A stretch of 24,000 nucleotides of DNA. It comes from Candidatus Thorarchaeota archaeon. Its GTDB lineage: Archaea; Asgardarchaeota; Heimdallarchaeia; Hodarchaeales; Hodarchaeaceae. The DNA lies in NCBI GenBank assembly GCA_048882505.1, contig JBHLRO010000030.1:11350-35349 (forward strand), given 5' to 3'. Positions 1 through 24,000 of the stretch are shown here, in pieces (positions within the stretch are counted from its first letter, which is position 1; each line of letters starts with the position of its first letter). The translations under genes were made by a program, and so were the position numbers. The notes under the pieces are model-generated. The model was not told the DNA's origin, searched no databases, and was given only the letters and a program-made list of their open reading frames with translations.

Positions 1-59
1 TCCAGTTATGCTTACACGAACCCTCGGACGGATGGCTGAAAAAGGAATACTTAACTTCG

Positions 60-1148
60 ATGAGTCTCGTGATATTATTAGATACGAGTGAGGCGGAAAT
101 TATCACGATATCCGAATTAAGTAATGAACCAGAAAATCTGCATGAAGATTGGGTTTTCCATCGAAATCTTACATCAGGAAAAACCCAGTGTTTAGCATGT
201 GCCCGCCATTGTCACTTGATTTCAGGTGAAATTGGATGGTGTGGTGCACGGATGTGTCAGGAAGGGAAAGTTGTACCTAGAACGTATGGTTTGGTTTCTT
301 CCGTTGCTGTTGACCCCATTGAGAAAAAACCCCTTTACCACTTTCTACCTGGAACGGGTATCCTTAGCATCGGTGCTACTGGGTGTAATATGAGGTGCCT
401 CCACTGTCAAAACCATTCTATATCCCAAAGCCGGGCCATCGCTCACCTCCAAAGAGTATCTCCTCGTGAACTCGTGAATCAGGCATTGGAAAGGAATCTA
501 CCTTCTATAGCGAGTACGTATAATGAACCGATGATTGCTTACGAATATGTTAGGGATATTGGAAGGATAGCCCATCAAGAAGGATTGAAGATGGTGGTCG
601 TAGATAATGGCTACATTAGCAAACGACTGGCAGAAAGACTCACACCTTATCTTGATGGGGCTAATATTGATGTTAAAGGTTTTTCCGACGAATTCTATGG
701 GGAAATCTGTGACGTGAGGGCATGGAAGCTCGTTTTGAAGACCTGTGAAGTTTTTTTCCAACGGGGTGTGCATCTAGAGATAACTAACCTCATTATCCCA
801 ACGAAGAATGATAATATGGAGATGATTAGGGAGATGTGTGAATGGATGGTGACCAAACTCAGTCCAAATGTACCTCTCCACTTCTCAGCGTTTCACCCTG
901 ATTACAGATTGAGGAACCTACCTCACACTCCCATGAAAACATTAGAAGATGCCCTAGCGGTTGCCAAGGACGTAGGGCTTAATTATGTATATCTTGGGAA
1001 TGTTAGGGGTCGTAAGGGTAACGATACTTACTGTCATAACTGTCATAGCCATTTAATCTCTCGTGCTGGCTATTATACGAAGCTACTTGGAATTACGGAG
1101 GGTAGATGCACTAAATGCAACACAGAAATTCCAGGGGTCTTTCTCTAA
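60..1148 (+). CDS. amrS: AmmeMemoRadiSam system radical SAM enzyme (pyruvate formate-lyase activase-like)
   Basis: Radical SAM CxxxCxxC motif (GCNMRCLHCQN). An N-terminal Cys cluster (CLACARHCHLISGEIGWCGARMC) and a C-terminal CHNCHSH...CTKC cluster are typical of this family. The reading frame stays open upstream to nt 3, so the true start could lie outside the window. Confidence 0.8.
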   Translation: MSLVILLDTSEAEIITISELSNEPENLHEDWVFHRNLTSGKTQCLACARHCHLISGEIGWCGARMCQEGKVVPRTYGLVSSVAVDPIEKKPLYHFLPGTGILSIGATGCNMRCLHCQNHSISQSRAIAHLQRVSPRELVNQALERNLPSIASTYNEPMIAYEYVRDIGRIAHQEGLKMVVVDNGYISKRLAERLTPYLDGANIDVKGFSDEFYGEICDVRAWKLVLKTCEVFFQRGVHLEITNLIIPTKNDNMEMIREMCEWMVTKLSPNVPLHFSAFHPDYRLRNLPHTPMKTLEDALAVAKDVGLNYVYLGNVRGRKGNDTYCHNCHSHLISRAGYYTKLLGITEGRCTKCNTEIPGVFL

Positions 1149-1160
1149 TTCAGATCAGCC

Positions 1161-1586
1161 TTAAATAATTCTAATAGGGAGTTCTATTACCTTTCCCTTG
1201 CGAAGGGCGAATGCTTTGAGTTTTGGATCGGATCCGTCCCCTCCGATCAACCACGTATAAGGATACGGCCAATATTCCATGAAATGTATGTCCTGGAGAG
1301 AAGGGGCGAGACGAGCATTCTTAGGATGACTGTGAAATATCCCTACTAACTCTCTTCCCTCTTTCTCGTATTTCATAATGTGGTGGTAGAAGATTTCATA
1401 ATCGATACTGAAGTGGGTCGATGATTCATCCAGATTGAGCATTGGTTCGAAATCTGTTACATTAACATGATCCTGGGGCTCCCATTCTCCAAAAGCGAGT
1501 CCTACAACTTCAATAGGTTGATCTTCTTTTAACAATGATATAATTTCTCGGTAACAAGAATTAGAAATAGATATAGAAGGTGACAC
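1161..1586 (-). CDS. JAMM/MPN-domain metalloprotease (Mov34/PAD-1 family)
   Basis: JAMM-like metal motif FHSHPKNARLAPSLQD (HxH...SxxD, one residue longer spacer than the textbook x7). Upstream EVVGLAFGE glutamate region. The 141-aa size is typical of stand-alone prokaryotic JAMM proteins. Confidence 0.8.
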   Translation of the reverse strand: MSPSISISNSCYREIISLLKEDQPIEVVGLAFGEWEPQDHVNVTDFEPMLNLDESSTHFSIDYEIFYHHIMKYEKEGRELVGIFHSHPKNARLAPSLQDIHFMEYWPYPYTWLIGGDGSDPKLKAFALRKGKVIELPIRII

Positions 1587-1638
1587 AGAACCACCTCCAT
1601 TATTTAATCATATGAAGAGCTTAGGAACGTGCCTTTAT

Positions 1639-3039
1639 TTATGGATATTCAGGATGAACACTATACGGGGGAATAATCTTATCAGGAGAGTTCAGGGCTT
1701 CAATATACCGCTGCTGGGCCGCTGGTTCACCGTGGATCGGCAAAATCTTGGTTGGGTTTGTATATTTTACGACCTCGAGGAGGCCTCCTTGGGAGGCATG
1801 GCCTGAGAATTGGAATCGTTTTACCTCCAATTCAAGGTTAACATTATAGAGGCCTCCAAAACCGTTGTTCAATAAAATTTGTCGCTGCCCTGCGATTATA
1901 TCTGATCCTACAGTCCCTTCGACTTGATAGCCCACGATATAAAGGCCGTTTTTTGGGTCACTCCCTAGATCGAACTTTCCCAGATATTCGTAAATTGGAC
2001 CGCCCTCGATCATACCCGATGTCGTCAATATGATGATAGGTTTTTCCTGATTTGCCAATAATGCTCGTTTTCTATTTCTTCCTCCAGTTGGAAGGATCTC
2101 ATCAATTTTGTGGATACCCTCATGGTCGAATGGTGATTTGTATCCATTCGCTTTTAGAAAGCTAAGCAATCGTTTGGATACCCACTTTTCGGTTAAATAC
2201 CGTCTATATATCTTGTTTATATCAAGGATCATGCCATCTATCCAGAGTTGATATGAATCTAGAAACGTGTCAAACTCCTGGATCAAGTAGGTTTGAATTT
2301 CTTGTGAACGGCCCAGTGCAAATGAGGGTATTATCGCTTTTCCACCTCGGGAATAACACTGTAGTAATTTTTGTGTTAACTTTGAGGTTGTTTCCTTCCG
2401 CGATGGTAAAGGCCGAGTGGCATTGGTAGTCTCCGTAATCAATATATCGATGGGTTCCTCCAAAGAATCATTCATGAAATTCGGATCATGAAAGGGTGTT
2501 TTGGCGTCATTTATATCCCCGGTATAAAAAATCCTGGTTCCATCCCAATCAAGCAGAATGCACGCACTACCTAAGATGTGACTAGCATCATAAAATTCAG
2601 CAGAAATACCGTCCAAAAGTCGAAAAGATCGGTTATAATTGTGAGGAACAGAATTTCGCAGGGCGTGATCGAGATGACGAAGACTAAAATGAGTTTCTCC
2701 CTCGATTTTCAAGTGGTCTTTCCATAAAATTTTCACGATATCTTTTGTAGGTGCCGTTAGATGGATATCATTAGCATATCCCCAGCGATAGAGGGCTGGA
2801 ACATATGCTGAATGGTCTATATGAGCGTGGGAAACCAACACGGCATCTATATCAGGGCTTAGATCATCGAGCTGCGCGGGGGGAGTCGATCGTTGGTCTG
2901 TTCTTCTTGGATGAAGTTGAATACCTGCATCCAAGATGATCCGTCTATCTCTGTCTGAAATCATAATACATGATTTGCCAACGGATTCTGCGGCCCCAAG
3001 CACTGTGACTGTAAGCATTTCGATCAAGCCATAAGGCAT
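1639..3039 (-). CDS. Metallo-beta-lactamase/beta-CASP family ribonuclease (aCPSF2 / aRNase J-like)
   Basis: MBL motif VSHAHIDHSAY, a later GD...D motif (FYTGDINDA), beta-CASP-like middle region and a C-terminal PIHGEP histidine motif. An alternative start is Met8 at nt 3018 (MLTVTVLGAAES...). The subfamily cannot be assigned by eye. Confidence 0.75.
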   Translation of the reverse strand: MPYGLIEMLTVTVLGAAESVGKSCIMISDRDRRIILDAGIQLHPRRTDQRSTPPAQLDDLSPDIDAVLVSHAHIDHSAYVPALYRWGYANDIHLTAPTKDIVKILWKDHLKIEGETHFSLRHLDHALRNSVPHNYNRSFRLLDGISAEFYDASHILGSACILLDWDGTRIFYTGDINDAKTPFHDPNFMNDSLEEPIDILITETTNATRPLPSRKETTSKLTQKLLQCYSRGGKAIIPSFALGRSQEIQTYLIQEFDTFLDSYQLWIDGMILDINKIYRRYLTEKWVSKRLLSFLKANGYKSPFDHEGIHKIDEILPTGGRNRKRALLANQEKPIIILTTSGMIEGGPIYEYLGKFDLGSDPKNGLYIVGYQVEGTVGSDIIAGQRQILLNNGFGGLYNVNLELEVKRFQFSGHASQGGLLEVVKYTNPTKILPIHGEPAAQQRYIEALNSPDKIIPPYSVHPEYP

Positions 3040-3215
3040 GTGATAGAGGAACGGTGGTTAATCAGGGTAAAAACTGGAGATCCACTGTTTTCTCTGCTGA
3101 AGCAACGAGAGAATACCCACAATAAGAATTTTCGGTTCTATATTTCGAACCAATGGTTCGTCTAAGGAAAAATCTATATAACCAAAGAGTCCTCCCCCCC
3201 CTTAGGTGCACTCTG

Positions 3216-3923
3216 ATGCCAGTCGACCCACAACAAATACCGCTTTCAGGGATTCCCATTGGCATTTTTCTGATGTTTTTGGGTTCACTCCTGGGATTAA
3301 TTCCTTTATATGACCTTGGATTTATAATATTCCTCGGTTCACTAGCAATAGTGTTTATTCAATGGATTAGTAGCGGGGGTATTGCAGAAATGTTAAATTG
3401 GCTTCCATTGGTTTTGATACTGGCAATTGTCTTAACACTTTCGTCTGATTTCGTGAGTCAATCCCCTGAAACTCAAGTTTTTACATGGCCTTTGATACTC
3501 TTCGTTTTAGTGCTGATCCTTGGTTTCATGTTCGCTCAAGGAGGGGATCTAAGTTTTATTATGCCTTTTTTACCGTTTTTATTAGGAATCGGCATAATTG
3601 GAGTGGTAGGCGGGGAATTATTGTGGCAAGACGCGTTTCGGGGTTTGGCTTATAGTATTGGCTTTCTAGGGATTGTGGTTGTGCTTATTTGGCTGCGAGT
3701 CCGTAAAACCCAACGTATGGCACCTATAGTAGGGGATAAGGAACATATGATTGGAAAAACAGGACTAACTCTAAGTTTGATCTCCCCTGACGTTGAAGGA
3801 CGCGTGAGGGTTGGGGGGGCGACTTGGAAGGCACAGTCTGAGGTTAAAATCTATGAGAATGAGCCGATTCAAGTCGTGGGCATTGAAGGCTTGGTTCTCA
3901 AAGTCAAACCAAAATCAAGATGA
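3216..3923 (+). CDS. NfeD-family membrane protein (C-terminal OB-fold NfeD domain)
   Basis: Multiple hydrophobic helices are followed by GKTGLTLSLISPDVEGRVRVGGATWKAQSE...VVGIEGLVLKVKP, the characteristic NfeD C-terminal domain. The start is moved from the ORF-track 3153 to ATG 3216, which has AGGTG (3204-3208) 7 nt upstream. Confidence 0.7.
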   Translation: MPVDPQQIPLSGIPIGIFLMFLGSLLGLIPLYDLGFIIFLGSLAIVFIQWISSGGIAEMLNWLPLVLILAIVLTLSSDFVSQSPETQVFTWPLILFVLVLILGFMFAQGGDLSFIMPFLPFLLGIGIIGVVGGELLWQDAFRGLAYSIGFLGIVVVLIWLRVRKTQRMAPIVGDKEHMIGKTGLTLSLISPDVEGRVRVGGATWKAQSEVKIYENEPIQVVGIEGLVLKVKPKSR

Positions 3924-4045
3924 CCCCTAATTCGTTATTTTTGCACTTCTGTCCGTGTCAACGATCCCTCGGAAATTATATATTAATCAAGATGGAATAT
4001 TATCTATTAGATCAAAATCATGATCTTAGACCTATAACGGATCAA

Positions 4046-4119
4046 GGGCCGGTGGTCTAGCTCGGTATGACGGCTCCCTCACACGGAGCAGGTCGATGGT
4101 TCAAATCCGTCCCGGCCCA
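4046..4119 (+). tRNA. tRNA-Val (anticodon CAC)
   Basis: Hand-folded cloverleaf:
- Acceptor stem GGGCCGG/CCGGCCC.
- D-arm GTCT/TGAC with one T-T mismatch.
- Anticodon stem GCTCC/GGAGC with loop CTCACAC.
- Variable region AGGTC.
- T-arm GATGG-TTCAAAT-CCGTC.
- Discriminator A.
No encoded CCA and no intron. Confidence 0.9.
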
Positions 4120-4140
4120 TTCTCTTTATTGGCCCATGAA

Positions 4141-6378
4141 TCATGTGGAAGATTCAAACGCATCCAAAATATACGAGTATATGGTTTTTTCTTCTCCGGA
4201 CGATTTGGCAAACAATCGTCGCACAATTAATTCTGGTGTACTAGCTGCATATTGATAATACACTGGGGTACGATCCACCAAAAGTTCTAAATCCTCCGAA
4301 AGTCCTTGCGCTTCAATGCCATCAATTCTTAGAGCCTCTTTGCTGTATTTTGCAATTTCTTGAGCGAGATGAGTAACGAAAATCCCCACAGAATGCGATG
4401 ATCGTCCCAATAAATCAAGAAACGCGGCGATCACACGAGCGGATGCCCCCGGTTCAGAGATACTCTCCATTTCGTCTGCTAAAACCAAACGAGAATGAGG
4501 GCTCATGATCATCTGCGAGAGAGTTTGCAGCGTAGTTTCGAAAGCACCTGCATCCATCTGGCCTGCCGCCTTTCTATAGTAATGGAGTTCCTTGAATCCT
4601 CCTAGCACTGCTTTTTTACACGGAATTGGGAGTCCCATCTGACCAAGAATTACCATTACGGCAAGTGAAACGATCAGGGTTGTCTTACCTCCGCTATTGG
4701 CACCAGAGAGCAGAACAATGCGTTCTCCGCTTACTACTCCATCGATCGTTCCAACTTCACCTACTGCATAAGATACTGGCTGAACCTTTGCTCCACCGCG
4801 TAGCTCCTGCTGGGCGAGAAATAGATTACGACCATTTTCAATTAATAATCCAGTTTTCGAGGATTCCCCGAGTTGAGGTAGGATTAATTGATATGTTGAA
4901 GCGAACTTACCCAGCATAAATAGGTAATCAAGTTCCAACATGTAGTTTAATGCTTGTTTAGCGATGTTTTCATATTGTTTCAGCGCTTTGGCCAGTCTAG
5001 TCTTTAACTCAAAGGATTTGATGGCACGTCGTTGTCGAAGATATGTTGTTAAACGGGAAACAATATCCTCAACAGGATCTACGGGATATCGAAGTTCTCG
5101 TGGAAATATCCCTACAAGGTATTCAATCTCCTCGTCCTGGAGATCAAGGGCTTTGATAAGACTTTCTTCCGCCTTATTTATGATCTCTTCAACTGCCATG
5201 AAGAGTTCATCATCCAAGTATTCTCGAAGATCCGTCCGACCACTGTCGGGAGCGTATTGGGAATCTTCAGATGAAATACCCTTAATGAGGGCGAGGATTT
5301 TTTCTCCTCCGAGTTCAACTGTGGACTGTTGGAGCTTTTTCTCAAGAGCCTCATTAAGTCCGATGAGAATCTCATCGAGCTTGGTTTCAAATAGCGTCTC
5401 TGCTCGTAATAAACGGGAGTATTCCACATTTAGGTCTGAGGTTGGTTCCCCAGATTCTTCCAAATTCCCCAGTTCTTTTCCCATTTCTCTTAGCATCTCT
5501 AGATCGAGATCCTCAATATAGGCACTTAACGCGGAGGACGGTAGAGTTTGAAGGAGATGGGTGAGACCGGCAATTGATTCAAGCGTTCTTTTGTTTCTGG
5601 CGAAAAAACTTAGGGTTTTTTCCGGAACAATCTGAACCAGATCATTCCGAGCCGATTCGCCGACCGTCACAACATTAGGAAGACTGTCATCTAGCAGGAC
5701 ATCAGAACCAATCCAGATAATCTCATCATATCCTTTTGTATAATCGCCTATTCGTTCGATATCATCGATAAGAGTAACCTCACAATGATAACCTACATCG
5801 GATGTGGTAAGATCTTTAAACAAATCCCTGTCAGGAGTGACAATCAATCTTGATGCAGTGTCAAGGCGCGCCTTTTGCTCTTTAAGAGGAGTTAGATTGC
5901 GCAAGAGAGTGTCATATTCCTTGTAGGAATGAGGGGATGCATGAATTAGTGATGCCAATTGCATTCCCAGATGAGCCACATTTTGACGTTCCCTGATTTT
6001 ATCGAGTGCAGAAATAGGGAGAGGGAAGTAGAGATACAATTTTGAGCGAGCATACAGGGTATTTGCAAATTTAGCAATGATATCAATCGTCTGATTGTAG
6101 ATACGGATTGCATCCTCGGTTTTCAAGAAATTCCGAACATCTTCTCCTGTTTCTTGAAAATGCAGATTGCGGCACAAGCTTAAAGCGAATTTTTCCCCGA
6201 TTCCTTCAATAGCTGAGATTTCAGCTATCCGAGATTCACGTAATGCTAGTAGAACGGCAGCTTCACTTCCAAATGCGGCTACGAGCCTATCTGCCACGGA
6301 GGGCCCAATCCCACGAATATCTCGAAGGTTTGTTATACTCAAAGTCTGTTCCTTTCGCTTGGCTATCTTTTTAAACAA
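4141..6378 (-). CDS. MutS-family ATPase (archaeal MutS2/MutS5-like) with N-terminal helix-hairpin-helix repeats
   Basis: N-terminus IRGIGPSVADRL...IEGIGEKFALSL (tandem HhH). C-terminal MutS domain V motifs: Walker A SGANSGGKTT, Walker B LVLADEMES, and FVTHLAQEI (equivalent to the MutS FATHY motif). No mismatch-binding domain or Smr domain is recognisable by eye. Confidence 0.75.
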   Translation of the reverse strand: MFKKIAKRKEQTLSITNLRDIRGIGPSVADRLVAAFGSEAAVLLALRESRIAEISAIEGIGEKFALSLCRNLHFQETGEDVRNFLKTEDAIRIYNQTIDIIAKFANTLYARSKLYLYFPLPISALDKIRERQNVAHLGMQLASLIHASPHSYKEYDTLLRNLTPLKEQKARLDTASRLIVTPDRDLFKDLTTSDVGYHCEVTLIDDIERIGDYTKGYDEIIWIGSDVLLDDSLPNVVTVGESARNDLVQIVPEKTLSFFARNKRTLESIAGLTHLLQTLPSSALSAYIEDLDLEMLREMGKELGNLEESGEPTSDLNVEYSRLLRAETLFETKLDEILIGLNEALEKKLQQSTVELGGEKILALIKGISSEDSQYAPDSGRTDLREYLDDELFMAVEEIINKAEESLIKALDLQDEEIEYLVGIFPRELRYPVDPVEDIVSRLTTYLRQRRAIKSFELKTRLAKALKQYENIAKQALNYMLELDYLFMLGKFASTYQLILPQLGESSKTGLLIENGRNLFLAQQELRGGAKVQPVSYAVGEVGTIDGVVSGERIVLLSGANSGGKTTLIVSLAVMVILGQMGLPIPCKKAVLGGFKELHYYRKAAGQMDAGAFETTLQTLSQMIMSPHSRLVLADEMESISEPGASARVIAAFLDLLGRSSHSVGIFVTHLAQEIAKYSKEALRIDGIEAQGLSEDLELLVDRTPVYYQYAASTPELIVRRLFAKSSGEEKTIYSYILDAFESST

Positions 6379-6532
6379 GAATCCCAGGATTCTTTTTTGC
6401 TTTTTTCTCCTTTAACTCCCACATAGCGCTAGTAAATTCAAAATTAAAAACAATTTTCTGCTATATTTTCTCAACTCGACAGGAAATCTTCGATTCGGAA
6501 TATTAACAGTCAAAGTCAAAAGCAATCGATAA

Positions 6533-7495
6533 TTAAATACCAAGTTTGGTTATTCGTTTTGGATTTACCTCACGAATAAAAGTATGTAGCTCAGAAAACG
6601 AACAATGGTCACTATATGGGAAAAAATGGACATCAAGGCGTTTGTGGGCCAATTTTATTGCCCAACCCGTCGGTGATATTCGTAGTGCGTCCGAAATTTT
6701 GGGATGTAAGGAATTATCAATTCCCTGGAGATTTTCAACCATTCTTCTACTCCCAACAAAGACTTGAACATCATCGTTGTCTGTGAAAATATCCCATTCC
6801 CCGCCAATCTCCTTAAAAATCTCAATTTTTTGAGGTGGGGCCCAGATTTTTTTTCCAATTGCTTTGCTGATTGTTTGAAATAAAATCTCCTTGCCTATCT
6901 GGTATGCGGACAACCAGACATTTCTTTCAGGGTAATTTCCTGGGGCATGAATTAAGGTAAGGATATCCGAAATAAGCTCCTTGCGAGAAGGAAAATCATA
7001 TTTTGGATCTCTTCCATACACGTAGTCCACGTATAAATGATCAGGATTTCTTAATAATTCCATTTCCTCAATGATGACTGAACCAAGACGAAAATCGCCC
7101 GTATATACTTCTTTAGTTCCATCATTATCTTCTATAACAAACATTAAGCTGCCCAGACAATGATTGGCGTCCAGACAGTGAACCTTAAAATCGTCAAAAT
7201 CCAAAGATTGGCTAGGTTTGACGATTAAGCACTTTTCCCGGGGAATTCGATGTAAAGCTTTGATAACCGCCGCTGTTTCTCGTGTACATACGACCGTAGA
7301 ATCTTGAGCGGTAATAATATTCTTTAATCCTCTAGTATGGTCAGAATGGGCATGTGATAGGAAAAAATACCCGGATGAAGGTCTTCTGCGATCGTTTCTA
7401 CCAAAAGGAAATTCATCGAAATAACTTCTGGCGATCGAAGAATACACGTCGATTTCCTCTTGATATCTAGTGGGAAAAACCTCTTGAATGAACAA
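6533..7495 (-). CDS. SNM1/PSO2/Artemis-family DNA repair metallo-beta-lactamase (DRMBL, beta-CASP)
   Basis: Motifs closely resemble eukaryotic SNM1, as recalled from memory:
- FLSHAHSDHTRG (HxHxDH).
- CLDANHCLGSLMFVI (cf. LLDANHCPGAVM).
- VYTGDFR.
- LYVDYVYG...YDFPSRKE.
- C-terminal YSDHCSFSELHTFIREVNPKRI (cf. YSEHSSY..L..FV..L.P..I). Confidence 0.8.
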   Translation of the reverse strand: MFIQEVFPTRYQEEIDVYSSIARSYFDEFPFGRNDRRRPSSGYFFLSHAHSDHTRGLKNIITAQDSTVVCTRETAAVIKALHRIPREKCLIVKPSQSLDFDDFKVHCLDANHCLGSLMFVIEDNDGTKEVYTGDFRLGSVIIEEMELLRNPDHLYVDYVYGRDPKYDFPSRKELISDILTLIHAPGNYPERNVWLSAYQIGKEILFQTISKAIGKKIWAPPQKIEIFKEIGGEWDIFTDNDDVQVFVGSRRMVENLQGIDNSLHPKISDALRISPTGWAIKLAHKRLDVHFFPYSDHCSFSELHTFIREVNPKRITKLGI

Positions 7496-7635
7496 TAAAT
7501 GTGGTACGATTCAGTTTGGTTTATCAGTTTTCCAATTGGTTAATTTACGGTAGTAATCCTTATTCCTTCTTGTCCAGCAACATGGAACGAGTAAAAGACA
7601 TCATCCTAGATATTAAACCATCCAAAAGTAGATTG

Positions 7636-7675
7636 CGAAAATTTTTAAAGACTCTTAGAACCGCCTTTAATTGAA
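7636..7675 (+). promoter_or_regulatory. Candidate BRE/TATA region for the permuted 5S transcript
   Basis: AT-rich boxes cgaaaatttttaaag (7636-7650) and tttaattgaa (7666-7675) lie 30-70 nt upstream of the first nucleotide of the processing stem (7707). No experimental TSS is available, so this is positional inference only. Confidence 0.25.
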
Positions 7676-7706
7676 TCTAAAGGTACAGAATCTCACGTTG
7701 TATCAT

Positions 7707-7727
7707 GACATCGAGATCCTGCCGGAA
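7707..7727 (+). other. Leader strand of a BHB-like processing stem (GACAU-C-GAG-AUCCUG-CCGG-AA)
   Basis: Pairs with 7877-7892 and 7871-7874:
- GACAU (7707-11) with AUGUC (7888-92).
- GAG (7713-15) with CUC (7885-87).
- AUCCUG (7716-21) with CAGGAU (7878-83).
- CCGG (7722-25) with CCGG (7871-74).
- The 3-nt bulge AAG is at 7726-28. Confidence 0.6.
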
Positions 7728-7876
7728 GTTAAGCCGAGTTTCGTTCTGATCTGTACTGTTATGCGCGAGCTTACGGGAACATCAGAAAACGGGTATTGCC
7801 CGTTCATAGGGCTCGAGTAACACCCGGTCTCATTCCGAAAGATATGAAGGAATTTCTTCATTCCGGGAACCCGGAA
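7728..7876 (+). rRNA. Circularly permuted 5S rRNA-like gene (3' portion, capped helix I, then 5' portion)
   Basis: All canonical 5S elements are present but in rotated order:
- 7728-7741 GUUAAGCCGAGUUU: loop B 3' side and helix II 3' strand.
- 7746-7785 CUGAUCUGUACUGUUAUGCGCGAGCUUACGGGAACAUCAG: helix V, loop E, helix IV, with GCGA as loop D.
- 7788-7793 AACGGG: helix I 3' strand.
- 7794-7798 UAUUG: cap loop.
- 7799-7804 CCCGUU: helix I 5' strand.
- 7805-7808 CAUA: loop A.
- 7809-7817 GGGCUCGAG: helix II 5' strand, pairing with GAGUUU through three G-U and three Watson-Crick pairs.
- 7818-7839 UAACACCCGGUCUCAUUCCGAA: loop B, helix III, loop C.
- 7870-7876 CCCGGAA: helix III 3' strand.
Re-joining 7876 to 7728 gives the archaeal 5S consensus ...ACACCCGGUCUCAUUCCGAA[30 nt]CCCGGAAGUUAAGCC... 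Confidence 0.8.
7840..7869 (+). other. 30-nt insertion in 5S loop C containing a 7-bp hairpin
   Basis: AGAUAUGAAGGAAUUUCUUCAUUCCGGGAA interrupts the otherwise contiguous CAUUCCGAA|CCCGGAAG consensus. The hairpin is AUGAAGG-AAUU-UCUUCAU (7844-7861). CAUUCCG is directly repeated at 7831-7837 and 7859-7865. Confidence 0.6.
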
Positions 7877-7892
7877 ACAGGATCCTCATGTC
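7877..7892 (+). other. Trailer strand of the BHB-like processing stem (A-CAGGAU-C-CUC-AUGUC)
   Basis: Complementary to leader 7707-7721. It is preceded by the 3-nt bulge AAA (7875-7877), which lies on the opposite strand from bulge AAG (7726-7728) across a 4-bp CCGG/CCGG helix. Confidence 0.6.
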
Positions 7893-7926
7893 CATTTACT
7901 TGGATATTAGGGATGTGGAGAGTATG

Positions 7927-7934
7927 TTGTTTTT
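7927..7934 (+). terminator. Oligo-T archaeal terminator candidate downstream of the 5S transcript
   Basis: TTGTTTTT, with T5 at 7930-7934, lies 38 nt after the end of the processing stem. Archaeal RNA polymerase terminates at T-runs. Confidence 0.35.
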
Positions 7935-8067
7935 AGAATAGACATCGAAGGTTTTCCCCAAGGACCAATGTCCATATTCGTGATTTTTAATGTATATGAA
8001 TCGATTCTTATCAAAGGAATGAAAAAGCAGATTCAAAATCATTTCAGTTTTGGTTGGGACTGTTATA

Positions 8068-8874
8068 ATGGACTGGAAAACATGGGAAATTGAATACCAG
8101 TACATCGTTGAAGAGCTAGGGCTGGATCGCAAATCTGACTCCTATAGTGCCCAGCAACTTGAGGAAATCCTACTAAAGCATGCATCGAATCGTAAAAAAA
8201 CGATTTTGGATAAATTAATTGCAATACTTCAATATCCAATAATTATAGCTGGCGCAGGGCCTTCCTTGGAGAGAGATTTTGAACTGTTGATGATTACAAA
8301 AGGATTACGCAGAGCTTGGGTTATTTCCGCGGATGGGGCCACATCCTTATTGAAGAAGAAGTCCTTAGTCCCTCAGGTTGTGCTAACAGATCTTGACGGA
8401 GACCCTACTGCGATTGAATGGGCAATGAAGAATGGTTCAATCATTTTAATACACGCTCATGGGGACAACATCCATCTCGTAAAATCATTTTGTGAGGTTT
8501 ATGGGCCCAAATTTTCTACCTATCTTGTGTGGGGTACAACACAAACATATCCGGAACATTTATGGAATTTTGGAGGTTTTACAGACGGGGATAGGGCTAT
8601 CTGTTTAGCCCTACATTTTCAATCTCCATTAATAGCTTTAATAGGATTTGATTTTGGGAAAAAAATTGGAAAATACAGTATTCATAATTCCCCTCTCCAA
8701 AAATCTCCTGTCCGTAAAATTAGGAAGTTTGAAATCGCGCTCCGTATTATTTCATCCTCGTATCCTGATCATAAGGGATTTAGATATAATCTCACTGAAA
8801 AGGGGCAAGAAATCCCAGGTTTTACACGAATTATTGCTAACAGATTTTGGCAAGAGTGGGATCGTCTCGTCTGA
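8068..8874 (+). CDS. mptE: MptE-like 6-hydroxymethyl-7,8-dihydropterin pyrophosphokinase (DUF115 family)
   Basis: Family pattern MDWKTWEIEYQYIVEELGLD...IIIAGAGPSLE...VISADGATSLL...VPQVVLTDLDGD...ILIHAHGDN. The start is moved from the ORF-track TTG 8050 to the first ATG at 8068. Confidence 0.7.
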   Translation: MDWKTWEIEYQYIVEELGLDRKSDSYSAQQLEEILLKHASNRKKTILDKLIAILQYPIIIAGAGPSLERDFELLMITKGLRRAWVISADGATSLLKKKSLVPQVVLTDLDGDPTAIEWAMKNGSIILIHAHGDNIHLVKSFCEVYGPKFSTYLVWGTTQTYPEHLWNFGGFTDGDRAICLALHFQSPLIALIGFDFGKKIGKYSIHNSPLQKSPVRKIRKFEIALRIISSSYPDHKGFRYNLTEKGQEIPGFTRIIANRFWQEWDRLV

Positions 8875-9367
8875 AGGTGTAGCTTGCCATATAGTATTGC
8901 GTTTCCCAGATTGTGACTGTTATCGAATAGATCTGTTCCCATGAAGGATGGTTCTGCAAGGTCTCGGCGAGCTTTTCGCTTAAAAGCCGAGCCAGCGTTT
9001 CCGTGGTAACATTTACACAAGGGAGGAGTTTGACCTCTGCTCTTGGGATTGAATAAACTCGATCTGTATAGCTAATTTGGAGATTGAGATCCAGTTCTGA
9101 AGTCAGAATCTCAATTCTTGGATTATGCGAAGGAAATAGCGTGTAATGATCCCAATCTGATAGTAATTGCTTTATAAGTTCCTCAAGAAAGATAAAATCT
9201 ATCAGAATACCTTCGTCTGTTACGTTGCCCGTGATCTCAACTTCTACCCGATAGTTGTGCCCATGTAGCCCTTCAACATATTCGTCCAGTACCAGAGCAT
9301 GACTGGCGCAGAAATGACTTGCATTCCTATTTATTGTCACCGAAAAAGAATGATCACGAGAATTCAA
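8837..9367 (-). CDS. 6-pyruvoyl-tetrahydropterin synthase / QueD-family enzyme
   Basis: FCASHAL...GLHGHNYRVEVEITG matches the PTPS/QueD zinc-binding His motif and catalytic Cys region. Its 3' end overlaps the convergent mptE-like gene by 38 nt (8837-8874). Confidence 0.7.
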   Translation of the reverse strand: MNSRDHSFSVTINRNASHFCASHALVLDEYVEGLHGHNYRVEVEITGNVTDEGILIDFIFLEELIKQLLSDWDHYTLFPSHNPRIEILTSELDLNLQISYTDRVYSIPRAEVKLLPCVNVTTETLARLLSEKLAETLQNHPSWEQIYSITVTIWETQYYMASYTFRRDDPTLAKIC

Positions 9368-9408
9368 TTTGAAGCCACGGAATATATCTTCTATAGTCAG
9401 CAGTACTA

Positions 9409-10356
9409 CTAATTGGTCTCTTCACCGTACCAATCGCCGCCCTTCATATCCAGAAAGGCAGAAATCGCTGCAGTAGTACCTTCACCAACAGCCACAGAAA
9501 TCTGTCCTTGTCCAGGAGTGATATCTCCACAAGCATAAACACGAGGGACACTCGTTCGCTGTTTATTGTCTACCTTTATGAGTCCATCTTGAGTTAACTC
9601 AACACCAATTTTCTTGGCTAATCCATTTGACGGGATAATCCCAATTGCCACGAAGACCGCTTTAACACGAATAGAGGACTCTTCGCCAGATTTGACATTT
9701 TTTAGAGCGATGCTTTTCACTCCCCCCATATCTGAACCTTTGATTTGTGTTACCACGGAATCCCAGACCATATTTACCCTGCTATTGTTAAGAATCTGGT
9801 CTTGCAGTTTATCCTCAGCCCGTAATTGATCACGTCGGTGGATTAAGTAGACCTCTCTCACAACATTATCAAGATAAAGCGCTTCTGTAACTGCTGAATT
9901 TCCGCCCCCAACAACAGCAACCTTTTTTTGTCTGTAAAGGGCCCCATCACAGGTTGCACAGTAGGAAACTCCTTTACCATCAAACTCCTGTTCACCTGGA
10001 ACATCGAGATGTCTGTGATAGGTTCCCATAGCTAATATAACCACTTTGCATGTGAAAGTGCCCGAAGTCGTCACTACTTCGTGAGTTTTATCCTGAGATA
10101 TAACATCAGTAACTTCCACGAGTTCCTGGATTTCCGCCCCGAATTTTTCGGCTTGCTTCCGAAGGCGTTCTCCGAATTCCAACCCAGTAACATATTCAAA
10201 TCCAGGATAATTTTCAATAAAAGGAGTTTTCGCTGCGAGTCCTCCCACTGCCTCCTTTTCTAAGACTAGAACCTTCCATCCCATTCGGGATCCATAAATC
10301 GCAGCTGCCATCCCTGCAGGTCCTGCACCAACGATAATCATATCGTAATCTGTCAT
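9409..10356 (-). CDS. trxB: Thioredoxin-disulfide reductase
   Basis: FAD motif IIVGAGPAGMAAAIY, redox-active CATCDG, NADPH motif VVGGGNSAVTEA and C-terminal GD motif ACGDIT. The ATG at 10356 (MTDYDMIIVG...) is preferred over the ORF-track TTG at 10368. Confidence 0.9.
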   Translation of the reverse strand: MTDYDMIIVGAGPAGMAAAIYGSRMGWKVLVLEKEAVGGLAAKTPFIENYPGFEYVTGLEFGERLRKQAEKFGAEIQELVEVTDVISQDKTHEVVTTSGTFTCKVVILAMGTYHRHLDVPGEQEFDGKGVSYCATCDGALYRQKKVAVVGGGNSAVTEALYLDNVVREVYLIHRRDQLRAEDKLQDQILNNSRVNMVWDSVVTQIKGSDMGGVKSIALKNVKSGEESSIRVKAVFVAIGIIPSNGLAKKIGVELTQDGLIKVDNKQRTSVPRVYACGDITPGQGQISVAVGEGTTAAISAFLDMKGGDWYGEETN

Positions 10357-10656
10357 AGATTCAACCAAGCGGAATACGGCTCTATTAGAACGCTTTCTAC
10401 GATGAAAAGGGCTTAATAACTCTTAATTACTCTTCATTTAATCCGTTATTATATATATCATCGCATGATTTAATTAAGCATTTCTTATGTATAGAGCAAG
10501 AACTAGTGACCGAGTTGAACTAGAGGAATTTGCCAGAGTAGTTCACCTAAAGGTTTTACGATCTGCCTAGGTGAAAAATCGTCATCAAAATCAAAAGGCT
10601 TTTTCTTTTGGGATCAGATCTAAGTAAAGATACCTCTATGGTATGGTTGTTTAATA

Positions 10657-13299
10657 ATGAAAATAGTCAGGTCATCAACCTCAGAGATCTCATTTCTAGT
10701 TGAATCTATCGATATTCCGATGCAAGAACAGGATTTCATAATAATCACTGAACCTGAGAGAGATGGGGAAGCCCCCCAGAAATATTTGGCTCAAATTGAA
10801 AAGCTGATTCAAAACAAAGAAGGTAGTATCACAGGCAGCGCAGCAATTTTGGGGATTATAAATGCCACAGACCACAGCCTATCTGCATGTCGATTTCCTA
10901 TCTCAACAGATTCTCGTTTGGATCCGCCACCTGTCGGGCTTATTTCGAAAATCCTTTCTTCACGGGACGATAGAGGAATATATCTGGGAGATGTAATTAC
11001 CTCTGCAAACCAAAAAGAACCTTTTCTGATCACACCTAATTTTATTGAAAGACATTTGTTATGTGTCGCAACTACGGGAGCAGGGAAGTCATATAGCATA
11101 GGGGTTCTACTTGAGGAAATTCTACTGAAATTTCCAGAAGCGGCTGTCATCCTGTTCGATATTCATAATGAATATTGGGGTTTAGCTCTTCCCAATGATG
11201 GCATCGAAGTAGAGCATTTAGACCACCAAGACTACTCTCCACGGGGATTTCTAGCCAATATCTTAATCTTCGAAAAAGAATCCCTAGGTCTGGGAAGAAA
11301 GTTCGATCTACCTCGCCTCCGTCGCTTGGTGGATCTAACTGCACCACAAGAAAATTCACTCGCTACGCTCCTGGATTCGCCATTGGTCCTGGAGGACTTG
11401 ATTGAGAAAATCAAGCAAAGTGAGGATATGCATAGTGCCACGCGAGAGAATTTAATTTCTAAAATTCGAAAACTTCGTACTCTAAGATTTTTTGATTCTG
11501 AATTACCATTGGATGCCCTAGTTCGATCCGGACAGGTGTCATTGGTACGTTTGGATCAATTTGTGGATGAACGGAACAGGGGTATTGTGGTTAATGAGAT
11601 CCTTACCCAGCTGTTTGACCAGAAGATTCGTGGAGAACTTGACACCAAAGAAGTTATTATCGTTTGCGAAGAAGCACATCGTTTTTCCTCGGAAAATGAT
11701 ATTTTAGCTAGAATCTCACGTGAAGGCCGTAAGTTTGGAATCTATACCGTTCTTGTCTCCCAGCGACCAGGGGATCTTCCTGATGATATCATCGCCAACA
11801 TGAACACGCTCATAGCACTTCGTGTTCGTTCAGATAAGGATCTGACGAAAATCCGACTGATGGAGGGAATTCGGGCTGAAACGGTAGCGTTACTTCCACA
11901 CTTGTCTCGCGGAGAAGCGTTAATTGTCGGGCTTCGACAAGGTACTTATCGCCCAATTAAGGTTTTAGTTCGCCCACGTATGAGTAAACATATCGACCCT
12001 CAAATAGATCATTTGCCTGATTCAATTCCTCGATATTCACCTCACAGACAGATTGCCATTAGTCCTCCTGTTACATCAGTGCCCGAGGAGATTAAACCAC
12101 CGCCCAGCTATTCCCCACCACTTATCGATGCCATCCAAGCTTTTGATTCCAAAGATTTGAGTAATCTTTTAGCGTGCGAACACGTTTTCATCCTACATAA
12201 GCGTACTGGACTTTGTCTCTTTGATCTTAGTGTGAGCATGCTAGAAATTGATTCGCAACTCGTCTCGGGATTTTTAACAGCTATTTCAGGGTTTTTTCAG
12301 GAACTAAAGACCCAGAGTTCTGTAAAAGAAAGGCTCATTGTCCGAACTTTTGCTGAAGATATCGGCGATCGTGCTTTCGAGATAGTACAATGTGAGGGAG
12401 AATATACGGTAACTGCTGTCATCCTTGATCGCGCCCTCAAATATCTAAACAAGTTCAAACAACGAATAAGGGATTTTGTATATGTTTTTGAAAACACATT
12501 TCGGTCTCAGCTAAATTCAGCGAGTACCAGTGGTGTTATCATACACGAGGATTTTGCCATGGCCATAAAGCTTCTCGACTACTTCATGGGCTTTTCCTTG
12601 CTCATTCCCCTGCGATTAGATCCTTTTCCACCAGAAATGGAATTTTCTGATCTCTTAGGAATTATTGATTCTCAAATGGAAAGAGTAGCTAAATCTGAGG
12701 GTCTCTTTGCTGAGGAAATCGTCAATCAGTGTCTATTGGACTCTGAATATAATCTAAGGGAAATTATCCAAGCTGTCCTCCTTTTCTTACAGAAAGGAAT
12801 CTTGGTTCTGCAGGATAAAACACGAACATTACCTCCCTTTACAGAGACTTCTAGACCCGGAGATCTCATTGAATCCTCTCCAATCGAGGATATCAAGGTA
12901 AAGGAGGAACCTCTTCTCGAAAAGATGTCCGTTATCCCTCCTAAACTCTCTGAGGAAAACGAAACACTCCACATCGAGTGGTTGCCTGCTGTTATTGAAA
13001 AAATCACGCCAACTGCTCTACCAAATGCCTTGGTACCTGATATTTTAGAAAGAGATCTCATTTTTGAATCGGATTTAAGGATAAAAACGCATTCCACAAG
13101 AGTAGAAACCCTTTCAAAAACTGATCTCGATAAGTGGGCTCGAATTATGGACACGAATGGCTTTATTTTGACTCAACAGAATGGAAATCCTCTTAGCGGG
13201 ATAAAACTGATATTTGAATCAGAAGCGACGAAACTTGTCTGTTCGCTCGCAAAACTGAAGGACGGCGATTATATACTCATTCTTGGAGAAATACTATGA
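10657..13299 (+). CDS. HerA/FtsK-superfamily ATPase (DUF87-type) fused to a C-terminal longin-like domain and further uncharacterised modules
   Basis: N-terminal half:
- Walker A CVATTGAGKSYS.
- Walker B VIIVCEEAHRF.
- REGRKFGIYTVLVSQRPGDL and NTLIALRVRSDKD, as in DUF87/HerA ATPases.
Residues 507-619 (nt 12175-12513), CEHVFILHKRTGLCLFD...LVSGFLTAISGFFQEL...RIRDFVYVFENTF, follow the longin/sybindin/AP-sigma pattern. This is a visual assignment. About 260 further residues include a possible winged-helix segment. Confidence 0.7.
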   Translation: MKIVRSSTSEISFLVESIDIPMQEQDFIIITEPERDGEAPQKYLAQIEKLIQNKEGSITGSAAILGIINATDHSLSACRFPISTDSRLDPPPVGLISKILSSRDDRGIYLGDVITSANQKEPFLITPNFIERHLLCVATTGAGKSYSIGVLLEEILLKFPEAAVILFDIHNEYWGLALPNDGIEVEHLDHQDYSPRGFLANILIFEKESLGLGRKFDLPRLRRLVDLTAPQENSLATLLDSPLVLEDLIEKIKQSEDMHSATRENLISKIRKLRTLRFFDSELPLDALVRSGQVSLVRLDQFVDERNRGIVVNEILTQLFDQKIRGELDTKEVIIVCEEAHRFSSENDILARISREGRKFGIYTVLVSQRPGDLPDDIIANMNTLIALRVRSDKDLTKIRLMEGIRAETVALLPHLSRGEALIVGLRQGTYRPIKVLVRPRMSKHIDPQIDHLPDSIPRYSPHRQIAISPPVTSVPEEIKPPPSYSPPLIDAIQAFDSKDLSNLLACEHVFILHKRTGLCLFDLSVSMLEIDSQLVSGFLTAISGFFQELKTQSSVKERLIVRTFAEDIGDRAFEIVQCEGEYTVTAVILDRALKYLNKFKQRIRDFVYVFENTFRSQLNSASTSGVIIHEDFAMAIKLLDYFMGFSLLIPLRLDPFPPEMEFSDLLGIIDSQMERVAKSEGLFAEEIVNQCLLDSEYNLREIIQAVLLFLQKGILVLQDKTRTLPPFTETSRPGDLIESSPIEDIKVKEEPLLEKMSVIPPKLSEENETLHIEWLPAVIEKITPTALPNALVPDILERDLIFESDLRIKTHSTRVETLSKTDLDKWARIMDTNGFILTQQNGNPLSGIKLIFESEATKLVCSLAKLKDGDYILILGEIL

Positions 13300-13365
13300 T
13301 ATTTCAGGGAAAATTGCGCTTTAGCTTCGCCTCCTAGGAAACCAATCTGCCAGGTGTTTATGGGG

Positions 13366-15945
13366 TTACCCCATAAATTCCCGATCAACAATCATTTGTT
13401 CGTCCTTGAAAATGTCCAGATTCCCAAGCCAGGTTGGAAGAACCTTCGCATAACGCTTTTCAAAATCGACAAGAAAATCATTCAGTTTTCTTCGAAGTTC
13501 GGTAGATGTAGAATCAGCAAAGATGGCTGCAAACACCCACTTGGCATACTCAATGGTCAAAACAACATCTCCATGATCGATGGTTCTGAGGAGTTGTTCA
13601 CTCCTTACAGCTTCTTTGGCAAAAGAAGTTATGGCCGAAAAAAGACCAGCTACTAGGGCAGGTTCAACTATTGATTCTTTACCAAACGTATGGGCAAGTA
13701 CAGCGCGGCCATCAAGCATCATAACATGCAGAGAGTCGATTGTGACTTCTTCAAACGAATAAGCGAATTCCCTATGTAAAAGGGATAAAACTTGCGTTAA
13801 AGGAACCTCCAAATCGAAAGTGAGCTCATCCAAAATATGGTGAATCTCTGTGTTGCTCAAACCAGTAGCATTAGAGAGTTCTCCAATGGGACGATATTGA
13901 GTGGAGAGGGCTTGTCGTAAAACGGCGCCATCATCGATTTTCTCCCAACGCTCGTTTATTAGAGCCTTGACAGCGGGATCATCAACGGTACCAGGGAGTC
14001 CAATAAGAATAATATCGGATTTTCGGGATATTTCACCTTCCGAAGGCAACCGTGTCATATCGGAAAAAACGGATTTATATTGGGTTTTTCCTTCTCCTTT
14101 TTGTGTTCTCGTATGGAATTGAATCCGGGCAAGGAAAAGTAAGGCGCCGAAGATAAGGATTATTGCCAAAGGATGTAGAAGATTGTAAGGAATGGAAAGG
14201 ATGCCCAAAAAAGTACTACCTCCCGTTCCACGCCATATCACTGGAATTTGATGCAGCTCAGGCACCAAGAAGTAAACATCTGCAAACCTACCTGTTTTCC
14301 ACACACTCGTGAGCCATTTTAAGTTTATAACTTGACCAAAGCCGGCCAAAGTGGATTCTATTGTTATAAAAGGTGTAATCAATGGAACCCCAGCAAAACG
14401 GGGGAATCCCTGTGGAAGACCCAGGAATGTGGCCCATCCACCAGAATACCAACTGATGAGAGCCAAACTCACTGTTAAGATCGAAAGATATGTGACAACA
14501 GCAGTTCCAATTATACTCCAATTCCATCTCCGGAAAAAAAGAAGCACAAGGGCCGCAATTAGGAATGTAGCATAATTTTGCGTTAACCAAAAGAAAGTGT
14601 CATATTGGACAGTATTAATATTGACAAAAATACTTTGTATAATCACTCGATATGCAAAAAACATGAATGCTAATAAGAAGCCAATTACAACTCCGAATGA
14701 ATAGGATTTTACCGTATTACGGACGGAAATACGTTTGAAGGAGGTTCGAACGTTTTTGATGGTTTCGATTAGCTTAATAAGAAGATAAATCGAAAATGGT
14801 TCAAATATATCCAGGAATAGGATAAAAAAGATTGATACCATTAGGAAATATACGACAAAATAAGAAATTACAAATATCTGTTGCGAGAAAAGGATTAGGA
14901 AAAGAAACACTGCCAGGATTGACATGAACGCTCCGACTGTCGATAGACTTTGGACCATTGCTACATATAGCTGATTGCCCAAAAACTTCCCTTTTCGTGA
15001 TAATCGACTGGCTTTAATCAGATATACGGAGAAAACAATCGCCGCAATATAGGCAAAGAAGATCTCCAGGAACCACCCCATAGAGGTCCCTTGTAGCAAG
15101 CTAGGATTTTCCTCCTCACCAAGAGCTAGAAGAATAGTATTAAGCAAGAATAGAGTAATCGGTAGGATAGCAATCAAGACTTTTAAGAGCTCTCGCTCAT
15201 TATCCCAATCTTTCTCCTTCACGCGGATCGATATTTCTTGGAATGGAGAGTTTTCAGTTTCATATTGGATTTCTCTTATTCGTTCTCTTACCCCACGGAC
15301 TTGGAGGAATTGGTTCCGTAGATCTTCATTATCCTTTTCCAGTTCTTCTATCGCAGTAGTTAAGGCTTGAAGCTCATCCCCCGTTGCGTGCTTTTTCTGG
15401 GCCTGAAATTCTTTCAAGTTTTCTTGATTCCGTTTAATCAGTCTTTTCAAAGGTTTTCGATCATTTCGTTTATCCCCCCATGTCTGATAGAGAATTATTC
15501 CCATAGATAAGAATGGAGATATACCGAAAACAAAAGCAAGAATTACTACGGGATATGTTAGGAAGATAACGATACTGTTCACGAAATGTTGGAACAAATA
15601 TTTGACCAATAGAGGAATTGGAATAAAAATCGCTCCAGTTTGGATGACGGCTTCAGAATCCCAGACTGTTGACCATTGGTTGCTGTTTGAGATAGGATAG
15701 TATTGCTGTTCCAAGTATGCGGACGGGTTAGGAACCAAGGCATTCAAGAAGCTAGGAAAAATAAAATATGCCAAATAAAAAACACAAAAACCAATGAATC
15801 CCCTATTATAGATAGTTGCTCGTATATTATCCCTTTTTCTGCGGGTAAACAAGTATGGGATAGCTAGTACTATAAGGGGGGAGAGTGACAGGACAACCGA
15901 AACGGTCAAATTAAGGGGATCCGAAAGCGGGTCAAACAAGTCCAT
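13366..15945 (-). CDS. Large polytopic membrane protein with a cytoplasmic coiled-coil loop and a C-terminal HTH-like plus longin-like domain
   Basis: More than 10 hydrophobic helices. A charged coiled-coil insert (NQENLKEFQAQKK...EELEKDNEDLRNQFLQVRG). The C-terminal soluble region has IGELSNATGLSNTEIHHILDEL (HTH-like) and LHVMMLDGRAVLAHTF...LVAGLFSAITSFAKEA...RRKLNDFLVDFEKRY (nt about 13450-13731), paralogous to the domain in the convergent ATPase. No family name is recognised. Confidence 0.65.
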   Translation of the reverse strand: MDLFDPLSDPLNLTVSVVLSLSPLIVLAIPYLFTRRKRDNIRATIYNRGFIGFCVFYLAYFIFPSFLNALVPNPSAYLEQQYYPISNSNQWSTVWDSEAVIQTGAIFIPIPLLVKYLFQHFVNSIVIFLTYPVVILAFVFGISPFLSMGIILYQTWGDKRNDRKPLKRLIKRNQENLKEFQAQKKHATGDELQALTTAIEELEKDNEDLRNQFLQVRGVRERIREIQYETENSPFQEISIRVKEKDWDNERELLKVLIAILPITLFLLNTILLALGEEENPSLLQGTSMGWFLEIFFAYIAAIVFSVYLIKASRLSRKGKFLGNQLYVAMVQSLSTVGAFMSILAVFLFLILFSQQIFVISYFVVYFLMVSIFFILFLDIFEPFSIYLLIKLIETIKNVRTSFKRISVRNTVKSYSFGVVIGFLLAFMFFAYRVIIQSIFVNINTVQYDTFFWLTQNYATFLIAALVLLFFRRWNWSIIGTAVVTYLSILTVSLALISWYSGGWATFLGLPQGFPRFAGVPLITPFITIESTLAGFGQVINLKWLTSVWKTGRFADVYFLVPELHQIPVIWRGTGGSTFLGILSIPYNLLHPLAIILIFGALLFLARIQFHTRTQKGEGKTQYKSVFSDMTRLPSEGEISRKSDIILIGLPGTVDDPAVKALINERWEKIDDGAVLRQALSTQYRPIGELSNATGLSNTEIHHILDELTFDLEVPLTQVLSLLHREFAYSFEEVTIDSLHVMMLDGRAVLAHTFGKESIVEPALVAGLFSAITSFAKEAVRSEQLLRTIDHGDVVLTIEYAKWVFAAIFADSTSTELRRKLNDFLVDFEKRYAKVLPTWLGNLDIFKDEQMIVDREFMG

Positions 15946-15969
15946 GAAAAGGCACCATTACAATTGAAT

Positions 15970-15986
15970 CTATCGATTATCGATAG
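15970..15986. promoter_or_regulatory. Perfect 17-nt palindrome CTATCGAT-T-ATCGATAG upstream of the membrane-protein gene
   Basis: 8-bp arms around one central base, located 25-41 nt upstream of the ATG at 15945 (minus strand). This is the position expected for an operator overlapping the promoter or 5' UTR. Confidence 0.3.
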
Positions 15987-16247
15987 CTAGGTTTACCTGT
16001 CTTTTTAGTTTTTTGAACCTTTTTCTATTAAACCGCAAAATCCACAATGACGGGCTCCAAAAAGTCTCATGAGTTCTCGTCACATATCTTGAAAATGAGC
16101 GCCATTAAGTCATGTGAACCCTTACATACGAATTTTTCAGAGGCTCTCGACTATATACAAGACTCTTGGGAATATGAAGAATGAATATTACACCCTAAAA
16201 ATCGAAATATCTTCTAGTTGATAAAACTAGAGAAAAGAAGGAATAAT

Positions 16248-16255
16248 AAAAAAAA
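16248..16255 (-). terminator. Oligo-T (T8 on the minus strand) terminator candidate after the 589-aa secreted protein gene
   Basis: An A8 run on the + strand at 16248-16255 gives T8 on the coding (minus) strand, about 20 nt downstream of the stop codon at 16274-16276. Confidence 0.35.
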
Positions 16256-16273
16256 GGAGAGAAGAGGGGAGAT

Positions 16274-18031
16274 TTAACGTCTCTTTCTGTACAATGCGAC
16301 CAAGGGGGGAATTGCCAGGACTACTGAGAGCAGTTCAAATCCCGATATCGGACCCGTGGTTGTATCTCCCGGACCTGGTCCCGTAGTAGTTGTATCTCCT
16401 GCTGCGAGCGCAGCTACGGCAGAATAGGCAGGATCGTGTATGATTTCACCACCATACCACTCTGGGAACTCTGTAAAGGTGAAGTATAGCACAAAGTTGA
16501 AGTAGACGCCTTCGTCACCAGGCGGTAAAAGACCCGGCTCCAGTTGGACAGCAAACCACTTTGTGAACTGATAGGCTAGCGCAAATTCCAATTTAAAGTA
16601 GACTTTTGATACGTCAGGAATAGCCCAGGCCCAGTTGGTTGGATCGAAGAGGTGAATTTCTACATTTCGAGGCACCGCGGGATCAATATTCCACGGCGCG
16701 TTTTCAAGACCTTGTAGGAGATACGTATACTTGCCCGTGAATTCTGTGTAAAAGAATGTATTTCCACCTGAGTCCAAACTGATACGTCGTTGAGTAGGAT
16801 TGTCTGTTTCATCTGTATGTTCTGGATTAGATAAACCAATAGATGTGGTAGCGGTGGCTACTGTTAATCCAAATCCATTCTGCATATTCATCCGTCTCTT
16901 GGCATCATCGTTGAAATAGAAGGCCATGTTTGGAAAGAACACCGTTTTACTAGCTGGAATATTTTTACCCAAAACATCCACACTGACTAACGATGAAGGC
17001 ATTTGGAATGTGTAGTTTGGTTGGTCAGTAAATGGAGAATAATCCCAGGTTTCTGACATGTTAACCGTTTCTCCGGCGATAACCAAGAAATTTGTTTCCC
17101 CGATGTTATAATGTGTAGTGGTGGTTCCTAGCACATGAGCGTTAGCGCCGCTGTTTATTTGCGTTGTAAATTCATATTCAAAGCTTAAATAGTCCAAAAC
17201 ACTGGCAGCTACAATATTTTTTCCAAAAACAATTCCTCCTGGGTTATCAGCAACGAGATTTGCGTCTCCTAGGATGTCAATTCCGCCCAGTTCAACACTA
17301 ATTGGTTGCCATAGTACGAACAGATTGGTGTAGTTTATTCCAAACCTGTATCCGTTTTCTACTGTCTCGAAGAAGGGAAAATAGTCGAAATGATTGATTC
17401 GATAGGAATGTCCGTTGTCTGCGAATACATCATTGAAGCCATCGATCCCTTCTTGCAGGCCAAAAGTATAGCCCATGTAAATTTCATCCCCAGCGTCCAT
17501 TGTGGTGTCAGTCGAATTGGAGCTGTATGCTATGAGCGACATGAAGTTATTAGTCACGAAAACTTCTTCATTATCCCAAGGTACTGTCCAATGCTGGACT
17601 AATTGCTGGAATGGAGCAGTCGCATTAATATGGAAGATTGGGGTGCGCAAGGCGTCTTGGTACTGAGGGAACAAGGGAGAGTCCAAAACTGTCTTGATAT
17701 CATCATGGAATAGATCTAGCAACGTCAGGTTGTGTTCGTACTTCTCCAAGGCGGAAAAACCCGTTTCGATACCAGAATTATTCATATATGCGAAGAAGAA
17801 CTGTTTGTCTTCTGTTTCATCAGAATCTCCCGTTGCAGCACTTGCGTTATAGAGATCGCGAATTAAATCAGGATTGGCTGGATCCACGACTGCTACGTCT
17901 ACTTCTACGGCAAAGTAGTCTTCACTGAATGAGTGGCCCACAAAGGAAGATGCAGCACTGACGGGGGTGGAGATCATTACAAGGGCTAGCAGAAAGATCA
18001 CTGAAAAGCCCATAAGAAGCTTCTTTTTCAT
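16274..18031 (-). CDS. Secreted surface protein with Sec signal peptide and PGF-CTERM-like C-terminal anchor
   Basis: N-terminus MKKKLLMGFSVIFLLALVMISTPVSA/ASSF. AGGTGA lies 9 nt upstream of ATG 18031, whereas the ORF-track start 18043 is a GTG. The protein is acidic with multiple N-x-S/T sequons. The C-terminus has a Thr/Gly/Pro-rich linker GDTTTTGPGPGDTTTGPISGF, then the hydrophobic helix ELLSVVLAIPPLVAL, then YRKRR. Confidence 0.7.
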   Translation of the reverse strand: MKKKLLMGFSVIFLLALVMISTPVSAASSFVGHSFSEDYFAVEVDVAVVDPANPDLIRDLYNASAATGDSDETEDKQFFFAYMNNSGIETGFSALEKYEHNLTLLDLFHDDIKTVLDSPLFPQYQDALRTPIFHINATAPFQQLVQHWTVPWDNEEVFVTNNFMSLIAYSSNSTDTTMDAGDEIYMGYTFGLQEGIDGFNDVFADNGHSYRINHFDYFPFFETVENGYRFGINYTNLFVLWQPISVELGGIDILGDANLVADNPGGIVFGKNIVAASVLDYLSFEYEFTTQINSGANAHVLGTTTTHYNIGETNFLVIAGETVNMSETWDYSPFTDQPNYTFQMPSSLVSVDVLGKNIPASKTVFFPNMAFYFNDDAKRRMNMQNGFGLTVATATTSIGLSNPEHTDETDNPTQRRISLDSGGNTFFYTEFTGKYTYLLQGLENAPWNIDPAVPRNVEIHLFDPTNWAWAIPDVSKVYFKLEFALAYQFTKWFAVQLEPGLLPPGDEGVYFNFVLYFTFTEFPEWYGGEIIHDPAYSAVAALAAGDTTTTGPGPGDTTTGPISGFELLSVVLAIPPLVALYRKRR

Positions 18032-18171
18032 CTCATTAATCACCTAAGAATATCTTCGGGTAAGAGCTACCCAAGTCAGATTCTAACCTCTTCCACCTAC
18101 TTAGCATTATTAAAGATGTATGTAATTAAAATCCGCAATTTTGTTCCTAAGAAAGGGTTTGGCGAGTGTAT

Positions 18172-19803
18172 TTAGCCACGGCGCCATTTCTTACGCGTAA
18201 GAACCACCAAAGCTAGAACAACAGTTATGTTTGGCCATAATTGGAATGATGTGATCTGCCCATTGGATGATAGGTTCGAAGGCGGAGAGTCCTTGATTGC
18301 GTATTGAAGAGAACTAAACGCAAATGGAGTGCCTGCCCATGATGGTAATCTGAATTCACGGTTATACAGAGCATCTGTAAGATACAGATTAGATAGGTGA
18401 TAAAGTTCGTCACTCGTTAGAGAACTTACATTTGAGTTCTCAACAAATCGTTTAATACTATCTACAATCAAATGCCTAACCAAGGATGTCTCTTGGGAGA
18501 AGAGCTCGGCACCTGCAAAACCGATATGTTGGTTAAATGCAATAGTTTTCGTAACAGCGGGGACAAATGATTCTGAACCAACTTCGTTTTCTCTTTGAAC
18601 AACGTAGTCACGACCTGTAACGGGAGTTGACGTAAGGAGAATACCATCATGAATAATGTCGACCGCTTCTGTAATTGGGAAATCCGCTTCATTGAGTGCG
18701 GATACAGTCTTATTTTGGTCATCAATTTCTATTTGAATGTCCTCTAATGGGTTAATGTCGTTAAAAATACCAACATTGTGACCCGTAAGGAGGGAAAGCG
18801 AAATTTCGGGGAATAGATCCAATCGGGTCTGGATATCGGAGCCTTTATACCAGGAGATGGTTTCGTTGATTGTGAAGAGCTGATTGTAGGTCTTTTCAAT
18901 TTTACCTTGGGTAGAATTTGTCCAGATCGGTTCTGCAGGTAGTTCTTCATTTATTATCAAATTCGTCACTCTTCCAATTGAAACATCACTAATCGTTTCT
19001 ACACCCTCAATTTCATATGAAGTATATTTTCTGATGGTTAAGGAGAAAGTTATGTTTTCGAACTGAACCAACAGAAACTTATTAGCAATACCCACTACTG
19101 AAACTTGGCTAAAATCTATGTTCTCCGTTTGAAACAAATAGGTGATGTTTGAGTACGTCATATCTATTCGTACTCCCAATGGCAGTTCCTCCATTTCGAC
19201 CAAGAGCGTACTGGATGTATCAGTCGAAAAATTACCACCATAAAGAGATTCTAGGAATTCTAGAGGAACATTCCCGTATCCCAGTTGGTAGTGAGCCGGA
19301 TTAAATCCAGATCCATTAATCTTAAGGGCTATGCCTAGAAAATCCTGTGTGATGACAAAATCTTGCCCCGATGGGAGTTCGAAGTGGTGTAAATATTTGA
19401 CATAGGGGACAGTAGAAGTCACTTTTAATGAATCAATCAGAGGATGCGTTCGTTTAACCTTCTCCAAGGCTAGGACAGTAGATTGGATGCTTGGAGTTTG
19501 GTGGACGACCATAGAGACGATATTATCCTCATCAAGATCTGGATCGCTGGTATCATTGAAGGGCTGGTGGGTAAATAAGTTTTGCTTGAGGTAAATTGCC
19601 TCATCAATGGAGGTCTCTTGTACATTATTGAAGTCAAATTCTACCCCAAACAAACTTTGTCCATCGAAGAAAGGATTGAGCTGGGAGAAAACATAATTGT
19701 TACTTTCGGCTACTGCCGTGGTATTACCCGTCCAAATAAGTCCAAAAAAGAAAATGCCGGATAATCCCAGAATGAGAAGGAAGGTTTGAGAATGTTTGAT
19801 TAT
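18172..19803 (-). CDS. Secreted surface protein with C-terminal TM anchor; N-terminus probably lies upstream of the ORF-track TTG start
   Basis: The ORF-track start (TTG 19653) leaves no signal peptide. The same frame is open back to 19803 and encodes IIKHSQTFLLILGLSGIFFFGLIWTGNTTAVA/ESNNY, which has a signal n-region, h-region and AxA site. GGAGGT (19811-19816) lies 7 nt upstream of ATA 19803. No ATG/GTG/TTG exists in this extension. The C-terminus is ITSFQLWPNITVVLALVVLTRKKWRRG. Confidence 0.55.
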   Translation of the reverse strand: MIKHSQTFLLILGLSGIFFFGLIWTGNTTAVAESNNYVFSQLNPFFDGQSLFGVEFDFNNVQETSIDEAIYLKQNLFTHQPFNDTSDPDLDEDNIVSMVVHQTPSIQSTVLALEKVKRTHPLIDSLKVTSTVPYVKYLHHFELPSGQDFVITQDFLGIALKINGSGFNPAHYQLGYGNVPLEFLESLYGGNFSTDTSSTLLVEMEELPLGVRIDMTYSNITYLFQTENIDFSQVSVVGIANKFLLVQFENITFSLTIRKYTSYEIEGVETISDVSIGRVTNLIINEELPAEPIWTNSTQGKIEKTYNQLFTINETISWYKGSDIQTRLDLFPEISLSLLTGHNVGIFNDINPLEDIQIEIDDQNKTVSALNEADFPITEAVDIIHDGILLTSTPVTGRDYVVQRENEVGSESFVPAVTKTIAFNQHIGFAGAELFSQETSLVRHLIVDSIKRFVENSNVSSLTSDELYHLSNLYLTDALYNREFRLPSWAGTPFAFSSLQYAIKDSPPSNLSSNGQITSFQLWPNITVVLALVVLTRKKWRRG

Positions 19804-21318
19804 CTAGCTTACCTCCAAGTAATCCTTTAACCACGTCAGGTGCTTTGATCCAATTGTATATGAAGATCTCTTCTGGTCCTTTATAATAATTATGACCCCT
19901 AACTCCGATAATTTCTTTATGTGATGTTGTACGCTTGAATGGTGGGCATTGATCTCGTTAGAAAGCTGTGATAACGACATTGGCTTACGTTTATCCATTA
20001 ATGTGCGACACAGCTCTCTTGAAAGATTGCTTTTCAAGGCTAAGGCCAATTCCGAGGTTTGCGGTGATTTTTCTCCGAGAATGTAGAAGATATGATAACG
20101 TCCAACCTTCTCATGCGTGACGAAGTTAAAATCATCTAAGGCCTGGAGGTGCCATAGCAGTGATGAGATTCCGCATCCGATTTCTCTCTGAATCTCCCGT
20201 AAATGGGCTCCTTGTTCCCCTTTCTCCTCTAGATACTCCATTATTTGTGCCCTGAGTTCGTTATCGAGTAATTCATCTTCAGTCATCCTTCGACGTTGAG
20301 GTGAGTAGGTCACGTGTGCGATGAAGAAAAATGTACCCAAAAGCGCACCAACAATAACGTCACGACTCTTCGACATGAGTCCTGTTTGTACCAATAAAAC
20401 AAAGCCGATAATGGCTGCTCCACCAAGAACCGCCAGTCCGACAAGCTGTTCCAGTCCACCAAACTCTATTAGAGCGTTATTTCCATTGGAAGAGGGCCTC
20501 ACGGTCAAGAGCGCGGTCTGTTGCAATATTGAAACAATTTCTGGTTCAGTAACCCTCCCGTTTGAATTCAGGAGGAAAAAGTTGGATCCAATGGAACTCT
20601 CTTGAACTTCTAGAGCAAAACTCCCAATTACCACTCGCGGGCCGTCCATCCAAATTCCTGAATGAAAACCGTCAAATATTGATTCGAAGGGTTCAGGCTT
20701 GGGAATTTCCGCCAAGAGTCGAGTACGATTACTGAGCGCAACCCAAGCTGAGCTGCCAGGGAATTCAAGATTGGTTTGGGATGAATTGATGTTTAATAGA
20801 GACATTTGAGCTTCGTCAAGTTGAATATTTAGATTGTCATAAGAACCGTCAAGTGGATACACAACGGGTGCGGTGGCGGTAATTCCAAGCTGATTAAGGA
20901 TCTGAAGGGGCGTGGTATGTAAAAATCGATTTAGTATAAAGACTCCTCTTCCCGATTCTTTCCACAGCCTTATATTCACGGGCAATTTGATTGGCAAGGG
21001 CTGATCATTGATCCACCAGATTGCGCCGACGCTCTCATTTTGAAAGAGGAATGAGCTATTGGAAAAGAGGTGCTCAATATCATAATAGGTCGCTTGTCGC
21101 CCAGAATCGGCCACTAAGCTTTCACCCAATGATTTGTCCTTAAAAGACCCGTAAAATATCGCAATCTTTTCTAAATCAGAGAAGTTTTGCTCTGTCCTAG
21201 CAAATAGCCCCGTTCCAAGACTAGAAAAGAGAATTCCCCAAAAAACTAGAAAAAAGAAAACGATATGAATTATCGGGGCTCTTACTTCCAACTTCATGAT
21301 TTCGCTACCCATTTTCAA
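19804..21318 (-). CDS. Membrane-bound transcriptional regulator: N-terminal TM, about 250-aa non-cytoplasmic-looking domain, TM pair and tandem C-terminal winged-HTH domains
   Basis: Hydrophobic segments: IIHIVFFFLVFWGILFSSLGTGLFA, LVGLAVLGGAAIIGFVLLVQTGL and VIVGALLGTFFFIAHV. These are followed by LRAQIMEYLEEKGEQGAHLREIQREIGCGISSLLWHLQALDDFNFV and MSLSQLSNEINAHHSSVQHHIKKLSELGVI, which are ArsR/TrmB-like wHTH signatures. The start could instead be Met3 or Met8. Confidence 0.65.
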   Translation of the reverse strand: MKMGSEIMKLEVRAPIIHIVFFFLVFWGILFSSLGTGLFARTEQNFSDLEKIAIFYGSFKDKSLGESLVADSGRQATYYDIEHLFSNSSFLFQNESVGAIWWINDQPLPIKLPVNIRLWKESGRGVFILNRFLHTTPLQILNQLGITATAPVVYPLDGSYDNLNIQLDEAQMSLLNINSSQTNLEFPGSSAWVALSNRTRLLAEIPKPEPFESIFDGFHSGIWMDGPRVVIGSFALEVQESSIGSNFFLLNSNGRVTEPEIVSILQQTALLTVRPSSNGNNALIEFGGLEQLVGLAVLGGAAIIGFVLLVQTGLMSKSRDVIVGALLGTFFFIAHVTYSPQRRRMTEDELLDNELRAQIMEYLEEKGEQGAHLREIQREIGCGISSLLWHLQALDDFNFVTHEKVGRYHIFYILGEKSPQTSELALALKSNLSRELCRTLMDKRKPMSLSQLSNEINAHHSSVQHHIKKLSELGVIIIIKDQKRSSYTIGSKHLTWLKDYLEVS

Positions 21319-21388
21319 ATGCAGTTTACTTCGACATATTATTACCAGGCTAGAGCTAAAAAGCTTTCTTCAATTGGAGGTCAACTGG

Positions 21389-21898
21389 ATGTCTGATCCC
21401 TTATTTAACTACTATCTTGCTGTTCCATGGAAGGCCGATTATGTACGAAGTAAAAAAGATCCGAATCGATGTATTCTCTGTGAAATTTCCCAAAAAAGGA
21501 GTTCAGAAGATTCGTGGGAAGTTTTCCGTGATGACAAAGTAATTGTCTTGCTCAATAAATTTCCATATACCCCGGGTCATCTTTTAATCGCACCATTGGA
21601 ACATTTTGAAGAGTTTACCGACCTACCTCAAGTCTTGATAACTCGTCTAACGTTAATACTACAACGATCGGTCCTTCTTCTAAATCGTACTCACTCTCCC
21701 ATGGGATTCAATGTGGGACTTAATCTGGGTGATGCAGCCGGCGGGAGTATTAGACACATACATTGGCATGTTGTCCCACGCTACAGAGGTGATCTGAATT
21801 TTATGGATATCCTAAGGACAAGAACGTTGATCGAGACTCTAGATGAGACCCTCGCAAAATTACAAAAACACAGCCAGTTACTCGCGGGATCCCCCTAG
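21389..21898 (+). CDS. HIT-family nucleotide hydrolase/transferase (Ap4A phosphorylase / GalT-branch-like)
   Basis: Histidine triad IRHIHWHVVPRY. N-terminal CILCEI and LLNKFPYTPGHLLIAPLEH motifs. The start is moved to ATG 21389, preceded by GGAGGT (21376-21381). This also removes the overlap with the divergent regulator gene. Confidence 0.8.
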   Translation: MSDPLFNYYLAVPWKADYVRSKKDPNRCILCEISQKRSSEDSWEVFRDDKVIVLLNKFPYTPGHLLIAPLEHFEEFTDLPQVLITRLTLILQRSVLLLNRTHSPMGFNVGLNLGDAAGGSIRHIHWHVVPRYRGDLNFMDILRTRTLIETLDETLAKLQKHSQLLAGSP

Positions 21899-22212
21899 TT
21901 TATATTAAAAGAAGATGTTGGCTCCAAATCTCTTTGACAGTTTATCAACTATAATCTTATAACAGGGAGAAAAGACGGGGTACCTTGAAAGGCCAGTTAT
22001 GAATCGTTGGTTTATTGAAATAATTTAAATATTCAATTATTGAGGGCAAGATAGGGCTTTTCGGACTATTCATTTGAGGCCCCTTATATAGAACACCCAC
22101 CATCATCCTAGTGTAGAGCATTTTGAATATTTCCATCTGCTCCATTAGGTGTAAGGAAACCAAAATCCCTATATCACCTTTCACATAAGATTCTATGGAG
22201 GAATCGCTAGAA

Positions 22213-22650
22213 ATGAAACTGATTCGAAATATACCAAAAAAACGGCGGGCTGTAAGCCCGATTCTAGCCGCAATACTCTTGATTGGGCTTGCTATAACAG
22301 CCGGGGCGGTCCTTTTCGTCGTTGTTCTCCCGTTGATAACGGCTCCTGGAAGTGGAGTCGTTTTTGATTCGGGAACAACTGAGCTTACAGCTAATTCGGT
22401 TCACGTTGTGCTCAGAAACGAAGGATCCGAAATAGTAACAGTCACAGGCATTAGTGTAAAAAATGGTACAGATACGGCCGCTATTAATACCACATTCAAC
22501 TCCTTTTCAATCGGTGTAGGACAGGGGGCCATCAAAGACTACACTTTCGCAACGGGCCTTTCGTCCGGGCCTTACACCATAGAAGCGACATACTATATTG
22601 GAACAGATACGACAAACACAGGAACCGCAACTCTGAACACAAACATCTGA
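22213..22650 (+). CDS. Archaeal type IV pilin-like protein with class III signal peptide (DUF1628-like N-terminus)
   Basis: MKLIRNIPKKRRA/VSPILAAILLIGLAITAGAVLFVVV matches the archaeal prepilin motif (basic residues, A/G, then hydrophobic-SP-hydrophobic, then helix). GGAGGA (22197-22202) lies 10 nt upstream of ATG 22213. The C-terminal part is Thr/Gly-rich and beta-rich. Confidence 0.7.
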   Translation: MKLIRNIPKKRRAVSPILAAILLIGLAITAGAVLFVVVLPLITAPGSGVVFDSGTTELTANSVHVVLRNEGSEIVTVTGISVKNGTDTAAINTTFNSFSIGVGQGAIKDYTFATGLSSGPYTIEATYYIGTDTTNTGTATLNTNI

Positions 22651-22760
22651 ATAGGAAAATAAACCACCTCATGTTTCCTATTTTTATTTATTTCATTCCA
22701 GACTCTCACGATCATGTGAAGGAATATATTACAAGTTCAGTGTAATGTCCACATATGTCC

Positions 22761-23222
22761 CTATTTGAACTGTACATTGGCCGCCCGACTTCTCACATAC
22801 TTATTAAAGACCATTTTCCCATCAGTCAAAACGCTACTTAAATTCCTACCAAATTCGGACCAGTATTTGATAAGCGACTGTCGTTCTTGCCGAGTCTTGA
22901 CCATTTCAGGGGAGAGGAAAAACGAGATCTCAAAACCTTCTTCTGGAGTTTTCATTACCGTGAGGTGACGATCAGAATTGCGAGCCAGCTCGGTACGCAT
23001 TCGATCGAAAATAAACTGCTCAACAGGGTCGTTAATTGCGATTTTCAAGGAAACGACGGCAGAATTACCGTGTCGAATTACTTCCCCATTTTCAAAAGGG
23101 ATTACCTCTCGTGGTACCCCCTTACAACACTCATCATCTGGTTCCATAACGCAAATTGGCTCTCTTCCTCCGCTTTTACAATCTAGTGGCTCTAAAATCA
23201 AATCCGTCTCTGATAATGGCAA
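22761..23222 (-). CDS. Hypothetical protein (153 aa) with an N-terminal Cys cluster
   Basis: A long ORF with no convincing competitor on the other strand. It contains C-x8-C...CC (LDCKSGGREPICVMEPDDECC). No family is recognised by eye. Confidence 0.4.
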   Translation of the reverse strand: MPLSETDLILEPLDCKSGGREPICVMEPDDECCKGVPREVIPFENGEVIRHGNSAVVSLKIAINDPVEQFIFDRMRTELARNSDRHLTVMKTPEEGFEISFFLSPEMVKTRQERQSLIKYWSEFGRNLSSVLTDGKMVFNKYVRSRAANVQFK

Positions 23223-23374
23223 CTAATGCTCACCCAATATACTAGCAACTTGTAATTGGGGAATGGTCTCTCTCTATTTACAGCTTGCTAATGGACGGGA
23301 CAAGAAAAAGGGCCTCGCATTATTCGTAAAACGCCCATTGGATTGAAATATTGATAGAAATACGCCAACAAATA

Positions 23375-23803
23375 TCAAAAATCGCGCAGATTGAGCATTT
23401 TCTTACGGGTGGAGGTAATGAGATAGTGCATCAAACCGAGCTTCACGCTTGGTTCTGTTATTAGAACTAATATTGCACCTTCCACCTTAGAAAGTAATCC
23501 TAGACCTTGTGGTGTTTGAACATGGATGAAATCGATTTCTGTACCAAGATTAAGTTGGATGCAAGCACTAGAAAACGTACTAAATATTCCTGCAACCATA
23601 GCTGAAGCTAAGGTCTCCACTTCATCACTTATGGGTTTTGTTTTGGCACATAAGATGGGAAATCCTTCTTCACTTACTAAAAGAGCTTTTCTCACTCCTT
23701 GAACGGCCCCAAGTCCATCTAAGATACGTTGGACACGGGTCATTGATGAATTTTCATCCTCTGGTTTGCCGGCAAGTTGATCATAAAGCGCCAATATAAT
23801 CAC
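23375..23803 (-). CDS. Roadblock/LC7 (MglB-like) domain protein
   Basis: GVRKALLVSEEGFPILCAK...ETLASAMVAGIFS...IHVQTPQGLGLLSKVEGAILVLITEPSVKLGL follows the Robl/LC7 pattern. The ORF-track start is a GTG. Met21 (nt 23743) would give a more typical 122-aa protein. Confidence 0.65.
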   Translation of the reverse strand: MIILALYDQLAGKPEDENSSMTRVQRILDGLGAVQGVRKALLVSEEGFPILCAKTKPISDEVETLASAMVAGIFSTFSSACIQLNLGTEIDFIHVQTPQGLGLLSKVEGAILVLITEPSVKLGLMHYLITSTRKKMLNLRDF

Positions 23804-24000
23804 ACACTGAGCTAGGTAGGGTAATGGAATTGATTACCTCTCAGGTAGTATTCAACATATTGGTATATAAAAACCAAAATTCTTGGATTGCATTTGTCTC
23901 AGAATCATGGAACATCAACACACAAAAAACCGAGAAAAGACCGTCACTCGTGGTAAGTCAGAGAATAATTTATTATTCGGTCATCATATCGGGCTATTAA

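What the first reader, a model, noticed from the sequence alone, without database searches (positions are those of the whole stretch)
7707..7892. Circularly permuted 5S rRNA gene flanked by a bulge-helix-bulge-like stem that would regenerate the canonical junction
Seen directly:
- Every conserved 5S element is present on the + strand, but the order is rotated. It runs GUUAAGCCGAG and helix II 3' strand, then helices V/IV, then helix I, then helix II 5' strand, then loop B, helix III and loop C (UAACACCCGGUCUCAUUCCGAA ... CCCGGAA).
- In canonical archaeal 5S (as I recall Thermococcales, Sulfolobales and Haloarcula sequences) ACACCCGGUCUCAUUYCGAACCCGGAAGUUAAGCC is contiguous. Here CCCGGAA is at 7870-7876 and GUUAAGCC is at 7728-7735, 142 nt upstream.
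- The transcript ends pair: 7707-7721 with 7878-7892, then CCGG 7722-7725 with CCGG 7871-7874.
- This leaves 3-nt bulges AAG (7726-28) and AAA (7875-77) on opposite strands of a 4-bp helix, which is the geometry recognised by archaeal splicing endonuclease.
- Symmetric cleavage after bulge position 0, 1 or 2 followed by ligation gives CCCGGAA-GUUAAGCC in every case, exactly the consensus.
- The leader CCGG mimics the helix III 5' strand, so helix III (7824-27 with 7871-74) can only form after cleavage.

Context and caveat:
- BHB-dependent circularisation is established for archaeal 16S/23S precursors and permuted tRNAs. I do not know of a description of a BHB-processed permuted 5S gene in archaea.
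- The inner helix beyond bulge AAG is weak (2 bp), so this would be a relaxed BHB/BHL substrate.
Basis: partly seen in the sequence, partly recalled or inferred. Interest (0 to 1): 0.92.

Follow-up and report, generated by a model that had tools for sequence, protein, structure and literature searches.

The report
Circularly permuted, intron-bearing 5S rRNA gene
In a group of Asgard archaea close to the eukaryotic lineage, the 5S ribosomal RNA gene is encoded back-to-front, and in this genome also interrupted; it can probably only be restored by the cell's tRNA-splicing enzymes cutting and rejoining the transcript, probably into a circle.

Summary
Window 7728-7876 (+) holds every 5S rRNA element in rotated order. 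Rfam RF00001 sees only a sub-threshold piece here, and two pieces in reversed order in an insertion-free homologue.

I found the same arrangement at a syntenic locus in 17 contigs from independent Heimdallarchaeota/Hodarchaeales assemblies (14 distinct sequences). Sixteen of 41 proposed base pairs change on both sides. Three of these lie in the leader/trailer stem, and one is the pair that closes helix I into a hairpin. A conserved TATA-type box lies upstream and an oligo-T run downstream.

The leader/trailer stem abuts a conserved 4-bp helix and two 3-nt bulges, a relaxed bulge-helix-bulge. Cutting and ligation there gives a 119-122-nt RNA with the canonical CCCGGAA-GUUAAG junction.

Splicing it restores exactly the loop C of insertion-free homologues.

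Cleavage, ligation and circularity are inferred, not shown. The BHB fold is not the predicted minimum-energy fold. I could not check for a canonical 5S elsewhere in these genomes. I found no prior description.

The parts
7642..7660 (+). Archaeal promoter-like block TTTTTAAAGACTCTTAGAA (TATA-type box plus a conserved downstream motif).
   Evidence: Read directly from the sequence. A block of the form (A/T)AT(A/T)TAAAG-CTCTTGAA sits about 70-95 nt upstream of the excision site in 16 of 17 loci. L002 has a more divergent A/T-rich box.
7664..7683 (+). Leader hairpin: CCUUUA (7664-7669) pairs with UAAAGG (7678-7683).
   Evidence: Read directly. A hairpin of different sequence (GGUUUGU..ACAAAC) sits at the same place in the L009-L023 group. 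Its role is unknown.
7707..7721 (+). 5' strand of the leader/trailer processing stem (the outer helix of the BHB).
   Evidence: It pairs with 7878-7892. The nine pairs nearest the 5S body are 92% paired across 14 sequences, and three of them change on both sides. Pair probability is about 1 for the seven pairs nearest the 5S body in most homologues.
7722..7725 (+). Leader CCGG, the 5' strand of the proposed 4-bp central BHB helix (partner 7871-7874).
   Evidence: It reads CCGG in 7, CUGG in 2 and CCGA in 5 of 14 sequences, while the rest of the leader is only 34-52% identical to the window outside its closest relatives. It is not the minimum-energy partner.
7726..7728 (+). Bulge AAG. The predicted 5' cut is 7727|7728, so the excised RNA starts at G7728.
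   Evidence: Invariant in 14 of 14 sequences. The cut position follows the rule for BHB substrates (established knowledge) and is not shown here.
7728..7794 (+). The 3' two-thirds of 5S. It comprises GUUAAG; the helix II 3' strand (7734-7742); helix V (7744-7750 with 7781-7787); the loop E, helix IV and loop D region (helix IV 7758-7764 with 7769-7774); and the helix I 3' strand (7788-7794).
   Evidence: Rfam alignment. Covariation is seen in helices II, V, IV and I.
7795..7797 (+). Loop AUU, which closes helix I where a normal 5S has its two ends.
   Evidence: The closing pair (alignment columns 103 and 109) takes the types U.G, G-C, C-G and U-A across the family.
7798..7839 (+). The 5' third of 5S. 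It comprises the helix I 5' strand (7798-7804), loop A CAUA (7805-7808), the helix II 5' strand (7809-7817), loop B, the helix III 5' strand CCGG (7824-7827), and loop C up to CAUUCCGAA.
   Evidence: RF00001 positions 27-51 match the homologous stretch in L010. See also the rotation scan and the covariation count.
7840..7869 (+). A 30-nt insertion in loop C, read here as a BHB mini-intron.
- Central helix: UCCG 7834-7837 with CGGG 7864-7867.
- Bulges: AAA 7838-7840 and AAC 7868-7870.
- Inner helix: 7841-7842 with 7862-7863, and 7844-7849 with 7856-7861.
   Evidence: The insertion is present in the window, L003/L004 and L005 and absent from 11 other distinct homologues. Cutting after the 2nd bulge nucleotide gives CAUUCCGAA|CCCGGAA, exactly the sequence of homologues without the insertion. 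Only 0.3% of shuffled inserts give such a motif. This fold is the minimum-energy fold of the isolated region in the window, but not in L003 or L005.
7870..7874 (+). Last C of loop C plus the helix III 3' strand CCGG (7871-7874). This CCGG pairs with 7824-7827 in the mature RNA and with 7722-7725 in the BHB fold.
   Evidence: Invariant in all sequences. The three alternative pairings lie within about 6.9 kcal/mol of the minimum-energy fold.
7875..7877 (+). Bulge AAA. The predicted 3' cut is 7876|7877, so the excised RNA ends at A7876.
   Evidence: Invariant in 14 of 14 sequences. It is flanked directly by the covarying outer helix.
7878..7892 (+). 3' strand of the leader/trailer processing stem.
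7930..7934 (+). Oligo-T run, an archaeal terminator-like signal.
   Evidence: Read directly. Nearly every homologue whose sequence extends that far has a T-rich run (4-8 T) within about 60 nt after the trailer stem; L007 shows none in the 100 nt examined.

Best explanation
This is a functional, independently transcribed 5S rRNA gene whose halves are encoded in swapped order. A promoter at about 7642-7660 drives a precursor with five parts:

1. a leader;
2. 5S positions from about 52 to the 3' end;
3. a 3-nt loop where the normal ends would be;
4. 5S positions 1 to about 51, interrupted here by a 30-nt intron;
5. a trailer and a T-run.

How it is most likely processed:

- Leader and trailer pair. 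This places two 3-nt bulges (AAG, AAA) on either side of a 4-bp CCGG:CCGG helix, a relaxed bulge-helix-bulge.
- The splicing endonuclease EndA cuts at 7727|7728 and 7876|7877.
- The RNA ligase RtcB joins the new ends, recreating the universal CCCGGAA-GUUAAG junction at the helix III bulge.
- The product is a closed circle: 149 nt here, or 119 nt once the intron at 7840-7869 is spliced through its own BHB.
- The circle either stays closed in the ribosome or is later nicked in the helix I loop.

Shown: the permuted order, conservation, covariation of every helix including the processing stem, and the transcription signals.
Inferred: the enzymes, the ligation, the circular end product, and that this is the only 5S gene in the genome.
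For: - Rfam gives split or partial hits.
- The rotation scan peaks at the helix I hairpin. Rotated forms score 83-97 in the nine insertion-free homologues, against 49-57 in gene order and about 37 shuffled. In the window, with the insert left in, the figures are 55, 41 and 37.6.
- The same permuted gene lies between the DRMBL-lactamase and MptE-like genes in 17 contigs from NCBI, JGI and Logan assemblies.
- Covariation on 14 distinct sequences: 94.4% of cells paired and 16 of 41 pairs changed on both sides. No shuffle out of 500 reached this, and slid controls gave 0-2.
- The outer helix has three doubly changed pairs, and the helix I closing pair takes four types.
- The excised part is 78-99% identical across the family. 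Leader and trailer are 30-56% identical to the window outside its close relatives, so the drop in conservation coincides with the predicted cut sites.
- The bulges AAG and AAA are invariant.
- The excised length is 119-122 nt.
- The second BHB in the same gene restores the insertion-free loop C exactly. Only 0.3% of shuffled inserts do this.
- Asgard archaea carry the (alpha-beta)2 EndA with the L1 loop, which is linked to cleavage of relaxed BHBs (PMC5829648).
- Asgard 16S and 23S rRNAs circularise (PMC12918454).
- 5S genes 'could not be predicted' in two closed Heimdallarchaeum genomes (PMC8813620).
Against: - No RNA data were available.
- The BHB conformer is not the predicted minimum-energy fold. 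The leader CCGG prefers the helix III 5' strand: probability is about 0.9 in most sequences but only 0.3-0.44 in L007 and L009. The BHB fold is 0.1-3.8 kcal/mol less stable.
- The inner helix is at most 2-3 bp.
- Five of 14 sequences have CCGA in the leader, which puts an A.C mismatch in the 4-bp helix.
- Because the three CCGG elements are identical palindromes, covariation cannot tell the alternative pairings apart.
- I could not scan whole genomes for a canonical 5S.
- A Ca. Hodarchaeum weybense MAG is described as having a 5S gene.
- Support for the intron fold is motif-based. The folding z-score is only -0.9, and the minimum-energy fold differs in L003 and L005.
Confidence: 0.65

Rival explanations
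1. The gene is functional and permuted, but the final RNA stays linear and permuted. The flanks are removed by EndA without ligation, or by other nucleases. This leaves a nick at the helix III bulge that is held together by helices II and III, much as brown-algal mitochondrial 5S stays permuted in the mature RNA.
For: - Permuted mature 5S exists in organelles (PMC4267664).
- The break lies at the helix III bulge, which Stepanov & Fox name as one of the least obstructed sites on the ribosome (PMC7812874).
- Nothing in the sequence demands ligation.
- The BHB fold is not the minimum-energy fold.
Against: - In archaea, the 2',3'-cyclic phosphate and 5'-OH ends left by EndA are ligated wherever this has been studied: tRNA exons and introns, and 16S and 23S rRNA (established knowledge).
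- In the window's clade, the 30-nt intron in the same gene needs ligation in any case to restore loop C.
- The exact reconstitution of the canonical junction, and the invariant bulges, are unexplained if the ends are never joined.
Confidence: 0.2
2. The transcript is not cut at the bulges. The leader/trailer stem is kept as an extra helix emerging from helix III (an expansion with new termini), and the 30-nt insertion is a retained expansion segment rather than an intron.
For: [quoted passage not shown]
- Asgard rRNAs carry large expansion segments (PMC7594248, listed).
- The leader CCGG paired with the helix III 5' strand is the minimum-energy fold.
Against: - Leader and trailer evolve much faster than the body (30-56% against 78-99% identity). 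Only their pairing is conserved, as expected for spacers that are removed.
- Stem length and sequence beyond 9 bp differ between lineages.
- Both copies of CCGGAA are conserved, which a retained-stem model does not need.
- The insertion carries a BHB in exactly the register that restores the ancestral sequence.
Confidence: 0.08
3. It is a rearranged 5S pseudogene or an assembly artefact.
For: - Rfam does not reach its gathering score.
- One truncated, degenerate extra copy exists in L002.
- Some JGI contigs show micro-variants.
Against: - The arrangement is the same in 17 contigs from different assemblers and samples.
- Compensatory changes occur in all helices.
- The promoter and terminator are conserved.
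- The loop motifs are invariant.
Confidence: 0.02

Closest known systems
Circularly permuted tRNA genes (Cyanidioschyzon merolae nucleus, cited in PMC4267664; Thermofilum pendens, from my own knowledge)
   Same: - The 3' part is encoded upstream of the 5' part.
- The natural ends are joined by a short linker.
- Leader and trailer pair into a BHB-type motif.
- Cutting and ligation regenerate the normal internal junction through a circular RNA.
   Different: - The RNA here is 5S rRNA, not tRNA.
- The linker is only 3-5 nt and closes helix I as a covarying hairpin. There is no RNase P or tRNase Z site to reopen the circle, so the circle may be the end product.
- The BHB is relaxed.
BHB-dependent excision and circularisation of archaeal 16S and 23S pre-rRNA, including the circularly permuted 23S of Pyrococcus and circular 23S in ribosomes (PMC7758197; PMC12918454)
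   Same: A long processing stem made of leader and trailer carries a BHB. EndA and a ligase produce a circular rRNA species. Circular or permuted rRNA can be the form found in the ribosome.
   Different: - Those genes are colinear, and circularisation joins spacer remnants.
- Here the gene itself is permuted, and ligation creates an essential internal junction of the mature RNA.
- 5S is stated not to follow this route in the species studied so far.
Permuted mitochondrial 5S rRNA of brown algae and other stramenopiles (Rfam mtPerm-5S; PMC4267664)
   Same: It is a 5S with helix I replaced by a closed hairpin and its ends moved elsewhere. Standard 5S models miss it.
   Different: - The organellar RNA stays permuted, with its ends at the loop A junction and no BHB or ligation.
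- Here the ends lie at the helix III bulge and are flanked by a processing stem.
- No Rfam family other than RF00001, and hence not mtPerm-5S, matched the 5S locus in the window; the only extra match in L010 was a weak RgsA hit.
BHB introns in archaeal rRNA genes (16S and 23S of Thermoproteales and Desulfurococcales; PMC4496867) and 5S expansion segments (PMC7812874)
   Same: It is a short insertion in an rRNA gene with a helix flanked by 3-nt bulges, at a surface-exposed site of 5S.
   Different: - I found no report of a BHB intron in a 5S gene.
- It is only 30 nt.
- The 3' bulge faces a 5-nt internal loop, so the motif is of the relaxed HBh' type.

Membership tests
5S rRNA (Rfam RF00001) | A colinear match reaching the curated gathering score (38 bits). 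| tested here: not met
   The window scores 20.3 bits at 7694-7794. L010 scores 19.2 and 16.1 bits as two hits in reversed order. There is no hit at gathering level.
5S rRNA (Rfam RF00001) | A three-way junction of helices I, II and V, plus helices III and IV, supported by covariation. | tested here: met
   Helices I, II, V and IV are 88-100% paired, with 4, 4, 4 and 1 doubly changed pairs respectively. The helix III columns are almost invariant, so they are uninformative.
5S rRNA (Rfam RF00001) | The conserved loop motifs and a length of about 120 nt. | tested here: met
   - CAUA or CAAA; ACACCCGGUCUCAUUCCGAAC; CCGGAAGUUAAG across the junction; GUACUG; GUGCGCGAGC; and GGGAA are all present.
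- The excised RNA is 119-122 nt.
- After rotation, the insertion-free homologues score about 9-12 SD above shuffles.
Substrate of the archaeal splicing endonuclease (BHB motif) | Two 3-nt bulges on opposite strands, separated by a 4-bp helix. | tested here: inconclusive
   - The geometry can be drawn in all 14 sequences, and both bulges are invariant.
- The 4-bp helix is intact in 9 sequences and has an A.C mismatch in 5.
- It is not the ViennaRNA minimum-energy fold: pair probability 0-0.16, and 0.1-3.8 kcal/mol above the competitor.
Substrate of the archaeal splicing endonuclease (BHB motif) | Flanking helices on both sides (the strict hBHBh' form). | tested here: not met
   The outer helix is present and covaries. 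The inner helix is at most 2-3 weak pairs (U7729-A7839 and U7730-A7838, or G7728-C7870 with a 2-nt bulge). It is therefore a relaxed hBH/BHL-type motif.
Substrate of the archaeal splicing endonuclease (BHB motif) | Cleavage by EndA, followed by ligation by RtcB. | not testable with these tools
   This needs RNA or enzyme experiments. The literature states that Asgard EndA is the (alpha-beta)2 type with the L1 loop, which is associated with broad specificity.
Circularly permuted RNA genes processed through a circular intermediate | The 3' part lies upstream of the 5' part, the natural termini are linked, and a BHB-type stem joins leader and trailer. | tested here: met
Circularly permuted RNA genes processed through a circular intermediate | A circular RNA is detected and is later reopened at the natural termini. 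| not testable with these tools
   No transcript data were available. The 3-5 nt helix I loop shows no recognisable processing signal.
Archaeal BHB intron (for 7840-7869) | A BHB whose cleavage and ligation restore the uninterrupted homologous sequence. | tested here: met
   The register is exact against 11 insertion-free homologues. Only 0.3% of shuffled inserts do this. The three variant positions seen among the window, L003 and L005 are all unpaired.
Archaeal BHB intron (for 7840-7869) | The insertion is removed from the mature RNA. | not testable with these tools
   A retained expansion segment cannot be excluded (discusses the same ambiguity for other 5S insertions).

The most novel reading that the evidence does not exclude
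In a Heimdallarchaeota/Hodarchaeales clade of Asgard archaea, the only 5S rRNA gene is circularly permuted. The 5S RNA in the ribosome is a covalently closed circle made by the tRNA-splicing machinery (EndA and RtcB). One subclade additionally carries the first BHB intron seen in a 5S gene. This would explain why 5S genes go undetected in these genomes.
Probability: 0.35. Interest if true: 0.95.

Novelty: new variant of a known kind. Interest (0 to 1): 0.88.

Why it matters
[quoted passage not shown] A permuted nuclear-type 5S gene that depends on splicing enzymes has not been described, as far as the searchable literature shows.
- **It may explain missing 5S annotations.** It offers a concrete explanation for 5S genes that 'could not be predicted' in Heimdallarchaeum genomes, and for MAG quality scores that count 5S as absent. 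The model R1, or a rotated RF00001, would fix that annotation.
- **It extends BHB-driven rRNA circularisation to the third rRNA.** Ribosome biogenesis in these archaea would become dependent on EndA and RtcB.
- **It raises the possibility of a circular 5S in the ribosome.**
- **The lineage matters.** It is the one most often placed next to eukaryotes, and cultured Hodarchaeales strains now exist, so the prediction can be tested directly.

Tried and rejected
- **Rfam on the rotated sequence.** I replaced this test with the split-hit result and a rotation scan against the Rfam consensus as printed by the tool.
- **First pattern scan** (GTTAAGCC...ACACCCGGWCTCATT). It found one genome contig and no metagenome contig. 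It was too strict, because most relatives read GTTAAGTTAGG or GTTAAGTCAGG.
- **Second metagenome pattern.** It gave 5 loci, of which 2 (L014, L015) are GC-rich chance matches.
- **Viral-contig scan for a canonical junction**, intended to collect canonical archaeal 5S sequences: no hits.
- **MAFFT with the 30-nt insertion left in (A2).** It pushed the gap to the 3' end, so I deleted the insertion for A3 and A5. The CM-fitted alignment A4 also misplaced it (the window hit ended at 7873) and was not used for counting.
- **Bona fide BHBs of the same lineage.** The only tRNA in the loci, tRNA-Val, has no intron, and no rRNA operon was fetched.
- **A per-MAG 5S table** in the supplements of PMC9723677: nothing found.
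- **Assembly artefact and pseudogene.** Both were considered and rejected (see the rival explanations).
- **L011 as one of the closed genomes of Wu et al.** Rejected: the sizes differ (3.156 Mb against 3.32 and 3.08 Mb).
Full report
**1. The observation**

- GUUAAGCC is at 7728-7735.
- ACACCCGGUCUCAUUCCGAA is at 7820-7839.
- CCCGGAA is at 7870-7876.
- 7707-7721 pairs with 7878-7892 as 12 Watson-Crick pairs, one G.U and two mismatches.
- CCGG 7722-7725 can pair with CCGG 7871-7874. This leaves AAG (7726-7728) and AAA (7875-7877) as bulges on opposite strands.
- Between the two 5S parts, helix I is closed into a hairpin: A7788-U7794 with G7798-U7804, loop AUU. It is followed by CAUA (loop A) and GGGCUCGAG (helix II).

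**2. Is it 5S, and is it rotated?**

At gathering thresholds Rfam finds only a tRNA-Val in the window. With relaxed thresholds, RF00001 aligns 7694-7794 at 20.3 bits, below the gathering score of 38. It matches the model from GGAAGUUAAG to the 3' end and deletes helix III and loop C.

The upstream match aligns well only from about model position 49 onward. Model positions 27-51 (ACCCGGUCUCAUUCCGAACCCGGAA) lie downstream.

I could not submit a rotated sequence to Rfam. Instead I rotated the predicted excised RNA through every position and aligned each rotation to the Rfam consensus as printed by the tool.
- The best rotation always opens at or beside the helix I hairpin.
- In the nine insertion-free sequences it scores 83-97, against 49-57 in gene order and about 37 +/- 5 for shuffles.
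- In the window, with the insert left in, the scores are 55, 41 and 37.6 +/- 5.5.
- The excised RNA is 119-122 nt, or 149 nt with the insertion.

**3. Relatives**

A pattern scan of one genome per species found one further permuted copy, in an uncultured archaeon MAG (L002).

The neighbouring MptE-like protein places the window among Asgard archaea labelled Heimdallarchaeota or Hodarchaeales. The window's own record is labelled Thorarchaeota by its submitter.

The gene order DRMBL-lactamase | intergenic | MptE-like | PTPS | thioredoxin-reductase-like | DUF87 is conserved. Every relative I fetched has the permuted 5S in that intergenic space. Together with three metagenome contigs from a second pattern scan, this gives 17 contigs and 14 distinct sequences. 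They come from NCBI MAGs (including records of 1.39, 3.16 and 4.94 Mb), JGI metagenomes and Logan assemblies.

This excludes an assembly artefact.

**4. Structure under selection**

I used an alignment of the 14 sequences with the insertion removed from three of them (A5). The precursor structure comprises the outer stem, the 4-bp helix, and helices II, V, IV and I. On this structure:
- 94.4% of cells are paired.
- 16 of 41 pairs change on both sides. No shuffle out of 500 reached this, and controls with the 3' partner slid by 1-3 columns gave 0-2 such pairs and 27-49% pairing.
- The outer stem has three doubly changed pairs, with types UA/CG/AU, UA/CG/AU and CG/UA.
- The pair that closes helix I into a hairpin takes four types (U.G, G-C, C-G, U-A). 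The closure is therefore itself selected.
- The excised part is 78-99% identical across the family. Leader and trailer are 30-56% identical to the window outside its close relatives. The drop in conservation falls at the predicted cut sites.

A pseudogene is excluded.

**5. Transcription unit**

A TATA-type box followed by a conserved motif lies about 70-95 nt upstream of the excision site in 16 of 17 loci. In the window this is TTTTTAAAGACTCTTAGAA at 7642-7660. Nearly every locus whose sequence extends far enough has a T-rich run (4-8 T) within about 60 nt after the trailer stem; in the window it is at 7930-7934, and L007 shows none in the 100 nt examined. These are direct readings of the sequences. 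No archaeal promoter tool was available.

**6. The bulge-helix-bulge**

On each strand the order is helix, then 4-bp helix, then 3-nt bulge. This is the topology of canonical BHB substrates as I know it from pre-tRNA (established knowledge). Both bulges are invariant.

The leader element reads CCGG in 7, CUGG in 2 and CCGA in 5 of the 14 sequences. It is therefore conserved in an otherwise fast-evolving leader. In a third of the family, however, it puts an A.C mismatch at the inner end of the helix.

There is no real inner helix, so the motif is relaxed.

The leader CCGGAA is a direct repeat of the 3' end CCGGAA, as expected if the gene arose from a tandem dimer. Because of the repeat, any symmetric cut within it gives the same product.

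Three identical CCGG palindromes compete for pairing:
- ViennaRNA pairs the leader copy with the helix III 5' strand (probability about 0.9 in most sequences; 0.3-0.44 in L007 and L009).
- It gives the BHB pairing a probability of 0-0.16.
- With constraints, the BHB fold lies 0.1-3.8 kcal/mol above that competitor. It is more stable than the fold with mature helix III in 7 of the 11 sequences tested, and 0.2-1.3 kcal/mol less stable in the other four.

The fold is therefore accessible but not preferred, and covariation cannot discriminate between the alternatives.

Two published results make a relaxed substrate and circularisation plausible in this phylum:
- Asgard EndA is reported to be the (alpha-beta)2 type with the L1 loop, which is associated with relaxed BHB cleavage (PMC5829648).
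- Asgard 16S and 23S rRNAs circularise (PMC12918454).

**7. A second BHB: the 30-nt insertion**

The insertion is present in the window, L003/L004 and L005 and absent elsewhere.
- UCCG 7834-7837 pairs with CGGG 7864-7867.
- The bulges are AAA 7838-7840 and AAC 7868-7870.
- The inner helix is 7841-7842 with 7862-7863, then 7844-7849 with 7856-7861.

Cutting after the second bulge nucleotide on each strand and ligating gives CAUUCCGAA|CCCGGAA, exactly the loop C of all insertion-free homologues.

- Only 0.3% of shuffled inserts give a BHB in a register that does this.
- The three variant positions among the three carriers are unpaired.
- The outer side is helix III across a 5-nt internal loop, so this motif is also relaxed.
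- As a fold it is the minimum-energy structure only in the window (z = -0.9).

I read the insertion as a mini-intron. A retained expansion segment remains possible, an ambiguity also discussed for other 5S insertions (PMC7812874).

**8. The product**

Cutting at 7727|7728 and 7876|7877 and ligating gives a circle whose only non-canonical feature is the 3-5 nt loop on a 7-bp helix I. Whether the circle is the ribosomal form or is reopened cannot be decided from sequence.

Two points bear on this:
- The junction lies at the conserved helix III bulge, named as one of the least obstructed sites of 5S.
- Circular 23S rRNA in ribosomes has been reported.

**9. What is known**

Searches for permuted or circular 5S in archaea, Asgard, Heimdallarchaeota or Hodarchaeales found no description. 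The relevant findings were:
- Permuted 5S is known only from stramenopile mitochondria, where the RNA stays permuted.
- Low-level 5S circles of unclear meaning were seen in Sulfolobus and Halobacterium.
- Wu et al. could not predict 5S genes in two closed Heimdallarchaeum genomes. I did not show that those genomes carry this gene.

Against a clade-wide 'only 5S' claim:
- A Ca. Hodarchaeum weybense MAG is described as having a 5S gene.
- Ca. Kariarchaeum has one as well.

Whether these are canonical copies, contaminants or partial hits is unknown.

**10. Limits**
- No RNA data and no enzyme data.
- E-values from my covariance model are rough.
- Family members are related, so the shuffle control overstates significance. 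The slid controls and the number of pair types are the safer measures.

Noticed in passing
L002:3188-3376 (+): A second, weak hit of the permuted-5S model (48.6 bits) lies about 350 nt upstream of the intact copy. Its leader and first ~85 nt resemble the L010-type gene (GACUCUG..GUUAAGUUAGG), and the rest is degenerate. It looks like a truncated pseudogene remnant sitting beside an intact copy of the window type. This hints at replacement or duplication at the locus.
   Followed up: partly
window 7707-7892 compared with L002, L009, L010, L011, L017, L019-L023: The 5S gene is on the same strand as the MptE-like gene in the window, L003, L005 and L007, but on the opposite strand in the other relatives, while the flanking genes keep their order. 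The small gene has been inverted in place.
   Followed up: partly
L019:9560-9660 (-) compared with L020: L019 carries a 44-nt insertion that duplicates CCGGTCTCATTCCGAACCCGGAAACAATATCCCCTGG (helix III, loop C and the trailer stem). L020 encodes the identical neighbouring protein but lacks it. This is the kind of local duplication that could create a permuted gene or the loop C intron. It could also be an assembly variant.
   Followed up: no
L021:5437-5625, L022:1-177, L023:5437-5619 (all -): Three JGI contigs encode the same MptE-like protein but differ in the 5S gene. L022 is 'clean'. L021 has a 6-nt CTGTTG duplication in the helix IV region. L023 lacks 16 nt of leader, including the outer-stem 5' strand. 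These are either population variants or assembly errors. If real, L023 would test whether the stem is required.
   Followed up: no
window 7664-7683; L010, L016, L017, L019, L021 leaders: A hairpin lies between the promoter block and the processing stem in both subgroups, with unrelated sequences: CCUUUA/UAAAGG in the window, and GGUUUGU../..ACAAAC elsewhere. Its role is unknown.
   Followed up: no
window 4046-4119 (+): A tRNA-Val(CAC) with 65% G+C lies in a window of about 41% G+C. It is conserved at the same syntenic position in L001, L003, L010, L017, L019 and L021. It has no intron.
   Followed up: yes
window 8050-8874 (protein P0001): The NCBI record of the window's own MptE-like protein is labelled 'Candidatus Thorarchaeota archaeon'. 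All close relatives are labelled Heimdallarchaeota, Hodarchaeales or Promethearchaeota. The label is probably a taxonomic misassignment of the MAG.
   Followed up: partly

What the first reader, a model, noticed from the sequence alone, without database searches (positions are those of the whole stretch)
7831..7869. 30-nt hairpin insertion in 5S loop C bounded by a 7-nt direct repeat
Structure:
- Between CAUUCCGAA (ending at 7839) and CCCGGAAG (from 7870) there are 30 extra nucleotides, AGAUAUGAAGGAAUUUCUUCAUUCCGGGAA.
- They contain a clean hairpin (AUGAAGG/UCUUCAU, loop AAUU).
- CAUUCCG occurs at 7831-7837 and again at 7859-7865, flanking 21 nt. This looks like a duplication or slippage footprint, or a target-site duplication.
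- GGAAU (7849-7853) can pair alternatively with either AUUCC copy (7832-7836 or 7860-7864), so two mutually exclusive folds exist.

Intron test: I checked every excision register permitted by the repeats for a canonical BHB (3-nt bulge, 4 bp, 3-nt bulge) and found none. It therefore does not look like a standard archaeal intron. Only a single AAA bulge (7838-7840) next to a UUCCG/CGGGAA helix is present.

Loop C contacts uL5/uL18 and the 23S A-site finger region, so a retained expansion there would be remarkable.
Basis: seen in the sequence. Interest (0 to 1): 0.6.

Follow-up and report, generated by a model that had tools for sequence, protein, structure and literature searches.

The report
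Mini-intron in a back-to-front 5S gene
The 30 extra bases are real, but they sit in a 5S ribosomal RNA gene that this Asgard (Heimdall-group) archaeon encodes back half first, and they look like a tiny tRNA-type intron that is cut out while the transcript is cut and rejoined (probably into a ring) to make a normal 5S RNA.

Summary
The 30-nt insert (7840-7869), its hairpin and the 7-nt repeat are all real. The 5S 3' half lies upstream (7728-7787), helix I is closed by a small loop (7788-7804), and the 5' half follows (7805-7839). So the gene is circularly permuted. Leader and trailer form a covarying stem plus a 4-bp helix and two 3-nt bulges. Cutting by the archaeal splicing rule rejoins ...CCCGGAA|GUUAAGCC..., the canonical 5S sequence.

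This is the genome's only 5S. The same layout occurs in every Heimdallarchaeial genome sampled and in about 20 other Asgard families. Canonical 5S occurs only in six other families.

The insert fits the same rule: H' is UCCG/CGGG, the bulges are AAA and AAC, and the cuts give CCGAA|CCCGG exactly. Seventeen further sequences from a distant Asgard family carry a 30-nt insert at the same site with the same boundaries but unrelated hairpins, and the inner helix covaries. The genome encodes an (alpha-beta)2-type endonuclease and RtcB.

My best reading is a relaxed-BHB mini-intron (about 0.7). A retained expansion is not excluded, and I have no RNA data. I found no paper describing this. This scan had already noted permuted, intron-bearing 5S genes on this stretch and in Loki-type genomes.

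The parts
7642..7649 (+). TATA-like box (TTTTTAAA), a candidate archaeal promoter about 60 nt upstream of the processing stem
   Evidence: Read directly from the sequence. Similar A/T boxes lie upstream in relatives. This is inference only and was not tested.
7708..7721 (+). Leader strand of the processing stem (ACAUCGAGAUCCUG)
   Evidence: It pairs with 7878-7891. For the 7 pairs next to H, 6 of 7 show compensatory changes across 25 loci. The stem is present in the precursor MFE.
7722..7725 (+). 5' strand of the terminal 4-bp helix H (CCGG)
   Evidence: It pairs with 7871-7874. Across the phylum, H appears as CCGG/CCGG, CUGG/CCAG, CAGG/CCUG, CCGC/GCGG and CGUG/CACG.
7726..7728 (+). Terminal bulge B1 (AAG), with the predicted cut at 7727|7728
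   Evidence: Geometry plus the rule 'cut after the second bulge nucleotide'. The resulting join gives the canonical CCCGGAA|GUUAAGCC.
7728..7787 (+). 5S rRNA 3' half: loop B 3' side, helix II 3' strand, and helices V and IV
   Evidence: This is the only Rfam 5S signal, at 20.3 bits. Helices II, IV and V are 92-94% paired with compensatory changes.
7788..7804 (+). Helix I closed by a short loop (AACGGG-UAUUG-CCCGUU), joining what are normally the 3' and 5' ends of 5S
   Evidence: Helix I is 99% paired across 25 loci. In other families it is capped by UUCG or UACG tetraloops.
7805..7839 (+). 5S rRNA 5' half: loop A, helix II 5' strand, loop B, helix III 5' strand, and loop C up to ...CCGAA
   Evidence: Alignment A1. 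After rejoining, the sequence is colinear with canonical Asgard 5S.
7834..7837 (+). Intron motif H', 5' strand (UCCG, exon side)
   Evidence: It pairs with 7864-7867. This pairing holds in 19 of 19 distinct insert-bearing sequences.
7838..7840 (+). Intron bulge B1' (AAA), with the predicted 5' splice cut at 7839|7840
   Evidence: A true 3-nt bulge between H' and h'. It is present in the MFE of the unspliced circle.
7840..7869 (+). The 30-nt insert, a putative relaxed-BHB mini-intron. It comprises inner helix h' (7841-7842 with 7862-7863, and 7844-7850 with 7855-7861), loop 7851-7854, and the H' 3' strand at 7864-7867.
   Evidence: Among about 22 same-genus loci it is absent from all but the window's own. 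It is kept in L047, a genome 89% identical, with one substitution in the hairpin loop. Inserts of 30 nt (one of 31 nt) occur at the same site in family f14, and 8 of 9 h' pairs there show compensatory changes.
7868..7870 (+). Intron 3' bulge/loop B2' (AAC), with the predicted 3' splice cut at 7869|7870
   Evidence: These 3 nt lie between H' and helix III and face 5-6 unpaired nt (7828-7833), so this is an internal loop and not a clean bulge. ...CGGGAA|C is invariant in 19 of 19 sequences.
7870..7876 (+). 7-nt second exon (CCCGGAA). It includes the helix III 3' strand at 7871-7874, which doubles as the 3' strand of terminal helix H.
   Evidence: Helix III is 100% paired with 3 of 4 pairs compensatory. 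The same 7-nt arrangement is seen in all loop C insert-bearing genes.
7875..7877 (+). Terminal bulge B2 (AAA), with the predicted cut at 7876|7877
   Evidence: A clean 3-nt bulge between H and the trailer stem. In relatives B2 is mostly AAA, with GAA, AAU, AAG and GAU as variants.
7878..7891 (+). Trailer strand of the processing stem (CAGGAUCCUCAUGU)
   Evidence: It pairs with 7708-7721 and covaries with it.
7930..7934 (+). Oligo-T run, a candidate archaeal terminator
   Evidence: Read from the sequence. T-runs follow the trailer in relatives too. Inference only.

Best explanation
Window 7708-7891 is the genome's single 5S rRNA gene. It is encoded in circularly permuted order: 3' half, then helix I closed by a loop, then 5' half.

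Proposed maturation of the gene:
- Leader and trailer pair into a stem that presents a bulge-helix-bulge-type motif: H (7722-7725 with 7871-7874), B1 (AAG) and B2 (AAA).
- The archaeal splicing endonuclease cuts at 7727|7728 and 7876|7877.
- RtcB joins A7876 to G7728. This recreates the universal ...CCCGG-AA-GUUAAGCC... segment at the conserved AA bulge of helix III.
- The product is most likely a covalently closed circular 5S. A nicked, base-paired form is also possible.

Proposed fate of the finding's 30 nt (7840-7869):
- They are a mini-intron of the same enzymatic type, splitting the conserved loop C motif CCGAA|C.
- H' (UCCG/CGGG) is flanked by the AAA bulge and inner helix h' on one side, and by AAC plus helix III on the other.
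- Cuts at 7839|7840 and 7869|7870, followed by ligation, give a 119-nt 5S with a canonical loop C.
- The second exon is only 7 nt long, so I infer an order of events: circularisation first, which frees CCGG 7871-7874 to form helix III, and intron removal second.

Shown here: the gene order, the folds, their covariation, the exact restoration of the sequence in silico, the enzymes' genes, and the distribution.

Inferred: that cleavage and ligation actually happen, that the product is circular, and the order of events.
For: Permuted gene:
- The sequence itself.
- The only 5S-like signal in the 94.5%-complete genome is here, at 20.3 bits.
- The permuted-gene model R1 scores 134 bits at this locus, and it is the only hit in the genome.
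- In the mature fold, 95.5% of cells are paired and 25 of 35 pairs are compensatory, against 28-54% paired in slid controls.
- The rejoined sequence is colinear with canonical Asgard 5S at 55-68% identity, and its circular MFE is the 5S fold.

Terminal motif:
- 6 of 7 flank-helix pairs are compensatory.
- H covaries across lineages, and its register relative to helix III shifts by 1 nt in some. Even so, cutting after the second bulge nucleotide always yields helixIII-AA-GUYAAG.

Intron:
- The geometry and the exact junction.
- Shuffled inserts give H' plus the adjacent h' pairs in 0.2% of trials, and 0.02% if the terminal AA is also required.
- 19 distinct sequences from two Asgard classes carry a 30-nt insert at the same site. 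H' is paired in 19/19, the two h' pairs next to the bulge in 19/19 and 18/19, and 8 of 9 h' pairs are compensatory, while the hairpin sequences are unrelated.
- Presence is sporadic among close relatives.
- In f14 there are further ~30-nt inserts at three other sites of the gene (helix IV, the helix I loop, and near helix II). The one helix IV insert I worked through by hand (L113) forms a canonical hBHBh' motif.
- The insert is retained in a species only 89% identical, with a single change, in the loop.

Enzymes:
- An alpha-like and a beta-like EndA subunit.
- The alpha subunit is closest to the A. pernix (alpha-beta)2 catalytic subunit.
- RtcB is present.
- (alpha-beta)2 enzymes cleave relaxed motifs (PMC4731332, PMC5829648).
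Against: - There is no RNA evidence. Scans of metagenome contigs for further insert-bearing copies and for the rejoined junction both returned nothing.
- The 3' splice site is not a clean bulge: 3 nt face 5-6 nt.
- H' does not vary, so it is conserved but not shown by covariation.
- In the linear precursor, four palindromic CCGG elements compete. The MFE contains neither H nor H', and the fold with both motifs enforced is 5 kcal/mol less stable.
- A 7-nt exon is awkward for ligation unless the order of events is controlled.
- Retained loop C expansions exist in bacteria (PMC7812874).
- Not all (alpha-beta)2 endonucleases have broad specificity (PMC5829648).
Confidence: 0.7

Rival explanations
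1. Retained expansion segment. The permuted 5S is processed and rejoined as above, but the 30-nt hairpin stays in the mature RNA as a small loop C expansion projecting from the central protuberance.
For: - The insert is a stable, self-contained hairpin that does not disturb the rest of the 5S fold in the unspliced-circle MFE.
- Retained 5S expansions are documented in Halococcus and Thermoanaerobacterium, and loop C is a permissive region in bacteria (PMC7812874, PMC7530397).
- The 3' boundary is not a clean bulge.
- Retention avoids the 7-nt exon problem.
- The uniform length of 30 nt across lineages could reflect a structural constraint in the ribosome.
Against: - The boundaries obey the splicing-endonuclease rule and restore the invariant CCGAAC motif exactly.
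- ...CGGGAA| is invariant in 19 of 19 sequences while the hairpin body is free to change. That is what a cleavage motif predicts, not a solvent-exposed arm.
- The insert splits the conserved CCGAA|C, not the permissive positions 34-37 named in PMC7812874.
- Inserts of similar size sit at other core sites, including helix IV, in the same gene family, and presence is sporadic between sister species.
Confidence: 0.2
2. Recent neutral duplication or hairpin-forming replication slip in a decaying or dispensable 5S copy, that is, a pseudogene.
For: - The 7-nt direct repeat CAUUCCG. The intron's 3' end (UCUUCAUUCCGGGAA) also resembles the upstream exon end (UCUCAUUCCGAA).
- Some f14 inserts contain duplicated exon sequence too.
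Against: - It is the only 5S gene in the genome under both models.
- Every helix and the processing stem are intact.
- The insert is conserved in a second species at 89% genome identity, with 1 change in 30 nt where about 3 would be expected from the overall 11% divergence of the flanks.
- A duplication footprint can explain how the intron arose without making the gene a pseudogene.
Confidence: 0.04
3. Assembly artefact or chimeric contig that created both the apparent permutation and the insert.
For: The genome is a metagenome-assembled draft of 83 contigs.
Against: - The same permuted layout is found in closed single-contig genomes and in dozens of independent assemblies.
- The insert is present in an independent MAG, L047.
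Confidence: 0.01

Closest known systems
Permuted, circularised SRP RNA gene of Thermoproteus tenax and T. uzoniensis (Plagens et al. 2015, eLife, PMC4731332)
   Same: - A universal structured RNA is encoded in permuted order.
- Leader and trailer fold into a BHB motif.
- A heterotetrameric splicing endonuclease and RtcB are proposed, and for SRP RNA shown, to cut and circularise it, restoring a functional loop.
- Standard gene finders miss the gene.
   Different: - The RNA here is 5S rRNA, not SRP RNA.
- The layout is found across most sampled Asgard families, not just two species.
- The gene additionally carries an intron 7 nt from the junction.
- Circularity here is inferred and not demonstrated.
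Circularly permuted tRNA genes (Cyanidioschyzon merolae; also archaeal Thermofilum).
   Same: The 3' half precedes the 5' half, the native ends are joined by a short linker, and the gene is expressed through BHB-type cleavage and a circular intermediate.
   Different: In tRNAs the circle is reopened at the native ends. Here helix I is capped by stable UNCG-type tetraloops in many lineages, which argues against reopening at that point.
Permuted mitochondrial 5S rRNAs (Valach et al. 2014, NAR, PMC4267664)
   Same: A 5S rRNA whose gene order is circularly permuted. This is the only earlier report of 'permuted 5S' that I found.
   Different: Those are organellar, not archaeal chromosomal, genes. 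I read only the title and abstract of that paper, so the further differences are my own expectation and were not checked: no BHB motif, no link to the splicing endonuclease, and no introns.
Archaeal BHB introns in tRNA and 16S/23S rRNA genes, and circular pre-16S/23S intermediates
   Same: A 4-bp helix flanked by 3-nt bulges, cleavage by EndA, ligation by RtcB, and tolerance of relaxed motifs by (alpha-beta)2 enzymes (PMC4731332, PMC5829648).
   Different: I found no report of a BHB intron in a 5S rRNA gene. Recent work states that circularisation applies to 16S and 23S 'but not 5S rRNAs' (PMC12918454). The motif here is of the relaxed (HBh') type.
5S rRNA expansion segments (Halococcus morrhuae 108-nt insert; Thermoanaerobacterium; Stepanov & Fox 2021, PMC7812874; PMC7530397)
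   Same: Extra helical modules inside a prokaryotic 5S gene, some of them in loop C.
   Different: Those inserts are retained in the mature RNA, lie at other positions (34-37, 52-53 and elsewhere), and are not bounded by a splicing motif that restores the canonical sequence.

Membership tests
5S rRNA (Rfam RF00001) | Linear match to the family model at or above the 38-bit gathering score | tested here: not met
   The score is 20.3 bits and covers the 3' half only. The failure is explained by the permuted gene order.
5S rRNA (Rfam RF00001) | Helices I-V, loops A-E and the conserved loop C / helix III / loop B sequence once the transcript is put in canonical order | tested here: met
   95.5% of cells are paired and 25 of 35 pairs are compensatory. 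The rejoined sequence aligns colinearly with canonical Asgard 5S at 55-68% identity and folds as 5S.
Permuted RNA genes matured by BHB cleavage and ligation (tRNA, SRP RNA) | 3' half upstream of 5' half, with the native termini joined by a short linker | tested here: met
   Helix I is closed by a 5-nt loop at 7794-7798.
Permuted RNA genes matured by BHB cleavage and ligation (tRNA, SRP RNA) | Leader and trailer form a stem with a 4-bp helix and at least one 3-nt bulge, and the predicted cuts regenerate the native sequence | tested here: met
   The flank helix has 6 of 7 pairs compensatory. H covaries. B2 is a clean AAA bulge, while B1 is followed by no helix, so the motif is of the hBH type. 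The join gives CCCGGAA|GUUAAGCC.
Permuted RNA genes matured by BHB cleavage and ligation (tRNA, SRP RNA) | RNA molecules carrying the ligated junction (a circular or rejoined form) | not testable with these tools
   The one possible test, a scan of metagenome contigs for the rejoined junction of this lineage, returned nothing. This is uninformative.
Archaeal BHB intron (hBHBh' or relaxed HBh'/hBH) | Central 4-bp helix | tested here: met
   7834-7837 (UCCG) pairs with 7864-7867 (CGGG). This pairing holds in 19 of 19 sequences.
Archaeal BHB intron (hBHBh' or relaxed HBh'/hBH) | Two 3-nt bulges on opposite strands, each flanked by a helix | tested here: inconclusive
   The 5' site meets the definition: the AAA bulge lies between H' and h'. 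The 3' site does not fully meet it: AAC lies between H' and helix III but faces 5-6 unpaired nt. The strict hBHBh' form is therefore not met. The relaxed definition in PMC4731332 ('at least one' bulge) is met.
Archaeal BHB intron (hBHBh' or relaxed HBh'/hBH) | Cleavage after the second bulge nucleotide removes the insert and restores a functional sequence | tested here: met
   The cuts give CCGAA|CCCGG, identical to all insert-free relatives.
Archaeal BHB intron (hBHBh' or relaxed HBh'/hBH) | The host encodes an endonuclease able to cut relaxed motifs, plus an RtcB ligase | tested here: met
   The genes for alpha-like and beta-like EndA subunits and for RtcB are present. The alpha subunit is closest to A. 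pernix (alpha-beta)2. Actual substrate range was not tested.
Archaeal BHB intron (hBHBh' or relaxed HBh'/hBH) | Excision demonstrated in RNA | not testable with these tools
   No transcript data are available for this lineage.
Prokaryotic 5S expansion segments | The insert lies at one of the documented permissive sites (for example loop C 34-37 or the helix III bulge 52-53) | tested here: not met
   The insert splits CCGAA|C on the 3' side of loop C, roughly E. coli A46/C47 by my own numbering. The permissive sites are quoted from PMC7812874.
Prokaryotic 5S expansion segments | The insert is retained in mature ribosomal 5S RNA | not testable with these tools
   No RNA data.

The most novel reading that the evidence does not exclude
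Most Asgard archaea, including the whole Heimdall/Hodarchaeales group considered closest to eukaryotes, build their ribosomes with a covalently circular 5S rRNA. It is made from a back-to-front gene by the tRNA-splicing machinery. In some lineages this gene is further interrupted by ~30-nt mini-introns, up to two per gene, whose removal must be ordered relative to circularisation because one exon is only 7 nt long. These would be the first circular 5S rRNA and the first 5S rRNA introns, and they would explain the 'missing 5S' of closed Heimdallarchaeum genomes.
Probability: 0.5. Interest if true: 0.9.

Novelty: new variant of a known kind. Interest (0 to 1): 0.85.

Why it matters
- **Annotation.** 5S rRNA is treated as a universally easy-to-find gene, yet it 'could not be predicted' in closed Heimdallarchaeum genomes (PMC8813620). 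A permuted gene explains that gap. It also means rRNA annotation and MAG quality criteria that require a 5S systematically fail for most Asgard lineages.
- **Mechanism.** It would extend splicing-endonuclease/RtcB maturation to the one rRNA currently thought to be exempt from it (PMC12918454). It would also add 5S to the very short list of essential RNAs that work only after being cut and rejoined.
- **The 30-nt element.** It would be the first intron described in a 5S gene. Together with the 7-nt exon, it gives a compact natural test case for how two adjacent BHB motifs are processed in order.
- **Evolution.** The trait splits Asgard families cleanly, so it is also a rare-genomic-change marker for Asgard phylogeny near the origin of eukaryotes.

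Tried and rejected
Rejected: 7870 onward is CCCGGAAACAGGAUCC..., the trailer stem.
- **A second, canonical 5S elsewhere in the genome.** None found.
- **Canonical 5S in relatives.** The only two hits above cut-off (L002, L003) lie next to bacterial 23S rRNA on small contigs, so they are contamination. The marginal 38-bit Rfam hit in G136 overlaps a permuted gene.
- **The insert as a multicopy mobile element or shared tRNA intron.** blastn-short of the 30 nt against the whole genome finds only the insert itself.
- **More insert-bearing copies of the window-type gene in metagenomes.** 0 hits.
- **The rejoined junction (5' half-CCCGGAA-GUUAAG-helix II strand) in metagenome or metatranscriptome contigs.** 0 hits. 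This is uninformative, not negative.
- **Thermodynamic support from the linear precursor.** The MFE keeps the flank stem but pairs the CCGG elements differently. The double-BHB fold is 5 kcal/mol higher, so I do not use the MFE of the precursor as evidence.
- **A blind script for the BHB rule.** 51 distinct loci have a geometry that regenerates the canonical junction, but the script preferred such solutions. It also failed on f3 (extra leader hairpin) and on f14 genes with short flank stems. I therefore report it as an existence count only.
- **Literature.** Searches for permuted or circular 5S in archaea or Asgard found nothing relevant.
Full report
**1. Observation**

The 30 nt AGAUAUGAAGGAAUUUCUUCAUUCCGGGAA lie at 7840-7869, between ...CAUUCCGAA and CCCGG. 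The hairpin (7844-7850 with 7855-7861, loop AAUU) and the 7-nt repeat CAUUCCG (7831-7837 and 7859-7865) are present. A repeat of that length arises in 4.6% of shuffles of the local 61 nt.

- The sequence from 7870 is CCCGGAAA, not CCCGGAAG.
- It runs into CAGGAUCCUCAUGU..., not into a 5S 3' half.

**2. What the locus is**

Rfam finds no 5S above threshold anywhere in the window. A permissive scan gives one 20.3-bit hit at 7694-7794, which matches only the 3' half. This is the only 5S-like signal in the whole 4.3-Mb, 94.5%-complete genome.

Reading the sequence gives this order:
- GUUAAGCC..., with the helix II 3' strand and helices V and IV (7728-7787);
- a hairpin AACGGG-UAUUG-CCCGUU that closes helix I (7788-7804);
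- CAUAGGGCUCGAGUAACACCCGGUCUCAUUCCGAA (7805-7839);
- the insert;
- CCCGGAA (7870-7876).

The gene is therefore circularly permuted, with its ends in helix III.

Supporting tests:
- On an alignment of 25 distinct loci from four families of the class (A1), the 5S fold has 95.5% of cells paired and 25 of 35 pairs with compensatory changes. Slid controls give 28-54% paired.
- Rejoined and rotated, the window's sequence aligns colinearly with canonical 5S genes of other Asgard families at 55-68% identity.
- As a circle, its MFE is the 5S fold.

**3. Processing motif at the ends**

The leader (7708-7721) pairs with the trailer (7878-7891). For the seven pairs next to H, 6 of 7 show compensatory changes.

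Inside that stem:
- CCGG 7722-7725 pairs with CCGG 7871-7874 (helix H).
- On the 3' strand, H is followed by a clean AAA bulge (7875-7877).
- On the 5' strand, H is followed by AAG (7726-7728).

This is the h-H-B arrangement of an archaeal bulge-helix-bulge motif. Plagens et al. define it as a 4-bp helix flanked by at least one 3-nt bulge (PMC4731332). Cutting after the second bulge nucleotide gives ...CCCGGAA + GUUAAGCC..., the universal 5S sequence. The join falls at the conserved AA bulge of helix III.

H changes in a complementary way between lineages: CUGG/CCAG in L023, CAGG/CCUG in family f3, CCGC/GCGG in G136, and CGUG/CACG in f8, f10 and f12. In some of these lineages H is shifted by one nucleotide relative to helix III, and the bulges change (AAA and GAA). 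The same cutting rule still regenerates helixIII-AA-GUYAAG. That is hard to explain unless the motif is read by the splicing endonuclease.

In many families helix I is capped by UUCG or UACG tetraloops. This argues that helix I is not reopened. The mature RNA is then either a closed circle or a molecule nicked in helix III.

**4. Distribution**

- Named records show the organism is a Heimdallarchaeia/Hodarchaeales Asgard archaeon.
- None of 41 genomes of its class has a genuine canonical 5S. The two hits above cut-off sit beside bacterial 23S rRNA.
- A covariance model of the permuted gene (R1) finds full-length matches of 74-164 bits across the class (f1 and f3-f7, except one f6 genome at 58 bits) and 52-121 bits in f8-f10, f12-f14, f18, f19 and f21-f26. 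These counts exclude the ~30-nt-longer f14 genes, which score 40-52 bits. Its weak hits in other families are canonical genes.
- The Rfam model finds canonical 5S in f11 (25 of 26), f17 (17 of 19), f20, f15, f27 and f28, and in none of the permuted families. The one apparent exception, a marginal 38-bit hit in f7 (G136), overlaps a permuted gene.
- Wu et al. wrote that 5S 'could not be predicted' in closed Heimdallarchaeum genomes (PMC8813620). A 2026 study states that circularisation concerns 16S and 23S 'but not 5S' (PMC12918454).
- Full-text searches found permuted 5S only in organelles.

**5. The 30-nt insert**

The insert is absent from about 21 other same-genus loci. It is present, with one substitution in the hairpin loop, in L047, a MAG that is 89.2% identical over 6.8 kb and therefore a different species.

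Its boundaries fit the same enzymatic rule:

| Element | Window coordinates |
|---|---|
| H' | UCCG 7834-7837 with CGGG 7864-7867 |
| B1' | AAA 7838-7840, a true bulge |
| h' | starts at G7841-C7863 |
| B2' | AAC 7868-7870, followed by helix III |

The cuts at 7839|7840 and 7869|7870 give CCGAA|CCCGG, identical to every insert-free relative. The 3' site faces 5-6 unpaired nucleotides, so the motif is of the relaxed (HBh') kind. Shuffled inserts reproduce H' plus two adjacent h' pairs in 0.2% of trials, and in 0.02% if the terminal AA is also required.

The strongest evidence is comparative:
- In family f14, which belongs to another class, many permuted 5S genes are 30 or 60 nt longer than the model.
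- 17 further distinct sequences carry a 30-nt insert (one of 31 nt was left out of A3) at exactly this site. All are bounded by ...UCCGAA| and ...CGGGAA|CCC, with unrelated hairpin sequences.
- On the joint alignment, H' is paired in 19 of 19 sequences. The two h' pairs next to the bulge are paired in 19/19 and 18/19, using four pair types. 8 of 9 h' pairs have compensatory changes. Slid controls fall to 18-58%.
- f14 also has ~30-nt inserts in helix IV, in the helix I loop and near helix II, sometimes two per gene. One of the helix IV inserts that I worked through by hand (L113) forms a canonical hBHBh' motif.

Sporadic presence, several core sites, fixed boundaries and free interiors are the signature of splicing-endonuclease introns.

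The genome encodes an alpha-like (182 aa) and a beta-like (213 aa) EndA subunit and RtcB. The alpha subunit is most similar to the catalytic subunit of the Aeropyrum pernix (alpha-beta)2 enzyme and aligns without gaps through its loop region. Enzymes of this type cut relaxed motifs (PMC4731332, PMC5829648), though not all of them do (PMC5829648).

**6. Order of events (inference)**

If all four sites were cut at once, the exon 7870-7876 would be a free 7-mer. The CCGG at 7871-7874 can pair with either the leader CCGG (helix H) or helix III, but not with both. In the MFE of the unspliced circle, helix III, H', the AAA bulge and h' all form. I therefore propose circularisation first and intron removal second.

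The linear precursor's MFE contains neither H nor H', and the fold with both enforced is 5 kcal/mol higher. Thermodynamics alone therefore does not settle this.

**7. Rivals**

- **Retained expansion.** This remains possible. Loop C carries retained expansions in some bacteria, but at positions 34-37 and not inside CCGAA|C (PMC7812874).
- **Pseudogene.** Contradicted by the gene's uniqueness in the genome, by its intact helices, and by conservation of the insert.
- **Assembly artefact.** Contradicted by independent assemblies, including closed genomes.

**8. Limits**

- There is no RNA evidence. Two metagenome scans, one for more insert-bearing copies and one for the rejoined junction, returned nothing.
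- H' is invariant, so it is conserved but not shown by covariation.
- The other Asgard families could not be named.

**9. Earlier notes of this scan**

First-stage notes on this same stretch, and follow-up reports on Loki-type genomes, describe permuted, BHB-flanked, intron-bearing 5S genes. I reached the permuted-gene reading before consulting them. One of these notes pointed me to the Plagens paper. Another prompted the junction scan.

Noticed in passing
L093, L110-L113, L115, L123, L135, L139 (family f14 loci): Inserts of about 30 nt in helix IV of permuted 5S genes. In L113, the insert between GUUGCGA and UCAGUGGG has H = UUGC/GCAG, bulges GAU and AAU, and helices on both sides, which is a canonical hBHBh' motif. 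L135 and L139 carry this insert together with the loop C insert, so they have two introns.
   Followed up: partly
L090, L116, L118, L127 (helix I loop) and L141 (just after GUUAAAC, near the helix II 3' strand): Further ~30-nt inserts at two more sites of the f14 permuted 5S gene. Those in the helix I capping loop could simply be retained extensions.
   Followed up: no
L117 (G246:C1:82283-82526): A different loop C insert, placed after CCCAU, that contains a duplicate of the upstream GGAUAAUACCCGGUCCC segment. This looks like a local duplication and may show how such inserts arise.
   Followed up: no
L004, L005, L025-L027, L029 (family f3, Heimdallarchaeum group): Between the leader stem and H there is an extra ~30-nt hairpin (for example UCUGGAUGUGUUCCAGAAAC) that resembles helix III / loop C followed by GAAAC. 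It may be a relic of the tandem duplication that produced the permuted order.
   Followed up: no
G028:C1 and G038:C1 (two closed ~3.1-3.3 Mb genomes): Each has two full-length permuted 5S genes about 350 kb apart, whereas the window's genome has one.
   Followed up: no
G136 contigs C77, C90, C106, C132: The permuted 5S gene lies at the ends of four small contigs in this draft genome. That suggests a repeated locus that broke the assembly.
   Followed up: partly
L002 (G023:C798) and L003 (G005:C310): Small contigs with bacterial 23S and 5S rRNA inside Heimdallarchaeial MAGs. This is bacterial contamination that could be mistaken for the archaeon's 5S.
   Followed up: yes
Whole genome G000 (ARAGORN run): Many tRNA genes are predicted with introns, some at non-canonical positions and a few with implausibly long introns (700-1800 nt). 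This fits a lineage with heavy use of the splicing endonuclease, but the ARAGORN intron calls were not checked.
   Followed up: no
window 4046-4119: A tRNA-Val(CAC) gene with 65% G+C lies 3.6 kb upstream. The 5S gene stands alone and is not next to 16S or 23S rRNA.
   Followed up: no
window 7875-7876 with 7728: The permutation breakpoint coincides with the universally conserved AA bulge of helix III. Stepanov & Fox (PMC7812874) list this bulge among the least obstructed sites of 5S in the ribosome, so even an unligated nick there might be tolerated.
   Followed up: no

Follow-up and report, generated by a model that had tools for sequence, protein, structure and literature searches.

In a Heimdall-group (Hodarchaeales-like) Asgard archaeon, two neighbouring genes encode a HerA/FtsK-class ATPase and a polytopic membrane protein (MEM) that share a homologous domain. 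The domain is part of a very large, Asgard-wide family for which Pfam has no model, and is predicted to adopt a longin-type fold; we refer to it as the longin-type domain (LD). The joining of a HerA motor to a longin-fold LD is a new architectural variant, and docking of the ATPase on MEM through their LDs is a plausible, still tentative, reading of the locus. The window, which is the whole 24,000-nucleotide stretch of DNA that was analysed, contains the pair in the following arrangement.

10657..13299, + strand: ATPase gene, HerA/FtsK-class, 880 aa (ORF; Pfam DUF87; best PDB sequence matches to HerA chains)
13300..13365, no strand: intergenic gap of 66 nt between facing stop codons (ORF ends, intergenic sequence)
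13366..15945, - strand: MEM gene, polytopic membrane protein of 859 aa, member of a pan-Asgard family (ORF, homolog searches)

The initial annotation had described a convergent pair with 3' ends 66 nt apart, and the stop codons do flank 13300-13365. The corresponding gap measures 6-120 nt in related loci. Since the two genes are convergent, no shared transcript is possible.

The ATPase joins a HerA-class core to a C-terminal module

The ATPase can be divided into five regions.

10657..10977, + strand: N-terminal domain, residues 1-107 (no Pfam match; missing from the 'type B' motor of the divergent lineages L080 and L081)
10978..11991, + strand: HerA/DUF87 P-loop core, residues 108-445 (motifs, Pfam, PDB matches, ortholog conservation)
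12139..12606, + strand: LD, residues 495-650 (AF2 model, Foldseek, hhalign, joint alignment)
12544..12813, + strand: putative winged-helix-like helical domain, residues ~630-719 (secondary structure of the model; 'atpWH' profile matches)
12979..13296, + strand: C-terminal alpha/beta domain (CT), residues 775-880, pLDDT >90 (AF2 model, profile searches)

A complete HerA/FtsK-type motor, as first proposed from its motifs, is present. Walker A (A138-TTGAGKS-145, that is ATTGAGKS at residues 138-145; nt 11068-11091) and Walker B (VIIVCEE, residues 333-339, then H341; nt 11653-11679) are intact and are kept in 56 orthologs, RKFG and SQRP occupy residues 358-361 and 368-371, and the Pfam DUF87/HerA central domain (PF01935) matches residues 108-318 with 63.9 bits against a gathering score of 23.2. 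The closest solved relatives by sequence are HerA chains (E ~1e-20). The protein is probably soluble, with no hydrophobic segments noted, and full-length orthologs were found only in Heimdall/Hodarchaeales-type MAGs.

The domains downstream of the core differ in their distribution. Many receptor-like proteins also have the winged-helix-like domain immediately behind their LD, as detected with the 'atpWH' profile, and CT was seen only in this ATPase family. A CT profile matched no PDB sequence; in a third large protein set it retrieved two short fragments only and missed known orthologs, so that search is uninformative.

MEM is a pan-Asgard membrane protein with a conserved tail domain

The 250 residues of MEM that lie beyond its last hydrophobic segment include the LD.

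14128..15945, - strand: membrane region, residues 1-606, ~12 hydrophobic segments (Kyte-Doolittle, conservation)
15181..15519, - strand: charged loop, residues 143-255, with weak coiled-coil-type Pfam matches (Pfam, hydropathy, alignments)
13786..14127, - strand: post-membrane tail, residues 607-720, a beta-hairpin and then a helical, putative winged-helix-like region (model)
13369..13785, - strand: LD, residues 721-859, from ~717 in the alignment (conservation, model, Foldseek, alignment, hhalign)

The topology of the first four segments is ambiguous by simple hydropathy. Residues ~161-220 are an insertion that neither the shorter homologs of Loki/Odin type nor the L080 homolog have; this coiled-coil insertion was considered as a correlate of ATPase adjacency and rejected, as the L080 homolog lacks it and keeps its ATPase neighbour. 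HTH_IclR matched residues 607-720 weakly (E 0.15). Across 45 orthologs, residues 761-815 of the LD hardly vary, a pattern suggestive of strong interaction constraints. Searches of MEM against Pfam, NCBIfam and PADLOC models returned no match, and a precomputed 'PF28006 HpsJ' label on a few orthologs is faint. The family is pan-Asgard, and elsewhere its members are paired, divergently, with a deacetylase-family gene instead of the ATPase.

The ATPase and MEM domains are homologous

The proposal that the two proteins have a domain in common proved correct, and the two domains are homologous. Direct comparison of the two window proteins by BLASTP gave a weak alignment of ATPase residues 531-619 with MEM residues 760-836 (24% identity, E 0.16). 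Profiles built from orthologs only aligned over 100 columns with 81.7% probability (hhalign, P 1.1e-5), and wider family profiles (64 ATPase LDs against 95 MEM LDs) aligned over 123 columns with 98.9% probability and an E of 2.5e-17. Control alignments with unrelated domains of the ATPase or MEM, or with a reversed alignment, stayed at probabilities of <=5%. In tblastn searches the window MEM retrieved the LD of an ATPase ortholog (E 3e-4), and a divergent ATPase C-terminus retrieved MEM LDs in many loci (1e-5 to 1e-10). A joint alignment extended the similarity past the longin core into a common tail, L..[FW].G.LD.F..L[VL][DN], and with this tail the shared unit comprises ~140 residues (ATPase ~495-650, MEM ~717-859).

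Both domains are predicted to have a longin-type fold

AF2 models of the two LDs have the longin topology beta1-beta2-alpha1-beta3-beta4-beta5-alpha2(-alpha3), with low pLDDT (50-65) for the central helix in both. The predicted ATPase core, beta-beta-alpha-beta-beta-beta-alpha, spans residues 507-625 (strands 507-514 and 520-525; helix 533-551; strands 561-590; helices 597-625) and is followed by the common tail; the MEM model has strands at 736-753, a helix at 762-779, strands at 788-810 and a helix at 815-831.

A resemblance to TRAPP and AP sigma subunits had been noted by eye, and structure comparison agrees with it: the models are longin-like, and Foldseek placed AP sigma/mu, TRAPP, COPI zeta, Sec22b and Mon1-Ccz1 among the best matches, with SRX also found. 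The MEM tail matched longin proteins over ~125 columns with probability 1.00, target TM-scores of 0.57-0.68 and rmsd of 3.5-4.2 A, including AP2 sigma (6owo_S, E 2e-4, target TM-score 0.61), 9ddt_B (0.68), Sec22b (1ifq_B, 0.68) and TRAPP (3cue_C, 0.60). The ATPase LD gave weaker matches, with target TM-scores of 0.43-0.56 (9ddt_B 0.56; 1nrj_A 0.43) and E values of 6e-3 to 3e-2. Sequence identity within the structural alignments is ~10-15% (7-19% across the listed matches). Roadblock structures (9jq8, LAMTOR) also appear among the Foldseek matches, so the assignment of the LD within the superfamily is soft.

Curated sequence models do not recognise the domain. Pfam longin models (Clat_adaptor_s, Sybindin, Sedlin_N, Longin, SRX) gave no match to 20 LD sequences at E up to 5, Robl_LC7 (PF03259) matched neither the ATPase LD nor the MEM LD, the LD profile matched no solved chain among PDB sequences, and NCBIfam and PADLOC hold no curated model for it.

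The LD defines a large, architecturally diverse Asgard family

The LD profile matches at least 5,339 protein clusters, whose domain architectures are highly varied, and all members with a source organism name are Asgard. The domain that the ATPase and MEM have in common is thus not special to the pair, and many alternative partners are available to either protein. Most often the LD lies 30-45 residues past a transmembrane helix in receptor-like proteins. Frequently, what follows it is a KaiC-like ATPase or the type of winged-helix-like domain found in our ATPase. The KaiC-like fusions join the LD to a second, unrelated ATPase class, and indicate that LD-ATPase coupling is recurrent. Some members carry two or three LDs in a single chain, an arrangement suggestive of, and consistent with, LDs working in pairs. 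The LD of our ATPase is much closer to receptor-like LDs (E 1e-15 to 1e-25) than to the MEM LD, and an origin of the two by local duplication was rejected on this ground. The receptor-like proteins with these nearest LDs consist of a signal peptide, a 500-1400-aa ectodomain, one transmembrane helix, the LD and the winged-helix-like domain.

Conservation of the gene pair

Among MEM-anchored Hodarchaeales-type loci with room for the ATPase, the two genes are convergent and adjacent in 19 of 19. The pair is also found in the divergent lineages L080 and L081, and in L080 both outer flanks differ from those of the window. The HerA core in these two lineages is of a different subtype: its Walker A reads GSTGSGKT, the N-terminal domain is missing, and tblastn detected no similarity to the core of the window ATPase. 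The LD, the winged-helix-like domain and CT are nonetheless retained, at 27-35% identity. We infer that the constant part of the system is the C-terminal module, not the motor.

The association has limits. Much of the adjacency falls within a syntenic block of 12 genes that these genomes have in common, and no HerA gene lies near the MEM homologs of Loki, Thor, Odin and Hermod lineages, 47 of whose loci have room downstream. Adjacency is absent from P0177 and P0178; at P0327, which encodes an ATPase of the same architecture, a methyltransferase gene is found downstream in place of MEM; and in the complete genome L001 an intact ATPase gene adjoins a 3' remnant only of the MEM gene.

Three genes beyond MEM are candidate conserved neighbours of uncertain membership.

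16274..18043, - strand: 589-aa surface protein with a Heimdall-CTERM sorting signal (locus comparison, NCBIfam)
18172..19653, - strand: 493-aa protein with no family match (locus comparison)
19804..21318, - strand: 504-aa protein with two ArsR-type HTH domains (locus comparison)

NurA, Mre11, Rad50, VirB/Tra and archaellum genes had been reported as lacking next to the pair, and we likewise found none nearby in the window, nor any NurA, Mre11 or Rad50 gene adjacent to the ATPase in related loci. A defence island or mobile element was considered and set aside in view of the stable synteny and the lack of partner genes. Upstream of the ATPase, at a distance of 3-9 kb and within the syntenic block, are genes for a MutS-like/HHH protein, a DRMBL nuclease and a beta-CASP protein. 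A separate small protein of the window (23375-23803) matches Pfam Robl_LC7.

A model for docking and its alternatives

Eukaryotic longin and roadblock domains assemble into homo- or heterodimers, which in many cases offer a small GTPase a binding surface. By analogy, the LD may serve as a protein-protein platform. The LD, winged-helix-like and CT domains of the ATPase would attach it to LD-bearing tails of membrane proteins, for which the convergent neighbour MEM is the prime candidate anchor, and together they would make up a ring motor that is held at the membrane and moves a polymer there. The default substrate of HerA/FtsK-class ATPases is DNA. Such docking is plausible, at a level of confidence well short of even. 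The case for it is built on LD homology, the longin-fold models of both domains, the adjacency in 19/19 loci and its persistence in L080 and L081, together with the tandem LDs, the KaiC-like fusions, the constraint on the MEM LD and the description of roadblock/longin dimers, Asgard proteins included, as GTPase platforms (PMC10933270). The Asgard-wide size of the LD family makes direct ATPase-MEM docking plausible rather than proven.

Docking is weakened by the convergence of the genes, by the synteny of the whole 12-gene block, by the nearest relatives of the ATPase LD being receptor-like LDs and not its MEM counterpart, by the size (at least 5,339 clusters) and promiscuity of the family, by the uncoupling of the pair in other lineages, and by the intact ATPase gene beside a truncated MEM gene in L001. 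These same observations favour a second reading, in which the two are independent proteins that separately acquired a general Asgard regulatory LD (a small-GTPase platform, for example, or a membrane-proximal dimerisation or transduction module) and lie side by side through inherited synteny, with no contact. The extensive shuffling of longin/roadblock domains published for Asgard genomes (10.1101/2020.10.19.343400) fits this reading too, and we regard it as a serious contender that also falls short of an even chance. It does not readily account for the survival of the pair in L080, where both outer flanks are rearranged, or through a change of motor subtype; at 27-50% protein identity, such persistence is unexpected for neutral synteny.

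The ATPase could instead be a shared cytosolic effector or disassembly motor for LD-bearing receptor-like proteins in general, with MEM as one client or none. It is in such proteins that its nearest LDs and the same winged-helix-like domain occur, and the LD-KaiC-like fusions suggest that receptors without a fused ATPase might borrow one. However, this proposal is based on domain similarity alone, the loci examined contain no linkage of the ATPase to receptor-like genes, and we consider it unlikely. Last, the ATPase could be a HerA of DNA repair or defence, either an end-resection helicase of the NurA-HerA type or an anti-phage HerA, whose extra domains are incidental; this is highly improbable. 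In its favour, HerA helicases are the best sequence matches of the core, anti-phage HerA models also match it and the MutS-like/HHH, DRMBL and beta-CASP genes are 3-9 kb away. Against it, every NCBIfam equivalog score is ~ten-fold below its cut-off, no NurA, Sir2, DUF4297 or other known partner is adjacent, and in every genome the gene occupies a stable, housekeeping-type block that bears no mark of a mobile island.

Implications

In eukaryotes, longin and roadblock domains are small-GTPase platforms for membrane traffic, in adaptor complexes, TRAPP, Mon1-Ccz1 and Ragulator. Many such domains are known from Asgard archaea as well. Here, one longin-fold sequence family is membrane-proximal in thousands of Asgard protein clusters, and its members are joined, by fusion or linkage, to ATPases of two unrelated classes. 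A broader and rather doubtful extension is that an extensive, uncatalogued class of Asgard membrane proteins, single-pass receptor-like as well as polytopic, has a longin-fold domain as its first cytosolic module, and that this domain draws in ATP-driven machines through longin-longin pairing, perhaps under the control of small GTPases; the Hodarchaeales machine would then be a HerA-class ring motor docked on the pan-Asgard 12-segment MEM. If true, this would provide a prokaryotic precedent, in the closest known archaeal relatives of eukaryotes, for longin platforms that organise membrane-bound machinery.

The family offers testable pairs, namely the ATPase tail with the MEM tail, and either of them with Asgard Arf-, Rab- or Rag-like GTPases. 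Were docking true, the use of longin domains to bring machinery to membranes would be older than eukaryotes; were it false, an unmodelled domain family and a pan-Asgard membrane protein meriting a curated profile would still stand. A literature search found no description of a HerA motor joined to an LD, of the pan-Asgard protein that combines membrane segments with an LD, or of LDs placed next to a transmembrane helix as a class.

Comparison with known systems

With the HerA of NurA-HerA (PDB 4d2i, 9x1l; DUF87, PF01935) the ATPase shares the P-loop core, Walker A/B and RK.G...SQRP. Only residues ~108-445 match the HerA/FtsK superfamily, and generic HerA proteins match the core only (36-57% of the query). 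Unlike a generic HerA of ~500 aa, the ATPase has an extra C-terminal extension of 435 residues (LD, winged-helix-like, CT), and whereas generic HerA matches carry a HAS-barrel (PF09378), Pfam detected none in residues 1-107. The NCBIfam HerA equivalogs NF040819 and NF040937 scored 98.7 bits against a cut-off of 970 and 73.6 against 800, and the anti-phage HerA NF042944 scored 62.6 against 850. PADLOC returned generic HerA models only for the ATPase and nothing for its neighbours, with no adjacent effector (Sir2, DUF4297).

The best-ranked Foldseek matches of the 441-residue ATPase C-terminus are the tri-longin Rab GEFs (Mon1-Ccz1, Fuzzy-Inturned, BLOC-3), which align over >=400 columns with weak scores (E 3e-3 to 2e-2, probability 0.4-0.75, TM-score ~0.2). 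In contrast to these proteins, the ATPase has one profile-recognised LD and a helical middle domain, and a tri-longin module has no backing beyond these weak scores. The Asgard roadblock/longin expansions, which include fusions of either domain to small GTPases, belong to the same fold superfamily and phylum as the LD, and MK-D1 Roadblock2 (PDB 9jq8) is among the best Foldseek matches of both models, but the Robl_LC7 model does not match the LD.

Eukaryotic longins (AP sigma/mu, COPI zeta/delta, TRAPP Bet5/Trs23, Sec22b/VAMP7, SRX) have the topology predicted for the LD. They differ from it in lacking a sequence-level match and the extra conserved tail past the core, and in context: the LD is carried by a HerA motor or by membrane proteins, and such architectures are not known from eukaryotes.

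A conceptual parallel is Ced, the DNA-import system of Crenarchaeota, which combines a polytopic membrane protein (CedA) with HerA-like ATPases (CedB/CedD). The CedD and CedB models match the ATPase core (E 8e-17 and 2e-10) but fall far below their equivalog cut-offs (61.1 against 600 bits and 39.7 against 700), and MEM matches no NCBIfam model. If the Hodarchaeales ATPase is tethered at all, the link would be through a longin-type domain and not through a membrane segment of its own.

The convergent gene pair

Reading of the window sequence bore out both ORFs and the 66 nt that separate their stop codons:

10657..13299, + strand, ATPase, 880 aa
13366..15945, - strand, membrane protein, 859 aa

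The source is a Hodarchaeales-like Asgard archaeon of the Heimdall group. A MAG deposited under the name Candidatus Thorarchaeota encodes a protein with 100% identity to the ATPase; MAGs that bear the labels Heimdallarchaeota, Hodarchaeota/Hodarchaeales or unclassified Promethearchaeota supply the top relative of the membrane protein (93% identity) and the remaining close relatives of both proteins.

The complete HerA-type motor recognised in the initial annotation is present. The DUF87/HerA core spans residues 108-445 (Pfam score 63.9 bits against a cut-off of 23.2) and carries Walker A (ATTGAGKS, 138-145), Walker B (VIIVCEE, 333-339) and RKFG...SQRP (358-371). The solved relatives closest by sequence are HerA chains (E ~1e-20), whose reach is limited to residues ~124-442. 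For residues 440-880, an AlphaFold2 model built with ortholog alignments (mean pLDDT 76.7) contains the following beyond the longin-type domain (LD) common to both proteins:

ATPase residues ~630-719, helical, winged-helix-like domain, directly after the LD
ATPase residues 732-770, disordered linker
ATPase residues 775-880, confident alpha/beta domain (CT)

A CT profile (residues 772-880) run in a word-indexed protein search returned two short fragments and missed ~55 known CT-bearing orthologs, an outcome that looks like a quirk of index sensitivity rather than biology.

Hydropathy places ~12 hydrophobic segments in the membrane protein, with a charged 113-residue loop at residues 143-255, and the 250-residue tail that follows the last segment is predicted to be cytosolic by the positive-inside rule. 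Searches of Pfam, NCBIfam, PADLOC and PDB sequences gave zero matches. In an AlphaFold2 model of residues 610-859, again built with ortholog alignments (mean pLDDT 86.8), the LD is preceded by a beta-hairpin and helical region (residues 607-720). Across 45 orthologs, the LD's central helix and the strands after it (residues 761-859; window 13369-13665) show 95-100% column identity, with near-invariance strongest at residues 761-815. Since the same orthologs are overall only ~63% identical, this conservation points to an unusually strong constraint on the LD surface.

A longin-type domain in both proteins

Evidence for homology of the two LDs grows with the sensitivity of the comparison. By BLASTP, the ATPase and the membrane protein match weakly (24% identity across 89 residues, E 0.16). 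Ortholog-only profiles align with 81.7% probability (P 1.1e-5), and wider family profiles, comprising 64 ATPase and 95 membrane-protein copies, align over 123 columns with 98.9% probability (E 2.5e-17); unrelated domains of the same proteins and a reversed alignment, included as controls in the same profile run, stayed at <=5%. Cross-family tblastn gave E 3e-4, with further matches at 1e-5 to 1e-10. The similarity first seen by eye is therefore real and no chance resemblance. In a joint MAFFT alignment, common positions run through the whole LD unit.

Positions common to both LDs in the joint MAFFT alignment (A3)
First strand: H[VI][ML]
Hairpin: glycine
Central helix: [DE]P.L[VI][SA]G[FLM][FL][ST]AI[ST].F..E
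Beyond the central helix: GD, [IL]E, FE
LD tail: L..[FW].G.LD.F..L[VL][DN]

The initial annotation had also suggested a longin-type fold, and this is supported at the level of fold. Both AlphaFold2 models have the longin order of elements, beta-beta-alpha-beta-beta-beta-alpha, and in both the conserved central helix has the lowest model confidence. Foldseek against the PDB matched the membrane-protein tail (probability 1.00, target TM-score up to 0.68, E down to 2e-4) to AP2/AP1 sigma, AP mu N-terminal domains, TRAPP, COPI zeta/delta, Sec22b, Mon1-Ccz1, LAMTOR and Asgard roadblock. The ATPase C-terminus matched the same families more weakly (E 3e-3 to 4e-2), including AP sigma (9ddt_B, target TM-score 0.56), SRX, VAMP7, LAMTOR and Roadblock2 (9jq8); tri-longin GEF subunits rank first, yet their TM-score is ~0.2. 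The suggestion did not hold at the level of sequence: with the E limit relaxed to 5, none of 20 LD sequences matched a longin or roadblock model of Pfam, and the LD profile found no solved chain.

The LD family in Asgard archaea

An exhaustive HMMER search with a joint LD profile recovered 5,339 representative clusters at E <=0.001 and 1,176 at E <=1e-10. Members that carry a source name are all Asgard (Hodarchaeales, Helarchaeota, Promethearchaeia, Atabeyarchaeia), and the roadblock/longin superfamily is documented to have expanded and been shuffled in Asgard genomes (10.1101/2020.10.19.343400). The 147 best new representatives comprise 37 proteins of the membrane-protein family, three HerA-LD proteins and 107 other architectures, in which the LD typically starts 30-45 residues past a hydrophobic helix. 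One recurring pattern is an N-terminal signal-like helix, a 500-1400-residue ectodomain (Ig/CARDB/MG2-type matches), one transmembrane helix and the LD; several such receptor-like proteins carry, after the LD, the winged-helix-like domain that is also present in the ATPase. Other patterns are 6-10 membrane segments with a C-terminal LD, and an LD that precedes a KaiC-like ATPase (PF06745/DUF835); in this last pattern the LD is coupled to a second ATPase class, unrelated to HerA. Four family proteins (P0232, P0233, P0234 and P0240, one of them from Atabeyarchaeia) combine ectodomain, single transmembrane helix, LD and KaiC/DUF835-type ATPase. Some single chains contain two or three LDs.

When LDs were compared with one another, those closest to the ATPase LD, other ATPase copies set aside, were of the receptor type (E 1e-15 to 1e-25), and the neighbour's LD was not one of them. 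Given this and the size of the family, possession of an LD is no private link between the two genes.

The window also encodes two small eukaryotic-signature-type proteins, and the first shows that, unlike the LD, a canonical roadblock of this genome is recognised by Pfam:

23375-23803, - strand, Roadblock/LC7 protein (PF03259, E 1e-7)
22761-23222, - strand, small ARPC4-like protein (PF05856, E 1e-8)

Gene neighbourhoods

A locus search with the membrane-protein tail as query, limited to one genome per species, yielded 72 loci. The ATPase is convergent with and adjacent to the membrane protein in 19/19 Hodarchaeales-type loci with room for it. What is syntenic in these loci is a whole block, not the pair alone: beta-CASP, NfeD, MutS-like, DRMBL, MptE, PTPS, thioredoxin reductase and ATPase genes on one side and, on the opposite strand, genes for the membrane protein, two unknown proteins and an HTH protein. 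In the window, the last three lie upstream of the membrane gene on the same strand and are conserved with it:

16274-18043, - strand, 589-aa surface protein with Heimdall-CTERM sorting signal (NF045529)
18172-19653, - strand, 493-aa protein, no family
19804-21318, - strand, 504-aa protein with two ArsR-type HTH domains

A nucleic-acid-processing cluster lies 3-9 kb upstream of the ATPase, and its MutS, DRMBL and beta-CASP genes are seen again in three related loci (L002-L004):

1161-1586, - strand, JAB/MPN protein
1639-3039, - strand, beta-CASP RNase/nuclease
4141-6378, - strand, MutS domain V protein with N-terminal HHH motifs
6533-7495, - strand, DRMBL-type metallo-beta-lactamase nuclease

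The pair is also present in two divergent lineages. In L081 the membrane protein is 49% identical and the block is kept; in L080 the convergent pair is kept (membrane N-terminal region 31%, LD 55% identical), both outer flanks differ and the three genes upstream of the membrane gene are absent. Their ATPase counterparts (L080 8001-10634, L081 7727-10339) have a DUF87/HerA core different from that of window 10657-11991, with Walker A GSTGSGKT, without the N-terminal ~100-aa domain and with tblastn similarity to the window core undetectable. Despite this, the LD, winged-helix-like domain and CT are kept at 27-35% identity. Either the motor was swapped in situ or the core has diverged to an extreme degree; the evolutionarily constant part of the ATPase is its C-terminal module. 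Persistence of the pair in L081 and L080, with this module retained, counts as evidence for pairing beyond background synteny.

Several observations count against specific pairing. Downstream of P0327, a partial ATPase of the window type, lies a methyltransferase gene, and no ATPase gene borders two membrane-protein homologs from soil metagenomes (P0177, P0178). In a complete Heimdall-group chromosome (L001, CP070760.1), an intact ATPase stands beside a membrane gene reduced to its last 110 codons (12743-13072; 78% identical, starting within the LD), and this position likewise lacks the HTH gene and the two unknown genes. No HerA gene was found near the membrane protein in any of 50 Loki, Thor, Odin and Hermod-type loci, including that of cultured strain MK-D1, although three have almost no downstream sequence. 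Adjacency of the two genes holds in the 19 Hodarchaeales-type loci, L081 and L080, and is absent from the 47 of these 50 loci with room downstream and for P0327, P0177 and P0178.

In the Loki/Thor/Odin/Hermod-type genomes the homologs are ~740-760 aa, and a deacetylase-family gene (Pfam Hist_deacetyl) lies directly upstream and divergent in 47/50 loci, for example:

L035, 7034-8119 (deacetylase) with 8246-10393 (membrane protein), opposite strands
L006, 4214-5323 (deacetylase) with 5431-7647 (membrane protein), opposite strands

This pairing is far more broadly conserved than that with the ATPase and is absent from Hodarchaeales-type loci. Two distant membrane-protein homologs have Arf/Ras-type small GTPase genes at a distance of 4-5 kb (L007 15510-16040, L084 2157-2684), an occurrence too sparse for linkage but relevant if the LD is a GTPase platform.

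Possible roles of the pair

Both the HerA-class motor and the polytopic membrane protein, the latter pan-Asgard, thus contain a single copy of a longin-fold domain that is promiscuous in Asgard archaea, and in one clade their genes are neighbours. Longin/roadblock domains elsewhere form dimeric platforms, often for small GTPases (PMC10933270). By analogy the LD may mediate protein-protein contacts, through which the ATPase would be recruited to LD-bearing membrane tails, with the neighbouring membrane protein as the best candidate; we advance this docking, first proposed from sequence alone, tentatively. Equally likely is that the two proteins are independently regulated via a common type of module and their adjacency is inherited. 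A less likely reading is that the ATPase serves the receptor-like proteins, whose LDs are most like its own. The ATPase is unlikely to act as a classical repair or anti-phage HerA, since equivalog scores fall ~ten-fold below cut-offs and partner genes are absent. For ATPases of this class the default substrate is DNA.

In the incomplete set of literature searched, the HerA-LD architecture, the pan-Asgard membrane-LD protein with its deacetylase pairing and the juxtamembrane LD class are undescribed; asCOG supplementary tables may already list these families. Although the pair fell outside the Ced DNA-import system when membership was tested, that system is the nearest functional analogy.
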